Assembly: GCA_000165345.1 (NCBI GenBank)
Contig: CM000431.1
Location: 384,001-448,000 of the forward strand
Direction of reading: 5' to 3'
DNA: 64,000 nucleotides
Shown: positions 1-64,000 of the stretch, one piece after another
Numbering within the stretch: the stretch's first letter is position 1
How the letters are laid out: every line of letters starts with the position of its first letter
Position numbers and translations under genes: made by a program
The notes under the pieces: generated by a model
Told to the model about the DNA's origin: nothing
The model's database searches: none
Seen by the model: the letters and a program-made list of their open reading frames with translations, nothing else

Positions 1-1
1 G

Positions 2-2827
2 ATGAGCGAAGAAAAGAGGTTCAAAATTGTAGTTAGACCTTTAAATGGGAGGGATTTAACAGTTGAAGCTTCTCAAACCTCAACAATTCGCCAGCTAAAA
101 GTTCTGATAGAGGTACAGAGCGGGATTGAAGCTATAAACCAACGTCTAATTTTTCGAGGAAGATGTATGCTTGATGATGATACTGTTGGTACATATATTA
201 AAGAGGATGGAGTAATAATACATTTGGTTCCATATGCAAGAAATCAGAGAAATGAAGGCTCAGCTCAACCTGCTTCTGAATCCAGATCAAGAGCTTCGGG
301 AACTGGAGGAAATGCTGCTAACATCCACAACCTTTTTGCTGCAACATCTGGAATACCAGGTTTGAACACATCAATAGGAGGATTTCCTGGTGCAATGATG
401 TTTGGAGCAATTAGATTAGATGGTGAAACAGGTCTTCCCTTGGAAGCTGAAGATTTGATGCAAAGAGTGTTGAGAACTTTTGGAGATGCAGTAAACGGTA
501 ATGGGATAGATCAAAATCTGATGAATATTTCCACAGGAACTGGAGATAACAGAAACTTGGGCTCAGTAACGTTTGATTCATTCGCTGTTGGCCAACCAAC
601 AACAATACCTGGCTTCTCAGGACTTATTTCTAGTACAGAAAGAAGCAATCAGGAGTCTTTATCCTCCAACACTGATGCAAACAGAACCACAACATCCGCA
701 TCAACTGGTGCTACCGCCAATAATTCTGCAAACTCATCCGCTACTGTTACAGGAACTGAAGGTAGGAGAAGCTCAAATACTAATGGTGCCAATATGAACC
801 GTTCTGGAAGCAATACGGACTCTAGGTTAAACAACAACTCAGCACAAGCTCAAGGAAATTTCAGAGGTGGGAACGGAGAAGGTATTAGAGGTGATCCGAT
901 GAATAGCAACCCAATTGGGAGGATTGGGACAATTGTTTCCAGAATTTTCCAGGCCTTTAATCAACCAGTAGGAGAAGGAATCCAGGAAGGAGAAACCAGG
1001 TCTGAAGGCAGAGTTAGTCAGGCTGGAATCGGAAATGGAACTGGGTTGGAAACTGGGGCTAGGGCTGATGTGGGTTCTGGCGCTAACCAGACTGTAGCTT
1101 CTGATAGAACTTCAGGAAACACTACTTCCCAGGATGTCAGGGGGAGAGTTATTTCAAGTCCAGCCTCTGGTCTGAGCTGGACCCAGATTGCATCTTCTGG
1201 GGCTCTGAATACCGGTAGAACAGGTGTACTGCCAATAGGACGTCCAGGTTTAGCAGTTGCAACGATTCCAATCTCTAATTTTTCAATTCCAATTACAATT
1301 AGAGCTACTTCTTCTACGGGGATCCCCTCAATCAATCTTTCTCAGAGCTCAAATACAGTAGCCAGCGTAGCTGCACCCGCCCAGGGGGAGTCAGCCTCTG
1401 CAAGAGCTCCAACAGATACTGGTAGCACTCCATCATCTAATACAAATGTGTCTGAGGCCTATAGAACTTCTTCAAACAATTTCTTTAGGAATATCTCAAA
1501 TGTCCTAGAAGAATCAGCAAATCAGCTACGAACAGTTGCTGCTGGAATCAGAGAAATGAGTGGATTAGAAGGTCCAAGTAGAACTGAACAGAATAGGGAG
1601 GGCTCATCCTCTTCGTCCTCTCTACCTCCAATCCCCTCTAGTGTGAGTAGCAGAAGCATTTCGGGTGAAAATTTGGCTTTGAGTGGCCAGACTTCTGACT
1701 ACATTCAGCACCATTCGCATAGACTTTATATATCTAATGAAGTGGTTCATAGGTTCCTTCCTTGGGACTCTCTTAACGAACTGATGGATATATTGGAGAG
1801 AGATTGTGGATGGAGAAGACCCAGAATTACAATTCCTCCCCCTGTGGATTCTATTGATGCTAGCCCATTGGCAATCTTTATTTCAGTATACCTCCAGGCT
1901 ATGTCAATAGTTCAGTCCAATTTAATGCAAATACAAGCATGGCAAGAGAGGTTTGCCAGATTAGATATCCCAAGACTATGCTATACAGTACATTTACTTG
2001 CGCTTATTTCACATATTTCGGCTCATATTGGCTCACTTTTAGCCTGGCTATTCCAAAATATGGCGCAACATGTCGAACAGGACAGACTTATTGAAGGACT
2101 ACAGTGGAATAGGTCTAGTAATGAAATTGAGAATCCTATAGATATAGTAGAAAAAAGACAAGATACTTCAGAAGAAACTAAAGGAATGGATGTAGATGAA
2201 GAGACTCCATGTGAATTGATTGGAGAAGATATCTTAAATAATGCTAATTTGAATCAAGATAACCAGGATATCAAAGATAATACAGGAAATGTAGCGAAAA
2301 TGTTTGAAAGAGATAGTTCTAGCTTTGGTTTTAATAATGCAAATACAAACTCATCCTCCAATGTGGGCTATGATCAAAACAACGAAGAAATAATAAATAA
2401 GCTTCCTGATGAAATTAGGGAAAAATGGGAAAGATGGACTGGTAATCCACAAAACTTCTCCAGAAATGTTTTTGCCTCATTCTCCACCAGACCCTTCAGT
2501 GATACATACCAACAAGGTGATGTGTTCTCCAGCAGCTCGAGTTTTGGATTCTCCCAACCCTCCAATGAGAATGGAAACACATCAGGTAGTAGAATTAATA
2601 GTCATCCTAGCTCCCAAGAACTTTTGAGAATGATTATTCACCAAACAGAAGCTAATTTGAATATTAGCAGCTCCTCGAATTCTCGTAATTATACTAATAT
2701 TCAGGCTGAATACCGTTCAATGCTAATCAGAGACCTAATAAATATTGCAAGGAATGACTCTGACTTTCTTAATAATCGAAGCAGATTTCCGTACCTACAA
2801 AGAATTATTTCCCTTTTATATGAGTAA
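2..2827 (+). CDS. Ubiquitin-like (UBL) domain protein. It has a long S/T/N/G-rich disordered middle and a C-terminal helical region. A BAG6/Scythe- or ubiquilin-like role is only a guess.
   Basis: ATG at 2-4. Residues about 7-77 (KIVVRPLNGRDLTVEASQTSTIRQLKVLIE...IFRGRCMLDDDTVGTYIKEDGVIIHLV) form a beta-grasp ubiquitin fold. The upstream sequence is cut by the window edge, so the true start is not certain. Confidence 0.55.
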   Translation: MSEEKRFKIVVRPLNGRDLTVEASQTSTIRQLKVLIEVQSGIEAINQRLIFRGRCMLDDDTVGTYIKEDGVIIHLVPYARNQRNEGSAQPASESRSRASGTGGNAANIHNLFAATSGIPGLNTSIGGFPGAMMFGAIRLDGETGLPLEAEDLMQRVLRTFGDAVNGNGIDQNLMNISTGTGDNRNLGSVTFDSFAVGQPTTIPGFSGLISSTERSNQESLSSNTDANRTTTSASTGATANNSANSSATVTGTEGRRSSNTNGANMNRSGSNTDSRLNNNSAQAQGNFRGGNGEGIRGDPMNSNPIGRIGTIVSRIFQAFNQPVGEGIQEGETRSEGRVSQAGIGNGTGLETGARADVGSGANQTVASDRTSGNTTSQDVRGRVISSPASGLSWTQIASSGALNTGRTGVLPIGRPGLAVATIPISNFSIPITIRATSSTGIPSINLSQSSNTVASVAAPAQGESASARAPTDTGSTPSSNTNVSEAYRTSSNNFFRNISNVLEESANQLRTVAAGIREMSGLEGPSRTEQNREGSSSSSSLPPIPSSVSSRSISGENLALSGQTSDYIQHHSHRLYISNEVVHRFLPWDSLNELMDILERDCGWRRPRITIPPPVDSIDASPLAIFISVYLQAMSIVQSNLMQIQAWQERFARLDIPRLCYTVHLLALISHISAHIGSLLAWLFQNMAQHVEQDRLIEGLQWNRSSNEIENPIDIVEKRQDTSEETKGMDVDEETPCELIGEDILNNANLNQDNQDIKDNTGNVAKMFERDSSSFGFNNANTNSSSNVGYDQNNEEIINKLPDEIREKWERWTGNPQNFSRNVFASFSTRPFSDTYQQGDVFSSSSSFGFSQPSNENGNTSGSRINSHPSSQELLRMIIHQTEANLNISSSSNSRNYTNIQAEYRSMLIRDLINIARNDSDFLNNRSRFPYLQRIISLLYE

Positions 2828-3431
2828 TTTTCGCTATTCCAAGGGTGAATATTGCCCTAGTAGAAGAAAATGTCTTCAATTATAGAACATAAATGTTAAG
2901 AGTACTTTTATTACTGTTAAGGCTAGACTTTCCCTTTTTTACTTTCTAGCTTTATCATCCTCTATCTCCTCTTATTATTTTTATTCATGTTTCTATTCCT
3001 TTCAAACATAAATTGAGAAAGCAGCATTAAGCATCAAATCACAATGTGGTTCTTTTTATGGTAATTTTCTTTGTTCCCGCCCAAACATGGGATCACAACG
3101 GTATTAAGTTACATGTAAGGCGGGGTAGGCCTGTCTGATTAATTTGAAATATTAATATAAATAAGAAATAACAAGCATTAGAGGGAATTGAATATTGTAA
3201 TTTAAAAGACCAAATTGAGTTAATTTTTCGATAGAGTTTTGGTTTTAGATAAAAAATTAGATTCAGACTATTTTAGTTGAAGTGTGAAGTGAGAATATTT
3301 CACAGGTTTTTTTTGTGTTTAGCTCGATAATAGTTCAAGGTAAAAAGGGGGGTAGGGGAGCGTTTAGGCTTCAAATTTATAAATATTTGATTTGATACAA
3401 TTTTGGTTGATAAATTTTGGATTTAGCGATT

Positions 3432-4295
3432 ATGGCAGACTATGGGACCACTGAATACTGGGAGGAAAGGTACAAGAAGGACTCAAATCCATATGATTGG
3501 TACCAAAGGTGGGAGAATATGAGGGAAATAATTAAGGAATATTTGAAATTTGATGATAAAATACTTGTTGTTGGCAATGGAACAAGCAGATTACCAGAAG
3601 AAATTTATGATGATGGATATCAAAGCATTGAAGCAATGGATATCAGTACTGTTGCAGTAGAAATTATGCACGAAAGATTTGCCTCAAGAAATATTCCATG
3701 CCAAGTCGGTAATGTTTTAGATATGTATCAGTATTCTGACGATGGTTATGATGTAGTTATTGATAAAGGAACATTTGATTCTATTTTATGCGGTGAAAAT
3801 AGTCACATTAATATTGACACCATGATGAGGGAATTAGTTAGAGTACTAAATTATGACAAAGGTAGATATATATGTATCTCTTATGGACAACCTAATTATA
3901 GATTAAACTACTTGAAATCTATGAAAGAGTGGGAAGTTACCACAATTCCAATTAAAAAACCTGCAAATGACCAGATTTATAAACTTAAAAATTACAATGA
4001 CGAGGATTCTAACTCACAAGAAAATGTGAATATTACAACTTCAACCAGACCAGACTTATACCACTATATATACGTCTGCACAGTGGTTAATAAAAATGTC
4101 CCTGAAATTGGAAATTCCTTGAATTTAAATGATGATGAAAATGGAGATATTAAGACTGATAACGACGTTGAATTAAATGCTGATAATATTCAAGATCCTA
4201 ATAACTTTGAACAAGATCTTGGGGAAAACCAGGAGGATGAGAGAAATGAATTCCAAGTTCCTGATGAGAACAAAGTTCTTGAAAACTCTATTTAG
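3432..4295 (+). CDS. SAM-dependent methyltransferase, EEF1A-lysine methyltransferase 4 / ECE2-N-terminal type.
   Basis: EYWEERYKKDSNPYDWYQRW matches the EEF1AKMT4 N-terminus (EYWDQRY...PYDWF). The ILVVGNGTS glycine loop and DVVIDKGTFDSI match motif post-I and the DKGTLDA motif. The track ORF starts at TTG 3417; the first ATG is at 3432. The C-terminal roughly 100 aa form an acidic/N-rich tail. Confidence 0.7.
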   Translation: MADYGTTEYWEERYKKDSNPYDWYQRWENMREIIKEYLKFDDKILVVGNGTSRLPEEIYDDGYQSIEAMDISTVAVEIMHERFASRNIPCQVGNVLDMYQYSDDGYDVVIDKGTFDSILCGENSHINIDTMMRELVRVLNYDKGRYICISYGQPNYRLNYLKSMKEWEVTTIPIKKPANDQIYKLKNYNDEDSNSQENVNITTSTRPDLYHYIYVCTVVNKNVPEIGNSLNLNDDENGDIKTDNDVELNADNIQDPNNFEQDLGENQEDERNEFQVPDENKVLENSI

Positions 4296-4847
4296 TTTTT
4301 CAAACTATTGTATTGTCTTATAAATCTTCAGCTTTTAAATTTTGGTTAATTTTTTAGACACTTTATGCTTTCGAAAATAGAATAGAAAAAGAATTAGGTC
4401 TTAAATGTTATCATAGATTTCAAAATTCAATTTTAACTTTTCAACCACTATTCATCACTTTTAGCTTCAATATTTTTAGTTAGTAGTAACAATAATTCAG
4501 TAACTCAAACGTTACTCCTCATTATTCCAAAAAATTGTCAATATCACTAATCCTATGAATTTATTTCCTTAATAATCACCTTTTATTCTATCTTATTTTT
4601 TCCTCACATTTTTTCTATTCATAGAAATATATATTGCATGTAATCACTAGACTGTGAAAATTTTAATTCAAATTTATTTCGTTTCATTTTTTTTCCTAAT
4701 AATTTGTAATGTAATATTTTAACTATATCTAAGTATCTGAATACATGATTAAATTCTACAAGGAACATGATCAACCATTAGGCCTCGTTTTTTGGCTCTT
4801 TATCTATGTTCCTTTTCAATAAATAACTAATTATTTTAATCAACAAC

Positions 4848-4864
4848 TTTCGGCGCCAAAAACA
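4848..4864. promoter_or_regulatory. E2F-like box TTTCGGCGCCAAAAAC.
   Basis: A GC-rich GGCGCCAAA core in AT-rich intergenic DNA. This is the same motif class that recurs upstream of most genes in the window. Confidence 0.5.
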
Positions 4865-5308
4865 TGCATTATAACTAAACTAAAAGCATGTGGGGCAGTT
4901 TCTTCCTTGACATTTTTCTGCACAAAATTAATTCATTTCTGTATGGAAAGTCAAAAAAAAAATGAAGTTCATATTTCTGAGAAGATTAAGGGAAGTTTTC
5001 AGACTAATAAGCATCAAAAATAGTTTTAAGTTAATTAATTAAATTTTAATTACCACTTCTTTTTAATTATTGATGGCAATAATTAATACTTAAAATCACC
5101 ATATTAAACTATATTTTAATTTATAGCACACATTGTAAGCCTAATATATTTAGCAGCTTACAATAATTATTCTTTTTTCAAAAAATGCATTAATATGACC
5201 TGATAATAATAATTCAGTCATCTCTCCCATCCCCCTTCTCCCCTCTTTTAATTTTTAAATTAAATTTACGTATTTGATCTATATTTATTCAATAACTAAA
5301 TGAATTGT

Positions 5309-5322
5309 TTTGGCGGGAAACA
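5309..5322. promoter_or_regulatory. E2F-like box TTTTGGCGGGAAAC, about 360 nt upstream of the first IQ-CBM48 gene.
   Basis: Canonical E2F consensus TTTSGCGSGAAA. Confidence 0.55.
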
Positions 5323-5675
5323 ATTCCATGTAAAAATTATTATCGTTGGTCAAAAATACCAAAAGTGAAATAACAGGGTTATGAAAGGCTTGGAAAAAAA
5401 ATTAGTAAAACCATAATTAATTAAATTAATAACAACAGTGTTAATACTTATTTTGTGATATGAACGGTGAGCCAGACGGGTGAAAAATTTACAAAAGTTA
5501 ATTAAGTGAATTAATTAGACGTTTGGACTTAGAAGAGAAAATAATAACATAATAAATAAATAATTACACATTAAATTTTATAGCAAGCAGTTCAAATTAA
5601 ATAGAGACGTGTTAATTAAATTAAAGTATAAATATTTGGGTATATAAAAAGAAAAGGAAAATTAATTAGGAAGAG

Positions 5676-7142
5676 ATGTTGATAAATAATGAGAATGTGA
5701 GGGCAGAAGAAGAGAATGGTCGTAGACCAACAAGAAACGAAACTATTGTCTATAAGATAGTAAATTATATGTCATCTTTAATTGGTGGAATTAACGATAA
5801 TGTGGGTAGAAATAATCCGTGTATTGGTATTTTAAGTCCAATGTCTCCAGTTATGATAACAGATCATGTTAAGACAGTTGGGAATACAATGGTTTTACCA
5901 AGTCCAGAACCAATAATTCAGATGATTCCAAATCAAAATCTAAGGAATAATATGTTCTTTAACGTTTACAGCAATGATAAAAAATATGTTCATAAATTTG
6001 GGCCTAAAGTTACTCCATATACTAATTTGAATAACGGATTATTAGCTATTAATGAAAAAGGAGACCAAATTGTTACTGGAAATATATCACTCATGAGTTC
6101 TCCTACTGATATGTGTTTAAACTCTTCAAGAAATAAATTAATTAATCCTAGTAGTTATTTTTCGAGATTAAGGAATCCAATCAGTGAATGTGGAGGTCTT
6201 GTAAAATCACCAATCAATTCATGTTTTAGTGGCCAAATCAACAAGGCTAATGAGTCATCTATTACTGAAATACTTGTCTCACCTGAACTTGCTCAAACAC
6301 TTCAGCAGATAATTTCAATAATTTCCCACCAAATAGAAATTGATGATTCTGAAAATTTTATTAATATTAATAATATCAAAGGATCTGTCAAGATTAACAG
6401 ATTTCAGAGAATTAACAAGAAAAGTACAATTGGAGGATTAAACTATGCCCTTATGAGTTATTCAGCAAGTATTATTCAAAAACACTTTAGAAATTTTGAT
6501 AATAATAGAATGGTAAGATATATTAATCCAGTTACTAGAAGTAAATTTTCAAAAAATCAAATCATGAATGCAATTCATATTATTCAAAGATATTGGAGAA
6601 TTTATATGTATCGTAACCAGATTATGAGAGAGCTCTTAATAAAAAATGTTATGACTGCTAGAAATGCTGCAAGTTGTAAGATAGCTTCTTTATGGAAAGG
6701 ATATAAAACAAGAAAGTTTATGGATTCTATCATTAAAGATGTGTATATCAAATGGATTTGGAATAATGATGATTCAGCTAATAATAATTGTTCTTCTGAA
6801 ATCAGCAATACTCAAAACTATGAATATTCAAAATATGAAGTTAAGTTAAGAGGATCTTTCACGTGTAAGCCATGGCAAGAACATTTAAAACTTAATTGGG
6901 ACAACCAGGAAAACTGTTTTCTAATTAATATATGTCTCACAAAAGGGGCTCATTATCTCCAATTTATAATTAATGATGAAATTAAAGCTTGTGGGAGTAT
7001 GGAAATTGTTGTTTTACCTATCATTGGAGTATCCAATAAAATCAATATTGTTGGAGAATCCTACAAAAGTTCACGTAAGTTTATTCTACTTTCCTATCAA
7101 CTAACACATTTTTTACTCTTTTTTATTTTTATTTTTCAGTAA
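5676..7142 (+). CDS. IQ-motif protein with a C-terminal AMPK-beta-like glycogen-binding domain (CBM48/AMPK1_CBM-like). It may have a short 3' terminal intron; see the findings.
   Basis: Three IQ-like motifs: IIQKHFRNF, IIQRYWRIYMYR and IASLWKGYKTRK. The C-terminal module KYEVKLRGSFTCKPWQEHLKLNWDNQENCFLINICLTKGAHYLQFIINDE aligns to the AMPK-beta GBD (EVYLSGSFNNWSK...GEHQYKFFVDGQ). The last 22 codons (FILLSYQLTHFLLFFIFIFQ) follow a perfect GTAAGT donor and look intronic. Confidence 0.6.
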   Translation: MLINNENVRAEEENGRRPTRNETIVYKIVNYMSSLIGGINDNVGRNNPCIGILSPMSPVMITDHVKTVGNTMVLPSPEPIIQMIPNQNLRNNMFFNVYSNDKKYVHKFGPKVTPYTNLNNGLLAINEKGDQIVTGNISLMSSPTDMCLNSSRNKLINPSSYFSRLRNPISECGGLVKSPINSCFSGQINKANESSITEILVSPELAQTLQQIISIISHQIEIDDSENFININNIKGSVKINRFQRINKKSTIGGLNYALMSYSASIIQKHFRNFDNNRMVRYINPVTRSKFSKNQIMNAIHIIQRYWRIYMYRNQIMRELLIKNVMTARNAASCKIASLWKGYKTRKFMDSIIKDVYIKWIWNNDDSANNNCSSEISNTQNYEYSKYEVKLRGSFTCKPWQEHLKLNWDNQENCFLINICLTKGAHYLQFIINDEIKACGSMEIVVLPIIGVSNKINIVGESYKSSRKFILLSYQLTHFLLFFIFIFQ

Positions 7143-7423
7143 AGAGAATTAGATCAAATATTCAAAAAATTACTTCAGAAATTCATGTTTAGCTAATTTG
7201 ATATAACTTCCCGCTTTTAAATAAAAACATTTAGACCGAAAACCCATTAATTCACTTATTCTTTGAAAACACCTTATCATAATGCTATCGAATAGGTTTA
7301 CTTAATTAGAAGGAAATTATTTTTGTATTTTAATTGATATTTAATTCTATTCATCTCTTCCTAGTTTCCTACACTTTTATTATTACTCACAATTTACATG
7401 CAAAATAACAACGTTGGCGCCAA

Positions 7424-7443
7424 AATACCCGCCTAATAATGTA
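7424..7443. promoter_or_regulatory. E2F-like double box TTGGCGCCAAAATACCCGCC, about 400 nt upstream of the second IQ-CBM48 gene.
   Basis: GGCGCCAAAA plus an adjacent CCCGCC. Confidence 0.55.
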
Positions 7444-7836
7444 TGCTTTAGACTAAATAACTAGGTCAAATTAAACAAATAATAGTAATTAATACTAAAT
7501 TGATAATATAGAGTGGTAAAAACGTAAAACTCTAATTAAAACGGCTAAAAATAAGGAAATAATTTATTATTAATTTATGATTGTGATCATAATAATAACA
7601 TTTTAGTAGAATTATCACACTTTAAAGATTTATTCAATAAAGCTGGATACTAATTAATAAAATTATTTTTGTAAATTGTGTATTAATCAATTGAGTAAAA
7701 TTTCGTGATCATACTGGTCTAAGCTACTTTTTTGTAATAATAATAATTGTTACTATTAGAATATTTACAAAAGTAAAGCTAATTAAGTAGATTTTTGAAA
7801 AGTAATGGTTAAAGGGACACTACAATACCTTTGAAA

Positions 7837-9795
7837 ATGTTTAGTCGTCTATACAATAGAAACGTGGATAGCAATAATCAAAGCTCTGGTAAATCAAACA
7901 GAATTAGAATCACCTTAAATGACAGAATAAATTCTAGAGAAGCTGCAAAATTTCCAATCACTGAAAGCAGATCTTTTATCAATCATGGAGAAAAAGATGA
8001 TTATTCGGTAGTAAGAAGAAGTAATACTATAGGAAGAATCATACAAAATGGATCTCAGCAAATCTTCTATCCTATAAACCCCAATAATAACTTTACTAGA
8101 CAACAAATGAGAGGTTGTTACAATTCAAATATAGTACAAAATAGTCACTCAAACTTTCAACAAAATGGTTCCATCGATTCTGCTCTCAGTAGCAGGAGAT
8201 CCAATGAGTTTAATACAATTCAATCTTTAAGATCAACATCTGATTTAGCTTCGAAGATTTCGTCAAACGTAGTATTAGCAGAAGATCAGGAACCTAAAAT
8301 AGCTGGAAACAAAGTAAAGTCTATTACATCTTCAATTCCTCTAAATTTAATAGAGAAAGATTCGGCTGAGAGATTAAAATCCTCTGTAAATAGTCAGATT
8401 AATGAAATTGAAGATAGCGAAAATGAAAGACTAAATAGTAATAGAAATAGATATGGACTTTCACTTGATTTATATTCACTTACTGAAGATTCTGCGAGAA
8501 AAATAAAGCCAGAATTGTCAGTTGAATTGGAATGTTCGATTAATGAGACAAGTGAAAATAATGAGGTACTTGTAAGGAGTATTTCATTACAGAAGGAAAA
8601 GTTACCTAATTTGGAGATTTTTCCTTTGGAAACAGTGAATAGCCCAAATTCAAAAAGTAACAATAGAGAAAACTGTCAATTAAGGAGATTTATTGATAAT
8701 AGTGAAATCACTGGATTAATTTCAAAACTTAACAAATCAGCATTTTATTTTGTAAGGTTTAATTTACTTTTACATTTAGCTGCAATAGTTATTCAATGTT
8801 ATTTCAGACGATATCTATGCAAGAAATATCTATATTTCAGAAAATATGGACCAATTAAGCTCTTGAACACTTCTGCAATGCAAATACAAGCATGTTGGAG
8901 AAGTTTTCTGACTAGATTTGGCGCATCTCTGTGTGAAGGGACGCCTTCAAACAATGGAAGTCATAAATGTATAAATGAGTATAATTGGTCGACTCTTCAT
9001 GAGAAGAATTTTACTGAGATTGTTAAAAAAAGAAATCAAAATGCAAAATGCATACAAAATTTCTGGAGAAATATATATTTAAAAAATATCAACATTGAGA
9101 GGGAAATCCTGACAAATTCCATATTCTCAGCTAGAGCTTTAGCTAAAGAGACTATTGAGAAATTCCTTCTTGGTTATTTAGTTAGGAAGAATGCTGATTC
9201 TAGATATAAACTAGTTCCTATTAAATGGAGTTGGAGCGTTCAGGAGATTTCAGAAATCTTCATTTTGCAAAAAATTAGAAACAGATGGTCAGAACCAAAG
9301 AAGATGTGGCTCAATCAGGAGGAAAATGTCTACAGATATAATCTTTTCCTATCAAATGGTATCCATCAAGTTGTATTTAAAGTGTACTATAAGAATAAGG
9401 AGTGTAAAGGAGATCAGGATTACAAGATTTTATGTAATTCATCCTTGGAAACTACTCCAAGTGATGAATTCCAGTTTGTAAACAATATCAGTGTTTACAA
9501 TAATAACTATACTGTTAGTGCTTTCAAGTACATGAGAGATAGAATCTCATACATTAATTTCTCAACTATAAATTATTTGGACAACCTAAACCCCGATATT
9601 ATGCAAAATATTGAGCAGGATCTAGGCTATATTGCATTATCTCCGAGTTACAAGCAGCGCCTTGATATTGAATACTCAGAAACTGAATATGAAAACTCTC
9701 CCTATAAAGAGTTTGACAGAATTAAGAATGATGTAATTAACACTCCAAGTACTAACTTAGACTATAGTCCAGGAACTCAGCACTTTATCCATTAA
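7837..9795 (+). CDS. Paralogous IQ-motif protein with a C-terminal AMPK-beta-like CBM domain. It is a tandem duplicate of the preceding gene.
   Basis: IQ motifs AAIVIQCYFRRYL, AMQIQACWRSFLTRF and AKCIQNFWRNIYLKN. The C-terminal PIKWSWSVQEISEIFILQ...NVYRYNLFLSNGIHQVVFKVYY resembles the AMPK-beta GBD. The track ORF starts at TTG 7831; the first ATG is at 7837. Confidence 0.55.
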   Translation: MFSRLYNRNVDSNNQSSGKSNRIRITLNDRINSREAAKFPITESRSFINHGEKDDYSVVRRSNTIGRIIQNGSQQIFYPINPNNNFTRQQMRGCYNSNIVQNSHSNFQQNGSIDSALSSRRSNEFNTIQSLRSTSDLASKISSNVVLAEDQEPKIAGNKVKSITSSIPLNLIEKDSAERLKSSVNSQINEIEDSENERLNSNRNRYGLSLDLYSLTEDSARKIKPELSVELECSINETSENNEVLVRSISLQKEKLPNLEIFPLETVNSPNSKSNNRENCQLRRFIDNSEITGLISKLNKSAFYFVRFNLLLHLAAIVIQCYFRRYLCKKYLYFRKYGPIKLLNTSAMQIQACWRSFLTRFGASLCEGTPSNNGSHKCINEYNWSTLHEKNFTEIVKKRNQNAKCIQNFWRNIYLKNINIEREILTNSIFSARALAKETIEKFLLGYLVRKNADSRYKLVPIKWSWSVQEISEIFILQKIRNRWSEPKKMWLNQEENVYRYNLFLSNGIHQVVFKVYYKNKECKGDQDYKILCNSSLETTPSDEFQFVNNISVYNNNYTVSAFKYMRDRISYINFSTINYLDNLNPDIMQNIEQDLGYIALSPSYKQRLDIEYSETEYENSPYKEFDRIKNDVINTPSTNLDYSPGTQHFIH

Positions 9796-10083
9796 TATTG
9801 TAATTAACATTTAGTTTTTGGCATATCCACATTTATGATATGTGTAATTTATTAAGTTATTTTTTTCTAAAATATTTGCATCTTTCAAACCTTTATTATT
9901 CCCGCCAGATCTAAATTAGTATTACTTAGGGTAACTAGGCAAAATAATAGAAATTCAAAGTTAAAAAAAATAATAACAAATTATATTAATAAATCAGAAT
10001 TATTAATATATAGCATATGCCTTATAAAAGGTTTTTGTTAATTAAAGCTAGCTGTAATATTAATATAATTGTTTATACTGATC

Positions 10084-10227
10084 ATGGTAGATAATACTCG
10101 AGGAGAAAAAGATCTAACAAGCCTAAATACAAATAATAATGAAGGCTTGGATGGGAGTTCCAACTTCAATTTTGACATTCAGTCATCTCTTTTGGCAACA
10201 AAGAAGGCACTAGATGAGGATATGAAG
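10084..10227 (+). CDS. HYPK-like (Huntingtin-interacting protein K) small protein, exon 1 of 2.
   Basis: ATG at 10084 (the track ORF begins at TTG 10069). The reading frame runs straight into a consensus donor, AAG|GTAAGT, at 10228. NFDIQSSLLATKKAL resembles HYPK EEKEIQSSNLETAMS. Confidence 0.5.
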
Positions 10228-10329
10228 GTAAGTTTGCTAAATAATATTTTTGAAGAGTTTTAGTGATAGCATTGCTGATGCTCTTTAATAATTTAGTTCC
10301 TAGTAATTATCAACTATATGTAAATTTAG

Positions 10330-10512
10330 AATCTAAGCATTGTTAATGTTGACGCGGGAAACATTCAAAAACTTTCACAGTTATTTGATTTATCACTTAC
10401 ACAAGCCGAAAACATACTTAAAGCCAACAACAACAGTGTTGAAAAGTCTATTGACGATTTGTTGTTAAACTTCTCAGATTTCCAAAATTCCAGACTTGAT
10501 TATCAATTTTAG
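10330..10512 (+). CDS. HYPK-like small protein, exon 2 of 2 (NAC-alpha/HYPK-type UBA-like domain).
   Basis: Acceptor AAATTTAG|AAT at 10328-10329 keeps phase 0. The exon is a stop-free 60-codon frame ending at TAG 10510-10512. IQKLSQLFDLSLTQAENILKANNNSVEKSIDDLL matches the HYPK/NAC-alpha C-terminal UBA-like motif (LELIMTEMEISRAAAERSLREHMGNVVEALIAL). Intron length is 102 nt. Confidence 0.5.
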   Translation, partial: NLSIVNVDAGNIQKLSQLFDLSLTQAENILKANNNSVEKSIDDLLLNFSDFQNSRLDYQF

Positions 10513-10516
10513 AATG

Positions 10517-10560
10517 GTGGCGCCAAAGTCATGTATTTTGGTTAGTGTTTGGCGCCAATC
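10517..10560. promoter_or_regulatory. Pair of E2F-like boxes (GGTGGCGCCAAAG ... TTTGGCGCCAATC) upstream of the COG2-like gene.
   Basis: Two GGCGCCAA cores 30 nt apart, 270-310 nt upstream of ATG 10828. Confidence 0.55.
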
Positions 10561-10827
10561 TACAATAAATAATTAAGGGGTACCTATTATTTAAGGAGAA
10601 AAGAATGCAAAAAGGTTTGTAGAAAAATTGTTCAAGTCTAAGGGAGAATTTCTTAAGAAATATATAGTTTTGTAGAGTGAAGGCTGAAATATAAAATTTT
10701 TGTTTGAAGGTTCAAAGGTATTTTGGTAGTGGATCATGATCTTTTGATTGTGTGGGAATAAGTTAATAATATTAGAGTACACACTGAAGCTATTGAGTTA
10801 ATTAGTTGGAGGAGATTGTACAAGAAA

Positions 10828-13236
10828 ATGGAGAATTCTGCGATAAATCATCCTTTTAAGAAGAAACTGAATAGAGTACTAGAGCTAAAGCTAGGAGAGA
10901 ATGAGGAATTAATTAATGGGCTTATCAGCTTAGACACAGTAGATGATATATCTGAGGGGATCCCAAAGCACTTAGTTACTGAATTACTGAATACTAAAGG
11001 TCAAAACAAGTGTAGATCCATGCAGCTTTTAATATATAAGTACCATCTAATGGTTGCAGAGAGTTGTTTGGACTCTTTAAAACCTTTTATTGATGATTTG
11101 AGAGCAATGAATAATGAAATCAGATCATTTGAAAAGGAGTTTAATGAGAATGTTACAACTCAGCTAACAAACTGGAATAAATTTACTTTTCCCCTTTTGG
11201 AGGAGTTTAGCATGATACAAGATCAAATACAATTAGTAGAGAATAAGAAAAATATGTGTAATACAATGTTATCACACTTAAGTACCAATTTTGTGGGCGA
11301 TATTAAGAACTTAAAATCTTCCATGGATGAATCCAAGGGGAATCTCTTGTTATCTTTAGTTGCAATTTACAACAAATGTATGGCCAGCGAAATCAATTCC
11401 AAGAAACTGATTGAAATCCTTTCTGGTGATTCACTAGATTCACAAAATACTTCGGAATCTGTCCTCTCTAAGCTTAAGAGTGACCGTGAATACTCTAGTA
11501 TGATACCACAAATTCTGATTAATCTGAAAGCATTAATATTAGATTTGGAACTTAAAAGAAATCAGCTGGCGACTGAAATCACAAGCTTCTTGGTTGATCT
11601 AGTGATCTCTAAGTCACCTGATGAATTTAATGATCAATTTGAACAGTCACAGAATGATGAAGATGAGACAGAAGGAATAGAAAAAGGAACTGAAGAGAAA
11701 GTATGTATTTTTGGAAGTCAAAGCTTTCAGGAGTCTGTCGAAATACTCGAGCTTCATCATAAAGAACAGTGCCATTCTTTACTTACCTGCGTTGTTGAAA
11801 CCAGATCAAAGTACTTGGAATATAGATTTAACCATATTATTGGTCATGGAATTTCTATTGGAGACAACAACTATTCCTCTAATCTACTGGACTACCTGGA
11901 GTCTATTTTCGAATGGATTCGCGTTTGTGGAGTTTCCATTGAGTCTGAATTTCTTATTAAAGCCTTTGGCTATCAGATGTGTGAAGATTGTGAGTTTGAA
12001 GAAAAGCATCTGGACTTTAACCAAAGCGATACTTCTGAGCCAGAATCACTTGATAACATGGCCAAGAATATTTTAAATAGCATTACTCATACACTTTGTA
12101 TCCCCTTTTCTGGAGCAATCAGAGATATTCTTCGTCAGTTTCATCCTCCACAGACATCCAGGCCGGATTCCACTCATCATTTTGGTAACCTAACTTCTCT
12201 TAAGATAGGAATTACTATTGGAATTAAAATTGCACATTTAATCAATAATTATGTTGAGACATTAATTCCAATGTTTAAGATCCTACCTAAGAGATTTAGC
12301 TCAAAACCAAAACAAGCCCGTCTTGCATTTCCTTTACTTATTCAGCGTTTTAAAGATTTAAGAGAAGAAGCAATTGCTCAATATTATGTGTATGCGGGAA
12401 TTGTCAAAGAAAACATATCCTCTCGCATTTCTGAAATCATAACTACAGACTTTTCCATATCCATTTTGGTCATGGAATGGTCTTCCCTCTTAAAAGACAT
12501 CCTCTCTACAATACAAAATGGAGTTCTTGCGATTTCAAATGACAACATTCCAAAAATTGAGGACATTAACTCTACCCTAACATCTATGCTTGACACCTTT
12601 ATTAACCCTATGTTTAATGCTATCTGTTCAGTTGCTACTTCAGACAAAACTCCTCTTGCATCAATCATTCGGATCAATAACGTAAACTACTGCCTCTCAG
12701 TACTAACAACTTTTCAAAAAATGAAAGTCCTATTAGAGAAACAGATTGAAATTGCAAATCAAATTATCAATGATGAAGTTTCCAAACTAACTGATTTTTT
12801 AAAAGAAGAATTTTGTGATAAATATAGATTTGGGGAACTGCTTAAAGAGCTTGAAGCCAAAAAAGAAGGTTTAACAACCCCCCAAGTATTTGAGGGATCT
12901 GCTAATAGTAATACTGACCCCAAACTTGAACCTAATTCTAACTACAATAGTAGTGAAAGCGATCCAGGCCAGGACCCACTTTTAATACTATCACAGGTTA
13001 TCATTGATCAGTTCTTTGAAAGTATCTTACGATTTGGAGCCATCCCTTTTGCCAACGCTGATCGAATTCAAGATAAACAAATTAGAAATAATATTTTAAA
13101 AAACCTTTTCGCACACATTTCCCGCCAATACGAGTTAATATTTGACCAAATTACCCTAATTTGGCCTCAAAAAAGTTCTTTTCTCAGGCACGACCCTCAG
13201 CAAATTAAGCTTATTTTTTCTAGTTTGACCGTTTAG
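10828..13236 (+). CDS. Probable COG2/Vps51-family vesicle-tethering complex subunit (likely COG2).
   Basis: The N-terminal region MLSHLSTNFVGDIKNLKSSMDE matches the COG2/Vps51-domain signature (FVNLSTNLVGMDKAL). The protein is long and helical, consistent with the CATCHR tethering family. The track ORF starts at TTG 10816; the first ATG is at 10828. Confidence 0.45.
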   Translation: MENSAINHPFKKKLNRVLELKLGENEELINGLISLDTVDDISEGIPKHLVTELLNTKGQNKCRSMQLLIYKYHLMVAESCLDSLKPFIDDLRAMNNEIRSFEKEFNENVTTQLTNWNKFTFPLLEEFSMIQDQIQLVENKKNMCNTMLSHLSTNFVGDIKNLKSSMDESKGNLLLSLVAIYNKCMASEINSKKLIEILSGDSLDSQNTSESVLSKLKSDREYSSMIPQILINLKALILDLELKRNQLATEITSFLVDLVISKSPDEFNDQFEQSQNDEDETEGIEKGTEEKVCIFGSQSFQESVEILELHHKEQCHSLLTCVVETRSKYLEYRFNHIIGHGISIGDNNYSSNLLDYLESIFEWIRVCGVSIESEFLIKAFGYQMCEDCEFEEKHLDFNQSDTSEPESLDNMAKNILNSITHTLCIPFSGAIRDILRQFHPPQTSRPDSTHHFGNLTSLKIGITIGIKIAHLINNYVETLIPMFKILPKRFSSKPKQARLAFPLLIQRFKDLREEAIAQYYVYAGIVKENISSRISEIITTDFSISILVMEWSSLLKDILSTIQNGVLAISNDNIPKIEDINSTLTSMLDTFINPMFNAICSVATSDKTPLASIIRINNVNYCLSVLTTFQKMKVLLEKQIEIANQIINDEVSKLTDFLKEEFCDKYRFGELLKELEAKKEGLTTPQVFEGSANSNTDPKLEPNSNYNSSESDPGQDPLLILSQVIIDQFFESILRFGAIPFANADRIQDKQIRNNILKNLFAHISRQYELIFDQITLIWPQKSSFLRHDPQQIKLIFSSLTV

Positions 13237-13359
13237 TGAGGTTATTCTAGCATATACTAATTTACAAATATATTTATTAAAATCGTTCTCTATTATTTAC
13301 TCTTGATTTATTTATTTTTTCGCCTGCATTCACAATCAGGAAAAAACTAGTTATCTTCG

Positions 13360-13382
13360 TTTTCCCGCCTGCGCCACATGCA
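13360..13382. promoter_or_regulatory. E2F-like box TTTTCCCGCCTGCGCCACATGC upstream of the PPi-PFK gene.
   Basis: TTTCCCGCC (the reverse of GGCGGGAAA) plus GCGCCA, about 320 nt upstream of ATG 13691. Confidence 0.55.
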
Positions 13383-13690
13383 AAATATTTTCAAGTTGGC
13401 CCTAGACCGAGGAAATTGCATGTGAAAAGAAAATTATCGAAAAAAATTAATATCAATAATAAAATAAATAGGTTTTACATATCAGCTTTGGAATCGGATT
13501 TTAAAAGGGAATAAAGGGCTGGCTTACTTTTCTAGATTTTTTTTTAAGAAGAAATAGAGAAATTAAGAACAAGAGCCAGCAGAATATAGAAATATAATAT
13601 CAATAGAAAAATAGCAATCACAACTAAAAGGTAATATCAGAGATTAGCAATATATTACCAATTAATTCAAAACTAGGAAAATAAGTAACA

Positions 13691-16600
13691 ATGAGTAACT
13701 ATAAACAAACTGAACTAAAAAGAAACAAGGGCGATTCAAGAGATGTTTCACTACTTTCTGCTTCAAGCTTGCATGAAGGCCAATCAAACATGCAAATGTG
13801 GAGGAGAAGGTGGGAGCCATGCCTACCACACATACTAAGATCCCCGTTATCTATTAAGGAAGTTTCAGCTTTTGAAGGAATGGGGAAAATGGAAAGATCT
13901 GACGTTTCTGCCTATTTTCCTTTAACATCTGGAAACAGTTTGGTGAAGTTTGAGGCCATTTCAGATGGAAGTAGCTCATGGAAGAAGTTTCCCGCCAGAA
14001 GAATCGGAGTAGTATTATCGGGAGGTCAGGCCTCAGGAGGTCATAATGTGATTGCTGGATTAATGTCTTATATTAAACTTTGTAACCAAAGTAGTCAGCT
14101 TTTTGGATTTTTAGGAGGCCCAGAAGGAGTATATAGTGGGAGATACAGAGAGTTAACTGAAGATGATATTAACGGTATACTTAACCAGGGAGGGTTTAAT
14201 ATTATTTGTTCAGGCCGTCACAAAATTGAAACAGAAGAACAAATGAGAGCTTCCTTGGAGATTTGTGAAAAACTCAAATTACATGGCCTAGTAGTAATAG
14301 GAGGAGATGATTCTAATACAAATGCAGCAGTTCTAGCAGAATACTTCAAACGTAACTCGTCTAGTACAGTAGTTGTAGGATGTCCCAAGACCATAGATGG
14401 AGATTTGAAAAACGAGGTAATTGAGACATCTTTTGGTTATGATACAGCAGTGAAAACTTATAGTGAACAGATTGGAAGTATTATGGATGCAATTAAAACT
14501 GAGGGATACGGATACTATTTTGTAAGGTTGATGGGAAGATCTGCATCTCACATTACTTTAGAATGCGGTCTTCAGACTAGAGCGAATATGATCTTGATTG
14601 GAGAAGAAATTAAGGAAGAGAACAGATCTTTGATGTCGATAGTAGACGAAATTGTAGAAATGATTCTAAAAAGAGATTCACTGGGAAAGAAACATGGAAT
14701 TGTATTATTACCCGAAGGGTTAATAGAGTTTATTCCAGAATTTGAGACTTTAATCAAAGAATTAAATCTTATTTTGCTTAAAACTAACGATAGAAAACAG
14801 ATTATAGATAGCTTAAGTCAAGAAATGAAGACTCTTTTCTTGGAGCTTCCTTCAGATGTACAAAATCAGCTCCTTTTAGAAAGGGATCCACATGGTAACG
14901 TTCAAGTAGCAAAGATAGCAACAGAAGAGTTGTTAGTACACATGGCAAAAGAAAAACTTGAGAGGGTAAAGAAGGATTATATTTTAGACAATGTTAAGAC
15001 TCACTACTTTGGATATGAAGGAAGATGCGCTTTACCTTCAAATTTTGATGCAAGTTATTGCTTTGCTCTTGGACATACTGCAGCAGCTCTTATAGACAAT
15101 CAGCGTTCAGGATATATGGCAGTAGTCAGGAAGCTAAGCTTAACTCCTGAACAATGGGAACCAGCAGGATGTCCTCTTACATATATGATGAATATTGAGC
15201 TTAGAAAAGGGAAGTCTGTTCCCGTTATTAAGAAGTACTTAGTAGATCTTAAAGGACAATCTTACTTAGCTTATTGTCAAGTTAGATCTGAGTGGAAGTT
15301 GAATGATTATTACAGAAATCCAGGACCAATACAATTTGATGGTCCTAATTCCGGAGTAACTAATTATATGATTTCTCCTCCAAGAGTGGAGGATTTACTT
15401 AGAATGGAGGATAGATGCGAGAATAAAATGAGTCATAAATTATCAGGGTCAGAAAGCTCTCAAAATAGATCAAAGGACGACATGAAGATACAGAAGATCC
15501 TTCTTTCAACAGCTTCCAAGTTTAACGATGATCTAATCATTTCCTCCTCATGCAGAGATTTAGATGCTTACATTATTACTAAATGTTTACCTCATCAGAC
15601 TGGGAGACACAACAGCAAAATACTACAATTAAAAGAGGAGGAATACTCATCAGGATTCACAGAGATAAGAGAGAACAGCCAGTCAAAATCTTCCATGGGT
15701 AATTCACTAGCTTGTGAGTCACTTGGATTAATTCTATCATGCCTTTCAACTCCTGGTACTCAGAATGTAATTTGTGGACTAGTCAATGGACTACCATCGC
15801 TTAAACAGCTTATAGTTTTTAAGTCTCTCTCAGACTTTTCAGAAGGAAAAGCTCTAAAAGTCGATCTTACTTCCGAAGGATCATTGGCTTTCTTTGAGAA
15901 TTCTCTCAATTCTGGAGGCTGTATATTCCCAAATGGAGTAGAAATAAAAATGAATGTCTCAGAAAAAAAGAGCTCAAATACAACTTTAAAAGCTAATGAT
16001 AACCAAGAATTCACAAACAGCTCTTGCGTTCTTTCATGCAAAGGGCTAGTTAGTAATGACTTCCTCTCTCAACTCTTGTCATTTTTTAATATGCGTGCAA
16101 TTGCAATTGTGGGGAACAGTGAGGCGGCAACGTTTGGCGCCTCTATATCGGAGCAATTAATTTGCATGTCGTTAAATGGCATGAAGAGTGAGATCCCAGT
16201 AGTGTTTGTTCCAGTTTGCTTGGAAAACAGTATTTCTCATCAAATGATTGAGACATGTATTGGATTTGACTCTGTAACTAAGAGTATTTCAACTTTGGTT
16301 GGAAATCTGTTAACAGATTCAGCTTCAGCAACAAAGTATTGGTATTTCATGAAGATGATAGGCGATAAGACTTCAAATGTTGCTTTAGAGGTTGGAATAC
16401 AAACTCATCCAAATTTGGTTGTAATTCCAGAAAGATATGCAGATGGAAAACTTTCAGTTTATGGTTCAGAAATGGCTGGGGTCACTTTAGATGATATTAT
16501 TACTGAAATTTGTGATATAATTTGTTTGAGATCTAATCAGGGAAATAATTTTGGCGGGCTCCTGGTATCAGAAGGTCTTTTTGACCAGGTATACCCAACA

Positions 16601-17674
16601 AGAGAGTATAGGAAGATATTTTCAAGGTTTAGCACTCAGAATTTATGTAATGCTTCAAATTCAGGATGCGAGATTCTGGGTTCTGAAAGTTTAAGTAGAT
16701 ATGAGAAAAAAGTTGTTGAGGATTTCAAACTTATATTTAGTGATATAGATACGAGACTTATTGAGAATTTGATTAATTCAAGAAAGATATGTGATGTTAG
16801 GACTGAGATTATACTCTCAGCTCTGGTTCAAAAGGAACTCAAATTTAGAAGGTCTAAGAATAAAATTAAGAATGGGATGAACCCAGTGTGCTTTAGTTTT
16901 ACAGATCAAGTCAGAGCTTGTATCCCTTCTGATTTTGACTCTACACTTGGATTAATGTACGGAATGCTTGCATCAAAAATAATTAATAGTAACTTGGTTG
17001 GGGGATATGTTACGGGGATTAAGGGGGTATTGAGCCAGACAGATAGTTGGAATATGTATGCTATTCCTATTTCCTCTTTAATGACTTTAAATATTGAAGG
17101 AGATAAAATACAGGATTCAAGAAACAACTCAAATCTTTCATTTGAATCAAAGAAACTTCTAACCGAATCTACACTAGGAAATGCTGGCCATCAACTTGAA
17201 TTCATATGCAAACTGAATTCCGTTAATTTGCGCAATAACCCTTCATTTAAACTTTTAATGAACCACATTGAAAAATGGGAAGTCGATAATACTTATGCTA
17301 ATCCAGGCCCTATTCAATACTTTAATCTATTCAAAAATTTATTCAACAGAACACTATTTGAAAGTGAATACGTTTATACGCGAAACCTAAAAGAAATGGA
17401 TCAAATATTACTTGAAATTAAGACATTATGCCAATTAGGTGTTGAAAAGGATATTTTAAACTCTACTATACAACACTTAAAGGCAATTCAAAATTCTATT
17501 TCAATAATGAGCAGCTGTAACCACAGAAAATCTAAACCAGAACAAATAGAATGCATACAGAAAACAAACTCAATAGCAAACTACACATCAAACTTAAAAT
17601 GCAAAAGCAATAATAATGAAACCAATCTGGAAATGATTGTTAACAATATTATTAATCAGGAAACTTGCAATTAA
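13691..17674 (+). CDS. Pyrophosphate-dependent phosphofructokinase (PPi-PFK), a fused two-domain long form.
   Basis: The N-terminal catalytic half carries GGDDSNTNA, TIDGD and MGRSASHITLECGL. The C-terminal half is a divergent second PFK-like domain. The 1327-aa double-domain form is typical of apicomplexan PPi-PFKs. Confidence 0.9.
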   Translation: MSNYKQTELKRNKGDSRDVSLLSASSLHEGQSNMQMWRRRWEPCLPHILRSPLSIKEVSAFEGMGKMERSDVSAYFPLTSGNSLVKFEAISDGSSSWKKFPARRIGVVLSGGQASGGHNVIAGLMSYIKLCNQSSQLFGFLGGPEGVYSGRYRELTEDDINGILNQGGFNIICSGRHKIETEEQMRASLEICEKLKLHGLVVIGGDDSNTNAAVLAEYFKRNSSSTVVVGCPKTIDGDLKNEVIETSFGYDTAVKTYSEQIGSIMDAIKTEGYGYYFVRLMGRSASHITLECGLQTRANMILIGEEIKEENRSLMSIVDEIVEMILKRDSLGKKHGIVLLPEGLIEFIPEFETLIKELNLILLKTNDRKQIIDSLSQEMKTLFLELPSDVQNQLLLERDPHGNVQVAKIATEELLVHMAKEKLERVKKDYILDNVKTHYFGYEGRCALPSNFDASYCFALGHTAAALIDNQRSGYMAVVRKLSLTPEQWEPAGCPLTYMMNIELRKGKSVPVIKKYLVDLKGQSYLAYCQVRSEWKLNDYYRNPGPIQFDGPNSGVTNYMISPPRVEDLLRMEDRCENKMSHKLSGSESSQNRSKDDMKIQKILLSTASKFNDDLIISSSCRDLDAYIITKCLPHQTGRHNSKILQLKEEEYSSGFTEIRENSQSKSSMGNSLACESLGLILSCLSTPGTQNVICGLVNGLPSLKQLIVFKSLSDFSEGKALKVDLTSEGSLAFFENSLNSGGCIFPNGVEIKMNVSEKKSSNTTLKANDNQEFTNSSCVLSCKGLVSNDFLSQLLSFFNMRAIAIVGNSEAATFGASISEQLICMSLNGMKSEIPVVFVPVCLENSISHQMIETCIGFDSVTKSISTLVGNLLTDSASATKYWYFMKMIGDKTSNVALEVGIQTHPNLVVIPERYADGKLSVYGSEMAGVTLDDIITEICDIICLRSNQGNNFGGLLVSEGLFDQVYPTREYRKIFSRFSTQNLCNASNSGCEILGSESLSRYEKKVVEDFKLIFSDIDTRLIENLINSRKICDVRTEIILSALVQKELKFRRSKNKIKNGMNPVCFSFTDQVRACIPSDFDSTLGLMYGMLASKIINSNLVGGYVTGIKGVLSQTDSWNMYAIPISSLMTLNIEGDKIQDSRNNSNLSFESKKLLTESTLGNAGHQLEFICKLNSVNLRNNPSFKLLMNHIEKWEVDNTYANPGPIQYFNLFKNLFNRTLFESEYVYTRNLKEMDQILLEIKTLCQLGVEKDILNSTIQHLKAIQNSISIMSSCNHRKSKPEQIECIQKTNSIANYTSNLKCKSNNNETNLEMIVNNIINQETCN

Positions 17675-17686
17675 TTCAATTACACA

Positions 17687-17710
17687 TTTTGGCGGTAAGG
17701 CGCCAAAATG
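17687..17710. promoter_or_regulatory. Near-palindromic E2F-like doublet TTTTGGCGGTAAGGCGCCAAAATG.
   Basis: An inverted pair TTTTGGCGG / CGCCAAAA lying between the PFK stop codon (17674) and the SRP RNA terminator (17733-17742). Confidence 0.45.
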
Positions 17711-17737
17711 TGTGCAATCATATATTTTACGAAAAAT

Positions 17738-18040
17738 TTAGTCCGAGATGAATCTCGCGAATCACTGAGATGCCAGGAAGTTACACAACTACTGTTATCC
17801 TTACACCGTACTACAGCGAACCCTTTTCCGTGCTCTGTTTCCAGCCTCCGGCGGTACGGGTTTCACTATCTCACAAGTCACCTCGGTCTCCACCAAGGCA
17901 ACTCTAGAGACTGCAGCCTTGTAATGGGCAGCCATCGTGCAATGTTACTTCCGGGATGTAGTGACACAGTATCCCATCCTAAACCTTTAACGACTCCACT
18001 TGGTTACAGCTGGGCGTTATCCCAGCCAGTCACTATCTAA
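17738..18040 (-). ncRNA. Signal recognition particle RNA (7SL / SRP RNA).
   Basis: A GC-rich island in AT-rich DNA. The minus-strand transcript contains GGCUGGAAACAGAGCACGGAAAAGGGUUCGCUGUAGUA, which aligns to the conserved helix-8 region of human 7SL (GGUCGGAAACGGAGCAGGUCAAAACUCCCGUGCUGAUCAGUA). A 5' Alu-like domain (GGCUGGG...CCCAGCUGUAACC) is present. A TTTTT pol III terminator lies on the minus strand (plus strand 17733-17737). A TATA-like TATTTAATAAT sits about 20-30 nt upstream of the 5' end. The ends are approximate, within about 5 nt. Confidence 0.7.
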
Positions 18041-18249
18041 TGTTTTAGAATTTAGATTATTAAATACTTTACAATACTTTTGAATGACGGCTATTATTTG
18101 GCGGGAACTTACAGCTCATTTATTTTATATTTGTGAAATAGAGGGGGTGGTAAGAATATAAAAAATAAGCTGATATAATCATTGAAATTATTACAATTAT
18201 TGTTAGAATTGGCTGAGTGAAGATATTTCACAGTTAGTTCTCGATCAAA

Positions 18250-18468
18250 ATGTCTGCTCTATTCAATTTTCAAAGCATGATTGTGGTGGTCTTGCTGTCA
18301 ATATGTACATGCTCGTATTTACGTCCAAAAATTCCAGGCTTAATAGACAATAAAAAGTCAGGTTTTTTGGGAATTCTAGGTAAAATGGCGGTTATTGGAG
18401 ATAGACTTAGCCCATATGTGTCATTCGCATGCATTCTAATGGCAGGCATGACATTATTCTATAGATAA
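18250..18468 (+). CDS. Protein kish (TMEM167 homologue), a small 2-TM secretory-pathway protein.
   Basis: MSALFNFQSMIVVVLLSICTCSYLRPKIPGLIDNKKSGFLGILGKMAVIGDRLSPYVSFACILMAGMTLF is near-collinear with human TMEM167A ([61 protein letters not shown]...). Confidence 0.85.
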   Translation: MSALFNFQSMIVVVLLSICTCSYLRPKIPGLIDNKKSGFLGILGKMAVIGDRLSPYVSFACILMAGMTLFYR

Positions 18469-18672
18469 TTCATTTCAAGGTTTTGTAATACATTTATGAC
18501 TACAAAATGAGTCTCACTCAAAATATCAGAAAGTTATACTTTGAGATTTTCAGGAATTATAAAGCTTAAAAGTTATCCATAATTGTAGCAAATTAAATAG
18601 ATATTTTAAATTAAATATTTTCTAAGTACTAAATATTTATCGTTAAGTTTGTGTAATAGGAATTTGTTCCGG

Positions 18673-19167
18673 CTACTTCAAACCAAATCTTAATTTTCTT
18701 GCTTGGATCTTCTTTTCATGATCTGGATCATTTACTCTTGACATTGTTCCAAACCTTTCTCTTCTATTTTTAATTTTGTCAGCTTCTGATATCATTCCAA
18801 ATCTTTCTTGTCTAAGCTTTCTCTTATCATCTTCTGACGTAGAACCAAATCTTTTTGAACGAGCAAGCCTTTTCTCAGCTTCTGTGGATGGGCCACATGC
18901 TCCAAACTTCTGTCTTCTTAATTCAACTCTTTCTTTTTCAGAAAGTTGGTTAACATCACTTATACATATTGTTTGTCTTACTGGCTCAGAAATGCTTACA
19001 TTCTTTTCTCCTTGATCAGTTTTTACTTCATTACTAGAATTAGTCATTGGCTCATCAAATTCCTCTTTCTCTGCTGATACAGATGTAGTAGCAGTAGCGG
19101 CTGGTACTGTACTATCTGTATGGTTATTTTGTGAGTCATAATCAATCAATGCTTGAACTAGTTGTTG
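18673..19167 (-). CDS. SARNP/CIP29/Tho1-like protein, exon 2 of 2.
   Basis: Acceptor TTTTTAG|CAA continues the SAP helix in phase 0 (QQLVQALIDY...). The C-terminus carries five RFG repeats (RRQKFGA, SKRFGS, RQERFGM, RRERFGT, RKLRFGL), as in human SARNP (RAERFN, RAARFGI, RAQRFGL, RKERFGI, RAERFGI). The track ORF 18673..19149 is this exon with a TTG pseudo-start. Confidence 0.65.
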   Translation of the reverse strand, partial: QQLVQALIDYDSQNNHTDSTVPAATATTSVSAEKEEFDEPMTNSSNEVKTDQGEKNVSISEPVRQTICISDVNQLSEKERVELRRQKFGACGPSTEAEKRLARSKRFGSTSEDDKRKLRQERFGMISEADKIKNRRERFGTMSRVNDPDHEKKIQARKLRFGLK

Positions 19168-19241
19168 CTAAAAAACAGAAAAAATTACAATTAATATTCA
19201 AATTTCATTACAGATTAAGATTAAAGTCAATTATCACATAC

Positions 19242-19319
19242 CTTTCTCCCAGTAACAGATAAGCCTCTTTCTTTTAATAGCTCCTTCAACTCATCAATCT
19301 TTAAAGTATTATAGTTCAT
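19242..19319 (-). CDS. SARNP/CIP29/Tho1-like SAP-domain protein, exon 1 of 2.
   Basis: ATG is at minus-strand 19319-19317. Exon 1 encodes MNYNTLKIDELKELLKERGLSVTGRK, a canonical SAP motif (LxxLKVxELRxELxxRGLxxxGxK). It ends at the donor AAG|GTATGT. The intron is 74 nt (19168..19241). Confidence 0.65.
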
Positions 19320-19866
19320 TTGACTAAAAGGCTTCGAATCTTAATTATGAATATATAAAAAGCTTTATGTAAATTCAACTTCCTTGTTTTTCTTTATTTG
19401 GCTTTCACAATTTTTGCCAAACTAGTTTTTTCATTTGATTATAACTTCTATTAAGAAAAAATGCTATCAGTTTGGCGCCTTTTAAGAAAATATTTAAATG
19501 AAAATAATAAAATATATGAAAGGATTTAAATGGTTAAAAAGAAAAAAAAGTAAATTTAGAAATAGTGAAACAAAGTGGGATATTTAAAATAATTACCTTT
19601 TAGATGGTTTGATTCATTTTAGCACTGCTTTTGAGCCAAAATCGATGCTTTAAATACTTATAGTTTAATTATCCCCCCTTAATTTGCTATTATAATAGTT
19701 TTAAATATGCATTATATGAATAGAACCTAAAGTAAAGATTGATAATATGCTTAATACAAATTTGGTTTCAATAAAAGCGGCCCACAATCTCCTTATTTGG
19801 AATGAAAATAGGCATTATTGCAACTTGCAAATGAGTGTAATATAGTGAATGTGTCAATTTCCGTAC

Positions 19867-20544
19867 TTAACGGGGAATTTTTCGAGATTTAAAGACAATT
19901 TTTATCTTTTCATTTTTCGCTTTTTGATAATCAGAAGTACTCTTCTCATTAAATTGTTGTTCTTCAAAGCTTCCTTCAATATCGGAAATACATGAGTAGA
20001 CTTTTTGGGATAAACTATTCTTTTTGATCTGGACACATCCTTCAATAGGCTTAAATGGGTTCGGGATTTGAGTATGATCTTGTTGTTCTAAGGTAATATT
20101 TCCTAAAAAGGCAGATTCAGACTCTTTAACTTCTTCCCATTTCCCAATAATTCCCATTTCGTTCGTTTTGTCATGGCTTTCATTATGATCTTTTTTTTCA
20201 AAAATATTCTTTGAATCATCAAAGGTATAATTGGCTGTGAAAACATTATCTCCAAAAGTGGTAGAACTTCCTGATCTGACTTCCTTATCTATCAGTTTGA
20301 TTCTTTTCTTTTCACGATTAGAAGTTTGCTCGACCCCTTGTAACTTCATAAACTCCTTTCGGACCTCTTCCTCATCTTTTTTCTTCTGTAGTTCCCTATA
20401 GTTTTCACTTTTCAACAACTTTCTTAAATTATAGTTGTGCCTTCCGCCTTCTTGGTGGCTTCTTATATTATTTGGATGATTTTCTATCCAAATTTTGCAA
20501 ACTTGACAATAATGTTTATTGTTTACCTCTTTGTTCCTCCTCAT
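19867..20544 (-). CDS. U1-type (matrin-type) C2H2 zinc-finger protein, WBP4/FBP21-like N-terminus.
   Basis: KHYCQVCKIWIENHPNNIRSHQEGGRHNYN compares with WBP4 KFCDYCKCWIADNRPSVEFHERGKNHKENV. The rest is charged and low-complexity. Confidence 0.55.
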   Translation of the reverse strand: MRRNKEVNNKHYCQVCKIWIENHPNNIRSHQEGGRHNYNLRKLLKSENYRELQKKKDEEEVRKEFMKLQGVEQTSNREKKRIKLIDKEVRSGSSTTFGDNVFTANYTFDDSKNIFEKKDHNESHDKTNEMGIIGKWEEVKESESAFLGNITLEQQDHTQIPNPFKPIEGCVQIKKNSLSQKVYSCISDIEGSFEEQQFNEKSTSDYQKAKNEKIKIVFKSRKIPR

Positions 20545-20819
20545 ATATTCCGTATCTCTGAATTCCTCAGATCTATCTTTACTACCTATTTTAGCTTCAG
20601 TATAAGCGATTTACTTCTTTTCCTTTTTTTCTCTCTCTAATGAATAGTCCATTAATATGTAAAAAAAAGGCGCCAAATTCATGCAATGTTTAAATTGCCA
20701 TGCCCGTTAATATTATTGAATCAGGTAAGATATATAGAAAAAAAAAGTTAGCTATATAAACTTTAATTTCAAAGTAATAGAATTCTACAAATATTTGGTG
20801 GCAAATTTAGATCAGGGTT

Positions 20820-21803
20820 TTAGTTGGTCTTATTTGAATTTAAACCACATCTAGCAGAAATCATACACAATTGGCCAAGAAGTTTGTCTAATTGTAAGGG
20901 GGTGGCACAACCATCAAGCATGACAAAGTGGCATCTCCCGACCTCTTTTAGGTACTCCAAAATGGCCCTTTCAGGGAGTTGATATCTTTTCAATACATTT
21001 CTCATGGTAATGACAATATCAAGTGGTGAGTAACCCCCAATAAAAAGTTCTTCAACAATGGAGTGAGCTAATCTCCAGTTACATTTAACACAAGAGTCCA
21101 AAATACTCTTAATTTTCTCAGGAGAGGGAATGTCGGAGACTTTGAGTACATTATCTCTAGAAACCATAGAAAATCCATGGTAAGTTGCTTGGAGATTGTT
21201 AATTACAATTCTCATATCTCCATCTGCAGTAAATACAAGAGTGTCAATTCCAGAATCAACGTATGGAATGTTCTCCATCTTGATAATCTCAAATAATCTT
21301 TTTCTGATTTGTGCATCTGTAAGCTTTGAGTACCTAATAATTGCGCATCTACTTTGGATTGGCTCTATAATTTTTGTTGATTGATTACAAGCTAGAGCAA
21401 AACGGGTACTTTCTGAGTAAACTTCCATTAGTCTTCTGAGAGCTTGTTGTGCTGAGTCTGTCATACTGTCTACTTCGTCCAGTATTACAATTTTGTGCCT
21501 TCCTTCAGGTAAGTCAATTTTCTCTCTTGCAAAGCTCTTGATCTTATCTCTAACAACGTCAATTCCACGGTCGTCTGATGCATTTAATTCTAGAACAGCT
21601 CTACCATATTTACTTCCAAGCATTTCAGAAGCCAGACAGTGAATACTAGTAGTCTTTCCTGTTCCTGGAGGACCAGAAAGAAGTAGATTTGGCATATTAC
21701 CATGCTTGGCTAAGACTTTTAATCGAGTTAAAACCTCTTCATTACCAACCATTTCATCCAAAATCTTTGGACGATATTTTTCTATCCAAATTTGGGTTGA
21801 CAT
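20820..21803 (-). CDS. Replication factor C small subunit (human RFC2 / yeast Rfc4 type).
   Basis: EKYRPKILDEMVGNEEV, the P-loop LLLSGPPGTGKTTS, the Walker B ILDEVDSMT and the SRC motif QSRCAIIRY. The track ORF begins at TTG 21830; the first ATG is at 21803-21801. Confidence 0.85.
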   Translation of the reverse strand: MSTQIWIEKYRPKILDEMVGNEEVLTRLKVLAKHGNMPNLLLSGPPGTGKTTSIHCLASEMLGSKYGRAVLELNASDDRGIDVVRDKIKSFAREKIDLPEGRHKIVILDEVDSMTDSAQQALRRLMEVYSESTRFALACNQSTKIIEPIQSRCAIIRYSKLTDAQIRKRLFEIIKMENIPYVDSGIDTLVFTADGDMRIVINNLQATYHGFSMVSRDNVLKVSDIPSPEKIKSILDSCVKCNWRLAHSIVEELFIGGYSPLDIVITMRNVLKRYQLPERAILEYLKEVGRCHFVMLDGCATPLQLDKLLGQLCMISARCGLNSNKTN

Positions 21804-22227
21804 TTCCAATATCTGCTTGCTTTTTACCAACTTATTTCCCTAGCGTTTTATACTTGTATTTTTAAACAGCTATTGCTTCACCAGCCTATAGCTAAGTAAA
21901 ACTTTAACCTAATCCTATAAATCCCAATATACAACCAATGCAATCCCAATATAAATAATATATTCACTCACACCTTTCTTTGTTTCTTTTCCCCTTTATT
22001 TGTCATTTTCCTACTTGTAATATAAATACCACATAGGTACCTCACCCTTGGCGCCATTTATGCTGACTTTAAAAAAAAAATACTTGTAAATGAAATAAAA
22101 TCGATCAAAGCAGCAAGCAATCTATATCCCAAATTAGTTATCACTATAAATACAAGAATCAAAAGTTCTACTAATTTTATATTCACCCTTTTTTTACTTT
22201 ACAAATATTCATCAGAAATTTATTGAC

Positions 22228-22256
22228 AAATTGGCGCCACACCAATTTGGCGGCAC
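22228..22256. promoter_or_regulatory. E2F-like double box AAATTGGCGCCACACCAATTTGGCGGCAC.
   Basis: Two cores in 29 nt. The box lies between the divergent RFC (- strand) and GAF-like (+ strand) genes. A further box CTTGGCGCCATTTA is at 22047-22060. Confidence 0.55.
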
Positions 22257-22651
22257 ATTGTGGGGAGATTGTTTGAAAAAGAATGTTGAGCAGAAATTAT
22301 AAAGCTGGGTGAAAATACATTTTTTTTTTTTAAAAATTTCAATTCGTTCGAATACTGTGCAATATTTGAGTAAAAGGCAAGTTAAAATTACTCTGGCTGA
22401 TTTCTTTTCTAGACAGGAGCAACGGCATCAATGTATGTCTGACAGTGGTCTAAGGAAAGCAGGCAAAATAATAATCGTCAAGTTTTAAATGACTAATTAT
22501 TTAAATAATTATACGCACACAGTAAAATTTAAGCTCAGGATTGGTAGCCTTGACATTCTTCAATTTGGTTCTGTTTATTTCTCTCGATTTTCTCTTTTTT
22601 TTTGAAGCATTTGAATGTGAGCGCAAATCAACTATTTTTGCAAATTGTTAG

Positions 22652-24265
22652 ATGTTAAACATTCCAGAATTAAAGGAGACTTTATCTTGGGACGATATTT
22701 ATAGCTTATTTGAGTCAAGCCTAAGAATCAGCTCAAATTTGGATCCAAAGCTACTTGTTAATACAATTTTATGCGAATGTAGGAAAGTCATTAATTGTAG
22801 AGATTGTAATTTATTCATCTACGATTCTATTAACAATGTTTTCTACCATGGGTTTGACACAAGCAAGTATATAATATCTGACTCCCTGCTTAAGAAGGTA
22901 CTTATTACGAAAAAGTACGAAATTCTTGACGACTCAGATTCTGACAATTATCAACTAGAGAACAACCATGATATTAAGACAAGAAGATTTTCCAATAATG
23001 CTATTTATATTCCTATATATAATACTGAGAAAGAATCTCCAATAGCAGTTCTTGAGATTTTGGACAAATTCAAATTGAATAAAGACGGTATCGAAGTTAA
23101 GGATAGTTTTACCCAAATTGACATTATTAAATTAAGATGTATGTCCAGAGTATTCTCAATTTCAGTTATGAATTGTGAAAAGTACAGAGAAGTTAGAAAT
23201 ACTAAGGAAAAAGCTGACAATCTACTTAACCTTGTTCAATCTTTAAGACCAGATCTGGGACTTCAGTCTAACTTATTCACTCTCTGTATCCACGCTCAAG
23301 AAATCATCGAATCTGAGCATTGTATTGCTTTAATTGGGATTCCTGAGAGGCAACAAATCATATCTCTTATATCTGATACTGGGAATGAACTTCTATTTAA
23401 TTATGAGATTGGTGATATAATTCATAGAATTATCGAGACTAGGCACTCTCTTATTATACAGAATACTGGAGATGATAACAAGCCACGTTTCGAAAATAGA
23501 CTCGTTGAATGTTCATGCAGCTCAATTAGAATTGTGATAGGAAGCAGCTCTGTATCAACGAGCAATGATGATCAATTTATTCGCCTCCTACAAAAAGTGT
23601 ATGGAGGTGAAAAACCAATCTATAACGCTTTAGTATTCCCAATTTATGCAGAAAGGGACAATTGGTCATGTATCCCGACCCCCAGCCAAAGGATCTCATC
23701 CATTTCTTCTCTTTCATCAGCCTTCTCATCATTTGAAATTGGACATGATTATGATGATTTAGTATCAGTTTCACCCAGAAACAATTCAATTCTGAACTCT
23801 TCAATCATTTCCTCCAGTATCGTTGCCCCTGGCTCTCCAAAATCGGATAGAGTTGGGAGAAGCAGCTTAGTTGCTCAAACTCATACAAATACAAGATCTT
23901 CATCTTTATCTCCAAGCAATCAGTTTTCCCAGAGTAACAACACCCAGGCAATTTCTCTTATTGTACTTATTAATAGATTAGGCGTTTTCAAAGAAAAATC
24001 CAAATTTACTGAAAATGATGTCAGGCTTCTCGAACCATTTGGCAGAATTGTTGCTCCAAATATAGGTACTTTGTTCCAAACATCTTTATTTTCTTATCTT
24101 CAAACAATTTACAATACTGACAGAAATATCAGCTTTAATAAGTATCAAGACAAGATGCCACAAGATCCCCCTTCATTCGCATTTCCTCATAGCAACTGGA
24201 AAAACAGACACTCTGATGTAATTTTCGAGGAGGATGAGGACGGAGCTAAAGACTTAGAGAAATAG
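22652..24265 (+). CDS. Hypothetical protein with two GAF-like modules and a Ser-rich C-terminal half.
   Basis: A long ORF behind an E2F-type promoter. The fold is inferred only from pattern (NCRDCNLFIYDS...; IGIPERQQIISLISDTGNELLFNYEIGDIIHRIIETRHSLIIQNTGDDNKPRF). I recognise no catalytic motif. Confidence 0.45.
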   Translation: MLNIPELKETLSWDDIYSLFESSLRISSNLDPKLLVNTILCECRKVINCRDCNLFIYDSINNVFYHGFDTSKYIISDSLLKKVLITKKYEILDDSDSDNYQLENNHDIKTRRFSNNAIYIPIYNTEKESPIAVLEILDKFKLNKDGIEVKDSFTQIDIIKLRCMSRVFSISVMNCEKYREVRNTKEKADNLLNLVQSLRPDLGLQSNLFTLCIHAQEIIESEHCIALIGIPERQQIISLISDTGNELLFNYEIGDIIHRIIETRHSLIIQNTGDDNKPRFENRLVECSCSSIRIVIGSSSVSTSNDDQFIRLLQKVYGGEKPIYNALVFPIYAERDNWSCIPTPSQRISSISSLSSAFSSFEIGHDYDDLVSVSPRNNSILNSSIISSSIVAPGSPKSDRVGRSSLVAQTHTNTRSSSLSPSNQFSQSNNTQAISLIVLINRLGVFKEKSKFTENDVRLLEPFGRIVAPNIGTLFQTSLFSYLQTIYNTDRNISFNKYQDKMPQDPPSFAFPHSNWKNRHSDVIFEEDEDGAKDLEK

Positions 24266-24412
24266 GGTATATTTTTTCTAATGAATTCGACGTTTCTTAT
24301 CTCATTTATATAGATTAAGACTAATGTTTATTTTGAGGCGCGATAAACATCTAAATAGAGCTTTAACTTTGAATTTTTTTGAAGTAGATTATTCACTATC
24401 AATTAATATAGC

Positions 24413-25357
24413 CTATTTGATTCTCCCAACATTCCTCTTTAAGTTGGTTTGATATGGGACACCCTGAACCTGAATCTGAGTCTGATTTGAATTTGATATT
24501 TGTTGTCTTTTTTGACAAACCTTAGCAGAAGTCAAAAATAACTGATAATTGTATAATTGGTTTAAGAAGCCTGGATTTGGCGCCACATAGGGCCTAGACA
24601 ACTTAATTAGATTTAAAGCTTGTAAAGAGCTAATCCCTAGTTCTCTCATTAGAAAGGCCGTACAAATTGTTGGAGCTCTGCTAATACCAGCAGCACAATG
24701 TATGTAGACATTATTAGGTCTTTCCACAGTAGATTGAGATAGTGCATTGTGAATAAAATCAAAAGATGAGGAGAAATATTTACTAATATCTTCAAATGGA
24801 GTATCATAAATAGGGATATTCAAATACAAAAATTCATTTGGAAACTTGCATGCACCCTGTAGACAACATACAATGTGAGTAATTCCAAGGTCCTTAAGTT
24901 TTTTTAAATCATTTGCTACAGTGCTTCCTCCTAAGAAAATTCCAGGAATAATCCTTTGGGCTCTGTGAAGATCCAAATTCTCTTTATTAGAATACTGGAC
25001 CTCTTTTTGAAGGATATCCCTGAAACCCAAACGATTGATTGAGCTGATGATAGTCCTCATATTACTTTCAACTTTCTCTTCATAATCTTCAATTGTGCTT
25101 TTTGGAGAAGTTACAAGTGCTCCATACAAGCTAATAACTTGGTCTAAAGAGCATATTAAGCTTATTGTTTCTTGTATCTGCATCCCTTTCATAGGCTCTG
25201 GCGTCTTTCTTTTCAACTGATGGAGAATGCGTAAAGCTGCAAAATAAAAGTTTACTCTCTCTGGTAAAATTAATTCTGATTCAGTTGAACCGCTGATATT
25301 CTCAACAACTGCCATCCTCTCAGATCTTTTATCTATTAGTCTCTTCAAGGCCTCCAT
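24413..25357 (-). CDS. Dual-specificity protein phosphatase (DUSP) with an approximately 140-aa N-terminal extension.
   Basis: Catalytic loop VYIHCAAGISRAPT (HCxxGxxR) with an upstream general-acid region. Confidence 0.8.
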   Translation of the reverse strand: MEALKRLIDKRSERMAVVENISGSTESELILPERVNFYFAALRILHQLKRKTPEPMKGMQIQETISLICSLDQVISLYGALVTSPKSTIEDYEEKVESNMRTIISSINRLGFRDILQKEVQYSNKENLDLHRAQRIIPGIFLGGSTVANDLKKLKDLGITHIVCCLQGACKFPNEFLYLNIPIYDTPFEDISKYFSSSFDFIHNALSQSTVERPNNVYIHCAAGISRAPTICTAFLMRELGISSLQALNLIKLSRPYVAPNPGFLNQLYNYQLFLTSAKVCQKRQQISNSNQTQIQVQGVPYQTNLKRNVGRIK

Positions 25358-26016
25358 TTATTATTTAATTTCTCAACAAACATTTAAAAAAAAACCTTTA
25401 AGTCAATAATTCAATAATGCACACAAGTACCCGCCAAAAGTCTTAGAAAAATTATTATTGACTTTTATAGAGAGAAATATATTGTATATATATTTTGTGG
25501 CATATTTAATGATTAAAACATACATATTTAGTATTTGAGTTTCTTATATTAGTGCTATACTATGCTTCGTGTTCTTCTGACTTAATTTTGTATTAATTTT
25601 CCGTTCAAAAATTAACTATTACAGTCTTGAAGTCAGTTTATTTTTTAATATAGACTTGAATTTTTATATTAGCCTTACTTTACAAAGAAATCTGAGAGGT
25701 AAATGCACATATTTGTAGTATATATGGTAAAATGTACAAAATAAAATTGCATGTAGTTGGCGCCAATACATTCCCCACAGTTTGCGAAACAAAAAAAAAG
25801 GTAGGGAAACAAATTCTTCTGGAAGAAAATAATTATCAATTATTTCAGTTTTCCAAGGGGTTGAGTTATAGGGGGAATCTTGGTTTTAGCTCAAGGAGGA
25901 ATATAAAGTTCCATTATTTTGAGTAGAATCTTAAAGAAGGTTGTTAGAAAAGCTGAGTTACAGAATTTAGTTAAGAAATCAACTTGAGTATATTTTTGTT
26001 AGTTAGTATTCAAAAT

Positions 26017-27843
26017 ATGTTTAGAGATAAAGTAAGAACATTCTCATCAGGAAGAAGATTTGCATGCCAAATGAAATCCTTTTTGAAAAATAGAAGGTGC
26101 ATTTCAGGATGTGCCACAGCTTTTTTGGCGGGAGGCTTGTCTGCATGGCTTTATTTGGACTCCAGAGAAAAACCAGAAAGTTATTTTTTTAACAAGCTAA
26201 AGAGTTCATATAAGGTTGGATGTGCATCTCAAGAAACTTCTAACAAGTTATTTCACCAGAAAATCTTGAATCAAAATCTATCATTGAAAACTGAAAAGTC
26301 TAATTACGTTGAGTTGATTGGAGAACAAGGACCAGTAAAAAGTATGGTTTTAGGCTCTGAAGGAACATCAGCAAAGATTTCAATTTCAGCTATTCAGGTG
26401 AATGCAAATAACCCAATAGAAGACAGGTTATTGATACAAAGGATGAGGCTCAATTTACCAGGAGGGGAAAATAAAGATTTTGTGATTTCAGCAGTAATTG
26501 ATGGACATGGAGGGTGGCAAGTTGCAGAGTATGTCCAAAATAACTTTATAAGGATATTTCAGAAAGAACTTTCTCAATATATGTCTTCTCTAGTGAGAGA
26601 GGGAAGTGCTAATGAAAGTAATCCAATTTCTCAAATAAATGAAACTGATATAATAGCCGGACTTTTTTACTCACTTAAAAAGACATATTATATACTAGAT
26701 GAGGAACTGAAGAGTAAATTGGAAGTTGCTTATAATCTTGGATTTTCTAAGTTAGCCTCAGTAGGAGCATGTACAACTGTTTCAATCATTACAGAAGATG
26801 CAATTCTTACAGCCAATTCTGGAGATTGTCTCTCCGTTTATTGTAATGAGAATGGGATCTGGCTCCCTTTAAATGAGCAACTTTCAGCAATGAATCCCCA
26901 AGAACAAAAAAGACTTGAGGAGATTCACAAGCATGAGAAGGATAACTTGATTCAATGTAAACAGATTCTTCATGAAAAATTTCTTATGGGACTTTATACC
27001 ATTCCGAAGTATAGGGGTTGCTATGTCAAAGGGATCTTACAGCCATCTAGGGCAATTGGTGACTTTAGACTAAAATCTATGGATTTCAACTATAACTGGG
27101 AGAAAGATCTAAGCACAGAAAAACTTTTACCTACATTTTCATATGTACTTAAAGACAAAGAGAGTGAACAATCTAAAAAAGAACAACACCGAGAAAATGA
27201 AGATCTGAATGAAGATGAGTTTCCATATTCATATGACCTAATTAATGGAAATAATTCAATCAATATGAGACGAGACAGTTATAGATACTTTGTAAAGAAT
27301 CCATTGAGCTTTCCTTATGTAAGATCTGAGCCAATGTTACATCTTTTCTTTTATAACTCTTTGAATAAGAATTTGAGTTCAACAGATAACACTAGTGTTG
27401 AGAAGATCTCTCCAAATGAATACTCTTTAACACCAGTACATACAAATTCTTCCCTTAAAGTTGAATATATTACTCCGGAATATAAGCACCTACCTATTTC
27501 GGAGTATTCAAACTCGAACGAATTTATCAGAGATTTCACTTTATCCAAAATAAGAAATGCATATTCTTACATTCAAAATCCCATGAATTCATCCAAAAAA
27601 AGTTTTCTTGTGCTTGGAACGGATGGAGTTTGGGACTTTTTAACTCCGAAAGATGTTACAAACGTCATATTAAACTCCAAATCAGTAGAGGATGGAGTAA
27701 GAAGAATCCTTAAAAAAGTTTTGAATAATGCAGGAATAAACAGCATTGAAAAACTCAAAAGTTTACCCAAAAAAAGAAAGGTATTTGATGATACTAGCAT
27801 TGTTCTAGCTGAGATCACCCCAAATAAACATGACAATGACTGA
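26017..27843 (+). CDS. PP2C-family Ser/Thr phosphatase with an N-terminal transmembrane/targeting segment and a large insertion.
   Basis: PP2C motif 1 SAVIDGHGG, a C-terminal metal-binding motif VLGTDGVWDFL, and an N-terminal hydrophobic segment CATAFLAGGLSAWLYL. The track ORF starts at TTG 25984; the first ATG is at 26017. Confidence 0.8.
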   Translation: MFRDKVRTFSSGRRFACQMKSFLKNRRCISGCATAFLAGGLSAWLYLDSREKPESYFFNKLKSSYKVGCASQETSNKLFHQKILNQNLSLKTEKSNYVELIGEQGPVKSMVLGSEGTSAKISISAIQVNANNPIEDRLLIQRMRLNLPGGENKDFVISAVIDGHGGWQVAEYVQNNFIRIFQKELSQYMSSLVREGSANESNPISQINETDIIAGLFYSLKKTYYILDEELKSKLEVAYNLGFSKLASVGACTTVSIITEDAILTANSGDCLSVYCNENGIWLPLNEQLSAMNPQEQKRLEEIHKHEKDNLIQCKQILHEKFLMGLYTIPKYRGCYVKGILQPSRAIGDFRLKSMDFNYNWEKDLSTEKLLPTFSYVLKDKESEQSKKEQHRENEDLNEDEFPYSYDLINGNNSINMRRDSYRYFVKNPLSFPYVRSEPMLHLFFYNSLNKNLSSTDNTSVEKISPNEYSLTPVHTNSSLKVEYITPEYKHLPISEYSNSNEFIRDFTLSKIRNAYSYIQNPMNSSKKSFLVLGTDGVWDFLTPKDVTNVILNSKSVEDGVRRILKKVLNNAGINSIEKLKSLPKKRKVFDDTSIVLAEITPNKHDND

Positions 27844-27858
27844 GCCTGAGATACTGAT

Positions 27859-28269
27859 TCATAATGCATCATCTTCCTTACTACCTCTTGATCTAATAGA
27901 ATTATTTATCCACTCATTCTTGGAGTCTCCATTTCCATTTATACTGTCTGAAACATGAAGGACTTTAAAAACGCCTTTGTTTAATTGACAAACTATCGAA
28001 ATTAACCTTCCTTTTTGGACGAGTTCCTCAATGAGTCCCCTATAAGTCTTTATAGTATCTTCATGGAAATTGTCACAGTTTGCATCATTCAGCTTGTCCT
28101 TGATTGAAACTCTAATATTGGAGGTTCCGTCATCCAACGTAATCATATCCAATTCTCCATCTTGATCTATCTCAACATCAACCACAAAACCGTGAATCCA
28201 ACAACAATCTCCATCTTCCAGAATCTTCTCTGGAACCTCGCAGATGAACATTTTTGGTGTGATTTTCAT
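27859..28269 (-). CDS. Small hypothetical protein, probable OB-fold (RMI2/Stn1/RPA-like).
   Basis: CCWIHGFVVDVEIDQDGELDMITLDDGTSNIRVSIK resembles OB-fold cores such as RMI2 ([29 protein letters not shown]). This is weak. Confidence 0.35.
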   Translation of the reverse strand: MKITPKMFICEVPEKILEDGDCCWIHGFVVDVEIDQDGELDMITLDDGTSNIRVSIKDKLNDANCDNFHEDTIKTYRGLIEELVQKGRLISIVCQLNKGVFKVLHVSDSINGNGDSKNEWINNSIRSRGSKEDDAL

Positions 28270-28534
28270 CGTTTCCCCTCTAATTTACACACAATTACAC
28301 ATGAAATTAACCTTTTCCTTTAGTCCTTGCTTTTATTATTTTAATAATGAGAGATTCTGTATATTAACTAAGTTATACAACAACTTTTGTACCTCAGCTC
28401 CATTTAGTCTGTAAGAAGAAATCTTTTGGAAAAAAAACTTTCATCTCATAATTTTTTTCTTGTAATTCTTTTTCGGTACCGTACCCACATGAGTTTGCCG
28501 CTCGTTTCTAATATTTCCAATAAAAATTACGCGT

Positions 28535-28547
28535 TTGGCGCCAATTG
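28535..28547. promoter_or_regulatory. E2F-like box TTTGGCGCCAATT at the centre of a bidirectional promoter.
   Basis: It is about 270 nt from both the minus-strand OB-fold gene start (28269) and the plus-strand four-exon gene start (28812). Confidence 0.5.
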
Positions 28548-28811
28548 TGAATTTAAAGATGAAATTAGAGTTAGAAAAAGGATAAATATTGAAATAGAAA
28601 AATCATTATGTAGATAATAATGATAAAAAGAGGAAGAACCGATTATTTGAGATAGAGGCAGAGTTTGCACACATTTACTAATTTTGCTTCATTCCTTTAG
28701 TTGGCGAGCTGAAGGTTAATAGAGGGTTAGATGGTTTAGACTCCAACTATTGTAAATAATAATATTAAGTTCGGGATTTCGAAATCGTTCGAGGGCAGAA
28801 CTAAAGTAAAG

Positions 28812-28817
28812 ATGGAG
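28812..28817 (+). CDS. Hypothetical protein, exon 1 of 4 (ATG GAG only).
   Basis: AAAG ATG GAG | GTAAGT: a start codon two codons ahead of a perfect donor. It lies about 270 nt downstream of an E2F box at 28535. Confidence 0.45.
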
Positions 28818-28885
28818 GTAAGTCTTTTTTTGAGATTGGCAATGCTTTATGTAGGGGATTACTTAACTTTCAAAATGTGTTATAG

Positions 28886-28972
28886 AATGAAAAAGAATAC
28901 CAAAAACTGGTATCTAAGTATAAGTATGTCTCTGATATTGTAAAGGAGATAATAAATCACTGCAATTCAAAG
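28886..28972 (+). CDS. Hypothetical protein, exon 2 of 4.
   Basis: Acceptor TGTTATAG|AAT; 29 stop-free codons (NEKEYQKLVSKYKYVSDIVKEIINHCNSK) in phase 0; donor AAG|GTAGGT. Confidence 0.5.
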
Positions 28973-29051
28973 GTAGGTATAGTCTATAGACTAAGATCAA
29001 GATTTATTTTTGTTACTTATAATATTTTGATTTTTTTATTTCGTAATGCAG

Positions 29052-29126
29052 AAGTTTGCGACAAGTGATTTAAGCTCAATGATTGTTCTATTGGAAGATT
29101 TAGAACAGAAAGGTATTTTTGTTGAG
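29052..29126 (+). CDS. Hypothetical protein, exon 3 of 4.
   Basis: Acceptor TAATGCAG|AAG; 25 codons (KFATSDLSSMIVLLEDLEQKGIFVE); donor GAG|GTAAGA. The alternative donor at 29113 would break the frame. Confidence 0.5.
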
Positions 29127-29209
29127 GTAAGACTAATGAAGTAGGAGATTTTTTATTACAGAATACAGTAGAGCTTTTATATAACTCATCTGTTTTGTGT
29201 TTTCTATAG

Positions 29210-30238
29210 GATTCTGATATTGAGTTTGAGAGAAAAGTGTTAGGACTTCTAGAATTTGAAATGGAGACTATGTCGAGGGAGTACGAGCAGCTTAAGAATA
29301 GTATTTTAGAACTAGCAAATGGTATTTCGAATATATCTGAGAATAAGAATCTTCCAATTCTATTAAATATATTAATGGATGGAATAGGTGCTTACAATTC
29401 TATGATAAGTAGACAATCAAACTTTACGGATTCCATGCTAGAAATGTCATTTTGGTCGATTGAGTTGATGGACACTATTTATGCAACTAATGGAGGAATG
29501 ACGACTTTGTTAGATTATACTTTAGAAAAGATCCAAGACCAATTTCCATCAATATTGAATACTTTTGACGAAATAAATTACTTGGATAAATTTTCCACAA
29601 GGTATAAAATTTCAGAAATTTATAGAGGATTAGTTAGGTTAAACTTTGGACTTGACCAGAGAATTAAATCATTAGAGGAGATGATAAATAAGAGGCAGAA
29701 ATCCAGGAACAAATCAAAAGCTTGGGAATTATATAATAGAGAGGAGGTGTTATTGAAGATCAACAATTTAAGAGAATTATCAGATTTCCTAAAGTATGAA
29801 TTCATTTCTTTAATCAAAGATATTCTCTTTTTCTCAAAATACCTTGGAATAGATGATGAACATAATTCAGCGATTAATAGTAGCCATGAAACTGATACAG
29901 ATAGCATTAAAGGGAGCTATGATGACTTAATCTCTGAAATTGAGACAGTTTGCGAGATTTTCCAAAATGGACAGGTCCACAAAACAAGAGAAATAATGGA
30001 TAGGATCATATCAAATTTAGATGTAGAGGAATTTGAAGAAATACTTGGTGCATTTAACCTTTTGAATTGGCTCAAAGGTAGGGTTTCCATTTGTTTAGGT
30101 AGAAACCTTGAAAACAACATTGAAGAGATCTCAGCAATTTGCAGCAATAAACAACAAGAATCGAGCAGTAGCGACCTTGATAAAGATGATGAGAGACTAT
30201 TAAATCACCAGGAGACTCGGTATTACGACGAAGACTAA
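29210..30238 (+). CDS. Hypothetical helical protein, exon 4 of 4 (about 399 aa in total).
   Basis: Acceptor TTTCTATAG|GAT at 29208-29209 joins in phase 0 to the long ORF. The track shows this ORF from GTG 29237, which has no ATG of its own. Confidence 0.6.
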   Translation, partial: DSDIEFERKVLGLLEFEMETMSREYEQLKNSILELANGISNISENKNLPILLNILMDGIGAYNSMISRQSNFTDSMLEMSFWSIELMDTIYATNGGMTTLLDYTLEKIQDQFPSILNTFDEINYLDKFSTRYKISEIYRGLVRLNFGLDQRIKSLEEMINKRQKSRNKSKAWELYNREEVLLKINNLRELSDFLKYEFISLIKDILFFSKYLGIDDEHNSAINSSHETDTDSIKGSYDDLISEIETVCEIFQNGQVHKTREIMDRIISNLDVEEFEEILGAFNLLNWLKGRVSICLGRNLENNIEEISAICSNKQQESSSSDLDKDDERLLNHQETRYYDED

Positions 30239-30419
30239 AGTAGAAAAGAACAGAGAAAGATAAGGGGGAGAGAAAGAAAAAAGCCGTTACGTAATATATC
30301 GTTCATTCAAAGTAGAATGTATGCAAGCACCAGTATCATAGCCATTATAATACAGAATAATAGCTTTAGATGAATTAGGACCACGTCCTCTATTAATTGT
30401 TTTACATACAAAAATTTGA

Positions 30420-31415
30420 TTATATTGTCATTTCAACATTAATATTCTGAGTATTAGTATTTAACCATGGATGCTGAAGGGCTTCCAATGCAGTGATTCG
30501 CTTCTTAGGACAATATTGCAACAATCTGAATAACAGATCAACCCCAGCCTGATCAAGGTTTGGAAGAAGTGCATGGAGATTCAACTTTGGATTCACCTTC
30601 CACTGAGGAAATACGCTTTTATAGCAAGGAAGCTGAGTAACCCCTGGCCAATTACTCTCATTTGCAGTTCCAAGAAGCCTGAAAATATAAAATAAAGTAT
30701 CAATTTCACTGTCTCCCGGGAATATAGGCTTTCCAGAGATCATTTCTACCATAATACAGCCTACACTCCATAAGTCAACGCTACAATTATAACATCTTTG
30801 TCCAAGAAGAAGTTCAGGTGCACGGTACCATAATGTAACAACTTCGTGGGTATTTGGCTTTAAAGGAGGAGTAAAGGTTCTAGCAAGGCCAAAATCTGCA
30901 ATCTTAAGAGTGTTTCCTGAATCACTTAATAATAAATTTTGTGGTTTTAAATCACGATGTAAAATCCTTTTCCCGTGGCAGAAAGCCAAACCGCTGAGTA
31001 GCTGACGTAATAGAGACTTGACCTGGTTTATAGAAAGACCCTTTTTCCTGTTTAGTCTTAAATATCTTCTCAAGTCTGTCTCGCAATACTCAAAAATAAG
31101 CCATATCTGCATGCCCGTGCATGATACTTCCAGCAGCGCTACTATATTTGGGTGTTTTAACTCTCTTAATAGGACGATTTCTCTTATAGCTGTTGAAGGC
31201 AGTCCAACTTCATCCAATATCTCATCACTGTCAAACCTAATCTTTTTTAAGGCAACAACTTCCCCAGTATCTTTTCTTAAACCTTCCCAAACAATACCAT
31301 AAGTGCCTTCTCCAATCACTCTAACCATACTATAGTTTTTTTCTAGGCCTTGAGTATCTTCAAAAGTGCTTGTACATTCTGTTTGGCAGCCTACTGTGCT
31401 TGAGTGGACCTCCAT
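30420..31415 (-). CDS. Cyclin-dependent kinase (Cdc2-related, PSTAIRE-type).
   Basis: GEGTYGIVWEG, VALKKI, the cyclin-binding helix GLPSTAIREIVLLREL, HRDLKPQNLL, DFGLAR and WYRAPE. Confidence 0.85.
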   Translation of the reverse strand: MEVHSSTVGCQTECTSTFEDTQGLEKNYSMVRVIGEGTYGIVWEGLRKDTGEVVALKKIRFDSDEILDEVGLPSTAIREIVLLRELKHPNIVALLEVSCTGMQIWLIFEYCETDLRRYLRLNRKKGLSINQVKSLLRQLLSGLAFCHGKRILHRDLKPQNLLLSDSGNTLKIADFGLARTFTPPLKPNTHEVVTLWYRAPELLLGQRCYNCSVDLWSVGCIMVEMISGKPIFPGDSEIDTLFYIFRLLGTANESNWPGVTQLPCYKSVFPQWKVNPKLNLHALLPNLDQAGVDLLFRLLQYCPKKRITALEALQHPWLNTNTQNINVEMTI

Positions 31416-32322
31416 TTTAAAATCTCAAAATTCTAAGTTATGGAGCTTTAGCAAATAGTAATTTATTTGTATATTTTTACTTTATTATTAAACATATCTT
31501 TATCAGAGTATTCCAAAAGTTTTTGTTAATATAATCCACCTCTTATTAATACTAATTTTTCGATATTAATATTTCACTCCTCAATTTCCTACCGTTTATG
31601 CTTCTTTATTGTTTTCTTACACCTTTTGTTTGAATTTCTTTCATAAAATAAACTGGGGAGTAACTGGAGGGAAATTTTTTGTTGCTTTTTTATTAATATT
31701 TTGTTTTTTTTAAAATAATATTTATATATAAACAAGAAAGTTGTATTATGTCTTTTCTAACTCTGAAAATTTTTTCAATTCACATTATTCTTACTTTAGA
31801 TTTAGCTTAAATTCTCAATTTCTCAATAATAGTTTACTATTTTCTTAGCTTTCTCATAGAAATTATACAAAAGCCTACACAATATATTTTCAGTCATATA
31901 GTTATTTATATTTCTTCAAAATTATAATTCTTTAATTTATCGGAAATTAACCCAGGTATAGTTTGTACTTTTATTTCTTTTCCTACATAGCTTTCTTCGC
32001 ATTTATCTTGTAATCATATTTGTGCATATAACTTAACTTCGCTTCCTCCCACTCATAACACACAATAGTTATTTTCCAATTTTCAGATTTATTTAGAAAT
32101 TAATTAATTTTAACAACTCTTATTTTTAAAAATAAAATTGTCTCTACATGCATACATGCATTATTTATGCATTTGTTCTTTTTTATGTGGACAGCCGGTA
32201 TAGGAATTTTTAAAAAAAAGTATGTAATTATTACGTGTGAAAATAAATTAGTAAAATATAATTTGAAATAATTAATTTAATCAGTTTTAATCGAGAAAAT
32301 AAAGAGTAAAGATATATATTGA

Positions 32323-34092
32323 TTAAAAAACTAAAACAATAAATACAAGAAATATATTGTAGGCGAATAAAGCCAGAATAGAAGGAATAGAGTTTGTGTT
32401 TTTTGAATCCAAGTGATTGGAATCAGAATTGATTGAAGTTGGAGAGTAGCTAATTAAAGAAACTTGAACTTCAGAACTACAATGTTTCTTACTTGTACAA
32501 GTTAAAACTTGGTCAAGATCTTTATGAGCCTTTTCGGAAGTAATAGTGCTAGATCCATCAGGGGACTCACTGTTACAGCATGTAGAAAATGGGCTTAAAT
32601 CACAAGTATTTGAAACCAAACTTATGTTTTCAATACTATTACAACAACTTTCACCCAAAGATTTTTGTGAATTTTGGTAGTTAAATATTTGGTTTAAATC
32701 ATTTGGTAGTTTTTTATTAGCTTTTTGGATAAATTTGGAAGTATCTTTTCCAATAAAAGTTAACATCCAAACTACATCCGATATTTCTTTAATCCCTTTA
32801 AATTTTTCATACAATCTAGTAGACAACTTATCTAAAGTATCCCAAATAAAGTAATCATAGTCGTTGAAATTATTTTCTTGTCTAACTTGTACGATATTTA
32901 ATAAATGGTAAGAGCTGTTCCATTCTATTACACAACTCTCAGGGTCTCTATCTTTTATTGCAAGTGCTTTCGAAATGCTTATCTTCTGAAGATCATTATT
33001 GTTAATAATGTTATAATCATTCGAATTTGAATGCTTTATTAGAACGAAGCCCTTAATAAAGTTCAAAGAAAATGAAGAAATCAAGAGATTCAATTCATGC
33101 ATGGTTAATAGAGATATTCTATCGCTATCAAGAATCCAAAAAAGCCAGTTAATAGGAGACTTTAGCTCTGCTAATGAAAACGACCAAAAAATATGAGCCA
33201 TCGCTTTTGGAGTAAATGAGCAAATTTCCATCTTAGAAATTAATTCATACAAATCTGTTGGAACAATATCTGCTAATGAAAATGCATAACAAAGCATTGA
33301 AATATGTATTGGAAGAAATTTATCTATTGTTTGAATGCTCTTCCTTTTAAGGTTCTCAAATAGGTGAGGCGAAACAAGTCCGACTTTTGAATACGACCAT
33401 GCAATATTTGAAATCTGTTGTGGTTCTAAATTATCAAGTTCTGAAAGTATTTTTGGTATTGCATAAACAAAAAGATTTTTATTAAATTTTCCTGCCTTTG
33501 CAAATGACCATAAAATGATGCTCAAGTTAATTGAAATAAATCTTTCTAATTGAATAATTGACTCATTACAGACGAAATCAAATATTTTATGATTATTCAA
33601 TCCAAGCTTTACTAGAGACCAAGCAATATTTGACAGTTCTTTTGGAGAAAATCGACATGGAAAGTTACTCCTAAGTACTATTACATCCAAAAGAAGCCTA
33701 AATCTTTCATCTCGTTTTATTCTCCCTTTGAAGTTATTACTCTGGGATAATACAGCTAATTTGTGTAATATTGATACCATATTAATCTCATTTAAATAAT
33801 AAATATGGCAATGAACAATTCCTAAAAGCTCACCAAAAGACTCAGAAGCAGTAATTATTTTGTTCATTTTTAAATTAAATACAATATGTTCGTCCCTTGA
33901 ATACAATACTCCATTATTATAAGTTATATTTCTCTGCTCATAGGGCCCCGAAAATTGACCAATATAGCATTGGTGAGTTCTACTAAAATCAAAATATTGT
34001 TGAAATCCTGAGTTTGGTATAATATTTATTGGATTTGTTATAGAAATTTCATCATTGTTATGATGCAAATCTGCATTATTGCATGCTTGCAT
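32323..34092 (-). CDS. Hypothetical alpha-solenoid protein with about 37-residue repeats (heptatricopeptide/FASTK-like) and a C-terminal transmembrane tail anchor.
   Basis: At least five tandem units share xLSNIAWSxxKxGLxxxxLFxxL (LSNIAWSLVKLGLNNHKIF / LSIILWSFAKAGKFNKNLF / ISNIAWSYSKVGLVSPHLF / ISMLCYAFSLADIVPTDLY / MAHIFWSFSLAELKSPINW). The last 22 residues, IPSILALFAYNIFLVFIVLVF, are hydrophobic. Confidence 0.5.
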   Translation of the reverse strand: MQACNNADLHHNNDEISITNPINIIPNSGFQQYFDFSRTHQCYIGQFSGPYEQRNITYNNGVLYSRDEHIVFNLKMNKIITASESFGELLGIVHCHIYYLNEINMVSILHKLAVLSQSNNFKGRIKRDERFRLLLDVIVLRSNFPCRFSPKELSNIAWSLVKLGLNNHKIFDFVCNESIIQLERFISINLSIILWSFAKAGKFNKNLFVYAIPKILSELDNLEPQQISNIAWSYSKVGLVSPHLFENLKRKSIQTIDKFLPIHISMLCYAFSLADIVPTDLYELISKMEICSFTPKAMAHIFWSFSLAELKSPINWLFWILDSDRISLLTMHELNLLISSFSLNFIKGFVLIKHSNSNDYNIINNNDLQKISISKALAIKDRDPESCVIEWNSSYHLLNIVQVRQENNFNDYDYFIWDTLDKLSTRLYEKFKGIKEISDVVWMLTFIGKDTSKFIQKANKKLPNDLNQIFNYQNSQKSLGESCCNSIENISLVSNTCDLSPFSTCCNSESPDGSSTITSEKAHKDLDQVLTCTSKKHCSSEVQVSLISYSPTSINSDSNHLDSKNTNSIPSILALFAYNIFLVFIVLVF

Positions 34093-34486
34093 TTTGATTC
34101 GTTTGAGATTGTTTTTTTAGTACTAAATTACTGGACAACTAATTTCCAACAATAAAGTAGTACAAAATTAAATAATCATTAAAAATTCTTGCAACTTAAT
34201 TGCATGTTTGTTGCAAATTTTAGTTTTTTTATTTTTATTTAGAATTTGCTCTTTTTTACTTACATGCTCGATGCCACTATTTTTAATAAATTAATTTTAA
34301 AAAAATGTTGGCGCCTATTACCTAAAAAAAAAATGCAGAATAGGTTTGTAATTAAAACTGAAAAATTAGGGTACAAATATATTAAAAAAAAAATAGATAC
34401 AACTCTGTACACCTGAAAATTCATATAGTATTTTATTGGATGAATTGAAAGGTATTCTTTGATCGGTTTAACGGCAGTATTCAAAT

Positions 34487-35101
34487 ATGAAGTTAAATTT
34501 TGATTTTCAAGGAGTTTTTAAAAGTATAAACTTGAAGGAAAACCTTAATTTTAATAATTGTGTATCTGCATATAACAATATTAAGAGTTATGCAGCAAAT
34601 GCATTCAAAAGCTGTGAAGATGATATTAGTTTATTCCTTGAAGGAAAGCCTTTTGTATTATCAAACATTAACTACAATGAGTTAAGTAATAAATTAATTA
34701 AGGTTAGGAAGAATATTGAAAATGGTCTTAAGGGTGGAAAGGGAGGTTTTGGAGCAACAATAAAGAGTCAGAAGAGAAAAGTAAATGTAAGAGAGCTAAG
34801 CGTTGACCTTTGTAGAGACTTAAAGACAGGAAAGCGCATCAAAGACTTAAATAAATCTGGAAATAATGTTGAAAGTAAAGTCGAGGGTAGTTCTAGAACA
34901 AAAAGTTCAAGTTCTACTAATAGTGGTAGTATTAGTAGAAATTCTAAAGTTCTAGAAAATTCATGTTCTATAGTCAATTCTGAAAATGAGTTGTTAACTC
35001 AATATCAGTCCCATGTTTTAAATTTAGAGAATAAATGGAAGAATATTTCAAAATCTGTTGATTTTGGCATGAATAATTTGAACCAAAAAGTTAATGTTTG
35101 A
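34487..35101 (+). CDS. SDE2-like protein (N-terminal UBL-like region plus a GG-K processing motif).
   Basis: GLKGGKGGFGATIKSQKRKVNVRELSVDLCRDLKTGKRIKDLN matches human SDE2 [40 protein letters not shown]. Confidence 0.6.
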   Translation: MKLNFDFQGVFKSINLKENLNFNNCVSAYNNIKSYAANAFKSCEDDISLFLEGKPFVLSNINYNELSNKLIKVRKNIENGLKGGKGGFGATIKSQKRKVNVRELSVDLCRDLKTGKRIKDLNKSGNNVESKVEGSSRTKSSSSTNSGSISRNSKVLENSCSIVNSENELLTQYQSHVLNLENKWKNISKSVDFGMNNLNQKVNV

Positions 35102-35503
35102 ATTCTTCTCTTGTATACAAGAGGAAGAAAAGTTGTGTTTTCTAATCCACTGATACTTTCATTTATTGTAAATAACCAAATAGTTCACGTTTTAAGTTAA
35201 AATCAAATTTCAATTAGTTTTTATAATACCTTATTTAATTAATTTCCCCCCCCCCCTTTTATTTTTTAATACCGGTATTATTTTCATGTGGATAATTGTA
35301 TTAGTTGTCAGAATGCATGCACGCAATTTTTATGTCATTTTTTACATGCAGAGAAATTAGCAATAAAAATCGTAATAAAGGAATAGAAAAATCATTCCTA
35401 TTGTATACAAAAAAAAGAATAAGAAATTACTGCGATATTAAACTAAGATAAAAATTTGATAAAATATAGCTCGGATAATAAAAGGTAGAATTTATTTGGT
35501 AAA

Positions 35504-38500
35504 ATGCTATATTTGAAGTTTATATTAAATATTCTTATCTTTTTTGCAGGCAAAACACTCTCGGAGCCTCTTCCATTTTCATCGGATGAGGTTACCGTTG
35601 TTCCATTTCCTCCTTTCATCCCAGTAGCAGGAGGTTATGTACCAGAGCCACAAAATAATGGAACAACTATTGATTACGTCCAAAAAAGTAGGAATGACTA
35701 CTTTGGGAGTGAGTTAAGCCAAATAGTAAACTCCCCAAACTTTCATCTGGTCACTATTCAAAATGGAGAACAAAATAAACAAGTTTGGGCGTTTGTACTT
35801 GGAAATGAAAAGAAAGTATTTGCATATAGAACAGAAAACATAAGTATTACTGATCCACTACATCTGGGAAGTAATTGGAATGTTATCAGTAATAGTGAAT
35901 CGAACGTTTGGCCAGTAAAAATGAGATTTGTATACCCTTCTTGCCACAATATGGTTAAAGATAAGGATGAAGAAGGGGTGGATTGCGGAGGTCCTTGTAA
36001 ACCTTGTAATATGTTTAACAGTTGTAGAATTGGGCTGGATGATCTAAGAACACATAAAATTTTAAAGTACTCCACATGTATTGGTGAGTTGAAACATGGA
36101 GAGTTTTGTTCTCTCACATGTCCTGTTGGATATAGAATGAAAGACTTAACCAAGATGAAGAGTGAAATTTATTCTCAGTGTTATGATGGAAGGCTCAACC
36201 AACTGATATTTGGGAATATGCAAGCCCCAATGACAGGAGAAAGCTACTATTCAAGAGAATATAGAGGATTTAGAAACATGTTGGAAAGTGAGGTGAGTCA
36301 TTTGGATCAGGAGTTTAATGAACTGTGTGAGTCTCCCTTTGAATATATGTGTAAATATATTTCTTTAAGGTTAAAAAGGTCATCTTTGGAAGAGGATGGA
36401 GAAGGAATAAATTATAGAATGCCTTGTGAGGGAATTTTTACGGCAGTACCAAGATATCATGGTAAAAAGAGCTATTGGGTGTCAGTCAATTCAAGAGGTG
36501 AAAGAGTTACTTTATTTTGGAAGGAAAATACTTGGATATGTGTAAACACCCTCTCAAATTCTGTATTGGGTTATATTCAGGATTCAAATCCAGCTTTATT
36601 GTTATCTGAAGAGCATATGAGTAATTTAGTTTGGATACCATGGTCAGAAAATGGTCCTTTAAATCAAAATAGGTCATATGTTATATTAAGATGTAGTAAA
36701 AAGAAGCCAAGAGAAGTTCCAGGTAGATGTAATTCACTTACAATGCAAGGTTGGAATTACGGAACCAATTACAATGGTATATGGGTATCTGTTGGTGAAA
36801 GTACTGATATTTTTAATGGAGATATAAGAGGTATATATATTAAGCCATATAGCAATTTAGTATTACTATATAATATGTATAAATTACAATGGGAAATATA
36901 TGAACGCTTGGGGGATGTTTCATATGAAAAATTGAAGCAAGTAATGCGACAAGATGGAAAGATTAAAGATAGAGTATTGAATGAAGAAAACACTTATCTT
37001 AAGGAGAACAATAAAGGATGGGTACTTAGAGCAATGAATCCACACCCAAATCCTTCTCCTCCTAAGGGAAAATGGCTCACTACACCAAAAAGTAATTTTG
37101 AGGAAGAAAATATATTGCAAATAAAATACTATCATATTGATGTTTATTGTGATTCAAGCGTAACTACTCTATCTGGTGGTGATGTTCATCTTAGTCCAAT
37201 AAAGCTGGTAAGAGCAATAAATGAGGATCCTGTTGTATGTTCATCAGAGAAGCCAGTAACTAGCTTTTCACTCAATTTGGACTTTTCAAATTTAGCATTC
37301 AAACCAAGAAATAGTTATATTGATAGGTATGATGGTAGATTTTCTGGAAATGGTTGCAAGTATATGGAAGTTAAAGGAACCACAATAGAGGCAACGGAGT
37401 GCTCAGGATTCTTTAGAAAAGAGGAGTTAACTCAGGGTGAAACCATTTGGAAGAAGATTGCGAGCAACTCTAGAATTGTATTATTTTATTGGACAGGAAT
37501 TAAATGGATTTGTACAAGAAATGATAGTAGTAATACGATACTTGGATATATTGACAATGAAGAACAGGAAGAAGGGTATTGGTTGAATAAGATTGATTCT
37601 TCAGCAGGAGCTTACATAAAGACAAGAACAACATTGAAATGTTTTAAAAATCATCCTCAGGAATCAGGAGCTGAACATTCTTGTAACAGGGCATTATTGA
37701 AAGGCTGGCCTATTGGAATGGAAGCTTTAAATGGAAATTGGGACTTGAATAGATATGAAGTTTATATTGAAGGAAACAAAAATGGAGATGAATTGAGCAG
37801 GAGTAAGAAGGAAATTAAATACTATGAACACAGGAGATCTGATGGATGTAAATTATATCTTTATTTTGATGATAATGTGGGCTACACAGTTATTACTAAT
37901 AATCATCCAAAAAGCAGACCAGAATTGGAAAACAAGAAAGACAAAAAGAATAAATATATTGCAATTTATAAGGACGAACTTCAGGGAACTCCTATATTAA
38001 AAGGACAAGATTCTCATCACGTTCAATGGCTATATTATCCAATTGATGAAGATAATATGGCAAATTTGAGTTCTCCAAGAGCGCTTTCTAGTACATATAT
38101 TTACACTAAATGCCGAGATAATGAAGAGCATTATTCTAAAAGACAAAATAGTCAAGGAAGAGGTTTTGATGAAGAAGATATGAATAATTCTATTAATTTT
38201 AGTAATGAAGGAGAGAATAAGAACAATTCTCAATTACAAAATACAAGTACAAAGAAACAAAATAGAGTTTCATTGGGAGGTAGAAAGCTAGCTAAAGGTA
38301 AATCAATTAGCAAAATTTCTCAATGTAGTGAATACAAAATTATGGGATTTAATAAGCCTTTGGAATCTTTAAATGGAATTTGGAAAAGGGATGAAAGTTA
38401 TCCAAAACAAGGAGAGACTTCATCTGCAGAATCAATCTTGGAACTTTATAAATGTACAAATAGTAATGACAAGGATATTTATATTTATTATTCGGAGGCT

Positions 38501-40354
38501 CCTTTAAATAAGACTGGATGGTTTTTGGACTATGATCTTAATCCATTGAATGGTTTCATTGCATTGGGGACTAATAGCACTTCAGATGGATTAACATCTT
38601 CTTGGAGACTTTGGAGTTTAACAGAAAAGAAATGGAATAATTTGGACCTTAGTTTGGAATGCCAAGATCAAACTAATAATTCTAATGTTAATAATAAAAA
38701 GACAATTTTTACTACTACTGATAGCAAAGTATTGGTGAATGGATTTGAAGTATTGGAGAGTGAATCTCCAAAAGAATTGAGTATAATTCCTTTTGAAGAT
38801 GTGGAGGATCATATAAAAACCGCACCAATTCGTGAAATGCCAATACCATTTTTCACTGCAAGCTTACCATTAATAGGACAATTAGCAGCAAATGCTTTTC
38901 CTATGATAAAAGGTATATCAAGCTTAGCTCCAAAGAAGCCAAAGCCAACAAATGAAGATTTATTAGGATCACCAGTGACAGCATCAGCAATTTTACCCAA
39001 CTTGGACATATTTTCAACTGCTGAACAATTAAGACAAAATATTACAAAGAGCAGACAAAATGAAAGGCCTAGTATATATTATGATCCATCTTTACTTCCT
39101 CGAAATAGTATGAATGGAAATAATATTCCTTCAGTAATGCCTTATGATCAATTTGGCCCTCCTGTGAATATGTATAATCCAAGAAATGACATTCCCAACT
39201 ATAACTACTTGCCAGGACAACACAATATGTTTTATTCTCCTATAGGGCCTGGAAACATTCATAACAATAATATGTTTGATCCCAGTCTGGGTCCAAGCAA
39301 TAACTATTTTTATAATCCGTACAATAATAATAATTTCAATGGTATTCAACAACAACAAAACACTGGAAATGAGATGAGAGATATTTCTTACTTGAATAAT
39401 CAGCAGCAACAGCAACAACAACTTCTTCAGCAACAACAGGAACTACAGAAGGAGCAACTTGAACAGCAGCAACAGTTGCAATCTCAGCAGCAACAGCAAC
39501 AGCAGAAATTACAAAAGCAGCAGCTAGAGCAGTTTTACCATCCAACTCAAAATGCACAACAAATTAATGAAATACCAACATTGGCAGGAGATCATGAAAG
39601 CGTTAATGGCCAACTATTATACTATGTAAACGGAAATTTTAGCCAAGGAGGGAATAATTTGGAGATACCTGTTTCTACAAGCACAACTACTACCACAACA
39701 ACTACCACCACAACCACAACAACTACTACTACCACAACAACAACTACCACCACAACCACAAGTACAACTACCACCACAACTACTACCACCACAACTACTA
39801 CTACCACAACCACAACTATTGCTACTACTACTGAAATTGAAAATTCAAATAGAGATAACATGATTCCAGGAATTTCAGAAGAGGGAAGGAAAGAGTGTCC
39901 TGAAGATAAAGAGTGGGTAGTGGAGCATGGAAAGTTATTAACTGAATCAGGGAGCATAACAAATAAGTACAAGGTGATAATTGTGAGCATTTTGTATCAA
40001 GAAGATTTAAAGCTAAATTATTTACAAGGAGTATATAGTTTCAACGGGATTTTCAATGGCAGACCTTCATATAGACATTTTGTAAATGGAGTAAGAAATG
40101 AATCAAATAATCTTCCAGAGTTAAAAACTTCAAATTTGGATGTTTCACTTTTTTATGACAAGAGATTAAGGTCATGGATATTCGGAGATTTAGAGAATAT
40201 TGGTTATAATACAGAAGAGTCAATATATATAAGAAGCTCACAAAGTGACTGTCTTGTTCCATGGGACTCCACGATTACATGGAAAAATGCAAGTAATTCA
40301 GCTTCTTTACCATTAATTATTTCAGTAAGAGCAGGAGAAAGCATTAATTATTAA
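35504..40354 (+). CDS. Large secreted mucin-like glycoprotein. It has a signal peptide, a Cys-rich region, three copies of an approximately 300-aa module, a poly-Q/N/P linker, a roughly 50-residue poly-Thr tract and a C-terminal globular domain.
   Basis: N-terminal signal peptide MLYLKFILNILIFFAGKTLSE. Cys cluster CGGPCKPC...C. A repeated module marked by GW..G...NG.W (MQGWNYGTNYNGIWV, LKGWPIGMEALNGNWDL, IMGFNKPLESLNGIWKR). A CAG/CAA poly-Q stretch (39401-39535). ACN-codon poly-Thr (39676-39832). Confidence 0.8.
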   Translation: MLYLKFILNILIFFAGKTLSEPLPFSSDEVTVVPFPPFIPVAGGYVPEPQNNGTTIDYVQKSRNDYFGSELSQIVNSPNFHLVTIQNGEQNKQVWAFVLGNEKKVFAYRTENISITDPLHLGSNWNVISNSESNVWPVKMRFVYPSCHNMVKDKDEEGVDCGGPCKPCNMFNSCRIGLDDLRTHKILKYSTCIGELKHGEFCSLTCPVGYRMKDLTKMKSEIYSQCYDGRLNQLIFGNMQAPMTGESYYSREYRGFRNMLESEVSHLDQEFNELCESPFEYMCKYISLRLKRSSLEEDGEGINYRMPCEGIFTAVPRYHGKKSYWVSVNSRGERVTLFWKENTWICVNTLSNSVLGYIQDSNPALLLSEEHMSNLVWIPWSENGPLNQNRSYVILRCSKKKPREVPGRCNSLTMQGWNYGTNYNGIWVSVGESTDIFNGDIRGIYIKPYSNLVLLYNMYKLQWEIYERLGDVSYEKLKQVMRQDGKIKDRVLNEENTYLKENNKGWVLRAMNPHPNPSPPKGKWLTTPKSNFEEENILQIKYYHIDVYCDSSVTTLSGGDVHLSPIKLVRAINEDPVVCSSEKPVTSFSLNLDFSNLAFKPRNSYIDRYDGRFSGNGCKYMEVKGTTIEATECSGFFRKEELTQGETIWKKIASNSRIVLFYWTGIKWICTRNDSSNTILGYIDNEEQEEGYWLNKIDSSAGAYIKTRTTLKCFKNHPQESGAEHSCNRALLKGWPIGMEALNGNWDLNRYEVYIEGNKNGDELSRSKKEIKYYEHRRSDGCKLYLYFDDNVGYTVITNNHPKSRPELENKKDKKNKYIAIYKDELQGTPILKGQDSHHVQWLYYPIDEDNMANLSSPRALSSTYIYTKCRDNEEHYSKRQNSQGRGFDEEDMNNSINFSNEGENKNNSQLQNTSTKKQNRVSLGGRKLAKGKSISKISQCSEYKIMGFNKPLESLNGIWKRDESYPKQGETSSAESILELYKCTNSNDKDIYIYYSEAPLNKTGWFLDYDLNPLNGFIALGTNSTSDGLTSSWRLWSLTEKKWNNLDLSLECQDQTNNSNVNNKKTIFTTTDSKVLVNGFEVLESESPKELSIIPFEDVEDHIKTAPIREMPIPFFTASLPLIGQLAANAFPMIKGISSLAPKKPKPTNEDLLGSPVTASAILPNLDIFSTAEQLRQNITKSRQNERPSIYYDPSLLPRNSMNGNNIPSVMPYDQFGPPVNMYNPRNDIPNYNYLPGQHNMFYSPIGPGNIHNNNMFDPSLGPSNNYFYNPYNNNNFNGIQQQQNTGNEMRDISYLNNQQQQQQQLLQQQQELQKEQLEQQQQLQSQQQQQQQKLQKQQLEQFYHPTQNAQQINEIPTLAGDHESVNGQLLYYVNGNFSQGGNNLEIPVSTSTTTTTTTTTTTTTTTTTTTTTTTTTTSTTTTTTTTTTTTTTTTTTIATTTEIENSNRDNMIPGISEEGRKECPEDKEWVVEHGKLLTESGSITNKYKVIIVSILYQEDLKLNYLQGVYSFNGIFNGRPSYRHFVNGVRNESNNLPELKTSNLDVSLFYDKRLRSWIFGDLENIGYNTEESIYIRSSQSDCLVPWDSTITWKNASNSASLPLIISVRAGESINY
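39401..39535 (+). repeat. CAG/CAA-rich coding repeat (poly-Gln) in the mucin gene.
   Basis: CAGCAGCAACAGCAACAACAAC... Confidence 0.7.
39676..39832 (+). repeat. Imperfect ACN trinucleotide (Thr-codon) repeat array encoding the mucin poly-Thr tract.
   Basis: About 52 consecutive ACA/ACT/ACC codons, interrupted by AGC, AGT, ATT and GCT. Confidence 0.8.
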
Positions 40355-40514
40355 AATATTTAATATTCAACAATACAAACAAGTTAAAAGTAATAAATCC
40401 AATTCTATTAATACCTAATTGCAGTTTTGAGTTATGAATAAATTCCATACTTATTCGCACCGAGTTTAAACTAATAAATATTACTATTTAATTATGCAGT
40501 TAATCTCAAAAAAA

Positions 40515-40540
40515 TTGGGCGCCAACCTCTGGCGCCAATT
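40515..40540. promoter_or_regulatory. E2F-like double box TTGGGCGCCAACCTCTGGCGCCAATT.
   Basis: Two GGCGCCAA cores 3' of the mucin gene and 5' of the CRAL-TRIO gene. Confidence 0.5.
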
Positions 40541-40911
40541 ACAGGCAATGTGCAATAATATAACTGATCAAATAATAAATGTAAATATTATTAAAGAATA
40601 AATTGAGCTAATACTGGCGAAGGGACAAGCAAAATTTTTTTTTTTTCAACAAAAAAAGAAATTTAAAGAATTGTGAGATAAAGAAAAGTGGTGTATTAAC
40701 AATTGGATGAAATAGAAGGGTTTGTATAAATAAATGTTCATTTTCAGCAGCATAAACTTTTGGAGAAAGCTATAGCTATAAAATAAATGGAAGGATTATT
40801 AAGAATTTTACAATATATAGACAATAATTTTTGAAAGTGAATATTGTATTTTTATTTGAACCAAACTTTGGACAAAATTGTGGTTTCAAATCAAAGAAAA
40901 TCAAGAATAAC

Positions 40912-40936
40912 TATATATATATATATATATATATAT
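40912..40936. repeat. (TA)12 microsatellite.
   Basis: TATATATATATATATATATATATAT in an intergenic region. Confidence 0.85.
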
Positions 40937-41069
40937 TTCCTAATATTTTATGTCTTTTTTTGGGAAAATATATAAGGGGTTAATTGTGCTATTGAATAAA
41001 AATTCTAAAAATAAATAAACTTCGTTAAAAGGGTTTGGCTTTGAAATATAAAGGAAAATTGATTTAGAT

Positions 41070-43523
41070 ATGCATAAAAGTAAGTCTTTGGATAATTATC
41101 AAGAATGGGATAATAAATTGGCAGAGGAATATGAATATTCTCCATTAATTATTACAGAAAAAATAAGTGAATATACAATGCCAAGTGAAATTTTGCTCTA
41201 TAATCCAACAGAAGATGATATATTTACCAAATTTCATGCGGGATCTTCAAATGAGTTCAAAATTCGTCAAATATTTCTACATGTTGATTTACTTGAACAA
41301 GAAGAAGAAATGTTGATTGAATTTGATAACTTTTTAACTAAAAATTGTATAAAGTTACCAGAATTTATTAAACCTTTAATTTTAAGAGTTTTAATGTTTA
41401 ATAAAAGACGTCATCCTAACACTTATATACAAAGATCAATGAATCATTTAATTAGTATGTTTAAATGGAGGGTTTCAACTTATCCATTAAGTGATATGGA
41501 AAGTAATTTAAGAGAAGATTTAGAATCTGGAATCATATATTGGCATGGGAGAGATTATTGTTTAAGACCAATCTTAACAATAAGATTATCAAAAGTTAAT
41601 AAACATTTTCCATTAGAAAGATTTATTAGATTAATAGTATTTTGTATGGAATGGGGAATGAGATATTTAATGTGCCCTGGTAAAGTTGAAACATGTTTGG
41701 CTCTTATTGATATGAAAGGAGTGAGCTTGACCTCTTTTCCAATTTCCACAATGAGTGAAATTTCATCATTATTAACAAATCAATATTCTTTCAGACTTTA
41801 TAGAATGTTTATACTACATGATTCACTTTTCATTCAAACTGTTTGGAGTTTAATGAAGCAATTTCTTACAGATTTACAACAGCACAAAATTGTATTAAGC
41901 AGAAATGAGATAAAAACTCAGTTATTCAAAACTGTCCATCCAAATCAAGTTGAAGAACATTTTGGTGGATTACAAAAGAATAAAACTTTTCCATTTTATC
42001 CCTTTATTTTTCCATCTGGACCTTTTTCTGATCCAAAATTACATCCAAATAATGGTTTTACACGTGTTGTTAATCAATGTAATATTGAACAAATGGATAA
42101 TTTTTCCAAAGTTACTAATTGCCATCTCTTATTTAATAAATTTAATGTTCTTGGTAAGCTATATTACAATGGTAACAAACATAATAAAATTCTTTGGGAT
42201 GAAAAAGGACTTGAAGAGCTTAATGATACAATTTCATCTTTTTTAAATATTAATTTAGATGATGATAAAAATTCATTCAGCTTTGATAAAAACTCTAATC
42301 ATTTAAATAGTAATATTAAATCAGCTAATAATCATGATCATTATTATAATAATAATCATAATTATTATGTGGGTAATAATAACAATAATAACAATAATAA
42401 TAATAACAATCATCATCATCATCATCATCAACATCGTCATCAACATCATCATGACAATAATAATAATCTTCTTCATAACAGTAATAATGATTTTTCAATC
42501 AATGAAATATTAAACTCAGATAAGAAAAATAATGATGATATTGAACAGATAGAAAAGTTGGAATTAAAGAGTTATTTAATGGAGCATACAGATAATATGA
42601 AATTAGATAATTTGTCAATACCAAATCAAAAGATACAATCTACTAATAATGAGGATAGAGATTTATCAGCTGAAATTAATATTGGTATAATCAATACAAT
42701 TAATATGAATACAGATATTGCTAATATTGGTGATATGAGCCAACATTTTATAAGAGAATATTCAGTCTTATCAGAATCTCCAAATTTAGCAGAAAATATT
42801 GCAATGATTATTGAAGATTCTCAGAGTTTCTTTTCTGCTTCTTCAAGTTTGTATATTAATGAAGATAATGATGAAAATCCATGTGTTGAAGATTTTCATC
42901 ATAATTTAATAATTGATAATCCTTGTTGTGATCATAATGTATTTCAATCTTTTGGAGTTTTACCAATAGCTATGGAAAGCTTTAAAAATTCAGGAAAAAA
43001 ATCAAAAAGTTGTTTAAAGTCTTCAAATTATTGTAAAAATTCGAATATTGTTAATGAAGAAAATAATAAATCCAATTTAATTAACACATATAATCCAAAA
43101 ACTTCAAATAATGCAATACTGAATAATTTTATTGAAGAAAATGGAATAATAAATAATAAAGAACTTTCGAATCAAACAAAAAGTTTGAAGGATGTTAATA
43201 AAAAAAATAATAATAATATTAATGACAATAGTTCATATATTATAAGTAATGACATATTACGAGATTATGACCAAATTGTACCAAAGAGGTCAAATTTGAG
43301 TTTATCTTCACCAATTATTGATATCAATCCTCCTGTTTCAGCTTTAAATACTTCATCTTCTCGTATAAGTTCAATGGAAAATACTAAATTGAATGATTCT
43401 TTTAGTTATATAGGTAAATCTCATGAGAGCCAGAAAATTTCAAGAAAGAGCAAAATTAAATCAAAGATTTCTAGAGTAATTAATAAAATAAAAAATAGAA
43501 CTTCTATTATTGAGAATGAATAA
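41070..43523 (+). CDS. CRAL-TRIO (Sec14-like) lipid-binding domain protein with a long Asn/His-rich low-complexity C-terminal half.
   Basis: Residues about 60-290 (IYWHGRDYCLRPILTIRLSKVN...LIDMKGVSLTSF...) fit the Sec14 fold pattern. An AAT/CAT-coded poly-N/poly-H tract lies at 42374-42470. Confidence 0.6.
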   Translation: MHKSKSLDNYQEWDNKLAEEYEYSPLIITEKISEYTMPSEILLYNPTEDDIFTKFHAGSSNEFKIRQIFLHVDLLEQEEEMLIEFDNFLTKNCIKLPEFIKPLILRVLMFNKRRHPNTYIQRSMNHLISMFKWRVSTYPLSDMESNLREDLESGIIYWHGRDYCLRPILTIRLSKVNKHFPLERFIRLIVFCMEWGMRYLMCPGKVETCLALIDMKGVSLTSFPISTMSEISSLLTNQYSFRLYRMFILHDSLFIQTVWSLMKQFLTDLQQHKIVLSRNEIKTQLFKTVHPNQVEEHFGGLQKNKTFPFYPFIFPSGPFSDPKLHPNNGFTRVVNQCNIEQMDNFSKVTNCHLLFNKFNVLGKLYYNGNKHNKILWDEKGLEELNDTISSFLNINLDDDKNSFSFDKNSNHLNSNIKSANNHDHYYNNNHNYYVGNNNNNNNNNNNNHHHHHHQHRHQHHHDNNNNLLHNSNNDFSINEILNSDKKNNDDIEQIEKLELKSYLMEHTDNMKLDNLSIPNQKIQSTNNEDRDLSAEINIGIINTINMNTDIANIGDMSQHFIREYSVLSESPNLAENIAMIIEDSQSFFSASSSLYINEDNDENPCVEDFHHNLIIDNPCCDHNVFQSFGVLPIAMESFKNSGKKSKSCLKSSNYCKNSNIVNEENNKSNLINTYNPKTSNNAILNNFIEENGIINNKELSNQTKSLKDVNKKNNNNINDNSSYIISNDILRDYDQIVPKRSNLSLSSPIIDINPPVSALNTSSSRISSMENTKLNDSFSYIGKSHESQKISRKSKIKSKISRVINKIKNRTSIIENE
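42374..42470 (+). repeat. AAT/AAC then CAT/CAC coding repeat (poly-Asn then poly-His).
   Basis: NNNNNNNNNNNNHHHHHHQHRHQHHHDNNNN is encoded by simple triplet repeats. Confidence 0.7.
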
Positions 43524-43897
43524 GATTTAAAATATTATATATTGTTCAAATAGAAAATGTGTTTTATTATTTCTTCCTAAATGTTGAGATTTTTATTCAT
43601 CATAAATTTTCATTTTATTTCAAGATTCATATAATATTAAAGATTAATTAAAATTGTAAGGAAACACAATAAAGAAAGTAGATAAAATATTCTTTCGTTT
43701 TAATAGATTTCGACTAACTTTTTTCTTTTCCAATATTCAAATATAAATGATGTATTTCTAATGAAACTCTTGATTAACTAATACATTAATATTGTAAGCA
43801 CATATTTTACAAATAATATACCTAATAATTCAAAATTTGTATATTGTTTCATTTTTATCAATGGAAATAATTAAATCATAAAAAAACTATAAAAAAT

Positions 43898-43926
43898 TGT
43901 GGGCGGGGGATTGGGCGGGAAACTCG
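43898..43926. promoter_or_regulatory. GC-box/E2F-like cluster TGTGGGCGGGGGATTGGGCGGGAAACTCG.
   Basis: GGGCGGG twice, ending in GGCGGGAAAC, about 390 nt upstream of the DIX-like gene. Confidence 0.5.
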
Positions 43927-44088
43927 TTTATATTTAATTATTTTAATGGCTAATATAATTAATTATTAGTAAATATAAAGCGTGGGAATAAAGCGAATTA
44001 AATAAAGGTGAATGAATAAAATAAGAGTTAAATTTAGAACATTTTCAGTGAGTGAGCGAGTGCAAAAAAGAAGGAAATAAAGAAAGGA

Positions 44089-44180
44089 ATATATATATAT
44101 ATATATAATATATATGTATGTGTAGAAATATATCATATATTATGCATATATATTTATATTATATATATTATATATCTCTA
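44089..44180. repeat. TA-rich microsatellite-like tract; (AT)9 then degenerate TA/TATG repeats.
   Basis: ATATATATATATATATATA ATATATATGTATGTG ... ATATATATTTATATTATATATATTATATAT. Confidence 0.6.
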
Positions 44181-44307
44181 TGTAAAGAGAAATTGAACGT
44201 AAGAAAATAGAAATACAAGTGCCAAGAATAAATTTCAGGCCATTGTCTATATGAATTCTTAAGAACAAGTTAGTATTTTTTTCTTTTTAGCAAAAACTAA
44301 AGCAAGG

Positions 44308-44904
44308 ATGATTTCGAATGAAGGTTTGATCACAGTATACTATTTCATACCGTCAGATGGCGATAAAGAGAATAATCCTAATACATTTAAAGTGAAAGGA
44401 ACTCATTCAACTCTTACAACAAAACAAATAAAAGATTCATTTCCATTACCTGGAATTTATTACTTTAGATTTAAAGTACGTGTTGGGAATACTTACGCAT
44501 GGATGGATCCTTTAAATGATGATGATATTGTGCCACTATACGATGATGCAATTATAGCAAAGGTTTTGAGAATCAACTGGGACTACAAAAATAAATTTAC
44601 CCAGAGATTAAATAACAAACAAGACGCTTATTCAATTTCATCAGGTGTAATTCCTTCTCCCAACTCTTTGAATCAAGCATTTTATCAATCACAACCACCT
44701 TCACAGGCTTCCCAACCCCACCATCCATCTTCACCTCCTCCTCCTCCCCCACCTCCACCGCCACCACCACCACCGCCTCCAGTTTTGAGGCATTCAGTGA
44801 CGGCTTCAGCTACAATTCCATCATCATCAAACTCAAATAATATTGACTTAATTGACTTAAACTGTGAACATTCTAAATGGAATTCAAATTCTGGATACAT
44901 TTAA
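44308..44904 (+). CDS. Hypothetical protein with an N-terminal DIX-like (ubiquitin-fold) domain followed by a 16-residue poly-proline tract.
   Basis: ITVYYFIPSDGD...GIYYFRFKVRVGNTYAWMDPLNDDDIVPLYDDAIIAKVL aligns loosely to the Dishevelled/Axin DIX domain (KVIYHLDEEETPY...[39 protein letters not shown]). A (CCN)16 poly-Pro run lies at 44734-44782. Confidence 0.45.
   Translation: MISNEGLITVYYFIPSDGDKENNPNTFKVKGTHSTLTTKQIKDSFPLPGIYYFRFKVRVGNTYAWMDPLNDDDIVPLYDDAIIAKVLRINWDYKNKFTQRLNNKQDAYSISSGVIPSPNSLNQAFYQSQPPSQASQPHHPSSPPPPPPPPPPPPPPPPVLRHSVTASATIPSSSNSNNIDLIDLNCEHSKWNSNSGYI
44734..44782 (+). repeat. CCN trinucleotide repeat (Pro16).
   Basis: CCTCCTCCTCCCCCACCTCCACCGCCACCACCACCACCGCCTCCA. Confidence 0.8.
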
Positions 44905-45593
44905 AGTTTAAATGCAAATTAAAGAGATTTTGATTAAGGGTTTTTTTTTTCTTTCTAAATCTAAATATACATAAGTAATTGAGAATACATAATTAAACTA
45001 TAATAGAGATAATATTCGCTTATAATAGTACGGTTTATAAAGATTTTCAAAGTCTTTATTTCCTTTAATTTGGAATTTTGAAAATTTTACCTTCAAAAAT
45101 ATAATTTTTTTAAAATAATTTTTGTAAGATATGCCATTTGGTAATAATGCATGCAAAAAACTTTGTTCTAATACCGGCGACACGTAATTATTTTATACCA
45201 TAATTCTTTAAAATTTAATAATTGGCAATATTTTAAAAATTTGGAGATTTTCTAATTGTATGCTTTTGTTCTTGTTTGGTTTATTAGAAAATTCGATTAA
45301 CTTTTTTTCCTCGATTCTCTTCCTCTCACTTTCTCTTAAAATACTTTTGCTTCAAATGAATTTAAATTTTCTATATATTGATTATAAAAAAGTTGAAAAC
45401 GTTATCATATCTTAAAATCATTTCAAGAGTAAAAAAAAGTTGTATGTTGAAATATTATTAAAAGTGAATTTATCAAATAATTTAAGACAAATCAAAATTT
45501 ACAAATAATTCAAACTAATAATAAAGAATAAAATTATACATGTTCATTTTTTTCAATCAAAAATAATTTTGTCCATTGACAATTAATTACTTC

Positions 45594-45653
45594 TGCCACG
45601 TAATGTTTTTTAAAGCACTGCATGCATTTTAAACATCGAAATTACGTGGCAAG
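45594..45653. promoter_or_regulatory. Inverted repeat GCCACGTAAT ... ATTACGTGGC flanking a TGCATGCA box.
   Basis: The 10-nt arms sit at 45596-45605 and 45641-45650, with TGCATGCA at 45619-45626. A third CACGTAAT lies at 45179-45188 and another TGCATGCA at about 45150. Confidence 0.4.
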
Positions 45654-46127
45654 AATAGATACATTCTCAAATACAAAAAAACTGTAAACGAATAGCGAAC
45701 CAAAGAAACTATTATATATCAAAACAAATAATAGAAAAAGCACTTAGGAACTCTTTCTGTATTTAACTACACGCAAAAATAATGTGTGCAATCCGTCACT
45801 TGAACTTTATTTTAAGCAACTTTTAATAAAAGCCTATTGAATATTTATATGCGAACAAAAAAACTATTAGCAGATACGGTAAAATAATACAAATCACCGA
45901 ATAATTGAAATAATGGAATCCCTTGCATCTTTGAAAAATAAACAGTAAATTTCTCCGTCTATTAAACTGACGAAACACCAATAACAAAAATTTAATATAG
46001 AATTCAGATTATTGGTGAGCTTTTCACCGTATTCGGCTTGAATATATTGAAGAGCACTTCACCTCTGCTAAAGTCCTCATAATAATGTCCAATAGTCTGG
46101 AATAAAGAACGTTGCAACGTCAATTAA

Positions 46128-46616
46128 TTAGTATCCCTGAGATACGAGGTACTCGGCTAGTTGCAGAGCAACCTTCTTGCAATTACCTGATGATTGATCC
46201 TTGGATTCGTCGTAAACTGCAACAACAACAGTACCGTTTTGAGTATCAACTAAAAAACATCCACCTTGAGGTCTGTTACAAAATGTAACATGAACGGTAG
46301 CATCGTTTTGCTGGAAGTCCTTCTCTACACGGATAATCTTATATTTGTTTCCTCCGACCCAAACGCCGTTTGGTGCCTTACCTTCGGAGATTGCTTGGCA
46401 TAGTGTAGTTTGATCATTAATTAATTCAGCAGCCTCTGAAACTCCGTCAGATTGAATAACATTCTCTTCATGATCTTCTCTAACAAGAGTCTTCCAGGCA
46501 TCACCTTGATCAGCAGAAGCAGCATAGAATGCACCATCTATTGAACAAAGACCACCAGCACATACACTACCGGTGTCAATTAACCATTCTTTGACCATAT
46601 CATCCCATTCAGACAT
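46128..46616 (-). CDS. PRF: Profilin (apicomplexan type).
   Basis: MSEWDDMVKEWLIDTGSVCAGGLCSIDGAFYAASAD... carries the conserved profilin N-terminal W and the apicomplexan-specific acidic-loop/beta-hairpin insertion. The C-terminus ...VALQLAEYLVSQGY is also profilin-like. Confidence 0.9.
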   Translation of the reverse strand: MSEWDDMVKEWLIDTGSVCAGGLCSIDGAFYAASADQGDAWKTLVREDHEENVIQSDGVSEAAELINDQTTLCQAISEGKAPNGVWVGGNKYKIIRVEKDFQQNDATVHVTFCNRPQGGCFLVDTQNGTVVVAVYDESKDQSSGNCKKVALQLAEYLVSQGY

Positions 46617-48150
46617 CTTTAATTAATTAAGTAAAATATAAAAATAGCGGAGTAAAAGATAAAATAATATAAGTTCTGATTGAGCTAAAATAACTTTTAC
46701 AAAACTGTTTGAATTATGAAATTTTCCCTAATATTGCTTTTTTGACATGTATTTACTATGGATTTTACACGCATATACGCGTCCCAAAAAAAAAAACAAA
46801 TCAACGTCTTGTCTATACCGCCAGTAAAGTGTAAAATTGTAAAATAATTATAATTACGTTTAATGTGTATAGGTATATATAAAACGAGAAATTTTTTTTT
46901 TTTTTTTTACTGATGTATATCAAGTAATTTAAAAGGTGTAAAAGCTAGGAATAATTATTAAAACGTAAATTCAGATTTTCACTACGCATTGTATACACTA
47001 GAAAATTTTTTCAAGAATGAAAAGTGGCATTGATATATTAATTAAATTAGTAGGCAGATAAGCTACGGGTCAAAATATCCGACTTAATGTCAAAAATTAT
47101 TCATTTTTAGATTGCATTAGAGGACGTTATTATTACTAACGTTATAATAATTACAGGATATCTATTATGTAGGAAAGTATTTGTATCAACGTTATTATGA
47201 TATTACCCTCAACTTTTTCTATTTTATTATTTATTATCTCCGAATGATTTTGAAGTAGTAATTTATTTTAAAGAAAAATTAAATATATTGAATTATTGTA
47301 TGAGAAAAAATAGAACTTGATAAACTTGTTTAGAAAATTATTTGAATTTAGGAAATTGATTTAACATTTACTTGAATATTTTAAATATAAATTAATAAAT
47401 ACAATACAACTCAAAATTTAATTTGGCAAGTGATCGTAACAAGAAAGCTATTTAGAAATTAAAGGTAATTCATTAATCACTTGTTTTATATTATTTAATT
47501 AAAGAATTTAGCTTTTTATTTTCTCAATAATATATCAACTCATTAAAATTAGTCATTTTGCATGCAATGTATAGTACCGGCATGCGACAATATTTAATTA
47601 ATAATATTTCCACATGAATTTATCAAAATGCATGCATTTCCACATTAAATTTTTTCCGAGTATTAATAGTAGTGTATTTTAATGAATGACTTTAATTGAA
47701 AAAAAAAAAAAATTTGAAATAAATATCAAATTGCGATGAATAAAAGCAAATTATATGAATCAAGATAATAAGAAGAATGAAAGAAAATTAAATTCTAGGA
47801 TTTGATTAACTAACAATGAATAAATTTCTAAAGATTGATTAAAAAAAGTAAAAAAGATGAGTTTAATTAAATTGCATGCAAAAATAAGAAGCGCTGGAAT
47901 TAGAAATAATATGAATAATATGAAATATTGAGGAGCAAGAACATAGAAAAAAATATTAATCGGTTTACAAGTAAACGATATCTAGGGTTTAAGTTAAGGA
48001 ACAATTTTTTTTAAATTAATTACTAAAAAAATCCTTATTCCTCTGAAATTATAAGAAATACCAGGGTTCGAATGTAAGGAAAGTTATAAATAAGGTATTA
48101 AACAAGTTATATAATGACAATAAGATAGAAAGGAAAAGTAAGCAATTAAT

Positions 48151-51100
48151 ATGAGATCTAATAGGAATTATGGTCTTTATAAGTTTGCAATGGCATTAAA
48201 TAAAGCAGCAAGATCTTTTATGGGGGTTGTATTGAACTATGCAAAAAGGAAAAAACAAAGAAATGAAGAGACATCTCCATTTGCTATTAGATATAGAGCT
48301 TTCAGAGATTTAATAAATAATATCAATTCTGGGAGTTTAGATGGTGAGTTTTTCTCAATTTGGAGAGTAGATTGGGACTCAATTACCATTTGTGAGGAAA
48401 ATTTAAAACGTGGGAAATCGAGTACTTTATCATTTATGTTATTGAATACATACAAAAGCGATTTACCACCATTAGAAGTGGATATTAAATTATATTCTAT
48501 TGGTATTATTAGATTTGTTGTAAATGAAACTGATCAATTTATTAAGATGAATAGGTTTCAGCTACCATATAATGATATTATTAAAGATAAGTTATTGGAT
48601 GCTCATTATTTGATTAATACTAGAGATAAATTAAAAATAACTCAAGCAAAAGATGACAATTCTATTTCAATTGAGTTTGAAATAGTTGATTCTTTAATAA
48701 ATAATGATTTAGATACCGAATCTGAGAAAAGAATGAGAAAGAATTTAACTGAATTTGAAGAAAAGATTTCAAGGAAAGTATTCAAATTAGTATTAACATG
48801 TAATTACTTTAAAGTTGAAACTTTTATTGATAATCGTTTAATACATACCATTAATCCAAATGGAAACTTTAATTTTGAAAGAGTTAGACCTTTTATTTCT
48901 AAATCTCATCCAAATATTAAAAAGGAAGATCTGATGAAGATCGCAAATGCTAAGAAAATTTCACAAGATGATACAAGTGCGAGTAAAATCTTTGATTCTA
49001 TTGAAAAGAAGATTGGAATTACTAATTACTTTGAGGAAATACCCAGTTTACTCAAAGAAAGAAAGTATCAGAAGAAAGGTTGGGGAGTTTTTGAATCAAA
49101 ACTCAAAGAGTCTTGTGGAAATGAATATATTAATGGAGGAAATATTATGGAAATTATTGATTCATATGATGTTTATAGTAAGAACTCATGGTATGATATT
49201 TATGATCGATTTCCAGATTACAAGATTTATGGTCCAACTTGTATTGGAACAGATATTCGAGTTCATAATACAAGCAATATATATGGTGCATCTGAGCATT
49301 CTACGGAAGTTAATTTACCAGAATATTCAAGTTCATATAGATTTTATAATTTGGATGTATTTACCTACAAAAATGATAAACCTGATGCATTATATGGTTC
49401 TATTCCACTCGTATTGAGTGTTCATAATGATGAAAAGAACTCATTCATTTCTGGAATCTTATGGTTAAATCCTTCTGACACATTTATGGATATTAAAAGG
49501 AAATTTAATAAGATTGATACTTGGTGGGTATCTGAAACTGGTATAATGGATTTCATTCTTATGGTTTCTGATAATTTTGACTCTTTTTACTATAATTATC
49601 ATATGCTTACAGGTTTTCCTACTTTAACTCCAAGATTTGGTCTTGGAAAACATCAATCAAGGTGGTTTAATTGCAAAGATTCTGATGTACTTGAACTATC
49701 AACTACATTTGAAGAAAACAAAATTCCTTTAGATTCTATTTGGCTTGATATTGAGCACTTAAACAAAAGAAAGTGTTTTACTTGGAATATTGAAAATTTT
49801 AAGAATGTTCCAGAAATGCTTGGCGAGCTTGATATCAAGGGTAGAAATCTTATAGTTATTGCAGATCCCCATATTAGTATTGATGATAACTATCATGTTT
49901 ACAATAAACTACAGAATCAGCCATATTTATCTAATAATATCCTTGAAGATGACGAGAAGGTTATCCCTATTACAATAACTAAAACTGAACCAATATCTAA
50001 TCCTTGGATTAAAATTAGAAATCATCAAGAATGGGAAGATTTTGTCGGTGTTTGCTGGCCTGGAAAAGTTAAATACCCAGACTTTTTGAATCCAAAAGTT
50101 AGGGAAATATACTCTTCATTTTATACTAACAAGCACTATCCTATAATGAATTATTCAAACATTGGATTTTGGATTGACATGAATGAACCCTCTGTATTTT
50201 CATCATCTGAACTTACTCTGCCCAAACATTCATTTCATTATAATGATATAGAGCACAGACAAGTCCACAACTTATATGGTTATTATCATCTAAAATCAAC
50301 CTTTAATGGACTTTTAACATGTGCAGCACAGAGAATTATCTTCCTTGATAATATTTCAAATACAAATGAAATTGTTTCCTCTTTCCATGGAAGCCATTCA
50401 GCAATTGATAAAGCCTTAGCTAATGAAAATAAAAGATTAAATGATCGATTGAAACAAGATAAGTCAATTTTGAATCTTATTTCATCAGGAAGAAAGATTT
50501 TAAATCAGGATAATTTACTTGAATTGGGAAATGTTATAAAAAATATACAACGTCCATTCATATTAACAAGATCATTTTATATTGGTTCTCATTGCTATGG
50601 TTTTACTTGGACTGGAGATAATAAAGCTGATTATGATTCTTTTTCTTCAGTTATATCAATGAATGTTTCAAATTCAGTCTGTGGATTATCATATACTGGC
50701 TCAGATGTTGGAGGTTTTTATGGACATCCTTGTAAATGTTTGTTTATAAATTGGCATAAACTATCAATATGGATGCCATTTTACAGAGTTCATTCCCATA
50801 TTGACTCACCAAAAAGAGAGCCATGGGAGTTTGGAGGTGAAATACTCAAATATATTAGAAAACTAGTAGTAACAAGGTATGAACTACTTTCTTTTTGGTA
50901 CACAATATCTTCATTATACTCATTCCAAGGCAAGCCAATGTTAAAGCCACTAAATTGGCTCTTATTTGAATTCAAAAACCATGATTTAATTGGTAAAAAT
51001 GAATCAATTTTAAAGATTTGTGAATGCCAGTCTTTTCTATTAGGAGATACTTTTTTAATATATAGTACTCTACAAAACCAATGTACTTGTAAGAAAAACA

Positions 51101-52314
51101 ATAATAGTTTAAAATCCAACGATTTTAACAATAATGGTCTTAATACTGGATATATTGCCAACTATACACCCCTAAGTATATTACTTCCTTATAAATCAAA
51201 AAGAAGTAACCAGAAATACTCAAGTTCCTGTAATGACAAAAAGTATAGAATATGCACGTATGTTGATAAAACATTATGGTACGAATATAATTCTTTTAAC
51301 TTTTTTGTACTGGATAATAGTAACTATATTTATGACTATTTGTTAGATATAGAAACTCCTTTTCCATGTTTCGTCAAAGAGGGATGCATTATTCCCTATC
51401 AAAGTGGAAATGTATTATCATCAGCTCAGCAATTACAAATTACTACGAGGCTTAAAGTTTACTTGGAATTAATTAATAATTGTGATGACTATTATATTGA
51501 TGAACAACTTAAGAATTCAATAAAGAATGCAAAAAATATAACAAATTCTGGAAATGAGAATATGATTCTAGCTCAAGGAAACCTATTTCTAGATGATGGA
51601 GTTTCTTATAACTATTTAACAGGAGAATATTTAATGAACACTTTTTATTTTATAAAGAATGAAACAATAAAGAATAATAGTTTTGAATTATCAGATTCAG
51701 ATAATTCCAAACCAGATTTTTACTTTGATTCAAGTATTGATACATCATCAATATCATTATCATCATCTTCTACTTTAATGGCTAATATTATGCAAAAATC
51801 TCCTCCAATGACTCCAAGCTCAATATTTTCGTCTGTATCATCTTCTTCATTCTATTCATCAATGACTTCTCAGTCAGACAATGTAACTTCAATAACTTCT
51901 TTAGCTGAATCTTCAATCATCTCTAATTCTAAACATATATATGAAATATACTCTGTTCACAAAAGCATTCAAGTTTACAATCCAACAACAAACCAAGTAT
52001 CCAGGATAAACACAAATTACGATGCAATCAGAAACAATTGGATATACAGAAATGATATCTATTTGGAAACTATTAGTGTTTTTGGAATAATCCATAAACC
52101 CAAAATTATTCTACTTAACATAAACAATATATTCAGTGAAAGTAACATTAATCCTACTAATAAAGTAATTAAAAAGTTAGATTTCACTCTTGTAAATCTA
52201 GAAAATGTTAACGAAAGCGAATCCAACAAACTGGAACTTTATAATGTTGAAATCAATGTCGCAAAACTCGTAAATCTTATTAATAATAATTGGAAAATAT
52301 CTATTTATATATGA
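48151..52314 (+). CDS. Glycoside hydrolase family 31 alpha-glucosidase (glucosidase II-alpha-like core). It has an approximately 350-aa N-terminal extension and an approximately 300-aa Ser-rich C-terminal extension.
   Basis: GH31 nucleophile motif GFWIDMNEPS, acid/base region RQVHNLYGYYH and second catalytic region GSDVGGFYG. Confidence 0.85.
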   Translation: MRSNRNYGLYKFAMALNKAARSFMGVVLNYAKRKKQRNEETSPFAIRYRAFRDLINNINSGSLDGEFFSIWRVDWDSITICEENLKRGKSSTLSFMLLNTYKSDLPPLEVDIKLYSIGIIRFVVNETDQFIKMNRFQLPYNDIIKDKLLDAHYLINTRDKLKITQAKDDNSISIEFEIVDSLINNDLDTESEKRMRKNLTEFEEKISRKVFKLVLTCNYFKVETFIDNRLIHTINPNGNFNFERVRPFISKSHPNIKKEDLMKIANAKKISQDDTSASKIFDSIEKKIGITNYFEEIPSLLKERKYQKKGWGVFESKLKESCGNEYINGGNIMEIIDSYDVYSKNSWYDIYDRFPDYKIYGPTCIGTDIRVHNTSNIYGASEHSTEVNLPEYSSSYRFYNLDVFTYKNDKPDALYGSIPLVLSVHNDEKNSFISGILWLNPSDTFMDIKRKFNKIDTWWVSETGIMDFILMVSDNFDSFYYNYHMLTGFPTLTPRFGLGKHQSRWFNCKDSDVLELSTTFEENKIPLDSIWLDIEHLNKRKCFTWNIENFKNVPEMLGELDIKGRNLIVIADPHISIDDNYHVYNKLQNQPYLSNNILEDDEKVIPITITKTEPISNPWIKIRNHQEWEDFVGVCWPGKVKYPDFLNPKVREIYSSFYTNKHYPIMNYSNIGFWIDMNEPSVFSSSELTLPKHSFHYNDIEHRQVHNLYGYYHLKSTFNGLLTCAAQRIIFLDNISNTNEIVSSFHGSHSAIDKALANENKRLNDRLKQDKSILNLISSGRKILNQDNLLELGNVIKNIQRPFILTRSFYIGSHCYGFTWTGDNKADYDSFSSVISMNVSNSVCGLSYTGSDVGGFYGHPCKCLFINWHKLSIWMPFYRVHSHIDSPKREPWEFGGEILKYIRKLVVTRYELLSFWYTISSLYSFQGKPMLKPLNWLLFEFKNHDLIGKNESILKICECQSFLLGDTFLIYSTLQNQCTCKKNNNSLKSNDFNNNGLNTGYIANYTPLSILLPYKSKRSNQKYSSSCNDKKYRICTYVDKTLWYEYNSFNFFVLDNSNYIYDYLLDIETPFPCFVKEGCIIPYQSGNVLSSAQQLQITTRLKVYLELINNCDDYYIDEQLKNSIKNAKNITNSGNENMILAQGNLFLDDGVSYNYLTGEYLMNTFYFIKNETIKNNSFELSDSDNSKPDFYFDSSIDTSSISLSSSSTLMANIMQKSPPMTPSSIFSSVSSSSFYSSMTSQSDNVTSITSLAESSIISNSKHIYEIYSVHKSIQVYNPTTNQVSRINTNYDAIRNNWIYRNDIYLETISVFGIIHKPKIILLNINNIFSESNINPTNKVIKKLDFTLVNLENVNESESNKLELYNVEINVAKLVNLINNNWKISIYI

Positions 52315-52335
52315 CCAATTTAAACTTGCTGGAAT

Positions 52336-52372
52336 TTTCCCGCCAATACGAAGATTTTGCATGCATGCAAAA
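52336..52372. promoter_or_regulatory. E2F-like box TTTTCCCGCCAATACG plus TTTTGCATGCATGCAAAA, inside a 76-nt convergent 3' intergenic spacer.
   Basis: It lies between the GH31 stop (52314) and the DEAD-box helicase stop (52391). Confidence 0.4.
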
Positions 52373-52390
52373 AAAAAAGAAAAATAAGAT

Positions 52391-54748
52391 TTATCTTTTT
52401 TTCTTATTTTTTTTACCTTGAATAACCCATTTGGGTATTTTTTGCTTATTGCTACCATTCGCAGTTTTTAAGTTTGAGCAGTCATTATTTTTTTTTCTCG
52501 TTGAGTGATCGGAATCAAAATCTGAAGTATCAGATATATCATCATTTGAGGAGTCACTATTATTTGTATTATCGTAGTTATTATCGTTATTAGAAATTTC
52601 TTCATCTTTATAGAATTGGTTGAGCCTGTTTTGGTACTCTTTATAGGTAATTTTTCCAGTTTTAAGTTTCTTGGCAAGATTGTTTTCAAATTGTAAAGTT
52701 TGCCATTCGTCTAGCTCTATTTTACGTTTAGTAGCTCTTTTTTCGCTTCTAGACCTTTTTGAGTTATTATTTTTCTCTAGATCCACTTGAATGTCTTTAA
52801 GTTCTTTTCGTTTTTTGGAATTTTCAAAATTATCCTTTTGGTCTTTTGAAGTCTCAATATTAGATGGAGGTTTTGGGTTTGGATTAAAGTCATCAGGATG
52901 AATGTTTTTAGATCCTGTAATAAATTTTCCTGAAATATTAGATTTTCCAAGAATTTCCTTTACTCTTGGAATTCTAAGCAGGGCAAAAGATGCAGCAATC
53001 TCTCCTATTGAAAGGCTTTTAAAAGGGAAAATAAATGGAAGCTGGTACTCCTTGTAAGCTCTAATATAAGATACAAAGGCTTTCTTTGCTTTTTCATAAA
53101 ATTCAAAATCACTATACATAAACTTCCTGATTGTACATAATCCTACTCTGTTAATATTGCAACTATTATTTAAGAATTCATCTTTTTTTATAATCTCCTC
53201 GTTTAGTTTAGTACAGTAACACAATTTTAAATTGTTTGATGTTTTATAGAATGGATCTTCAATAGAGTTATAATTTCCATCATAAATAATACCCGTATTA
53301 TTCTTTTCTCCTTCTAAATGGTTATAACTTAAAATCTTTCTCATAGTCTTCTTTTCAATATATTCAATAAATGCTCCTTCATGAGGTTGGAGCATTATTA
53401 TAGATTTTCCAAGCTTACCAGCCCTTGCAGTTCTTCCAATCCTATGTATATAATATGAAGGATCTTGAGGAGCATCAAATTGGATAATCCATTCAATATC
53501 AGGAATATCAATTCCTCTTGCTGTAAGATCTGTAGAAATTAAAACTCCACTATCGCAATTTCTAAATATCTCATAGGACTTCTCTCTAGATTTTTGGCAC
53601 ATTTGTCCATGTAACTTACAAAGATTTCCAAGGGAAGATTCCATAAAGTAACCATTTTTTTGTGACTTATTTTGTTTATTTTTGGAATGATTATGAAAAA
53701 GTTTTGAAAGATATTTAAAATAAAACTCCACAGATCTACAAGTTAGGAAAAATATAATACATTTAATCTGTTTTCCAGATTCAAGTTCTCGTTTCATATT
53801 AAGCAGAAATCTTATTAGAAATTCAATCTTTAACAAAGGATTAAGTTCAACATAAAAACATGTTAGGCCAATTGGGACACTAATATCACATTCAGCATCT
53901 TCTATAGATGTTGAAGTCTCTTGTTTCTCATTAGTATTCTGTTTTTCAAGATTATTACAGGATATCGATACTTTAATATACTTTGGGTTTCTAAGACCTG
54001 TCTTAATAAGATTCTGAACTTGTGAATTCAATGTAGCAGAGAATAAACCAGTTCTTCTTTGCTTTGGCATTGAATGCAAAATCATATTAATATGATTTTC
54101 AAATCCCATATCTAAAAGCCTATCAGCTTCATCTAAGATGAGTATTTCCAAGCTAGACTTGATATTCCAGTCAAATCCATCCTTTAGATTCTCAAATAAG
54201 TGAAAAATACGGCCAGGGGTACCGACTAATATATAGTATTTACTATTGTCTTCTGAAGCTTCTTCTTCTGCAACTTGTTTAATATAATCAAATGTTTTAT
54301 TAATATTTCCTCCTCCAATGCAAATTAAGCATTTTAGAACATTTCCAGAACCTCCTTTTTCTCTATATTGATTAATTATATCTAAATACCGCTCTAAGAT
54401 TTCAAATACTTGTGTTGATAATTCTCTAGTTGGTGTTAATATGAGCGAACCCATATTAAAATTTGAAATTCCTCTTGACTGAATCTGACTTTTTAAAAGG
54501 ATTTCAACAACTGGAACTAAATAACTCATAGTCTTTCCTGAGCCAGTACAAGCTTCAACTGCAACATCCTTGTGAGTAAGAAGCTCTGGAATAGTTACTT
54601 CCTGTACTGGTGACATAAATCTAAATCCAAGGTGGTTCTGTATAAAGTCCAAACTTCCCTCACTAATGCTGGGCCTCAACGCTTCAAATCCACGGTAATT
54701 TATCTCTTCATTTCCTTTATTCTTAGGTGTTCGTTTTCTTTCTTTCAT
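52391..54748 (-). CDS. DEAD-box ATP-dependent RNA helicase, DDX55/Spb4-like.
   Basis: Q motif F..SPVQ. Motif I DVAVEACTGSGKT; the AVEA in place of AQTG is the DDX55/Spb4 signature. PTREL, DEAD (LILDEADRLLDMGF), SAT, LISTDLTARGIDIP and HRIGRTAR. The protein has a basic K/R-rich C-terminal tail. Confidence 0.85.
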   Translation of the reverse strand: MKERKRTPKNKGNEEINYRGFEALRPSISEGSLDFIQNHLGFRFMSPVQEVTIPELLTHKDVAVEACTGSGKTMSYLVPVVEILLKSQIQSRGISNFNMGSLILTPTRELSTQVFEILERYLDIINQYREKGGSGNVLKCLICIGGGNINKTFDYIKQVAEEEASEDNSKYYILVGTPGRIFHLFENLKDGFDWNIKSSLEILILDEADRLLDMGFENHINMILHSMPKQRRTGLFSATLNSQVQNLIKTGLRNPKYIKVSISCNNLEKQNTNEKQETSTSIEDAECDISVPIGLTCFYVELNPLLKIEFLIRFLLNMKRELESGKQIKCIIFFLTCRSVEFYFKYLSKLFHNHSKNKQNKSQKNGYFMESSLGNLCKLHGQMCQKSREKSYEIFRNCDSGVLISTDLTARGIDIPDIEWIIQFDAPQDPSYYIHRIGRTARAGKLGKSIIMLQPHEGAFIEYIEKKTMRKILSYNHLEGEKNNTGIIYDGNYNSIEDPFYKTSNNLKLCYCTKLNEEIIKKDEFLNNSCNINRVGLCTIRKFMYSDFEFYEKAKKAFVSYIRAYKEYQLPFIFPFKSLSIGEIAASFALLRIPRVKEILGKSNISGKFITGSKNIHPDDFNPNPKPPSNIETSKDQKDNFENSKKRKELKDIQVDLEKNNNSKRSRSEKRATKRKIELDEWQTLQFENNLAKKLKTGKITYKEYQNRLNQFYKDEEISNNDNNYDNTNNSDSSNDDISDTSDFDSDHSTRKKNNDCSNLKTANGSNKQKIPKWVIQGKKNKKKR

Positions 54749-54979
54749 TTTTTTTCCGTAATACTCATATTATTTTATTTGGGTTATTTAAACAAAAAAA
54801 TATAAACACTTTTTCCTAAGGTCTAAAAATTCCTTCCTCCTAAATATATTAGATAAAGTATTACAGATCCAGTTTAACCTCTTAAAAGTGATTAAATAAC
54901 CCCTTCAATCAATTTAAGTTATTTTTTTTCTGCTTTAACTGAAATTGTAGATTAATTTTCGAATTTGACATTTAATCAT

Positions 54980-55004
54980 AGCCCGCCAAGTGTGGCGCCA
55001 AAAC
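54980..55004. promoter_or_regulatory. E2F-like double box AGCCCGCCAAGTGTGGCGCCAAAAC.
   Basis: About 240 nt upstream of the DEAD-box helicase start (minus strand), in the divergent region shared with the 4-TM protein gene. Confidence 0.5.
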
Positions 55005-55307
55005 ATGTCGGTACTAGTCTAAAATCCAAATAAAGTAAAGAGGAGTGGGGAGGAGATGGCGGTAAACTTTTGATATTAAAGCGTGAAGAGTGGAAGAAAA
55101 GTATTAAGGATAAAATAAAAAAGGAGTTGAATTTGTATGTCAGAGAGCAATCTAGTTCAGAAGTTAACATATTATTTTGTTTTGATGGACCTCTTAAATT
55201 TAATCTTAAGATCTTGAACTTAGATATATACATTTTTTTTTAATTATGTAATTTAGGCGGTAACATTCTGAATAGTTTCAGGTATTAAATATACTTGTGA
55301 TCTTGTC

Positions 55308-55327
55308 TATATATATATATATATATA
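55308..55327. repeat. (TA)10 microsatellite.
   Basis: A direct dinucleotide run in the divergent promoter region. Confidence 0.8.
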
Positions 55328-55823
55328 AATTATTATTATTTATTAGCCTAGATAATTTAGTAAAAAAAAGAAACATTATTATTAAAAATAAATATAATTA
55401 CATAATATAGTAAATCATCGAAACGAATTTACTTGAGAATTTATCTGGATAAATAATAAAAGGAAAAAAACAATAATTTTTAGGCGGTACCTGGATCACT
55501 ATTAAATTTCTCACAGTAAATGAACAAGTAATAATTTAGGAAAATAAAGAGGGAACAAATTGAATAGAAAATAATATATCTTCTATTTAAGTAAAATAGT
55601 CTATATAGGAGACTTTTGAACAACACCAGGGAAAATAAATAAAGTTGGTTAAACAAAAGTTCTGAAATTGAAGGAACTTTTTTGAATAAAGTGGGAAAAC
55701 GCAATAATAATTACATAAAGTGAAAAAGAAAAATCATATTTCGAGTGAAAAAAAAACTTGATATTGGAGAAAAATTCATTAATATACTTTTTGTTGTGGA
55801 TATTAATTATAATTAGTTAAACA

Positions 55824-57101
55824 ATGAGTTCCGTTAAAGACAAGTGTAACAACATGCCCAAACAAAATCACAATGAATCAAAGATTTCTATAATACCAAA
55901 TACAGCACCATATAAGTTTATGAGAGGGTTAATGTGTTTCCTTACTGTTTCTCTTTCAATGCTATATTTGATATTTAGTTGTTCATTTGCTATTAAATAT
56001 AGACCTCTTGTTTTTGACAATATTCTTACTGAGACAATAAAAGGTACTATTAAGGGCTCAAATGGCGAATATATTCAGTGGATTGCGACAATACCAACAG
56101 GATTAGTTAGTCGAACAGTTGCTATTATTTGTGTGGTCATGTTCTTAATTTTTGGAGTATATACCATGCTTTTTTCATTTTATACTGCATGCAAGAAATA
56201 CAAATTCATTCAACCATGGCATTTTATGTTATTATCTGCAATGTCCTGTGTTGGAGGACTTATTTCAATCTTCCTTTCAAATAAATTTGCAGTAGTTGAG
56301 GAATTTACTCATAAAAAGGATTGTCTTCTCCAATCTGTAGTCTCAAATGACTGTTCTGTAGCTATTGGAAACAACGAAATCTACGCTTATGACATTTGTA
56401 AAGCAGTTGAATCATTTTGTTTGGATGAAAACGCATCAATGTCCAGATATTACACCAAGGCAATAATAGTTGCAGTAGTTTCTTTCATCGTTTCAGTTTT
56501 AAGCTTTGCTTATGGAATTGTCTTACTAAATCTGAAGATGAGATATTCCAAGAAATTAGCTTTGATAAATGAAAAAAATGCAATTTCTGAAAAAACCAAG
56601 TCAGATCTTGAAATGTCAAATTCATCAAGTATCTGCCAATATGATAAGGATAATTCTGGAATTAACTGCCAAAATAACCAATCAGGTACCGGATATTCCA
56701 CAACAGATAACACTAATGTGGTGAACTCAACAAAAACCAACGTATATTACCCAAATATGTCTAACGATTCTTGCAAAGCCATACAACCTTATCAAAATGA
56801 AATGAGGAGTATACCAATGGGTATTGTTGTAACTACGACAACTAGTAAACAATGTCACATTGCAGCCCACCGAAATGCAAATTCACAAGTTAATACCTCA
56901 AATATGGGTAACATTATTGGTAATTCAGCAATTAGCTGTGTAAACTCGATACATCATTCATGCCATAGTGGTAATTTAAATCACAACAGGAATGCTCATC
57001 ATGGACTATCCCTCCAACAACAACATCATCACCATCATCATCACCATCATCATCATGGCCCTAACCATGGCAATAGACAACATCACAATCAATTTCTATA
57101 A
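55824..57101 (+). CDS. Hypothetical four-pass membrane protein with tetraspanin-like topology and a C-terminal poly-His tract.
   Basis: Four predicted TM segments with a Cys-containing loop between TM3 and TM4 (DCLLQSVVSNDCSVAIGNNEIYAYDICKAVESFCLDE). A CAT/CAC-coded H11 run lies at 57021-57056. Confidence 0.5.
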   Translation: MSSVKDKCNNMPKQNHNESKISIIPNTAPYKFMRGLMCFLTVSLSMLYLIFSCSFAIKYRPLVFDNILTETIKGTIKGSNGEYIQWIATIPTGLVSRTVAIICVVMFLIFGVYTMLFSFYTACKKYKFIQPWHFMLLSAMSCVGGLISIFLSNKFAVVEEFTHKKDCLLQSVVSNDCSVAIGNNEIYAYDICKAVESFCLDENASMSRYYTKAIIVAVVSFIVSVLSFAYGIVLLNLKMRYSKKLALINEKNAISEKTKSDLEMSNSSSICQYDKDNSGINCQNNQSGTGYSTTDNTNVVNSTKTNVYYPNMSNDSCKAIQPYQNEMRSIPMGIVVTTTTSKQCHIAAHRNANSQVNTSNMGNIIGNSAISCVNSIHHSCHSGNLNHNRNAHHGLSLQQQHHHHHHHHHHHGPNHGNRQHHNQFL

Positions 57102-57584
57102 ATGTTAAACTATCCTGAAATGATTATCTAAAGAGGTGTTAAATACAGCCTTGTATAATTCAACAATTGTCTGTCAATTTACAAGTATTCTGTTTCAGTT
57201 GAGGAATATATACTTAGCCTCGATTATTTATTAATATAGCCCGTGTATTAATATCTACTAACCTCACCAACAATCACTTAGTTGTTTTCTTTTTAAAAAT
57301 TAAATTAAAATATTTAAAAAAAAAAAGGACGGTTAGATCCGATCAATCAGTGTTCATATATTTAACAATAGATCAAAACAATCGTAATAAATAAGAAGAA
57401 AAGTTTTCTAAATATTCGTTCTTCAATTACGCGGAAAATATTGCGAATCGGTTTAAACCCCCTGCATGTGTACACGTGTTTTTTACTATGCGGACATTCT
57501 ATACCGGCATTTACATGCACTCATGTGGATATGCATGTAAAGCCCGCATGGATCATTAGTAAAATAATATTGTTAATTTACGGC

Positions 57585-60152
57585 TTAATCTAAAGATAAC
57601 AATCGCGAAATAATAGCTATGTCACTGAAATCAGTTAGATAAGAAGCCCCGAAATCTTGATACATTTTACAGGAATTCATTAATAATTTAAGAACTTTTT
57701 TTCGATTAGTCTTAATCTGATTACAACAAACGAAAATATTGTTACTGCATGACTGAGATATTGCTTTGCTTTGGTCTTGCTTATTATTTATGTTATGAGG
57801 AGCTTCAAAAAATTCAAAAGAACTTGGTCTTTCAAATGATGAATCATAACAAAAGTCTTGTAATGCGCCGTTGCATGAGATAATTTGATTTAAAAAAGTC
57901 TTATTGCCATTTTTCTCAGTAATATTTGGTAGTTTATCGAATGATAAATTGCAGATCGAAATTTTTGAATTATGCTCAACCTGTTTAACATCGGCATCAC
58001 TATATTCTATTGACTTAGATTGATCAACCTCTAAGCTAATATTTCTGGATGCATCAGTGCTTGAGCTAAGTAAGTCGGAGTTACATGAAGACAAAATACT
58101 TGATGAAGCGGAAATAATATATTTATTAATTATTTGTACACTATTAAATTGTTCAATAAATTCCTGAAATGAGTTGGATTTATAAGTAGCAATAAAATCT
58201 TGAATACTCATTATAAGTGGTCTATTTAACAAAAAAGATATCTTTGAATTTGATTTGCTATTCTTAGAACTACTAATAAAATTCATCGTACCGTTGCTGA
58301 CCCCTTTACCATTTATAATCGGATCTTGAAGAGTATTACAATTTAATTCCAATTTCTTTTGATCAACATATATAGTCGATAAGGCTCTATAGCAAAAACC
58401 AGAGAATGGACGATTTAATTTGTTTTTGAAAGGAAATTTATAATAGGTTAACATTGATGATACTATACTTTCAACAGAGCCTGGAACCATTTTTGCAGCT
58501 ATCATTTTAGTCACTGAAGATGGAATCCACCCTTTTGGACTTGCTTCATTGAACATTGACACGTTACTCCAAATACCAAAAGGAGTTTTTATTGGGATTG
58601 CCATATAGCTACCAATTGATAAATCCATTCTAACATATCCAGGACGCTCTGGCGCATCAGGGTGTTCAGTTGAGCAAGAACAAGAACAACACATCACTTC
58701 ATCCTGATTAATTTTTGCTGAAGCGCTTAAATCATTCCAGCTCATAAACTTGAACCCATTCTTAATATTATATCCATGTAAATACCGAATATTTACAATA
58801 TCACGTGGATATACTGTTGCTATTCTTTTAGTTGCAACATACATAACATCTAATCCTGGTGCAATATTTTCAACGACCTTAAGATCCACAGTATTATTAT
58901 CATAAACTCTTCTATTATTACTATCTGTGGAATATTCAACATAATCTAAAGGAGCAACTGGTACAATAAATTCTGTACGAAGCAAAACTCTTCCAGATTT
59001 GTGTTCCTTCTTCCAAACCCGAACTCCATCTTTATTATAAACTAGTTGGCACATTAATTCATTTGGTTTGCTAAGTAAACATTCAAAACTAACTTCACTC
59101 AATTTATTGGCAAGTCGAGCATACATTCGTAATCTTTGATTGTTAAGCTGCTTTTGGTTCAAATTGGAAGGATCAATATTGCGATTTTCTAAAAAATTCC
59201 TGTTTTTCTCATATCTTCTTAGAAAATTACCCAAGATTTTCCTAGTTTCCTCTAGCTCTTCAAACTTCAATTTCAAGTATTCCTCAAATTTTTCTGGCTT
59301 GGATAATATCGAAGCTCTTTTTTTAAGTAAGGTATTTATAGTATTAATATTAATTTCGCTATTCATATTAATATTACTATTATCATTACATATAATATTT
59401 GGATTGGCTATTTGTTTATTTTTACTTGATATATCAAAACTCTTATCTTCATCTTTAACATGTAATTTTTCATCAAGTTTTGGATTGGTTGGGATAATTT
59501 CAAAAAAATTGTTAAAATTCTCTTCAGTTGAAATCTCCTCATTAAAATTACAAGCTGTCTCAAGACCTTCCATCACTTGGATATCAACATCCTCTGCAAT
59601 GCAGATATTATTAAGTGAATTAAAATTCAATTTTATTGAAGACTTAGAAATAGATTTCCCAAATTTCTCAATTGAACTCTCAATATTTGTAAAATTTTTC
59701 GAGTTAGTTTTATCATTGTTAAAACGATTCTTTTTTGAAAGCTTTCTTAAAAATGAAAAGTATCTTGTTGTAGAAGTTGAAGAAGAATTGGTTGGTAGAG
59801 TTAAATTATAATTAATACTCTGAGATCTTCTTCTTGAATGAATCTTGCTAAACCCTTTTCTAGATCTTCTATAAAATATCAAACTCATAAACTTAGAAGC
59901 GATTTTATACTTGAGCCTCTTTTTTTTTGATAATTTCTCCAAAGTTGTGGACTTGGAACTCGTTTCATCATGTTTATTCAAAGAATTATTTAATTCAATA
60001 TTTAAATTTGGAGTTTCAATAGCTCCAATAATGTCTTCATTCTGCTCATCATCTAGCTCAGAAGGTGACTTTGTTGAATGTATAGAGCGTTCTGCATCAA
60101 ATTCTTCAATGTTATTTACATTTTCGCAATTTAAAGAATCTGAAGAGCTCAT
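57585..60152 (-). CDS. START (StAR-related lipid-transfer) domain protein with a long low-complexity N-terminal region.
   Basis: VRVWKKEHKSGRVLLRTEFIVPVAPLDYVEY...RDIVNIRYL...GYVRMDLSIGSYMAIPI...PKGWIPSSVTKMIAAKMVPGSVESI matches the START beta-grip and C-terminal helix pattern. Confidence 0.6.
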   Translation of the reverse strand: MSSSDSLNCENVNNIEEFDAERSIHSTKSPSELDDEQNEDIIGAIETPNLNIELNNSLNKHDETSSKSTTLEKLSKKKRLKYKIASKFMSLIFYRRSRKGFSKIHSRRRSQSINYNLTLPTNSSSTSTTRYFSFLRKLSKKNRFNNDKTNSKNFTNIESSIEKFGKSISKSSIKLNFNSLNNICIAEDVDIQVMEGLETACNFNEEISTEENFNNFFEIIPTNPKLDEKLHVKDEDKSFDISSKNKQIANPNIICNDNSNINMNSEININTINTLLKKRASILSKPEKFEEYLKLKFEELEETRKILGNFLRRYEKNRNFLENRNIDPSNLNQKQLNNQRLRMYARLANKLSEVSFECLLSKPNELMCQLVYNKDGVRVWKKEHKSGRVLLRTEFIVPVAPLDYVEYSTDSNNRRVYDNNTVDLKVVENIAPGLDVMYVATKRIATVYPRDIVNIRYLHGYNIKNGFKFMSWNDLSASAKINQDEVMCCSCSCSTEHPDAPERPGYVRMDLSIGSYMAIPIKTPFGIWSNVSMFNEASPKGWIPSSVTKMIAAKMVPGSVESIVSSMLTYYKFPFKNKLNRPFSGFCYRALSTIYVDQKKLELNCNTLQDPIINGKGVSNGTMNFISSSKNSKSNSKISFLLNRPLIMSIQDFIATYKSNSFQEFIEQFNSVQIINKYIISASSSILSSCNSDLLSSSTDASRNISLEVDQSKSIEYSDADVKQVEHNSKISICNLSFDKLPNITEKNGNKTFLNQIISCNGALQDFCYDSSFERPSSFEFFEAPHNINNKQDQSKAISQSCSNNIFVCCNQIKTNRKKVLKLLMNSCKMYQDFGASYLTDFSDIAIISRLLSLD

Positions 60153-60667
60153 TTTGCTAAACCTTTAATGGACACTTTACCAAATTCAATTTACCTGATA
60201 GACTAAAATAATAATTTTAAGTTGTTTCCAAATTAAGTGTTGTTAATTACTAATAAAACGATTTATAAAGCTTGAAAAAAAAAATTTAATTGAACAGTAA
60301 TTTATATTATAAAATATCGTATTTATTACATTATATAATAGTCAATGTTGCATTTTATAAAACATAAATTAATCTGAGTGAATAAATCTTTCAAAAATTA
60401 ATAAAAAAATTCTATTTGTACTTCCGCTATCTCTTAGAGCTTGTGTTTATTCAATAATAAATGGTTTAATATAATGAAATAAAATATGTAATTAATGGAG
60501 CGAGATCAAATAAGATATTTAATTCCAAACGACATTTGAGTTTTCAAAATTGATCCTTTCCTTTTCTATGCCAGAGTAAAATATGAAGTTCAAACCCCAA
60601 TTAGTTGTTAAATTTTTCTTTGAATTTAACTTACTACCCTCATAATAGTCTTATCATACATTTCGGA

Positions 60668-60749
60668 TTTTGGCGCATGTTTGCCCGCCTAGTGTTCCTT
60701 TGATTGGATACCTAAAATGCCAAATAAAGAAAATTCAGGCGGGAAATCT
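60668..60749. promoter_or_regulatory. E2F-like boxes TTTTGGCGCATGTTTGCCCGCCTAG and TTCAGGCGGGAAATC.
   Basis: They lie 520-600 nt upstream of the START-domain gene (minus strand). Confidence 0.45.
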
Positions 60750-60966
60750 GAGTGTTGCATGAAAAGTTGGAAAAAAATAGATAGTGGGAAAAAGAATACA
60801 TTTAGAGATGAAAGTACTATTTAATTTATAATTGTGGATAACAGCAGATAAAGAATACTAAAACAAACTATAAAATGTAAACTTGGGTGAATCAGGTTGT
60901 ACAGAATTTTAAATTCCTGGTATATAATAGAAGTATAATGAAAAAGAGATTAATTTGAATATTTCA

Positions 60967-62004
60967 CTATGAAATGTCCATTTCTTGATCAGGATGCTCT
61001 TCTTTTTTGTTAATTAAAATAACGGATGCAAATGAGCGTCTATTTGTTCCTTTAGCAAGGGCTTTAATAGCATTATTATTAATAAAGTCAAATGAGTTGA
61101 CTTTAACCTTTCTATCAAAATCCAGCGATAAAAGTACATGACAAATGTTGGATAAGTCCATAGGAGTCTTAATATCCAATGGAAATGATGGATTGCATGT
61201 AATAATAATATTTTTGTGGGGAACATGTCTGGTAAGTGTATTAAGATTAGAGAAAAAATTACGTCTGGAATTACCTTTATTTAATATGCATTGTGAGATA
61301 TCAAGTTCAAAAAAGATTCCTCTGGAGATTGCAAGGTTAATTTGTGGGCGTTTAATAATAAATGGAAGTCTTGGAGCAGATGAAATGTCGATAGAAATGA
61401 TATCGCATTCTACAGATGAAATTGCAGAATTTAATGCATTTTGTGTGGTTGGTCTTACAGAGACCAAATCGTAGGGTTGATTTGGTACTGATGAGAATAT
61501 AGCCTTGCTCCAGCTATCAGAAGATTCATTGCATGGTCCTCTAGATAAAGCATTTATATAAGGAACGCAATCAGGATTATCAAAAACTATGCTTAATCTT
61601 CTTAGTTGAAGAAAGTCAAAAGATGTATCATCTTCTTTTCCAAATTGTTTATTAATTTCAAAATTATGGCAGGAAAGGCTAAGAGGTAAATATGCATTTT
61701 TAGGAACTAATGGACCACTATTTGACTTGACAATAAGACTTCTTTTTCTCATGCCACGAAGTTCTTCTTTTTCTAATTGAATATATTGAATAGGACAAAC
61801 GTGTCCTTCTTTAGCCAGGATGCTAAGAATATTGCCACTTACTGAATTCTTATTTGGGCTACTTCTTAACTTGTTGCATTTTTCTACCAAATTCAGAGTA
61901 TTGTTAAAGGCAATGCCAAGATATCCAAAACTATAAGCTTTAAGAATCAATTCTTTTGCTTTGTTTAAATCTCCTGGCCAGTTTACGCATAATTCAAAAC
62001 TCAT
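60967..62004 (-). CDS. RNase P/MRP protein subunit p30 (Rpp30/Rpp1).
   Basis: YDLVSVRPTTQNALNSAISSVECDIISIDIS and FIIKRPQINLAISRGIFFELDIS compare with human RPP30 YDVVAVFPKTEKLFHIACTHLDVDLVCITVT and FYFKRPPINVAIDRGLAFELVYS. Confidence 0.75.
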   Translation of the reverse strand: MSFELCVNWPGDLNKAKELILKAYSFGYLGIAFNNTLNLVEKCNKLRSSPNKNSVSGNILSILAKEGHVCPIQYIQLEKEELRGMRKRSLIVKSNSGPLVPKNAYLPLSLSCHNFEINKQFGKEDDTSFDFLQLRRLSIVFDNPDCVPYINALSRGPCNESSDSWSKAIFSSVPNQPYDLVSVRPTTQNALNSAISSVECDIISIDISSAPRLPFIIKRPQINLAISRGIFFELDISQCILNKGNSRRNFFSNLNTLTRHVPHKNIIITCNPSFPLDIKTPMDLSNICHVLLSLDFDRKVKVNSFDFINNNAIKALAKGTNRRSFASVILINKKEEHPDQEMDIS

Positions 62005-62127
62005 TTGAGATTTCTGAAATGTTTTATTTATTTATTGTAGTTCTTAACACTTTATCAATGCTAATTATACTATTTTTAAGAAGACTTTAATACATTTAAT
62101 AGAATTATGGCAATTTTGACAAATTTC

Positions 62128-62141
62128 ATTTGGCGCCATCC
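62128..62141. promoter_or_regulatory. E2F-like box ATTTGGCGCCATCC in a bidirectional promoter (Rpp30 / CZIB-like).
   Basis: It lies between two divergent start codons, 62004 (minus strand) and 62272 (plus strand). Confidence 0.5.
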
Positions 62142-62271
62142 TAATTATTTATATTTTATAAACCAAAATAAGTTGAGTGTTTTCAAAGTTAATTTTTAAT
62201 TACTGGTTTTGAATCCATTAGGCTCAAATAACAATATCTCTCTTTTTAAATTTCAGAAATTGTATATTGAA

Positions 62272-62760
62272 ATGACTGTCTTTGTTCTGTATGTACAAGC
62301 AGATTTTGAGGGAATCGAAGAACTTATCTTCCCAGAAAACTATACATGGTGTTTTGATATAGAACAAAGCGCAGGCTCACTAACTAAAGAAAGAATTACT
62401 GTTGATCCTAATGAAAGTATTGAGATGGAAAATAGCAGAGGCATTGTAAATTTTGCAATGAAATGGGAATCCGATAAGAGACAATCAACAATTACTTGCA
62501 TCAAGTTAAATAACATATCAAGAATGAAAGTAACTAGCGAAGATGAGGGTAAACTAGTTCCTGTTGCAGCTTTTGATTGCAGAGGAATCAACTTAACCAA
62601 ATGGAATCCAAGCTTTGGTTACAATGTCATTTCAAATTCTGGAAAGAAGTTTGAAAACATTAATTTAGAAGAACTCGAGTGGTGTGATTTTGACGAAAAT
62701 TCTAATGAATCTGTTGGAATTTACAATTTAAACAGTGAATTTAGAGTCCACAAAGTTTAG
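62272..62760 (+). CDS. CXXC-motif zinc-binding protein homologue (DUF866/UPF0587, C1orf123/CZIB family).
   Basis: MTVFVLYVQADFEGIEELIFP... and the C-terminal WCDFDENSNESVGIYNLNSEFRVHKV compare with human CZIB MGKIALQLKATLENITNLRP... and ...WTDYDEKAQESVGIYEVTHQFVKC. The track ORF starts 21 codons upstream at TTG 62209; the first ATG is at 62272. Confidence 0.7.
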   Translation: MTVFVLYVQADFEGIEELIFPENYTWCFDIEQSAGSLTKERITVDPNESIEMENSRGIVNFAMKWESDKRQSTITCIKLNNISRMKVTSEDEGKLVPVAAFDCRGINLTKWNPSFGYNVISNSGKKFENINLEELEWCDFDENSNESVGIYNLNSEFRVHKV

Positions 62761-63295
62761 GCCTATCTCTACACCCATCCCCACACTTTGCACATTTTTT
62801 TTCCGCGCATGTATATAACACTTTTTACATTCAAAATTGACATGTAATTCATCTTTATTAATATTTGAAATGTATCCTCTAGAAATTTTACATGCAAGGC
62901 CAATTGCTTTTGCTGATAATGCATGTATATTTAATCTTTTTTTTTTTAAATTTTAACAGCTTTTCAATTGGTACTTTTCTAATAACTACTCTACAAAATT
63001 CTAGCACTTTAATACTAATTTGTGAATACTAAAAAGATATTATTTGTGTTGAATTAAGGTTAATTCTCCAGTAAAATAGTATTTACTGAATAATGAAACT
63101 TTTCAGCGGGCTTGCAATTCTATTCTAATTATTGAATATTCAAATCCAATTTTAGTAAGAAATAATGCCATATTAATTCAGTATAATTTCAATCATAATC
63201 TGTAGCTAGATTTCAAATTAAACTTAGAGAAAAAAAAAATGTTCATATTTGTAAAGCAACGATATTTGATTCTTATCAGATTTGTTTATCACAAT

Positions 63296-63320
63296 TCGGC
63301 GGGCATTTTGGGCGGTAAAC
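63296..63320. promoter_or_regulatory. E2F-like double box TTCGGCGGGCATTTTGGGCGGTAAAC.
   Basis: No gene start lies within the window downstream. The box implies a promoter for a gene beyond the window end or on the minus strand. Confidence 0.4.
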
Positions 63321-63940
63321 TAGATCAATAAAAAAAATATTAAGTAGAAACCTCATAGATGTACATAATAATAAGCAGTAATAAACAGAGACTGTAAGAT
63401 AATATAAAAATAAGTTTTTTTTTTAAATTGAGAAATAATTTAATAAAAAAAAGAGTATTAGAAAGGAGAGTTGATAGGTAAATAAGTAGCAAAAATATTT
63501 ATTCACCTATTTTTGAGTTATAGAAACAGATATTTTGCGATATATTTGGTTCAGTGAAACGGGTTAAATTAATTTGTGGACTAAAGAAAGTATTGCTGGA
63601 GATATATACTTATAATAATTAATTTTCATAATATTGAGATATTGTTTGATTTTAAGTTTACCTTCTATTTTTGAATTAAATACTACTGTGAGATTGCCTC
63701 AGAATTTATAGTACCTGGTCTATTTTACTAAATCTGGCATTTTTTTAACAGAATATATATAAAATTGAAAATATTTACCTTAATATCAAAAAGTTAATAT
63801 CCAATCGTCAAGTATTATTTTAGTTATATGGGAATTAGACTCTGGATATAAACAGTTTTGAAGTAATTGCTTATCACTATATTATATTATGATCAGATAG
63901 AGAAACTGAATCTTTCTGTTTTCATCTAATATTCACTATA

Positions 63941-64000
63941 CGCACATATATATATATGTGTATTAATTTATATATATATGTATATATATATATATATTTA
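63941..64000. repeat. TA/TATG-rich microsatellite-like tract at the window end.
   Basis: ACATATATATATATGTGTATTAATTTATATATATATGTATATATATATATAT. Confidence 0.6.

Follow-up and report, generated by a model that had tools for sequence, protein, structure and literature searches.

NatA is generally near-universal in eukaryotes, and structures of its regulator HYPK (huntingtin-interacting protein K) have been solved for Chaetomium thermophilum (5NNP and 5NNR) and for human (6C95 and 6PW9).

In the fungal complex, residues A87, V89, L91, L92, A114, I115, M118 and I122 of the HypK bundle make the contact with helices alpha36 and alpha38 of Naa15, and the first 50 residues of HypK inhibit Naa10 (PMC5467210). 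In human HYPK, a salt bridge joins E103 to K685 of Naa15, and N129 at the C-terminus is a further point of contact with Naa15 (PMC7010799). In the solved complexes, moreover, the N-terminal segment of HYPK contacts the active-site entrance of Naa10 (PMC5467210, PMC7010799).

In this work, we followed up a small locus of Cryptosporidium parvum chromosome 3, located within a stretch of 64,000 nucleotides (hereafter the window, to which all coordinates refer unless another record is named), where a sequence-only reading had proposed a two-exon gene for an HYPK-like protein. With the integration of gene structure, interspecies comparison, profile searches and a predicted protein structure, our results are consistent with a conserved spliced gene encoding a UBA protein of the HYPK type that would act as a regulator of NatA, a reading to which we assign a probability of about 0.6.

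Gene structure and conservation across Cryptosporidium

The coding sequence begins at the ATG at position 10084 of the + strand, and its two exons are joined in phase 0, giving a product of 108 amino acids:

10084-10227, + strand: exon 1, 48 codons from the start codon onward (MVDNTRGEKDLTSLNT...ALDEDMK), ending AAG/GTAAGT, from the translation
10228-10329, + strand: intron of 102 nt in phase 0, GTAAGT...TTTAG/AAT, 24.5% GC, with several in-frame stops
10330-10512, + strand: exon 2, 60 codons followed by TAG, from the translation

All coordinates of the two-exon model proposed earlier, including the 10227/10330 join and the 108-residue product, were correct to the base, and the deposited protein is identical. 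The same 108 residues are found in GenBank for C. parvum chromosome 3 as CPHLJ_3g1385, and the product maps to ~395.5 kb of a 1.1-Mb chromosome record (GCA_048859185.1, CM109963.1). The deposited C. parvum entries are named "hypothetical protein" or, in one GenBank record, "CUE", and the UniRef name of the C. ubiquitum and C. xiaoi orthologues is 'NAC-alpha-like UBA domain-containing protein'. Public records already include the gene model as well as an automatic name at the level of the domain, and the HYPK reading is absent from the literature searched: we found no paper linking HYPK, Naa15 or NatA with Cryptosporidium and none on cgd3_1385, a search combining HYPK with Plasmodium returned nothing relevant, judging by titles, and no link between HYPK and apicomplexans, and apicomplexans go unmentioned in a survey on how NATs evolved.

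The length of the two reading frames and the presence of a GT..AG pair do not go beyond chance in a genome of 30% GC (the window contains many short ORFs, and those of 50-60 codons are common), and therefore we gave weight to the comparison between species. Orthologues were identified in at least eleven Cryptosporidium species: proteins of 108-118 amino acids occur in C. hominis, C. tyzzeri, C. meleagridis, C. ubiquitum, the chipmunk genotype I, C. canis, C. felis, C. bovis, C. xiaoi and C. serpentis, and another is encoded on a Logan contig (SRR18693150, 3.8 kb), where the orthologue at positions 1253-1689 is 87% identical to that of C. parvum and has an intron of 110 nt. When a profile was run exhaustively against 1.84 billion representatives, all relatives at E<=0.001 belonged to Cryptosporidium, and whatever else was returned consisted of low-complexity matches in giant proteins.

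In all six species whose DNA was compared, the junction ATGAAG/GTAAGT ... AG/AA falls at one and the same codon, and the length and end of exon 1 are identical in five of them. The introns measure 102, 111, 103, 99, 75 and 110 nt, and are thus not all multiples of three. Mean pairwise identity among the six is 0.75 and 0.73 for the exons versus 0.54 for the intron, which also carries indels. Differences at codon positions 1, 2 and 3 number 170, 100 and 426 over both exons, the third position being dominant, and the same pattern is displayed by exon 1 (67/42/169, dN/dS 0.03-0.13) and by exon 2 (103/58/257, dN/dS 0.08-0.16) when each is considered alone.

These data bear on the possibility that the locus is not a spliced gene at all, but two separate or non-coding ORFs for which the public models would be annotation artefacts. 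The 108-residue product was indeed seen on genomic records only: an exact look-up of the spliced product returned just four genome-scale contigs and, in the collections searched, no spliced transcript contig, so that splicing rests on the interspecies comparison and the public gene models. Furthermore, prokaryote-style gene callers break the locus into ORFs of 59 and 62 amino acids on Logan contigs, and the gene call on the SRR18693150 contig likewise consists of ORFs of 63 and 62 amino acids, the second of which starts at an intronic ATG. However, exon 2 of C. parvum lacks an in-frame ATG and therefore needs exon 1; the junction is kept at the same codon in six species with introns of non-triplet length; purifying selection acts on both exons while the intron is free to change; and the hhalign and HMM alignments to HYPK described below start within exon 1 (at residues 46 and 35, respectively) and cross the junction into exon 2. 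We consider the non-gene explanation very improbable, and conclude from the comparison of sequences that a true protein-coding gene with an intron lies here, conserved throughout the genus and strongly constrained by purifying selection.

The sequences flanking the gene contain E2F-like boxes on both sides:

9899-9906, + strand: E2F-like box TTCCCGCC, followed by AGATCT (9899-9912 with AGATCT), 185 nt upstream of the ATG
10519-10527, + strand: box GGCGCCAAA, 7 nt past the stop codon and ~300 nt upstream of the COG6-like gene

The sequence TT(T)CCCGCC is found 127-185 nt upstream of the ATG in five of the six species, with the variant TTTACCGCCAGATCT in the chipmunk genotype, and the box at 9899-9906 may be regarded as a candidate promoter element of the small gene. 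On the downstream side, four of the six species have GGCGCCAAA 6-8 nt past the stop codon, and in C. parvum it is accompanied by a second copy, TTTGGCGCC (10548-10556). The SRR18693150 contig carries GGCGCCAAA 52 nt past the stop and a degenerate GGCGGTAAA at the near position, and C. felis has neither. These downstream boxes probably belong to the promoter of the COG6-like gene (ATG at 10828). The sequence-only reading had named, as a scenario that would speak against its own gene model, an E2F box embedded in exon 2 and used instead as a promoter for the downstream gene. This scenario fails: the 12-mer in question, GACGCGGGAAAC (10351-10362), varies between species at wobble and replacement positions as any other part of the exon does, and we regard it as ordinary coding sequence.

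Other features of the region are as follows. The window is AT-rich (27-43% GC), with long, intron-poor ORFs, and its first 2 kb reach 43% GC, versus 23-36% in the rest. A 941-aa ORF at 1-2827 starts with a ubiquitin-family domain (E=1.6e-14), which is followed by a long region that gave no domain match. Upstream of the small gene, an out-of-frame ATG opens a 25-codon ORF (10017-10094) that extends over the main start codon (10084); should transcripts begin upstream of 10017, this ORF would constitute a uORF. The downstream gene (10816-13236, 802 aa) has no Pfam match at E<=1e-5 in C. parvum; its orthologues have precomputed matches to COG6_N (weak) and COG6_C, and it therefore appears to encode a divergent COG6 subunit of the Golgi. 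Beyond it, a 1327-aa ORF (13691-17674) contains two phosphofructokinase domain stretches, and thus is a fused or duplicated phosphofructokinase, which is ordinary for Cryptosporidium. The neighbourhood as a whole, which includes an IQ-motif protein, the COG6-like protein, the phosphofructokinase and others, gave no hint of function for the small gene.

Protein architecture and family assignment

An AlphaFold2 model was built from six orthologues. It is all-helical, with no strands, and has a mean pLDDT of 73, rising to ~90 in the bundle. The N-terminus is disordered, a long helix extends over residues 25-49 (pLDDT ~77-83), and the bundle is formed by helices at residues 57-67, 71-80 and 85 onward, the last of which runs to residue 106. 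According to this model, the protein is predicted to consist of four parts, namely a disordered N-terminus with the motif EKDLTxL, a long helix, a UBA-type bundle and a genus-specific helical tail, encoded as follows:

10105-10125, + strand (codons 8-14): EKDLTSL motif, near invariant in the intestinal species, a possible counterpart of HYPK helix alpha1
10156-10232, + strand (codons 25-49, with the intron inside): predicted long helix before the UBA bundle, the counterpart of HYPK alpha2
10342-10461, + strand (codons 53-92): UBA-type three-helix bundle of the HYPK/NAC-alpha kind
10462-10509, + strand (codons 93-108): C-terminal extension LLNFSDFQNSRLDYQF, which continues the last helix (helix 85-106 of the model)

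HYPK is built in this same way, and the NAC beta-barrel found in NAC-alpha is absent. In Pfam, a NAC match is absent at E<=10, and the 108 residues constitute a small protein with no other globular domain.

The C-terminal part had been assigned to the HYPK/NAC-alpha type of UBA from the sequence alone, an assignment that both a profile search of the PDB and hhalign now support. Searched against 177,635 PDB sequences, a genus profile from ten species gave Chaetomium HypK (5nnr_C) as its best match (E=0.0044), with a gapless alignment of 87 residues in which positions 4-90 correspond to HypK 33-119. At E<=10, the profile retrieved neither NAC-alpha chains nor CUE chains, and phmmer of the single sequence against the PDB found nothing relevant. 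Comparison by hhalign with a profile of metazoan and fungal HYPK aligned residues 46-92 with human residues 81-127 (P=1.5e-5, probability 79%). The value was P=1.7e-4 for fungal HypK alone, and the signal was weak for metazoan HYPK alone (P=0.002-0.003) and for human HYPK alone (P=0.044). In the reverse direction, an HMM of metazoan and fungal HYPK matched the ten orthologues without exception, with E-values of 7e-5 to 0.05 at the size of one proteome, and a metazoan-only profile yielded just 1-7 bits for the intestinal species.

The structural comparison points to the same family. The first three ranks of a Foldseek search correspond to CtHypK (5nnr_C and 5nnr_F) and human HYPK (6c95_D, with 83 aligned columns), and 39 residues of 5nnp_C can be superposed at 0.6 A; all Foldseek E-values exceed 0.04, as expected because the domain is so small. 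By profile and fold, the bundle is homologous to the three-helix bundle of HypK, and HypK is its closest solved relative.

Among Pfam families, PF19026 (UBA_HYPK) is the one that matches most orthologues, eight of nine. The scores of full-length matches (positions 1-40 or 2-40 of 41) are 15.3 bits for C. parvum, 19.7 for C. canis, 18.5 for C. felis, 13.6 for C. bovis and 24.7 for C. serpentis, the most divergent orthologue (E=1.6e-5); this last is the best value obtained, and no orthologue scanned reached the gathering score of 27 bits. The C. parvum protein also gives 16.4 bits with the UBA of NBR1 and 13.4 bits with CUE (PF02845), a family whose gathering score of 21.1 bits was likewise reached by no orthologue scanned, the best being 20.6 for C. 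felis.

The latter matches underlie the main rival explanation, a small CUE/UBA-type adaptor binding ubiquitin or NEDD8 and unrelated to NatA, in which ubiquitin would be bound by an [LM]-F-D turn and by the L-L-L that ends the last helix, to be compared with the M-F-P and L-L of CUE domains. Consistent with it, one C. parvum GenBank record bears the name 'CUE', the Pfam CUE model matches six of nine orthologues (C. canis scores 19.6 bits, next to C. felis), the distance to the cut-off is similar to that seen for UBA_HYPK, and in the three orthologues matching both models the scores are similar. Nine sequences all share residues F67, D68 and L92-L94, which, judged by eye, resemble the CUE signature. 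Nevertheless, several CUE chains are present in the PDB and the genus profile retrieved none of them at E<=10, placing HypK on top; the orthologues of C. serpentis and C. bovis have no CUE match at E<=1 yet match UBA_HYPK; and the CUE match is partial, whereas that of UBA_HYPK runs from one end of the model to the other and takes in the extended V-x-V-D lead-in. The combination of a long helix with a C-terminal bundle is, in addition, the architecture of HYPK, which together with HypK fills the top Foldseek positions. On this balance, the CUE-type adaptor is an unlikely explanation, albeit one that deserves to be kept in view.

The automatic name 'NAC-alpha-like UBA', carried by PF19026 in UniRef, raises another alternative, namely a truncated relative of NAC-alpha, reduced to a free UBA and a helical arm, that would work at the ribosomal tunnel exit with NAC or nascent-chain factors and not with NatA. 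NAC-alpha chains of ribosome complexes follow HYPK in the Foldseek ranking (ranks 4, 8, 10 and 12), and the bundle is, by eye, about as similar to the UBA of human NAC-alpha as it is to CtHypK. The missing Pfam NAC match and the all-helical model of the 108 residues, however, speak against this explanation, as does a genus profile that reaches HypK and no NAC-alpha chain of the PDB at E<=10, and we give it little credence.

The proposed association with NatA

Returning to the assignment to HYPK, the residues of CtHypK that contact Naa15 were located on the Cryptosporidium alignment. Hydrophobic residues occupy five of the eight hydrophobic contact positions in all ten orthologues (I60, L63, V85, I89 and L93); of the other three, one is variable (G58) and two are charged (K62 and E86). 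D68, which matches human E103, is invariant across the ten.

Regarding the N-terminus, the sequence-only reading had claimed a match to HYPK in both halves of the protein, and the C-terminal half of that claim stands. The N-terminal halves show no significant similarity at profile level (P=0.14-0.33), and the IQSS-LxT segment on which the claim was based falls in a register that differs from the best local one. IQSS, moreover, was discarded as evidence for HYPK, being a vertebrate detail, within a weakly conserved part of the protein, that is replaced by ISSS, ILSS or ISAS in other animals. A different element of this region is conserved in Cryptosporidium: E8, K9, D10, L11, T12 and L14 are invariant in nine sequences, and MAFFT and HMMER place EKDLTxL under metazoan SGAADLE and fungal AAAALSKLD, at the N-terminal-half P-values just given. 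Helix alpha1 of HYPK reads DSGAADLERVTDY in metazoans and RKAAAALSKLD in fungi. The placement is suggestive only, and EKDLTxL may be a counterpart of the HYPK segment that contacts Naa10.

The C-terminal extension is conserved as well. L93, L94, F96, S97 and F99 are invariant in the nine-sequence alignment; when C. bovis and C. serpentis are added, L94, F96 and S97 remain invariant, and L93 and F99 are kept in all but C. serpentis or C. bovis.

From these correspondences, we infer that the protein is probably a NatA-associated regulator of the HYPK kind whose N-terminal part has diverged. The five hydrophobic contact positions that are kept and the invariant D68 speak for this reading. Against it stand the charged K62 and E86, the tail that takes the place of the HYPK C-terminus, the N-terminal region with its non-significant similarity, the Pfam scores below the gathering score, the low bit scores with the metazoan-only profile and the lack of relatives outside the genus at E<=0.001. 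By analogy with the solved complexes (PMC5467210, PMC7010799), the UBA bundle would dock on the TPR helices at the C-terminal end of Naa15 and the long helix would run across the NatA complex; the N-terminal segment might reach the active-site entrance of Naa10, where it would tune co-translational N-terminal acetylation.

The same features may also be read in another manner, as those of a genus-restricted and strongly diverged HYPK derivative that might either link NatA or the ribosome exit-site machinery to ubiquitin or NEDD8, or be independent of NatA. Under such a scenario, the canonical N-terminal inhibitory segment would have been lost, and the CUE-like residues F67-D68 and L92-L94, together with the tail, would have been gained, hence the possible link to ubiquitin or NEDD8. 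We hold this derivative to be rather improbable.

Significance and comparison with known systems

Beyond annotation, the locus carries little weight, given that the gene model is public and two of the orthologues had already been named automatically. What is added here is a reasoned assignment to the HYPK kind for an entry recorded as "hypothetical protein" or "CUE". If the assignment is true, it would extend HYPK to Cryptosporidium and would give access to the control of N-terminal acetylation during translation in a parasite whose proteome is very reduced. The locus also illustrates usefully how a small spliced gene can be broken into two ORFs by prokaryote-style callers.

With respect to known systems, the protein shares with CUE proteins (PF02845; e.g., yeast Cue2 and Tollip) a three-helix bundle of the UBA-like fold. 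It has the same UBA subtype as NAC-alpha (NACA/Egd2), but differs from it by lacking the NAC beta-barrel domain, and therefore no NAC heterodimer could be formed through a beta-barrel; membership of the NAC-alpha family is excluded by the missing NAC domain, and a derivation from NAC-alpha is possible as an evolutionary origin.

The comparison with HYPK itself reveals both differences and common traits. In a three-way alignment, animal HYPK ends at the UBA and fungal HypK has only a few residues beyond the bundle, ending in F, whereas the Cryptosporidium protein has a conserved extension of 16 residues, so that the free C-terminus by which human HYPK contacts Naa15 is replaced by a helical segment. 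From the N-terminal motif to the bundle, the helix of the Cryptosporidium protein is, by eye, ~12 residues shorter than that of human HYPK; the spacing between motif and bundle equals that of fungal HypK because the alignment with the latter is gapless. The size is comparable, with 108 amino acids versus 121-129 in animals and 126 in Chaetomium, and the order of the parts is that of HYPK, with a disordered N-terminus, a long helix and a C-terminal three-helix UBA bundle.

Follow-up and report, generated by a model that had tools for sequence, protein, structure and literature searches.

The GC-rich island on chromosome 3 of Cryptosporidium parvum is almost certainly the gene of the SRP RNA (7SL RNA), which lies on the minus strand and is about 302 nt long (17732..18034, both ends being deduced; positions are those of the window, i.e., the whole 64-kb stretch of DNA analyzed). 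It is a canonical, ordinary eukaryotic SRP/7SL RNA gene, and no evidence counting against this reading was found. As a universal housekeeping RNA, SRP RNA is expected to be present in C. parvum. The GC content is 0.475-0.52 over 17700-17999 and ~0.28-0.36 on both sides (200-nt windows), which confirms the GC-enriched island described in the sequence-only reading of this DNA. The same reading had proposed a 7SL/SRP RNA of about 300 nt on the minus strand, and both the strand and the size (~302 nt; 296-301 nt in the orthologues) are borne out.

The family tested was the eukaryotic SRP RNA (Rfam clan CL00003), and a score above the curated gathering score was taken as the criterion of membership. 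In the Rfam 15 scan of the 64-kb window, the Protozoa_SRP model (RF01856) matched the minus strand at 18013..17774 over its full length (model positions 1-228 of 228) with 150.1 bits, more than twice the gathering score of 65 (E = 1.4e-32). This was the sole match above the gathering score in the 64 kb; it was recovered when the sub-region alone was scanned, and it outscored the other SRP models on the C. parvum sequence in clan competition. The covariance-model search had been set beforehand as a refuting test, and the result lies well above the gathering score. Helices 3 (3' strand), 4, 5, 6 and 8 were aligned to the model with high posterior probability. The model differs from the C. parvum RNA in its extent, as it covers only 240 nt: the RNA extends past it by ~21 nt at the 5' end, where helix 2 and the 5' strand of helix 3 lie, and by ~42 nt at the 3' end, which forms the base of helix 5 and the U-run. 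Two other matches at 17676-17817, RNA-OUT (19.6 bits, cut-off 41) and greA leader (17.8 bits, cut-off 60), were sub-threshold and were rejected; they are due to a 13-bp palindrome at that place. No tRNA genes were found in the 64-kb window, so the SRP RNA gene lacks a tRNA companion of the trypanosomatid type.

The conserved stretch in the 9-species alignment runs from (G)UGAC to GACUAAAUUUUU. We placed the 5' end at A18034 or G18033, because (G)UGAC is where conservation sets in, with freely varying bases immediately before it; the true 5' end of the RNA could lie elsewhere. The 3' end probably falls in the U-run 17736-17732, which corresponds to a T5 run (17732..17736, minus strand) that we read as a putative RNA polymerase III terminator. 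At least four T are found at or just after the conserved GACU in eight of the nine species (C. felis has TTTGTTT). The ends are therefore at about 18034 and 17732, rather than at 18040 and 17738 as first proposed; the TTTTT terminator proposed at the same time is present at 17736..17732 (minus strand), but it lies 2 nt outside the start coordinate given then.

The gene sits between the genes of a PPi-phosphofructokinase (PFK) and a DUF1242 protein. The former is a 1327-aa ORF ending at 17674, identified by exact-sequence look-up as pyrophosphate-dependent phosphofructokinase (EAK89146.1); the RNA gene is convergent with it, with 57 nt from the PFK stop to the T-run. The latter (18250..18468, plus strand; Pfam E = 3.9e-15) is divergent from the RNA gene, with a gap of ~215 nt. 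Exact-sequence look-up also identified part of a SAP-domain protein (18673..19149, minus strand) and replication factor C (RFC; 20820..21830, minus strand). Via the RFC neighbor, the syntenic loci of nine other taxa were obtained (C. ubiquitum, C. felis, C. canis, C. meleagridis, C. bovis, C. andersoni, Cryptosporidium chipmunk genotype I, C. hominis and C. tyzzeri); a homologue search with the C-terminal half of PFK gave three distant matches, none from Cryptosporidium. The first seven of these loci were scanned with Rfam, and the orthologues of C. hominis and C. tyzzeri were located by alignment. An SRP RNA was found between the DUF1242/SAP genes and PFK in all seven scanned loci (117-133 bits). 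Six of the seven orthologues aligned with the full 305 positions of the Plant_SRP model over 296-301 nt, which shows that the real RNA is about 300 nt long and that the protozoan model is shorter at both ends.

The secondary structure was predicted with RNAalifold on the 9-species alignment (mean column identity 80%). The consensus fold has 96 base pairs, and standard pairs occupy 96.2% of the cells, compared to 36-42% after a shift of the 3' partners by 1-3 columns. Double-sided changes were found in 31 pairs (10.8 +/- 2.4 in shuffles), and the covariation score was 0.266 (0.161 in shuffles); none of the 500 shuffles reached the observed value in either case, although part of the structural agreement is due to the shared ancestry of closely related species. 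Many of the double changes come from the two most divergent species, C. bovis and C. andersoni (65-70% identity over the span of the antisense ORF). The C. parvum sequence folded alone gave the same shape (-109.6 kcal/mol, z = -3.45). Across the genus, the canonical eukaryotic architecture is thus kept by compensatory substitutions at a syntenic position, and the covariation of helices 5, 6 and 8 among Cryptosporidium species, which had been suggested as a check, is strong.

In the 5' part of the Alu domain (17991..18032, minus strand), helices 2, 3 and 4 are arranged around a UGUNR U-turn. Helix 2 (UGACU 18032-18028 with AGUCG 17995-17991; 5 bp) is 95.6% paired with one compensatory pair, and helix 3 (GGCUGGG 18027-18021 with CCCAGCU 18014-18008, loop AUAACG) is 100% paired with two. 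The U-turn motif UGUAAC (18008-18003) follows, UGUAACC being invariant in the nine species, and helix 4 (CC[AAGU]GG, 18003-17996) consists of two invariant base pairs and the loop AAGU. Between the loops, two pairs (AC with GU) are possible, the helix 3 loop being 6 nt long and ending in an invariant ACG; the bases involved are invariant. Of the Alu-like 5' end described in the sequence-only reading, the string CCCAGCUGUAACC was found at 18014..18002 (minus strand), but the proposed UAGUGAC/GUCACUA helix is not conserved: it forms in C. parvum, only 68% of the cells are paired over the nine species, and 52 of 500 shuffles did equally well. The GUCAC segment pairs instead with GUGAU in helix 5, with covariation.

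Helix 5 (17988-17910 with 17817-17732, minus strand) is a long helix of 55 pairs, the segments of which are 86-100% paired and in which 15 pairs carry double changes. Its 3' strand (17732..17817) includes the conserved internal loop GGAUAAC, its terminal CUAAAUUUUU pairs with AAAGGUUUAG, and the U's of the U-run 17736-17732 pair with AAAGG at the base of the helix. Helix 6 (17870..17909) forms a hairpin of 16 pairs (95.8% paired, seven with compensatory changes) that is capped by a GGAG tetraloop of the GNAR type (17891-17888); UGGAGA of this loop is invariant in the nine species, and in known SRPs this hairpin binds SRP19. Helix 8 (17819..17862), the binding site of the SRP54 M domain in known SRPs, carries a GAAA tetraloop (17841-17838) of the GNRA type and the AGG and AGCA internal-loop motifs. 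It was aligned to the Rfam consensus AGGCUGGaAACAGAGCA; the segment with the GAAA loop, GGAGGCUGGAAACAGAGCACGG, is located at 17850-17829 (minus strand). A 32-nt core of helix 8 is invariant in eight of the nine species, and three of the five pairs of its basal stem show compensatory changes. The helix 8 with GNRA loop and AGCA that was recognized from the letters alone is therefore correct, the string quoted for it, GGCUGGAAACAGAGCACGGAAAAGGGUUCGCUGUAGUA, being found at 17846..17809 (minus strand).

The GNRA/AGCA helix 8, the GGAG of helix 6 and the UGUNR U-turn are established features of SRP RNAs. With human 7SL RNA the C. parvum RNA shares the domain plan, the GNRA and AGCA motifs of helix 8, the GGAG of helix 6 and the UGUNR U-turn of the Alu domain, whereas the primary sequence outside these motifs is unrelated and the upstream elements differ. 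The Plant_SRP model (RF01855) was the best-scoring model for six of the seven orthologues scanned, although the host is an apicomplexan and the C. parvum sequence itself prefers the protozoan model; the Alu-domain string UGUAACC-AAGUGG resembles that of plant 7SL RNA. The SRP RNA of Plasmodium falciparum, from the same phylum, is of similar length (303 nt; PMC4040695) and likewise has small apical loops in the Alu domain (PMC4040695, PMC8137916). In the Alu RNA of Plasmodium, helices 3 and 4 carry insertions, and the molecule takes up an open form that lacks the loop-loop pseudoknot (PMC8137916), whereas in Cryptosporidium helix 4 comprises merely 2 bp with an AAGU loop and the helix 3 loop has 6 nt.

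Judging from the conserved binding motifs, the RNA probably assembles with SRP proteins and acts in co-translational targeting. If SRP works here as established elsewhere, RNA polymerase III would transcribe the gene and stop in the T5 run, and the RNA would serve as the scaffold for SRP9/14 (Alu domain) and for SRP19, SRP54 and SRP68/72 (S domain). The particle would then bind signal peptides on nascent chains, slow or arrest elongation and bring the ribosome to the ER translocon.

An SRP RNA of C. parvum, and its antisense nesting in a hypothetical gene, have already been published; the present analysis is an annotation correction. Li et al. 2022 (Microb Genom, PMC9465071) applied Rfam and small-RNA-seq to C. 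parvum IOWA-ATCC; they reported one SRP RNA with 22,884 small-RNA reads, nested antisense in the hypothetical gene CPATCC_0032370 and covering >80% of it, and suggested a possible co-evolution of the SRP RNA and the antisense gene. Because the RNA is single-copy and overlaps in antisense, we infer that CPATCC_0032370 is the 110-aa ORF (MCAIIYF...) at 17708..18040 (plus strand), of which the RNA covers ~91%. A survey of conserved elements in Alveolata listed one Protozoa_SRP element (PMC5028923), and in the literature searched no older SRP RNA survey naming Cryptosporidium was found.

This ORF, cgd3_1410, is very unlikely to code for a protein, whether in place of the RNA or as an antisense partner that co-evolves with it. 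It is an intact ATG-to-stop frame of 110 codons and stands as a hypothetical protein in at least four annotations of C. parvum (exact-sequence look-up: cgd3_1410 / EAK89145.1 / Q5CUU8; QOY42490.1, CPATCC_001131; WKS76883.1; WRK31375.1; KAL5369490.1, CPHLJ_3g1410) and in C. hominis (115 aa); its sequence cluster consists of C. parvum and C. hominis entries only. However, the frame is intact only in C. hominis (99% identical) among eight species, and frameshifts or stops break it in seven (C. meleagridis, chipmunk genotype I, C. ubiquitum, C. canis, C. felis, C. bovis and C. andersoni), and even C. meleagridis, at 94% DNA identity, shows a deletion of 5 nt along with several in-frame stops. The C. 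tyzzeri locus has its ATG out of frame, and the only call there is a 58-aa fragment; no gene was called at this position in C. ubiquitum, C. felis, C. canis, C. bovis and C. andersoni. Substitutions at codon positions 1/2/3 number 130/136/128 in the C. parvum frame (eight species), with no excess at third positions, the ORF has no Pfam match at E <= 0.01, and RNA pairing fully explains the sequence conservation over it. The gene is also among the top UV-up-regulated genes of a C. parvum oocyst microarray ('small hypothetical protein', 2.19-fold; PMC3542205), but this induction should be read with caution. The probe target is antisense to the SRP RNA gene; the signal may stem from the abundant SRP RNA locus itself. 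The ORF is an artefact and not a gene, as the sequence-only reading had held, and the comparative evidence does not support a gene co-evolving with the RNA. The frame of 110 codons is solely a by-product of the relatively high GC content of the RNA gene, which leaves few stop codons there in an otherwise AT-rich genome. The practical value of this result lies in curation, as several GenBank and UniProt records of C. parvum and C. hominis still carry the ORF as a hypothetical protein; the comparative evidence indicates that it should be dropped from the annotation and an ncRNA feature added.

A copy that is no longer a working gene, i.e., a 7SL-derived pseudogene or a SINE-like retroposed element, is an even more improbable source of the island. 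Repeats derived from 7SL are common in some eukaryotes; the scan with the SRP models covered the 64-kb window, in which no dispersed Alu-like copies were seen. Against such an origin stand the syntenic position, constant across the genus from C. parvum to C. andersoni, the compensatory changes that keep every helix intact, the invariance of all protein-binding motifs, and the conservation of the upstream blocks and the T-run; furthermore, a single, expressed SRP RNA was found in the genome (Li et al. 2022, PMC9465071).

Upstream of the SRP RNA gene, the 9-species alignment revealed conserved blocks (18043..18107, minus strand) that are candidate external promoter elements. The most distal, GTTCCCGCCAA (18107-18097), is E2F-like and conserved in eight of nine species. 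It is followed by the PSE-like GCCGTCATTCAAAAG (18091-18077, about -57..-43), the core of which is kept in all nine; its GCCGTCATNNNAAAG is unique in the window (0.10 matches expected). Close to the start lies AAATTCTAAAA (18053-18043), with the pattern AAATTCnnAAA in 9/9 species; this invariant AAATTCYRAAA box, at about -19..-9, is unusually near the start. The upstream boxes of the SRP RNA gene can be written as GCCGTCAT...AAAG and AAATTCYRAAA. As for the TATA-like element noted earlier, TTAATAAT is indeed present (18065..18058, minus strand; about -31..-24 from the deduced 5' end), but it is conserved only in C. parvum-like species and is weak evidence in AT-rich DNA. We tentatively consider that the gene might be driven entirely by the genus-conserved upstream elements, namely the PSE-like GCCGTCATTCAAAAG and the AAATTCYRAAA box, a possibility that we hold to be rather doubtful; if true, this would give a first outline of a promoter of the snRNA type (type 3-like) for RNA polymerase III in Cryptosporidium. 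The upstream blocks could instead be the promoter of the divergent DUF1242 gene.

Within the gene, GGTTCG at 17823-17818 was considered as an internal B box of the tRNA type and rejected: other species have GGACTC, GAGCTC or GAACTC, and the segment varies with its helix 8 partner, so that it is not a conserved promoter box. The A-box-like TAACCAAGTGG (18006-17996) is invariant, but coincides with the U-turn and helix 4. AAATTCTAAAA recurs at 41000-41010 (chance expectation 0.77), in the AT-rich promoter of a protein gene and with no RNA gene after it; this copy was likewise rejected.

Several observations concern the neighboring genes. The 72-aa ORF at 18250-18468 (plus strand) is a genuine small DUF1242 gene, the position of which is kept as far as C. 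andersoni. RFC (20820-21830, minus strand) has been deposited with differing starts across C. parvum annotations (327, 336 and 339 aa). In C. andersoni, an additional Band_7 gene (11906-12958 of its locus) is located between the zf-U1 and SAP genes. The distance from the SRP RNA to the called PFK gene is ~650 nt in C. andersoni (14705-15355), ~340 nt in C. bovis (14359-14702) and 57 nt in C. parvum. The PFK models POM82517.1 (C. meleagridis, 1411 aa) and OLQ18868.1 (C. hominis, 1380 aa) have false C-terminal exons, which are the antisense of the SRP RNA gene (13757-14100 of the C. meleagridis locus; 13754-14026 of the C. hominis locus). The PFK model of chipmunk genotype I (1460 aa, 13253-18130 of its locus) spans the SRP RNA locus and reaches DUF1242.

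In C. parvum, the 57 nt that separate the PFK stop from the SRP RNA terminator contain a perfect 13-nt inverted repeat (ACACATTTTGGCG/CGCCAAAATGTGT, 6-nt spacer, -19.2 kcal/mol; window 17682-17713), which carries E2F-like GGCGCC and TTTGGCGG motifs. An imperfect version, TTTTGGCGGTAAGGCGCCATCTTTTGT, is present in C. hominis, C. tyzzeri, C. meleagridis, chipmunk genotype I and C. ubiquitum. The C. parvum version has an inversion of the central 14 nt, and its 3' arm has become exactly complementary to the 5' arm; this looks like a lineage-specific template-switch mutation (quasi-palindrome correction).

Follow-up and report, generated by a model that had tools for sequence, protein, structure and literature searches.

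The 64,000-nt window analysed here (GCA_000165345.1, contig CM000431.1, forward-strand positions 384,001 to 448,000) contains at 28812-30238 what is almost certainly an ordinary protein-coding gene, cgd3_1500 of Cryptosporidium parvum chromosome 3, with three short 5'-proximal U2-type introns, all in phase 0 (Table 1). Its spliced CDS of 1197 nt is made up of four exons and encodes 398 aa plus a stop codon, rather than the 399 aa of the original prediction. The coordinates of all four exons in that prediction match the sequence; the donors GTAAGT, GTAGGT and GTAAGA and the AG acceptors it claimed are present at all three introns, and the introns, given there as 68-83 nt and phase 0, compute to 68, 79 and 83 nt in that phase. 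With slashes marking exon ends, the junctions read GAG/GTAAGT..TAG, AAG/GTAGGT..CAG and GAG/GTAAGA..TAG, which are consensus-like U2-type GT-AG. Exon 1 had been described as ATG GAG only; this holds for its coding part, but the transcribed exon also carries 5' UTR. The coding start at 28812 coincides with the annotated gene start.

Table 1. Coordinates of cgd3_1500 and of features within it (window positions).
Feature	Position	Strand	Length (nt)	Description
Exon 1, coding part	28812-28817	+	6	ATG GAG (Met1-Glu2), then GTAAGT; A at -3, G at +4
Intron 1	28818-28885	+	68	GTAAGT...TTATAG; GC 31%; phase 0
Exon 2	28886-28972	+	87	residues 3-31 (NEKEYQKLVSKYKYVSDIVKEIINHCNSK)
Intron 2	28973-29051	+	79	GTAGGT...AATGCAG; GC 23%; phase 0
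Exon 3	29052-29126	+	75	residues 32-56 (KFATSDLSSMIVLLEDLEQKGIFVE)
Intron 3	29127-29209	+	83	GTAAGA...TTCTATAG; GC 28%; phase 0
Exon 4	29210-30238	+	1029	residues 57-398 and stop TAA
FH2-core-aligning region	29213-29578	+		residues 58-179; aligns with the formin FH2 core around GNFMN and the segment following that motif
ORF antisense to exon 4	29620-29907	-		
ORF antisense to exon 4	29917-30147	-		

Exon 4 holds two further positions at which the reading frame has been started: the GTG at 29237 (Val66), where mechanical calling begins the long ORF, and the ATG at 29261 (Met74), the start in the 2004 annotation. The original prediction had the first of these right and was mistaken in stating that the ORF has no ATG. 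The in-frame stop from which the long ORF opens is the same TAG that serves as the acceptor of intron 3. We assume that the two minus-strand ORFs inside exon 4 arise as a by-product of the coding strand. Scanned with Rfam for RNA genes within the introns or overlapping the gene, 28200-30450 gave nothing but a fragment of RT-6 at its edge, below threshold.

The four-exon model is already known and is carried exactly by current public annotations. The reconstructed protein is 100% identical, at 100% coverage, to C. parvum QOY42499.1/CPATCC_001142, CPATCC_0032460 and CPHLJ_3g1500; the protein comparison asked for with the original prediction thus returned full-length matches to deposited C. parvum proteins, and the novelty implied there is not supported. 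No difference separates the reconstructed gene from the current C. parvum models cgd3_1500, CPATCC_0032460 and CPHLJ_3g1500. In a C. parvum chromosome-3 assembly the annotated span (501-1927 of L011) is 1427 nt and equals 28812-30238, with one mismatch in 2427 nt between that locus and the window. Models of 397-398 aa are deposited for C. hominis, C. tyzzeri, C. meleagridis and C. canis, and CHUDEA3_1500, CTYZ_00002866, cmbei_3001500 and OIY81_577, in the same order of species, share the four-exon layout of cgd3_1500. The four-exon model became public no later than the C. hominis UdeA01 annotation (CUV05014.1), which went with the 2015 RNA-seq-based reannotation (PMC4637869), and the 2022 CPATCC annotation (PMC8744675) has it too. 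Built on RNA-seq and full-length cDNA, the 2015 reannotation puts mean intron length at 99 nt and intron GC at 22%, with 10.8% of genes containing introns (PMC4637869); the CPATCC introns are stated, as an annotation-wide claim, to be 100% RNA-seq supported (PMC8744675). A full-text literature search for cgd3_1500 found no paper; the sole mention is a supplementary dN/dS table listing the pair CHUDEA3_1500/cgd3_1500 at a ratio of 0.19 (PMC4637869). As a gene model, cgd3_1500 adds little beyond an independent confirmation of the GenBank model and a clean comparative argument, which we set out below.

Since GT, AG and short open stretches are abundant in AT-rich DNA, the upstream exons might be a chance assembly. 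By our own estimate a 25-29-codon stretch is stop-free by chance ~10% of the time at the given base composition, and the 6-nt exon alone carries almost no information. We shuffled the mononucleotides of the 940-nt upstream region 300 times and enumerated ATG-initiated models, allowing GTARG donors, YAG acceptors and intron lengths of 45-150 nt. The real assembly exceeds chance expectation: 10 of the 300 shuffles allowed any model, one of them with three introns, and none added at least 50 codons, whereas the real sequence adds 56 under the same rules. Across eight Cryptosporidium species, moreover, the 11-nt block ATGGAG/GTARG is invariant against ~48% identity in its flanks. The cross-species alignment effectively refutes a chance origin, to which we assign a negligible probability.

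That alignment, made at the DNA level, also bears on the exon structure as a whole, whose conservation in other Cryptosporidium species had been set as a check by the original prediction and holds in the species examined. All donors (24/24) are GT, all acceptors (24/24) are AG, and every exon ends in NAG. Exon 2 is 87 nt long in seven species and 90 nt in one, ending AAG/GT in all eight; 10 species share an exon 3 of exactly 75 nt, and C. andersoni has one of 78 nt. Intron 1 spans 62-79 nt in the eight species, not confined to multiples of three, with a mean pairwise identity of 0.50; intron 2 spans 53-125 nt across species (identity 0.47) and intron 3 55-191 nt. Within the eight-species alignment intron lengths run from 53 to 125 nt, free of a multiple-of-three constraint. 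Identity is 0.68-0.69 in exons (1.00 in exon 1) versus 0.47-0.54 in introns and 0.48 in the 5' flank, and gaps are almost lacking from exons, compared with 10-35 gap columns per pair in introns. By codon position, mean pairwise differences are 0.28/0.23/0.44 in exon 2 and 0.30/0.17/0.47 in exon 3; the third position is the most variable in exons, a pattern that introns do not have. On this comparison the exons evolve like coding DNA and the introns like non-coding DNA, and orthologues share their intron positions. Gene order is kept wherever the locus is long enough (PP2C, a small minus-strand gene, cgd3_1500, a CDK-like kinase and a RESC6 gene); the small minus-strand neighbour has no call in C. 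felis. The aligned sequences indicate that this four-exon gene, with a first coding exon of two codons, is genuine and has been conserved across Cryptosporidium.

The original prediction had also held that single-exon calling would yield a 5'-truncated protein, and such models exist. The 2004 Iowa II (XP_626725.1) and TU502 models are 325 aa long, and truncated models are found for C. ubiquitum (324 aa), the chipmunk genotype (324 aa), C. felis (302 aa), C. xiaoi (279 aa) and C. ryanae (289 aa); prokaryote-style calling on Logan contigs gives 333 aa beginning at GTG. Were these starts correct, the gene would be a single exon initiated at an internal Met (ATG 29261/Met74, or Met77), and the upstream "exons" would be untranslated or non-transcribed. 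The ATG at 29261 is in frame, and XP_626725.1, XP_667809.1 and the C. ubiquitum, chipmunk-genotype and C. felis models do start at internal methionines, several deposited models beginning at Met74 or Met77. Met77 is nearly invariant among orthologues, so additional internal initiation is conceivable. Met74, however, is replaced by other residues in C. canis, C. felis and the loci L006 and L007, exons 2 and 3 hold length, frame and codon-position bias in 8-11 species while the intervening sequences drift in length and sequence, and newer RNA-seq-guided annotations have superseded the 325-aa single-exon model. We therefore regard a single-exon gene as very improbable.

A different 5' structure has an equally slight chance of being correct. 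Translation could start at ATG 29046, which lies within intron 2 in frame with exon 3 (two exons, 368 aa), or intron 2 could be retained (three exons, 423 aa). Both models are deposited, the first for C. meleagridis UKMEL1 and the second for C. hominis UKH1 (P0003, P0016). Our enumeration recovers the first in the real sequence, as a one-intron, 27-codon model; in UKH1 retention of intron 2 keeps the frame open and adds 25 residues, and the C. meleagridis intron 2 has 75 nt. Against both, the intron-2 ATG occurs only in C. parvum and C. meleagridis (TCC in C. ubiquitum, ATA in the chipmunk genotype), the 79-nt intron 2 of C. parvum leads to a stop when retained and is among the sequences whose length and identity drift across species, and exon 2, which precedes it, shows the conservation of a coding sequence. 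In the C. parvum sequence, retention of any single intron brings in a premature stop: after 43 codons for intron 1, by frameshift for intron 2 and after 5 codons for intron 3. Two scans of metagenome contigs gave no exact match to the spliced exon 1/2 and exon 2/3 junctions, and the spliced 398-aa ORF is on no Logan contig. For curation, the C. ubiquitum, Cryptosporidium sp. chipmunk genotype I, C. felis, C. xiaoi, C. ryanae and UKMEL1 models appear 5'-truncated, and the UKH1 model appears to keep intron 2.

Under the four-exon model, transcription would start in the divergent intergenic region of ~540 nt that precedes 28812, splicing of the pre-mRNA would join 28817 to 28886, 28972 to 29052 and 29126 to 29210, and translation from the ATG at 28812 would give the 398-aa protein. 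ATGGAG would then carry the start codon and, in its GAG, the exonic part of the 5' splice-site consensus (NAG/GTRAG). Such a dual role as start codon and splice site would explain why ATGGAG/GTARG is unchanged across species.

In yeasts and other compact genomes, ribosomal-protein genes often have an intron that follows the ATG and a few bases. cgd3_1500 resembles these start-codon-proximal introns in having a GT..AG intron right after its first one or two codons and in an exon end that supplies the exonic portion of the 5' splice site as well. It differs in being non-ribosomal, in having two further short 5'-proximal introns, and in its variation between species: the orthologous exon 1 has 48 nt in C. 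andersoni against 6 nt in the intestinal species, and C. xiaoi and C. ryanae lack the intron. The gastric C. andersoni has four exons with intron 1 present and all introns in phase 0, and by comparison the four-exon layout is common to the intestinal species and this gastric one. C. xiaoi and C. ryanae have three exons, with introns 2 and 3 only, and retain the 75-nt exon. The locus is thus a tidy case of intron change inside one genus.

In all annotations the product of cgd3_1500 is a hypothetical protein without a domain, and the only element of this analysis that may be new is its apparent formin (FH2)-like fold. A Pfam search of the protein and its orthologues gave nothing above threshold. 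FH2 (PF02181) appeared as a sub-threshold match in 6 of 11 orthologues (best E 1.6e-4), the C. canis orthologue scoring 13.9 bits against a gathering threshold of 34.8, and the C. parvum protein had no FH2 match in Pfam. An exhaustive profile search returned a single non-Cryptosporidium match, P0022 (E 1.6e-4), whose close relatives carry PF02181. Aligned to a formin alignment with hhalign, the family gave an E of 6.3e-5 at a probability of only 64.6%; a single-sequence PDB search with the protein gave no match. We also queried Foldseek with a structure predicted from an 11-sequence alignment (mean pLDDT 64.7, residues 1-57 below 50). The best matches were the FH2 domains of DAAM1 and mDia1, with a probability of 0.98-0.99, E ~0.02 and TM-scores of 0.27-0.35. 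At the level of this predicted model, the protein appears to have the three-dimensional fold of FH2. The most likely reading, which we believe slightly more than we doubt, is that the protein is all-helical, genus-restricted at the sequence level and of a highly diverged FH2-like fold.

Compared with the FH2 domains of Bni1p, mDia1, DAAM1, Cdc12 and INF2, the cgd3_1500 protein is shorter N-terminally and has neither FH1 nor GNxMN. DGIxAYNSM stands in place of the GNxMN motif (aligned segment LMDGIGAYNSM), with D113, G114, A117, Y118, N119 and M121 invariant within the genus. The proline-rich FH1 region is absent, the whole protein having two prolines (P105 and P169). By hhalign, 57 residues precede the aligned core, versus ~160 in the matched formin, and ~220 follow it; the N-terminal lasso and knob, which the tethered dimer and actin binding require, may be missing. 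Because it has no FH1 and no GNxMN and seems to have too few residues ahead of the core for a full lasso/knob, the product is less likely to be a processive actin nucleator than a degenerate FH2-like protein with a cytoskeletal or regulatory role. More specifically, and more tentatively, with a little less belief than doubt, it could be an unrecognised, Cryptosporidium-restricted, FH2-derived minimal formin-like protein that acts as a regulator or partner in the actin/formin system and not as a nucleator. The listed C. parvum formins are cgd6_4150, cgd8_2450, cgd8_1500 and cgd2_3850, and cgd3_1500 is not among them (PMC2715856). If the FH2-like assignment is true, it would provide a first functional handle on a genus-specific "hypothetical" protein and one more candidate, beside these four, in the small set of Cryptosporidium actin regulators.

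Other matches were set aside. HIV gp41 HR1 constructs (E 2.9e-5) and ribosomal protein S5, from the profile PDB search, were treated as helical or compositional matches. Peroxin-13_N, found below the cut-off in 5 of 11 orthologues, was treated as spurious because Cryptosporidium is not known to have peroxisomes. Long helical proteins draw generic helical matches, a tendency that also counts against the FH2-like reading and of which gp41 HR1 and Peroxin-13_N are examples.

Rebuilding the model of cgd3_1500 from window positions 28500-30500 reproduced the exon coordinates, donor sites, phase 0 junctions and intron sizes of the original prediction. The three introns are 68, 79 and 83 nt long with GC contents of 31%, 23% and 28%, and the spliced coding sequence of 1197 nt encodes 398 amino acids plus a stop codon; the 399 residues first proposed had included the stop. 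Retention of any single intron produces a premature stop. The long frame is open from the first base of exon 4, since the exon-4 acceptor TAG is itself the preceding in-frame stop. This frame had been described as starting at GTG and having no ATG. A mechanical ORF list agrees on the GTG at 29237, but there is an in-frame ATG at 29261 (Met74), so the second part of that description was imprecise.

Coding exons of cgd3_1500 in window coordinates, with the sequences at their boundaries
Feature	Position	Length	Strand	Boundaries
Exon 1, coding part	28812-28817	6 nt	+	ATGGAG, then donor GTAAGT
Exon 2	28886-28972	87 nt	+	acceptor side ...TGTTATAG; donor GTAGGT
Exon 3	29052-29126	75 nt	+	acceptor side ...GTAATGCAG; donor GTAAGA
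Exon 4	29210-30238		+	acceptor side ...TTTCTATAG; stop TAA

As a chance control, the 940-nt upstream region was shuffled 300 times and all ATG-initiated models were enumerated, allowing GTARG donors, YAG acceptors and intron lengths of 45-150 nt. Any model at all was found in 10 of the 300 shuffles, three introns in one, and an addition of at least 50 codons in none (0/300). The same enumeration on the real upstream sequence returns a three-intron model adding 56 codons.

Orthologous loci were compared from C. canis (L001), C. meleagridis (L002), C. ubiquitum (L003), chipmunk genotype I (L004), C. felis (L005), Cryptosporidium in two Logan runs (L006, SRR31861040; L007, SRR31860986), C. xiaoi (L008) and C. 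ryanae (L009), together with a locus (L010) on GenBank assembly GCA_001865355.1, which we take to be C. andersoni. Upstream of exon 4, tblastn located exons 2 and 3, each in a different frame. An alignment of DNA from eight species contains the conserved exon structure that had been proposed as a check: ATGGAG|GTA(A/G)G does not vary, against 48% identity in the 60 columns before it, all donors are GT and all acceptors AG, every exon ends in NAG, and an A occupies position -3 of the ATG in 8/8 species. Exon lengths are 6, 87 and 75 nt with a single 3-nt insertion in exon 2 of one species, and introns vary between 53 and 125 nt, leaving remainders of 0, 1 and 2 on division by 3. Mean pairwise identities are 1.00, 0.69 and 0.68 for exons 1-3 and 0.50, 0.47 and 0.54 for introns 1-3, with 0-0.8 gap columns per pair in exons versus 10-35 in introns. 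Between pairs, the first, second and third codon positions differ by 0.28/0.23/0.44 in exon 2 and by 0.30/0.17/0.47 in exon 3, a periodicity that is absent from the introns in the same eight-species comparison. The spliced products are open and alike in 8/8 species. The four-exon structure is real, and its initial interpretation was right.

Translation might instead begin at Met74, as in the 2004 model (XP_626725.1/EAK89129.1; 325 aa, METMSREY...), but this methionine is not conserved, being replaced by other residues in C. canis, C. felis and both Logan-run loci. The 368-aa C. meleagridis UKMEL1 model (P0003) has its start within intron 2, at the equivalent of ATG 29046, yet that ATG is present only in C. 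parvum and C. meleagridis. In the 423-aa C. hominis UKH1 model (P0016) intron 2 is read through, which in that genome stays in frame and adds 25 residues, whereas the 79-nt intron 2 of C. parvum, if retained, shifts the frame into a stop. Deposited models from C. ubiquitum, chipmunk genotype I, C. felis, C. xiaoi and C. ryanae begin at an internal Met (279-324 aa), and the DNA of these loci contains conserved upstream exons with GT..AG introns. Together with the UKMEL1 and UKH1 models, they look like annotation errors. That several deposited orthologues look 5'-truncated or mis-spliced is of some value for curation.

The four-exon model is already known, as it matches public annotations of several Cryptosporidium species. 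A protein search with the reconstructed sequence, the database check originally suggested, returned a 398-aa C. parvum protein (CPHLJ_3g1500 / CPATCC_00...) at 100% identity and 100% coverage. The exact-sequence cluster holds KAL5369499.1, QOY42499.1 (CPATCC_001142), WKS76892.1 and WRK31384.1 from C. parvum, where the gene is also named CPATCC_0032460, 398-aa proteins from C. hominis (CUV05014.1, OLQ18860.1, PPS92804.1 and KAL3128964.1) and a 397-aa protein from C. tyzzeri (TRY52672.1). Full-length models also exist in C. meleagridis (cmbei_3001500, 397 aa) and C. canis (OIY81_577, 398 aa). In C. parvum GCA_048859185.1 (CM109963.1, 1.1 Mb) the annotated gene spans 1427 nt, the length of 28812-30238, and the locus has one difference from the window in 2427 bases. 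The expectation that single-exon calling would truncate the 5' end is borne out by the 325-aa model of 2004 and by prokaryote-style gene calls on Logan contigs, which give 333 aa from GTG.

The spliced junctions had no match in two exact scans of metagenome contigs. Indirect literature support comes from Isaza et al., 2015 and, cited beside it, Baptista et al. The former used RNA-seq and full-length cDNA to reannotate C. parvum Iowa, raising intron-containing genes from 4.3% to 10.8%, with 2-10 exons each and introns averaging 99 nt and 22% GC; C. hominis UdeA01 was annotated in the same study, and CHUDEA3_1500 was paired with cgd3_1500 as its orthologue (PMC4637869). The three introns are typical of this genome in size and composition, and the architecture is ordinary among its intron-containing genes.

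Anatomy, conservation and coding signature are shown; beyond these, we infer that the pre-mRNA would begin in the ~540-nt divergent intergenic region upstream of 28812, since the neighbouring gene there (27859-28269) is encoded on the opposite strand. Removal of three short U2-type introns would follow, and translation would start at ATG 28812, with A at -3 and G at +4. The "micro-exon" is no splicing oddity, because the transcribed first exon also takes in the 5' UTR. Its six coding bases may be frozen by a double role, as start codon and as the exonic portion of the 5' splice site (GAG|GTRAG). Within 200 nt before the start codon are three short upstream ATGs (28608, 28620 and 28731; ORFs of 1-11 codons), which would be uORFs if the 5' UTR extends that far. 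The divergent intergenic region also contains a palindromic TTTGGCGCCAA element (28534-28548), ~270 nt before the ATG, which is similar to the E2F-like GGCGCC motif reported in front of many C. parvum genes.

The presence of intron 1 and the length of exon 1 differ among species of the genus. C. andersoni has four exons, all phase 0, with exons of 48, 93 and 78 nt and introns of 63, 121 and 191 nt (L010 3001-3700). C. xiaoi (L008 2697-3060) and C. ryanae (L009) lack intron 1 and have the ATG directly in a 78-nt equivalent of exon 2, but retain the 75-nt exon and both downstream introns. Intron 1 is therefore either old and lost in C. xiaoi/C. ryanae, or the start moved there. The first exon measures 48 nt in C. 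andersoni versus 6 nt in eight intestinal species, and this 6-nt coding exon characterizes the latter, from C. parvum to C. felis.

The protein matched no Pfam family at threshold, and a PDB search found no sequence relative. Searched exhaustively with a profile, 1.84 billion representatives yielded only Cryptosporidium clusters and one 814-aa protein (P0022, E 1.6e-4), in which a proline-rich stretch is followed by GNFMN and whose close relatives carry PF02181 (FH2). A Pfam scan gave FH2 matches in 6 of 11 orthologues, all sub-threshold (best E 1.6e-4). Aligning the orthologue alignment to a formin alignment with hhalign (probability 64.6%, E 6.3e-5, 116 columns) matched residues 58-179 to the GNFMN region of the FH2 core and the next segment, KLIDIKS...LLHYL. 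The 11-sequence alignment gave an all-helical AlphaFold2 model (mean pLDDT 64.7, pTM 0.62; below 50 pLDDT for residues 1-57 and 361-398), whose top Foldseek ranks are the FH2 domains of DAAM1 and mDia1 (probability 0.98-0.99, E about 0.02, TM-score 0.27-0.35). These four independent methods weakly suggest an FH2-like fold.

Unlike formins, however, the orthologues score under the Pfam FH2 gathering threshold, have DGIxAYNSM in place of GNxMN, and have only 57 residues N-terminal to the aligned core, where the matched formin has about 160. With only 2 prolines, the protein has no FH1. The C. parvum formins in the literature are cgd6_4150, cgd8_2450, cgd8_1500 and cgd2_3850, without cgd3_1500 (PMC2715856). 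We therefore call the protein FH2-like in fold without classing it as a formin; beside the apparently mis-modelled orthologues, the weak evidence for this fold is a second residual point of some value. In the PDB, the orthologue profile also matches HIV-1 gp41 HR1 constructs (2xra_A, E 2.9e-5) over residues ~112-160 (window ~29375-29520), aligning LLEMSFWSIELMD with LLQLTVWGIKQLQ, and Peroxin-13_N appears below cut-off in 5/11 orthologues. We regard both as coincidences of helicity or composition.

Where loci are long enough, the gene order is conserved: PP2C, a small minus-strand gene, the studied gene, a minus-strand CDK-like kinase and a RESC6-domain gene. The 3.5-kb contig of L006 holds only the studied gene and the kinase. 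The small gene (136 aa, 27859-28269, - strand) is divergently oriented and matched no Pfam family, and keeps its synteny in all species examined but C. felis, where it is not called; its C. ubiquitum orthologue has a "faint" precomputed RMI2 (PF16100) match. The L006 and L007 orthologues share only 65-69% identity with C. parvum and differ from every named species retrieved, with introns 2 and 3 longer at 86-125 nt. Both loci probably come from unsequenced or unnamed Cryptosporidium species.

Follow-up and report, generated by a model that had tools for sequence, protein, structure and literature searches.

HPR proteins (Hillebrand et al. 2018, PMC6212722; Toxoplasma mitoribosome structures 9i05 and 9g6k) are made up by tandem 37-residue, two-helix repeats, at least two of which must be present, and the first helix carries a hydrophobic/aromatic W-A/S-x-x-K-x-G signature. 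HPR motifs overlap the Pfam domain FAST_1 (PMC6212722). In human FASTK and FASTKD1-5, FAST_1 is found along with FAST_2 and RAP domains; RESC6 of T. brucei is a soluble protein of the mitochondrial matrix, where it belongs to the RNA-editing substrate-binding complex, and its annotation includes a RAP domain.

Cryptosporidium lacks an organellar genome, and neither HPR nor RAP proteins have been reported for C. parvum or C. hominis (PMC6212722, PMC8190603). HPR proteins were recognized by Hillebrand et al. through a MEME/MAST motif, at a total e-value <1e-4, and no protein of either species matched (PMC6212722). From this absence both papers (PMC6212722, PMC8190603) argue that the HPR and RAP families have no purpose other than the expression of organellar genomes.

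A C. parvum gene encoding 37-residue helical repeats

The gene described here is an intronless ORF on the reverse strand of the window, i.e., of the whole 64,000-nucleotide stretch of DNA analyzed; its limits coincide with those given in the initial annotation (Table 1). The product is 100% identical to C. parvum Iowa II EAK89138.1 (=QOY42501.1, CPATCC_001145), annotated as a hypothetical protein, the UniRef name of which had already been taken from the RESC6 domain; literature searches by accession or locus tag gave no matches. Orthologues of 576-606 aa reside in C. hominis, C. meleagridis, C. tyzzeri, C. ubiquitum, C. canis, C. felis, C. ryanae, C. bovis, C. muris and C. serpentis, and the core is strongly conserved among them (mean column identity in the alignment 56%). 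No other HPR-like ORF was found within the window, no C. parvum paralogue among the matches of a single-sequence search, and no animal relative among the closest matches. A word-indexed protein search with the alignment of 11 orthologues returned the same Cryptosporidium set only.

Table 1. Features of the ORF and of the encoded protein; positions refer to the window.
Feature	Residues	Position	Strand	Remarks
Complete intronless ORF		32323..34092	-	ATG start, 589 aa plus stop
N-terminal region	1-64	33901..34092	-	predicted disordered, poorly conserved, weakly aligned
Helical-repeat core	65-342	33067..33900	-	N-terminal cap and ~7 repeats of two helices each, FAST_1/RESC6/HPR type
Four units in exact 37-residue register	147-294	33211..33654	-	each with core L-S-N-I-A-W-S-x-x-K-x-G ... 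LF
Cryptosporidium-specific module	343-410	32863..33066	-	4 short beta-strands; invariant I389-E390-W391
Last helices of folded domain	411-460	32713..32862	-	one further repeat-like unit, EISDVVWMLTFIGKD
Linker between folded domain and anchor	461-566	32395..32712	-	disordered, acidic, Ser/Thr/Asn-rich
SPFST motif within linker	500-504	32581..32595	-	P501, S503 and T504 invariant across the genus
C-terminal hydrophobic segment	567-589	32326..32394	-	NSIPSILALFAYNIFLVFIVLVF; predicted tail-anchor TM helix; coordinates checked by translation

A core motif of the type [LIVMFA][SAL]x[ILVMT]x[WY][SAM][LFY] recurs at aa 153, 190, 227 and 264, at a spacing of exactly 37. Further copies are found at aa 298, after a spacing of 34, and at aa 437, along with a weaker unit around aa 333. 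When aa 96-350 are compared with themselves under BLOSUM62, the score is highest at offsets 74 and 37 (z ~6 each), and both peaks exceed the highest value attained at any offset in 1000 shuffles. The 37-aa repeat is therefore real. Units number seven to eight, four of them in exact register and the others adjoining, an outcome in line with the tandem 34-37-aa units with a shared core noticed earlier, of which at least five had been counted. AF2 models aa 65-455 confidently as an alpha-solenoid, made up by helix pairs throughout in the core, where pLDDT is ~90; with a pI of 8.7, this core is mildly basic. Residues D439, G448 and K449, in the last helices, are invariant in the alignment of the Cryptosporidium orthologues.

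The assignment to FAST_1, RESC6 and HPR-type proteins results from both profile and fold searches. Pfam FAST_1 (PF06743) matches aa 139-181 with 22.7 bits (E 9.4e-05), below the gathering cut-off of 27.4; all 11 Cryptosporidium members of the alignment match at E <=1, the best at 5e-08. Precomputed matches are available to PF06743 for the C. bovis orthologue and to PF26188 (RESC6), absent from the local Pfam scan, for every orthologue. The best solved-structure match, by sequence as by fold, is T. brucei RESC6 (8fn4 chain 6; E 3.8e-10 with the single sequence, 2.3e-11 with the profile, 1.3e-07 in Foldseek). Each of the top 25 Foldseek matches is either a RESC chain, a mitoribosomal HPR/OPR-like chain or ASA2, and the mitoribosomes of Toxoplasma, Polytomella and Chlamydomonas are represented among the fold matches by HPR/OPR-type proteins. 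The Toxoplasma chains 9i05_Xj, Xh and Xl are hit at E 3.8e-07 to 2.3e-05; by sequence, Toxoplasma HPR chains match weakly (phmmer, E 0.09-0.9). The match to the FASTKD4 structure 9gek is weak as well (Foldseek, E 1.1e-02). A profile search gathered 3003 FAST_1/RESC6-type proteins. The same fold is also encountered in purely structural or scaffold roles, in Polytomella ASA2 and in RESC6 itself.

Pfam found neither FAST_2 nor ARM or HEAT repeats in the protein at E up to 10, and no RAP domain (PF08373; PD-(D/E)XK/Vsr-like fold) was detected, the module at aa 343-410 not being one. The repeats thus fall in the FAST_1/RESC6/HPR-type group, and not with ARM or HEAT proteins, given that RESC, HPR and OPR chains were the top fold matches instead. 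The initial annotation, which had likened the repeats to those of the HPR/FASTK/RAP family, is supported as to HPR/FAST_1-like helical repeats, with the reservation that the protein, lacking a RAP domain, is neither a RAP nor a full FASTK protein.

The W-A/S-x-x-K-x-G signature of the first helix is common to HPR proteins and the C. parvum protein, the repeats of which overlap FAST_1 as well, though below the gathering cut-off. Unlike HPR proteins, the latter features a C-terminal membrane anchor, and neither an organellar targeting signal nor a RAP domain. The helical repeats, with FAST_1 matched below the cut-off, also resemble those of the human FASTK family, but FAST_2, RAP and presequence are missing, and the protein is membrane anchored. 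The setting of RESC6 differs as well, mitochondrial RNA, RNA editing and a detectable RAP domain all being absent in Cryptosporidium, where an anchor is found instead. Of the statement that HPR and RAP proteins are both lacking in Cryptosporidium, the HPR half is not strictly true, and needs correcting.

Anchor, linker and N-terminus

Hydropathy of the C-terminal segment reaches 2.66 in a 19-residue Kyte-Doolittle window, the sole such peak in the protein, which terminates inside the segment; AF2 predicts a helix at 569-588. An equivalent segment is present in 11 of 11 Cryptosporidium orthologues. The linker preceding it (pI 4.9, S+T+N fraction 0.40) is poorly conserved, and pLDDT is <50 over aa 461-568. 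The conserved SPFST box may be regarded as a candidate linear motif. The N-terminal end is similarly modelled with pLDDT <50 (aa 1-62).

Hydropathy and charge of the first 40 aa, used here in place of a dedicated signal-peptide predictor, revealed no signal peptide or presequence features in the 11 orthologues: the maximum 12-residue hydropathy is <=0.77 in all of them, and net charge ranges from -4 to 0 in most species. The protein has a single TMD within ~40 residues of the C-terminus, no other TMD, and no N-terminal signal peptide. The tail-anchored topology suggested earlier is upheld as a prediction by the terminal TMD and by an N-terminus devoid of targeting features. A basic flank after the TMD is typical of mitochondrial outer-membrane tail anchors; no basic residues follow the TMD in C. 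parvum, and at most one K/R in other Cryptosporidium species.

Anchored relatives in dinoflagellates and Vitrella

The nearest relatives are ~45 C-terminally anchored proteins of dinoflagellates and Vitrella, examples being the Durusdinium trenchii EP00913_P008327 cluster, MMETSP transcripts and Vitrella brassicaformis CEM09139.1; the best single-HSP BLAST matches are 440-500-aa proteins terminating in a TMD. When the Cryptosporidium and anchored-family alignments are compared by hhalign, they match with a probability of 100% (E 7.7e-43, 30% identity) over 241 collinear columns, corresponding to aa 71-312 of the C. parvum protein. In reciprocal BLAST from the anchored family, Cryptosporidium ranks directly after the family members. 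The Vitrella protein CEM09139.1 has the same layout as the Cryptosporidium protein, core, long linker and TMD, the linker being of low complexity. A metagenomic relative, P0055, resides on a compact, gene-dense contig. No published description of an anchored FAST_1/RESC6-like family was found in the literature.

Anchored relatives and Cryptosporidium proteins share EPQQIxNxxW in the third unit and PxxxSMLxYAFxLA in the fourth, and the C-terminal TMD is common to all. Three features of many relatives, namely a PAM2 motif at the N-terminus, the conserved box FGGGxxFLSKY and a basic flank (W-R/K) behind the TMD, are missing from Cryptosporidium; conversely, the beta-containing module at aa 343-410 is found in Cryptosporidium only, and is absent from dinoflagellate and Vitrella relatives. 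PAM2 is the peptide ligand of the MLLE domain of the cytosolic poly(A)-binding protein (PABP). The pattern L/F-N/D-P/A-x-A-x-E/V-F-x-P (regex) detects it in 24 of 44 dinoflagellate-type relatives, the Pfam PAM2 model matching at best with E 3.4e-05, and in none of the Cryptosporidium orthologues. Any link of the Cryptosporidium protein to PABP would run solely through homology to its PAM2-bearing relatives; by the same analogy, the motif lends indirect support to post-translational insertion with a cytosolic N-terminus.

Cytosolic mRNPs as possible targets

The best explanation, which we hold with moderate confidence, is that the protein belongs to an old myzozoan subfamily and serves as an adaptor, bound to a membrane and facing the cytosol, that works on cytosolic mRNPs, not on organellar RNA. 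Its whole N-terminal part would fold as a FAST_1/RESC6-type (HPR-like) solenoid of 37-residue repeats, exposed to the cytosol by the tail anchor, and a flexible linker of ~100 residues would keep the solenoid away from the membrane. Together with the anchored proteins of dinoflagellates and Vitrella, that of Cryptosporidium would make up this subfamily, HPR-like and anchored at the C-terminus, and distinct from the HPR/RAP proteins of the matrix, which serve mitochondrial ribosomes and RNAs. As approximately half of the relatives carry PAM2, the subfamily would most likely serve to keep cytosolic mRNPs, or a protein that partners with them, at the surface of an organelle, which may be either the mitochondrion/mitosome or the ER. 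Tethering of mRNPs would explain why this protein has been retained, though the literature reports no other HPR/RAP protein in Cryptosporidium. The reported lack of HPR and RAP proteins in C. parvum and C. hominis (PMC6212722, PMC8190603) also places it apart from the organellar set. The initial annotation had reasoned that in Cryptosporidium an HPR-type RNA binder would need a non-organellar role; the protein is that of C. parvum, hence this reasoning stands, and it is strengthened by PAM2 in the nearest relatives.

AKAP1, SYNJ2BP/OMP25 and Drosophila MDI-Larp are outer-membrane tethers of mRNAs or mRNPs in which a membrane anchor is joined to a cytosolic RNA/mRNP-binding module. They are functional analogues of the proposed role only, and their folds are unrelated. 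A more specific reading, decidedly speculative, is that of a myzozoan mitochondrial-surface receptor, a tail-anchored HPR-type solenoid capturing PABP-bound nuclear mRNAs for translation beside the import machinery, a PAM2-less version of which would sit on the genome-less Cryptosporidium mitosome.

RNA binding by the solenoid is plausible by analogy with its fold class. The same tail-anchored architecture may however, with lower probability than a role on mRNPs, hold a solenoid that acts solely as a scaffold between proteins and takes no part in RNA biology, for instance a tether or receptor at the surface of an organelle. PDB matches do include ASA2, a structural subunit of the Polytomella ATP synthase featuring the same fold, the core is only modestly positive in charge, Cryptosporidium has no PAM2, and the lineage-specific beta module and the conserved SPFST linker motif resemble partner-binding features. 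Yet nearly all characterized proteins with this fold are either RNA binders or located on rRNA (PMC6212722), and PAM2 in the relatives suggests mRNP biology.

Proteins of this fold class are in the great majority mitochondrial or plastidial (PMC6212722), and the one described here might be seen as a remnant of the machinery for organellar gene expression, taken up by the mitosome and now either functionless or repurposed inside. This is very improbable: the N-terminus is acidic or neutral, unconserved and not presequence-like, the terminal TMD is kept across the genus, the level of core conservation speaks against decay, and the nearest relatives are anchored proteins with a cytosolic PAM2 peptide. 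The C. canis orthologue is annotated as a 'transmembrane domain-containing or GPI anchor-containing protein', and a hydrophobic C-terminal stretch following a Ser/Asn-rich region would suit a secreted, GPI-anchored surface protein; this is scarcely credible for a folded domain of an intracellular helical-repeat class, with a signal peptide in 0 of 11 orthologues, and relatives with cytosolic PAM2 motifs and a TMD followed by charged residues. Membership in another solenoid family (ARM, HEAT, TPR or PPR), or a chance periodicity brought about by AT-rich coding sequence, can be practically dismissed, the 37-aa period being above all shuffles, FAST_1, below the cut-off, the only Pfam match, the 3003 proteins of the profile search of FAST_1/RESC6 type, and the top fold matches all RESC, HPR or OPR-type chains.

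A repeat type which normally handles RNA inside mitochondria is thus found here with a C-terminal anchor, in a parasite with no mitochondrial genome. The gene reveals a separate, membrane-anchored branch of the HPR family, probably facing the cytosol, which Cryptosporidium has in common with dinoflagellates and Vitrella, and tied to PABP by the PAM2 motifs of the relatives. Because there is no organellar RNA to confound results, Cryptosporidium is a clean system for the function of HPR-type solenoids outside organelles, including a possible tethering of mRNAs at the surface of the mitosome or ER. Should the protein prove to be a receptor of PABP-bound mRNAs, an 'organellar' RNA-binding fold would act on cytosolic mRNA, and would provide a handle on the delivery of proteins to the mitosome.

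Repeat core, C-terminal segment and neighbouring genes

The gene of the heptatricopeptide repeat (HPR)-like protein is a single ORF with an ATG start. Its product matches C. parvum Iowa II EAK89138.1 / QOY42501.1 (CPATCC_001145), annotated as 'hypothetical protein', with 100% identity, so that the initial guess of Cryptosporidium as the organism was right; its UniRef name derives from the RESC6 domain, PF26188. Orthologues 576-606 aa in length, one per taxon, are found in C. hominis, C. meleagridis, C. tyzzeri, the chipmunk genotype, C. ubiquitum, C. canis, C. felis, C. ryanae, C. bovis, C. muris and C. serpentis.

A motif scan located the core [LIVMFA][SAL]x[ILVMT]x[WY][SAM][LFY] at aa 153, 190, 227 and 264, with a spacing of exactly 37 residues, and again at aa 298 (34 residues after the previous match) and aa 437. 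Upon BLOSUM62 self-comparison of aa 96-350, the top two offsets are 74 and 37, each ~6 SD above shuffled sequence and above anything that 1000 shuffles gave at any offset. The tandem repeats claimed in the initial annotation are therefore real, their number being seven to eight and not five. The hydrophobic segment noticed at the extreme C-terminus corresponds to aa 567-589, NSIPSILALFAYNIFLVFIVLVF; it is the sole strongly hydrophobic segment of the protein, which ends within it, and is present in all the sequences of an alignment of 11 Cryptosporidium orthologues. In the same alignment conservation is high over aa 70-455 and poor in the first 64 residues and the linker (aa 461-566), except for a short SPFST motif in the linker with P501, S503 and T504 invariant. 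The repeat core is mildly basic across Cryptosporidium species (pI 8.7-9.4).

Signalling enzymes are clustered upstream of the gene. The SDE2-domain ORF (splicing regulator; E 5e-10) is divergent from it, ~400 bp apart. Directly downstream, on the opposite strand, a large ORF has no Pfam match. The N-terminus of its product is hydrophobic, several Cys/Trp-rich modules are present, apparently as repeats, and there are runs of Gln and a Thr homopolymer of ~45 residues; the protein looks like a mucin-type secreted glycoprotein. The G+C content is 0.43 at window positions 1..2000 vs. 0.23-0.36 elsewhere in the window.

Coordinates of the HPR-like gene and neighbouring features in the window
Feature	Position	Strand	Length (aa)
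Signalling-enzyme cluster	24413..31415		
Dual-specificity phosphatase	24413..25357	-	
PP2C phosphatase	25984..27843	+	
CDK-like protein kinase	30420..31415	-	
HPR-like protein	32323..34092	-	589
SDE2-domain ORF	34487..35101	+	204
Mucin-like ORF	35504..40354	+	1616

Fold and family

In the AlphaFold2 model, obtained with the orthologue alignment, aa 65-455 form a solenoid of helix pairs (pLDDT ~90), disorder is predicted for aa 1-62 and 461-568, and residues 569-588 make up a terminal helix. The only Pfam match in the C. parvum protein is FAST_1, below threshold (22.7 bits vs. 27.4); FAST_1 is matched in all members of a second 11-member alignment, four of which are Cryptosporidium orthologues. 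Among solved structures, T. brucei RESC6 is the sole significant sequence match (E 3.8e-10; 2.3e-11 with the profile), and also the first Foldseek match in the PDB (1.3e-07), followed by mitoribosomal HPR/OPR-type proteins (Toxoplasma, Polytomella, Chlamydomonas), further RESC subunits and ASA2 of Polytomella; the fold match to FASTKD4 is weak (1.1e-02). In Polytomella, ASA2 acts as a protein scaffold, and a solenoid serving as a scaffold only is the main alternative for the Cryptosporidium protein, though less likely than the role proposed below. Membership in a different repeat family is unlikely, as profile and fold matches are HPR/FAST_1-like, not ARM/HEAT: a profile search of 1.84 billion representative proteins retrieved 3003 relatives, mostly long multi-repeat proteins, which confirms the HPR/FAST_1-like assignment and excludes ARM/HEAT.

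The RAP part of the initial HPR/FASTK/RAP assignment did not stand. Four short strands are predicted within aa 346-400, adjoining an invariant I-E-W, and the likeness of the latter to the RAP central strand suggested a RAP domain; Pfam RAP, however, matched neither the C. parvum protein nor any of the 11 members of the second alignment. The module is missing from the nearest relatives, and represents an addition to the solenoid that is specific to Cryptosporidium.

HPR proteins have been reported absent from C. parvum and C. hominis in a screen with an iterated MEME/MAST motif, a result used to argue that the family functions in mitochondrial gene expression (Hillebrand et al., PMC6212722), and likewise RAP proteins (Hollin et al. 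2021, PMC8190603). No further link between Cryptosporidium and FAST kinase-like, HPR or RAP proteins was found in the literature searched. RAP absence holds for this protein. HPR absence is not borne out, at least as far as fold and homology to FAST_1/RESC6 are concerned.

Membrane-anchored relatives

No end-to-end match outside Cryptosporidium was found in the profile search. With the C. parvum and C. muris proteins as queries, the best single-segment BLAST matches are ~440-500 aa long, likewise with a hydrophobic segment at the end. A search seeded with one member of this anchored family brought it to ~45 proteins. Without exception they come from transcriptomes or EukProt/MMETSP sets, and those with a named source belong to Symbiodiniaceae (Durusdinium, Breviolum, Symbiodinium). 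They are collinear with the Cryptosporidium proteins over aa 70-310, sharing unit-specific signatures such as EPQQI(S/A)N(I/T)xW in the third and PxxxSMLxYAF(S/A)LA in the fourth unit, and profile-profile comparison gave a probability of 100% (E 7.7e-43, 241 columns). In reciprocal BLAST, Cryptosporidium ranks directly after the anchored family and before nearly all other HPR-like proteins, alongside few others, Vitrella brassicaformis CEM09139.1 among them. Like the Cryptosporidium protein, the latter has a core followed by a long low-complexity linker and a TMD (aa 671-690 of 735). This homology points to a subfamily covering dinoflagellates, a chromerid and Cryptosporidium, probably older than apicomplexans.

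One anchored relative (P0055, L001:5001-6431) resides in a eukaryotic contig (ENA ERZ27280268, k141_1015665) that is very rich in genes and apparently poor in introns, next to BolA, DnaJ, VTT-domain and cytochrome b5 genes. Breviolum and Durusdinium gene models (P0062, P0136/P0171) combine the same core with unrelated C-terminal sequence devoid of a TMD, P0062 matching PF00454 (PI3/PI4-kinase); these are probably fused or mis-predicted models, not real architectures. In P0038 (HPR-like, 525 aa, five-member cluster) the hydrophobic segment is near the N-terminus (aa 44-62) and not C-terminal, and this protein may represent the membrane-anchored HPR theme in a signal-anchored form.

A canonical PAM2 peptide (e.g. 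LNPEAAEFKP, FDPNAPEFVP) is found within the first 50 residues of 24 of 44 anchored relatives (P0046, P0080, P0172, P0176, P0182-P0187, P0189-P0191, P0193, P0195, P0196, P0199-P0202, P0204 and others), with a conserved FGGGxxFLSKY box after it; the peptide is also recognised by the Pfam PAM2 model (best E 3.4e-05). PAM2 peptides bind the MLLE domain of poly(A)-binding protein (PABP), which is cytosolic. The presence of PAM2 would place the N-terminal part in the cytosol, as the tail anchor predicts, and tie it to polyadenylated mRNPs. In most anchored relatives the TMD is directly followed by W-R/K and further basic residues, a flank typical of mitochondrial outer-membrane anchors. In contrast, PAM2 was not found in the Cryptosporidium proteins; these carry one basic residue or none after the TMD, and have acquired the beta module and a long acidic linker. 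A metagenomic protein, P0045 (JGI, 745 aa), features a regular HPR array, a clear RAP domain (IAIEVDGPSHF) and, at its end, a PAM2-like peptide (MNPNAKEFKP), and suggests that cytosolic PABP may be contacted by some HPR-RAP proteins without an anchor, too.

Proposed topology and role

The best-supported reading is that the protein, an HPR-type solenoid by architecture and homology, would be tail-anchored and face the cytosol, kept off the membrane by the flexible linker, as a member of a myzozoan subfamily whose putative targets are cytosolic mRNPs, or partners of these, at an organelle surface. Both a GPI-anchored surface protein and a matrix relic are unlikely, since a signal-peptide- or presequence-like N-terminus (hydrophobic or basic) is found in no Cryptosporidium orthologue. 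For the tail-anchored solenoid, the target membrane would be that of the mitosome or the ER, and RNA or mRNP binding is predicted.

The initial observation was real, and its interpretation largely right. The gene is not new, being annotated and automatically given a RESC6 domain label. In the literature searched no citation of the accession numbers was found, no publication joining 'tail-anchored' with FAST kinase-like, HPR or RAP families, and no account of a FAST_1-like protein that is membrane-anchored and carries PAM2. Undescribed there are the anchored architecture, the occurrence in a genus from which the family is said to be missing, and the kinship with the PAM2-bearing anchored family. 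Action at the organelle surface would be unaffected by mitochondrial genome loss, and would explain the survival of the protein in Cryptosporidium.

Follow-up and report, generated by a model that had tools for sequence, protein, structure and literature searches.

cgd3_1540 (CpPOWP3) of Cryptosporidium parvum, a female-stage secretory protein with an array of predicted, disulfide-bounded beta domains

Cryptosporidium owes its chlorine resistance and water transmission to the oocyst wall. Apart from the COWPs, few validated components of this wall are known. COWPs carry one cysteine per 10–12 residues (PMC12548878). POWP3, short for "possible oocyst wall protein 3", was named after its detection by mass spectrometry in excysted, purified oocyst walls (PMC3734150, PMC3305300). 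Another secreted protein with poly-Thr, gp900 (cgd7_4020), in which the poly-Thr tracts alternate with Cys-containing domains, is described in PMC9111948 as a type-I transmembrane protein found in the micronemes of invasive stages. At the level of single domains, the 8-stranded up-and-down beta-barrels (avidin/streptavidin, lipocalins, the giant-haemoglobin linker barrel and de novo barrels) are among the candidates for the closest known systems.

How does cgd3_1540 compare with these? Like the COWPs, it has a signal peptide, no transmembrane (TM) segment, disulfide-rich domains and late, female-specific expression, and it is found in wall preparations. Unlike them, it has only 29 cysteines in 1616 aa, irregularly spaced and placed at domain borders; it lacks the tandem type I/II Cys repeats of the COWPs, and neither Pfam nor homology searches with it revealed COWP homology. 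It shares secretion and poly-Thr with gp900, but gp900 has a TM anchor, whereas cgd3_1540 has none and is female-specific, and gp900 never appeared among its relatives in homology searches. The original prediction was right not to assign the protein to a named mucin, and it cannot be equated with gp900.

The window analyzed is the whole 64,000-nucleotide stretch of DNA. Its open reading frame (ORF) at 35504..40354 (+), with an ATG start and 1616 aa (coordinates and length exactly as first predicted), is the already annotated C. parvum gene cgd3_1540 (UniProt Q5CUT6, CpPOWP3), as locus, mass and annotation text agree; because no difference from cgd3_1540/Q5CUT6 was detected, the ORF is taken as that gene itself. 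It is flanked on chromosome 3 by cgd3_1530 (SDE2) and cgd3_1550 (Sec14/CRAL-TRIO), with PFK/PFK1 (cgd3_1400) and the PSTAIRE CDK (cgd3_1510) upstream, a position that matches the POWP3 orthologue group (OrthoMCL OG5_164075), and the C. serpentis orthologue is also syntenic. The computed mass, 184.65 kDa, equals the value given for Q5CUT6; length, mass and described features likewise agree with membership of OG5_164075. The annotation (signal peptide, Cys-rich, Thr-rich, possible mucin) matches the features of the ORF, and the basic picture of a secreted Cys-/Thr-rich possible mucin and possible oocyst wall protein was thus already known and is unchanged here. The AGP1/AGP2 glycoprotein family was ruled out as an identity, since these are ~56–66 kDa proteins encoded at other loci. 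The features of the locus, in window coordinates, are:

35313..35322, unstranded: palindromic TGCATGCA, an AP2_1-type ApiAP2 site about 182 bp upstream of the ATG
35504..35563, +: predicted signal peptide, aa 1-20 (MLYLKFILNILIFFAGKTLS / EP), by hydropathy, orthologue conservation and source annotation
35564..35941, +: N-terminal domain (N), aa 21-146, a degenerate type-2 copy (hhalign against B2 91.8%, E 7e-7; against Ct 88.5%; against A2 78%; reversed-profile controls at most 8.8%)
35942..36007, +: 4-Cys "CGG" mini-module, aa 147-168 (C-x-N-x-VKD-x-DEEGVDCGGPCKPC), by homology matches to the segment
36023..36328, +: tentative Sushi/CCP-like Cys domain, aa 174-275, with a Cryptosporidium-specific insertion ahead of the last Cys, by PDB profile search
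36350..36694, +: domain A1 (type-1), aa 283-397, conserved Cys at its borders, containing W344-I-C346 (hhalign A1 vs B1 98.7%, E 3e-16)
36728..37150, +: domain A2 (type-2), aa 409-549, C...GW...NGIW...LLYN...W...PP..W...VYC (hhalign A2 vs B2 98.5%, E 4e-15)
37355..37642, +: domain B1 (type-1), aa 618-713, containing W668-I-C670, by repeat alignment and hhalign vs A1
37682..38113, +: domain B2 (type-2), aa 727-870, by repeat alignment and hhalign vs A2
38114..38323, +: N/S/K-rich low-complexity linker, aa 871-940 (N 15%, S 14%, K 11%), poorly kept vs C. serpentis
38324..38662, +: domain C (single type-2), aa 941-1053 (z=4.5 vs module B; hhalign A2 vs C 90.7%, B2 vs C 86.6%)
38663..39073, +: non-repeat segment, aa 1054-1190, conserved with C. 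serpentis, including the moderately hydrophobic PIPFFTASLPLIGQLAANAFP
39074..39532, +: disordered linkers, N/P/Y-rich (aa 1191-1281), then Q/L/E-rich (aa 1282-1343), by composition
39674..39844, +: poly-Thr mucin tract, aa 1391-1447, 48 Thr in 57 residues, by composition
39896..40354, +: C-terminal domain (Ct, type-2), aa 1465-1616 plus stop codon (hhalign N vs Ct 88.5%, E 2.7e-6; B2 vs Ct 78.8%)

Repeats were scored by segment-wise Smith-Waterman comparison with 200 shuffles, and domains were compared by hhalign of orthologue profiles. Self-BLAST of the whole protein gave the identity match alone. In the segment-wise comparison, aa 300-480 against 610-800 scored 116 (z=13) and aa 610-800 against 930-1060 scored 59 (z=4.5), with none of the 200 shuffles as high in either case. 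The internal repetition that had been proposed is therefore significant, but the three copies of a ~300-aa module are not borne out: the W-x-C marker occurs only twice (aa 344 and 668) and G[WF]...NG.W three times (aa 416, 734 and 948), which makes two full modules and a half module, the supposed third copy being the lone type-2 domain C. The anatomy is thus a type-1 plus type-2 pair, present twice, with single type-2 domains at the N-terminus, at aa 941-1053 and at the C-terminus. The predicted C-terminal globular domain is present at aa ~1465-1616, is akin to the repeated domain, and carries the motif NG-x-F..GRPSY...LFYD..SW-x-FGD...PW...W.

With only two Cryptosporidium sequences in the profiles, hhalign did not relate the type-1, type-2 and C-terminal domains to one another; the relationships appeared once distant orthologues joined the profiles. 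Even then, type-1 against type-2 was marginal, at 35–46% probability. The protein is a string of disulfide-bounded, predicted beta domains of ~100–140 aa, five of type-2 and two of type-1, in an array that also holds one 4-Cys CGG knot and, tentatively, one Sushi-like module. Of the 27 alignable cysteines, 26 are shared with C. serpentis at 37% overall identity, and domain C is strongly conserved with that species.

In AF2 models, A1 and A2 each have eight strands; pLDDT is mostly 76–90 in A1 and falls below 50 in a genus-specific insertion of A2 at about aa 468-505, and the model of the N-terminal 264 aa is poor (pLDDT 45.7). The repeated modules are predicted to be small beta-barrels of an uncharacterised family common to Toxoplasma and other apicomplexans. 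PDB sequence searches with the modules gave chance matches or none. The lectin/adhesin-like fold first suggested for the module was not supported, since no lectin-like fold was found and no similarity to known lectin families was seen, in structure or in sequence.

The non-repeat segment reaches a hydropathy of 1.26 at PIPFFTASLPLIGQLAANAFP, which is under TM level. Residues 1190-1290 are 23% N, 13% P and 9% Y, and residues 1290-1345 are 51% Q, with L/E/K in between; CAG/CAA repeats at 39401-39505 encode part of this Q-rich region. The N/P/Q-rich linker of the original prediction is therefore real, but its poly-Q is broken into pure runs of 7 at most; similarly, the Thr tract (an imperfect ACN repeat at 39683-39832) is there, but is not the uninterrupted ~50 Thr described, as S and I-A intervene. 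Other elements of that prediction hold as they were given, namely the signal peptide, the Cys-rich CGGPCKPC region ("EEGVDCGGPCKPC" at aa 157-168) and the general description as a secreted, Cys-rich, mucin-like Cryptosporidium protein with internal repeats.

Residues 1-19 form the sole TM-like hydropathy stretch (mean Kyte-Doolittle 1.63), and the n-region with K5 and the cleavage context T-L-S / E agree with a predicted signal peptide. This segment is kept in the C. serpentis, C. felis and C. hominis orthologues, and "signal peptide" also occurs in the CryptoDB-derived names. Whole-protein hydropathy gave no further hydrophobic segment of at least 1.3 and no hydrophobic C-terminal tail, and therefore no TM segment or GPI anchor. 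To judge from its sequence, cgd3_1540 is a secretory glycoprotein that is soluble rather than anchored in a membrane. The signal peptide and a dense Ser/Thr tract of a kind suited to O-GalNAc addition place it with the Cryptosporidium mucin-like glycoproteins; the literature searched contained no glycoproteomic record of its O-glycosylation.

Published data show that cgd3_1540 is transcribed almost only in female gametes. In sorted females, its mRNA exceeds that of asexual stages by a log2FC of 9.07, or roughly 500-fold (log2CPM 11.14 and 11.13 against 2.08; PMC6877471 supplement), and log2CPM is 0.5–4 in two low groups (presumed sporozoites and 24-h culture) against 10.4–11.2 in females or presumed 48-h culture. 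In a time course, the transcript was absent at 2–24 h, and 48 h and 72 h accounted for 9% and 90% of the signal (PMC3305300); POWP3 falls into the late class II together with some COWPs (PMC3734150). Class II (late) COWP genes and 72-h clusters reportedly have AP2_1-like motifs upstream (PMC3734150), and the AP2_1-type site upstream of cgd3_1540 is consistent with its late expression, though not proof of it; the motif BGCATGCAH has 20 matches in the 64-kb window against 2.1 expected. The second female expression wave includes mucins, a C-type lectin and glycosyltransferases (PMC13657310).

Published data also place the protein itself in oocysts and in fractions of purified oocyst wall. In addition to its original detection, 18 of its peptides are in a 2022 wall proteome, a list that also includes ribosomal proteins, wall proteomes containing many contaminants. 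In a TMT proteome of excysted oocysts, its intensity is about 20–70 times as high as for the products of the two neighbouring genes listed alongside it. It also occurs in proteomes of sporozoite-derived extracellular vesicles (PMC11039866). No localisation was found in the literature searched.

What, then, does the protein do? The reading that we favor, with a probability of about 60%, is that cgd3_1540 is a soluble, secreted female-stage glycoprotein, stored for the wall, that acts as a cross-linker or tether in or on the inner face of the oocyst wall. The protein would enter the ER via its signal peptide, and its domains would be locked by disulfides. The Thr tract would presumably be densely O-GalNAc-ylated in the Golgi, giving a stiff, protease-resistant stalk, and the product may be kept in the wall-forming bodies of the female until the wall is formed and it is released. 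The conserved N-to-B2 array, common to Toxoplasma TGME49_309030, would then integrate into the proteinaceous inner wall. Because the mucin stalk would hold the C-terminal barrel at a distance, a role as cross-linker or tether is proposed.

It is rather improbable that cgd3_1540 is instead a female gamete or zygote product without a building role in the wall (a gamete coat, a fertilisation factor, or a component of the parasitophorous-vacuole lumen or oocyst residuum), which co-purifies with walls because it is sticky and heavily glycosylated. Female-specific expression would suit such a product, the wall proteomes are contaminated, and Chatterjee et al., as cited in PMC3734150, found POWPs in purified walls only "in trace amounts". 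However, the protein was recovered independently in two wall preparations, shares its late class II timing with COWPs, and persists in mature oocysts at the high TMT intensity noted above.

An adhesin of the invasive stages, residing in the apical organelles of sporozoites or merozoites and attaching to host mucus or epithelium like gp900 and gp40/15, is very unlikely. Many C. parvum mucins are indeed adhesins, and cgd3_1540 has the predicted signal peptide and mucin tract, as well as being found in sporozoite-derived vesicles and in excysted oocyst material, which includes sporozoites. On the other hand, there is no transcript at 2–24 h, when merozoites form, and little in presumed sporozoites, and the protein has neither a TM or GPI anchor nor a lectin-like fold. 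Female-gamete-specific mRNA, silence at 2–24 h and detection in wall proteomes together favor a structural glycoprotein that is part of the wall or associated with it, rather than an invasion adhesin like gp900, so that of the surface or secreted adhesin originally envisaged, secretion stands but adhesion of the gp900 kind is not supported. It is hardly to be expected that the beta-barrel domains are calycin-like modules that bind small hydrophobic molecules and couple the acid-fast lipid layer of the wall to its glycoprotein inner layer.

Homology searches with the full protein or an 8-sequence alignment gave C. serpentis, C. felis and DCGG-motif proteins alone. The stretch from the N-terminus to B2 forms a core that is also conserved in Toxoplasma TGME49_309030, Neospora, Besnoitia, Cystoisospora and Rhytidocystis. 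TGME49_309030 (for which the literature search gave nothing relevant) and its Neospora, Hammondia, Besnoitia and Cystoisospora orthologues have colinear N, CGG, Sushi-like, A1, A2, B1 and B2 segments, with Cys, Trp and NG positions invariant between them and cgd3_1540 at an identity of only about 23–25%; several bear names propagated from cgd3_1540. The Toxoplasma (1092 aa) and Cystoisospora (869 aa) proteins stop just past B2, without domain C, Q-rich linker, Thr tract or C-terminal domain, and lack the Cryptosporidium insertions in the Sushi-like module and A2; the Besnoitia protein (998 aa) ends inside B2. Since these coccidian proteins have no mucin tract or C-terminal domain, a stalk with a distal head cannot be the conserved core function. 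By contrast, Rhytidocystis pertsovi P0007 and the EukProt transcript P0011 have the full architecture, including the third, lone type-2 domain, a long S/T-rich mucin region at the position of the cgd3_1540 Thr tract and the C-terminal type-2 domain. Both are transcriptome-derived, much longer (2091–2444 aa) and have S/R-rich linkers without poly-Q.

The named relatives all come from Cryptosporidium, coccidia, Rhytidocystis and the gregarine Filipodium, with no haemosporidian among them. These lineages are generally known to transmit through walled oocysts or spores. As a long shot, the seven disulfide-stapled domains could make up an apicomplexan beta-barrel family not described before, whose ligand is a wall component other than protein (such as acid-fast lipid or a glycan), with cgd3_1540 and TGME49_309030 as a conserved organiser linking oocyst-wall layers in apicomplexans with such transmission, and the mucin stalk and distal barrel added by Cryptosporidium and Rhytidocystis to tether sporozoites or glycocalyx. 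Being abundant, female-specific and conserved in Cryptosporidium, coccidia and Rhytidocystis, cgd3_1540 is a reasonable, but not unique, candidate for tagging or knockout. The domain map, with barrel borders at conserved Cys, Cryptosporidium-specific insertions and a lineage-specific mucin and distal domain, would be useful for construct and antibody design.

The analysis also flags two uncurated sequence families, namely the apicomplexan barrel domain and a widespread DCGG 4-Cys module. For the Sushi-like segment, all four PDB profile matches are complement CCP modules (factor H CCP15 at E 0.0088, DAF at E 0.041; range E 0.0088–0.34), below curated thresholds, and Pfam Sushi (PF00084) matches one of ten orthologues at E 0.0023, also below its curated threshold, the window protein itself being unmatched. 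The CGG mini-module matches no Pfam model. It reads C-H-N-M-V-K-D-K-D-E-E-G-V-D-C-G-G-P-C-K-P-C at aa 147-168 and fits the DCGG consensus C-x-[DN]-G-x-[QK]-[ND]-x-x-E-[TE]-G-[VI]-DCGG-x-C-x-[PA]-C. This segment alone is covered by 91 of the 94 homology-search matches (E<=1e-3), and D/E-CGG occurs 417 times in the non-orthologue match proteins, up to 17 times per protein.

The 1616-aa reading frame at 35504-40354 (+), a single ATG-start ORF with exactly the length and coordinates predicted for it, is cgd3_1540 of C. parvum chromosome 3, encoding POWP3 ("possible oocyst wall protein 3", Q5CUT6). The identification follows from its neighbors and its mass. ORFs in the window are long and intron-free, in DNA of 23-43% G+C, and run in the order PFK, PP2C, CDK-like kinase, FAST/RESC6-like, SDE2, POWP3, CRAL/TRIO (Sec14), GH31, DEAD helicase and START. 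PFK1 is cgd3_1400 (PMC1779779) and cgd3_1510 is the PSTAIRE CDK (PMC3227725); PSTAIRE is present in the CDK-like kinase of the window. The computed mass, 184.65 kDa, is the same as that listed for Q5CUT6 (PMC9508764 supplement).

POWP3 has the architecture of a secreted protein lacking an anchor. The only membrane-like segment in the hydropathy profile is aa 1-19 (1.63; the second peak, at aa 1114-1132, reaches 1.26) and the C-terminus has no hydrophobic tail, so the sequence has K5, a hydrophobic core and T-L-S|E, in keeping with the cleavable signal peptide that was originally predicted, and shows neither a TM nor a GPI anchor. The predicted N/P/Q-rich linker and ~50-Thr tract were also recovered, as an N/P/Y-rich stretch (aa 1190-1290) followed by a Q-rich one (51% Q, aa 1290-1345), and as 48 Thr within aa 1391-1447, encoded by an imperfect ACN repeat. 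The longest uninterrupted run in the Q-rich stretch is 7 Q. Two antisense ORFs, 39622-39990 (-) (122 aa) and 39131-39436 (-) (101 aa), encode poly-Val and poly-Leu; they are mirrors of the poly-Thr and Q-rich tracts and not genes. A Pfam search with the protein returned no matches.

How is the rest of the protein built? The original prediction was a triplicated ~300-aa module marked by W-x-C and G[WF]...NG.W. Internal repeats are indeed significant in segment-wise Smith-Waterman comparisons with 200 shuffles (aa 300-480 vs 610-800, z=13; aa 610-800 vs 930-1060, z=4.5; remaining pairs at noise level). However, G[WF]...NG.W occurs three times (aa 416, 734 and 948) but W-x-C only twice (aa 344 and 668). 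Markers and z-scores therefore indicate two full modules, ~21% identical, and a third unit that is only half a module.

Repeat units and Cys-rich mini-module of POWP3 (+ strand)
aa 147-168 (nt 35942-36007): DCGG module, a ~24-residue 4-Cys motif
aa 283-549: module A, full module (domains A1 and A2)
aa 618-870: module B, full module (domains B1 and B2)
aa 941-1053: third unit (domain C), matching the second half of a module only

Comparison of per-domain orthologue profiles with hhalign, in which reversed-profile controls gave ≤8.8% in every case, resolves these units further, and therefore assigns to POWP3 five type-2 domains (N, A2, B2, C and Ct) and two type-1 domains (A1 and B1). The type-1 domain is possibly a divergent version of type 2.

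Probabilities and E-values from hhalign
A1 vs B1: 98.7%, E 3e-16
A2 vs B2: 98.5%, E 4e-15
N vs B2: 91.8%, E 7.3e-7
A2 vs C: 90.7%, E 1.2e-6
N vs Ct: 88.5%, E 2.7e-6
B2 vs C: 86.6%, E 4.5e-6
B2 vs Ct: 79%, E 1.7e-5
N vs A2: 78%, E 1.8e-5
Type 1 vs type 2: 35-46%, E 2-4e-4

The domains share the signature C-x2-h-x-h-x-G-x(5-7)-NG-x-[YWF] ... [GR]RP-x-[YF] ... L-[YF]-[YWF] ... G-x-W-x-h ... A-[YF] ... PP ... W ... h-x-h-x-C. The two conserved Cys of type-2 domains are the first and last residues, and a disulfide between them presumably ties the first strand to the last; POWP3 and its C. serpentis orthologue have 26 of 27 alignable Cys in common. An AlphaFold2 model of module A, built from an alignment of 14 A/B modules (pLDDT 74.4, pTM 0.70), has two domains, both all-beta and eight-stranded, with low confidence confined to a Cryptosporidium-specific insertion; the model of the N-terminal 264 aa was poor (pLDDT 45.7). 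The guess of a lectin/adhesin-like fold found no backing, as Foldseek with the module A model against the PDB gave no match below E 0.03 and no lectin among its matches. A less probable reading, drawn from weak fold similarity, is that the predicted barrels bind a lipid, a glycan or another ligand.

Between N and A1 lie the DCGG module and, after it, a segment for which complement CCP/Sushi modules were the sole matches in a PDB profile search (E 0.0088-0.34); Pfam Sushi matched in one of ten orthologues, and the segment is tentatively described as Sushi-like. The DCGG module, with the consensus C-x-[DN]-G-x-[QK]-[ND]-x-x-E-[TE]-G-[VI]-DCGG-x-C-x-[PA]-C, is widespread beyond POWP3 (proteins P0004-P0100), and no Pfam model matched it in hmmscan. 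Its carriers are large proteins encoded in genomes and metagenomes, often with tandem copies (up to 17 per protein), and one of them is a T9SS-sorted fn3 bacterial protein.

POWP3 is conserved across several apicomplexan lineages. The single match in a word-indexed search was C. serpentis ACR3K2_31210, a syntenic gene whose product is 37% identical to POWP3 and colinear with it over aa 2-1231; the model is cut by the contig end and covers no mucin region. A HMMER scan of 1.84 billion representatives with a two-species profile of aa 21-1060 matched 94 proteins. Three come from Cryptosporidium and are orthologues or fragments (C. serpentis, C. felis and C. hominis); the other 91 score best at or around C-x-N-x-x-K-D-x-x-E-E-G-V-DCGG-P-C-K-P-C, which is the entire match for nearly all, while six match over a longer stretch. 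A Besnoitia-seeded search added Toxoplasma TGME49_309030, Hammondia HHA_309030 and a Neospora orthologue; several coccidian orthologues carry names propagated from cgd3_1540. In an eight-sequence alignment the N-terminal 870 aa are colinear throughout, and certain Cys, Trp, NG and PP positions never vary. Unlike POWP3, the Toxoplasma and Cystoisospora orthologues, whose ends were read, terminate directly after B2. Rhytidocystis-type proteins, like those of Cryptosporidium, run on into a further single domain, then a long S/T-rich region and a last domain at the C-terminus. Cryptosporidium and Rhytidocystis have the mucin stalk and distal domain, and the coccidian orthologues read to their ends lack both. 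The public C. hominis TU502 (P0003, XP_665316, 287 aa) and C. felis (P0002, KAF7459170, 737 aa) models are truncated fragments whose last residues diverge from POWP3, which suggests frameshifts or contig breaks. A 690-aa protein of the archigregarine Filipodium phascolosomae (P0022) has the same parts in a different arrangement: beta domain, DCGG module and Cys-rich module, twice, then one more NG-x-Y domain.

Transcription of cgd3_1540 is female-specific. RT-PCR detected no transcript at 2-24 h; the 48-h sample gave 9% of the signal and the 72-h sample 90% (PMC3305300). In sorted populations log2CPM was 2.08 for asexual stages, against 11.14 and 11.13 for females from culture and from mice (logFC 9.07; PMC6877471 supplement); a second dataset there gives 2.9-4.0, 0.5-1.3 and 10.4-10.5, presumably for sporozoites, 24 h and 48 h, going by the order of samples in the paper's sample sheet (sporozoites before 24 h) and its description of a 24-h vs 48-h comparison. 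Since HCT-8 cultures are >80% sexual by 72 h and fertilization occurs in vivo only, the transcript is a female-gamete product. The protein is found in oocysts and wall fractions: as cited in PMC3734150, Chatterjee et al. 2010 defined POWP3 from mass spectra of oocyst walls purified after excystation, and it is present in a 2022 wall proteome (18 peptides; PMC9508764 supplement), in excysted-oocyst TMT data and also in sporozoite-derived vesicles (PMC11039866). POWP3 and some COWPs have a common late "class II" profile (PMC3734150), and a recent review includes mucins in a second wave of female wall-related expression (PMC13657310). The upstream regions of late genes are enriched in AP2_1 motifs (PMC3734150), and one such palindrome lies ~182 bp before the ATG of POWP3 (35313-35322).

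What, then, does POWP3 do? The Thr tract would be O-GalNAc-ylated and form a stiff stalk, and the protein would be stored in wall-forming bodies and may act as a structural cross-linker or tether in or on the inner oocyst wall. A gp900-like invasion adhesin, in line with the original suggestion of a surface or secreted adhesin, is disfavored because of the late, female expression, the missing anchor and the lack of any lectin-like match. Annotation and literature already cover the gene, its main features and its candidate association with the wall. New here are a revised repeat layout, with two type-1/type-2 pairs and three type-2 domains that stand alone, a predicted barrel fold, a tentatively Sushi-like segment, the definition of DCGG as a module, and the stalk and distal domain of Cryptosporidium and Rhytidocystis versus none in coccidian orthologues.

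At the C. serpentis locus (L001), a 628-aa succinate dehydrogenase flavoprotein (FAD_binding_2 / Succ_DH_flav_C; 7632-9518 (-)) lies between SDE2 and the POWP3 orthologue; the corresponding gap here (35102-35503) is 402 bp of non-coding DNA with no such gene. The difference is a clean single-gene deletion in conserved synteny and fits what is known of intestinal Cryptosporidium species, which have lost complex II and the TCA cycle (PMC5146892). The AT-rich intergenic DNA upstream of POWP3 contains an 11-C run (35246-35256), which is uncommon where G+C is only ~30% genome-wide. The palindromic ApiAP2 site BGCATGCAH is ~10-fold over-represented in the window (20 sites vs 2.1 expected), clustering in intergenic DNA (e.g., 24846-24855, 35313-35322, 45147-45156, 47558-47881 and 52357-52370), with three sites upstream of GH31 (~47.5-47.9 kb). 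Positions 1-2000 have 43% G+C vs 23-36% elsewhere, and the ORF there (2..2827, 941 aa) extends beyond the window start. Downstream of POWP3, cgd3_1550 (Sec14 / CRAL-TRIO, 817 aa, 41070-43523 (+)) has a long poly-Asn stretch and, after it, one rich in His, NNNNNNNNNNNNNHHHHHHQHRHQHHH.
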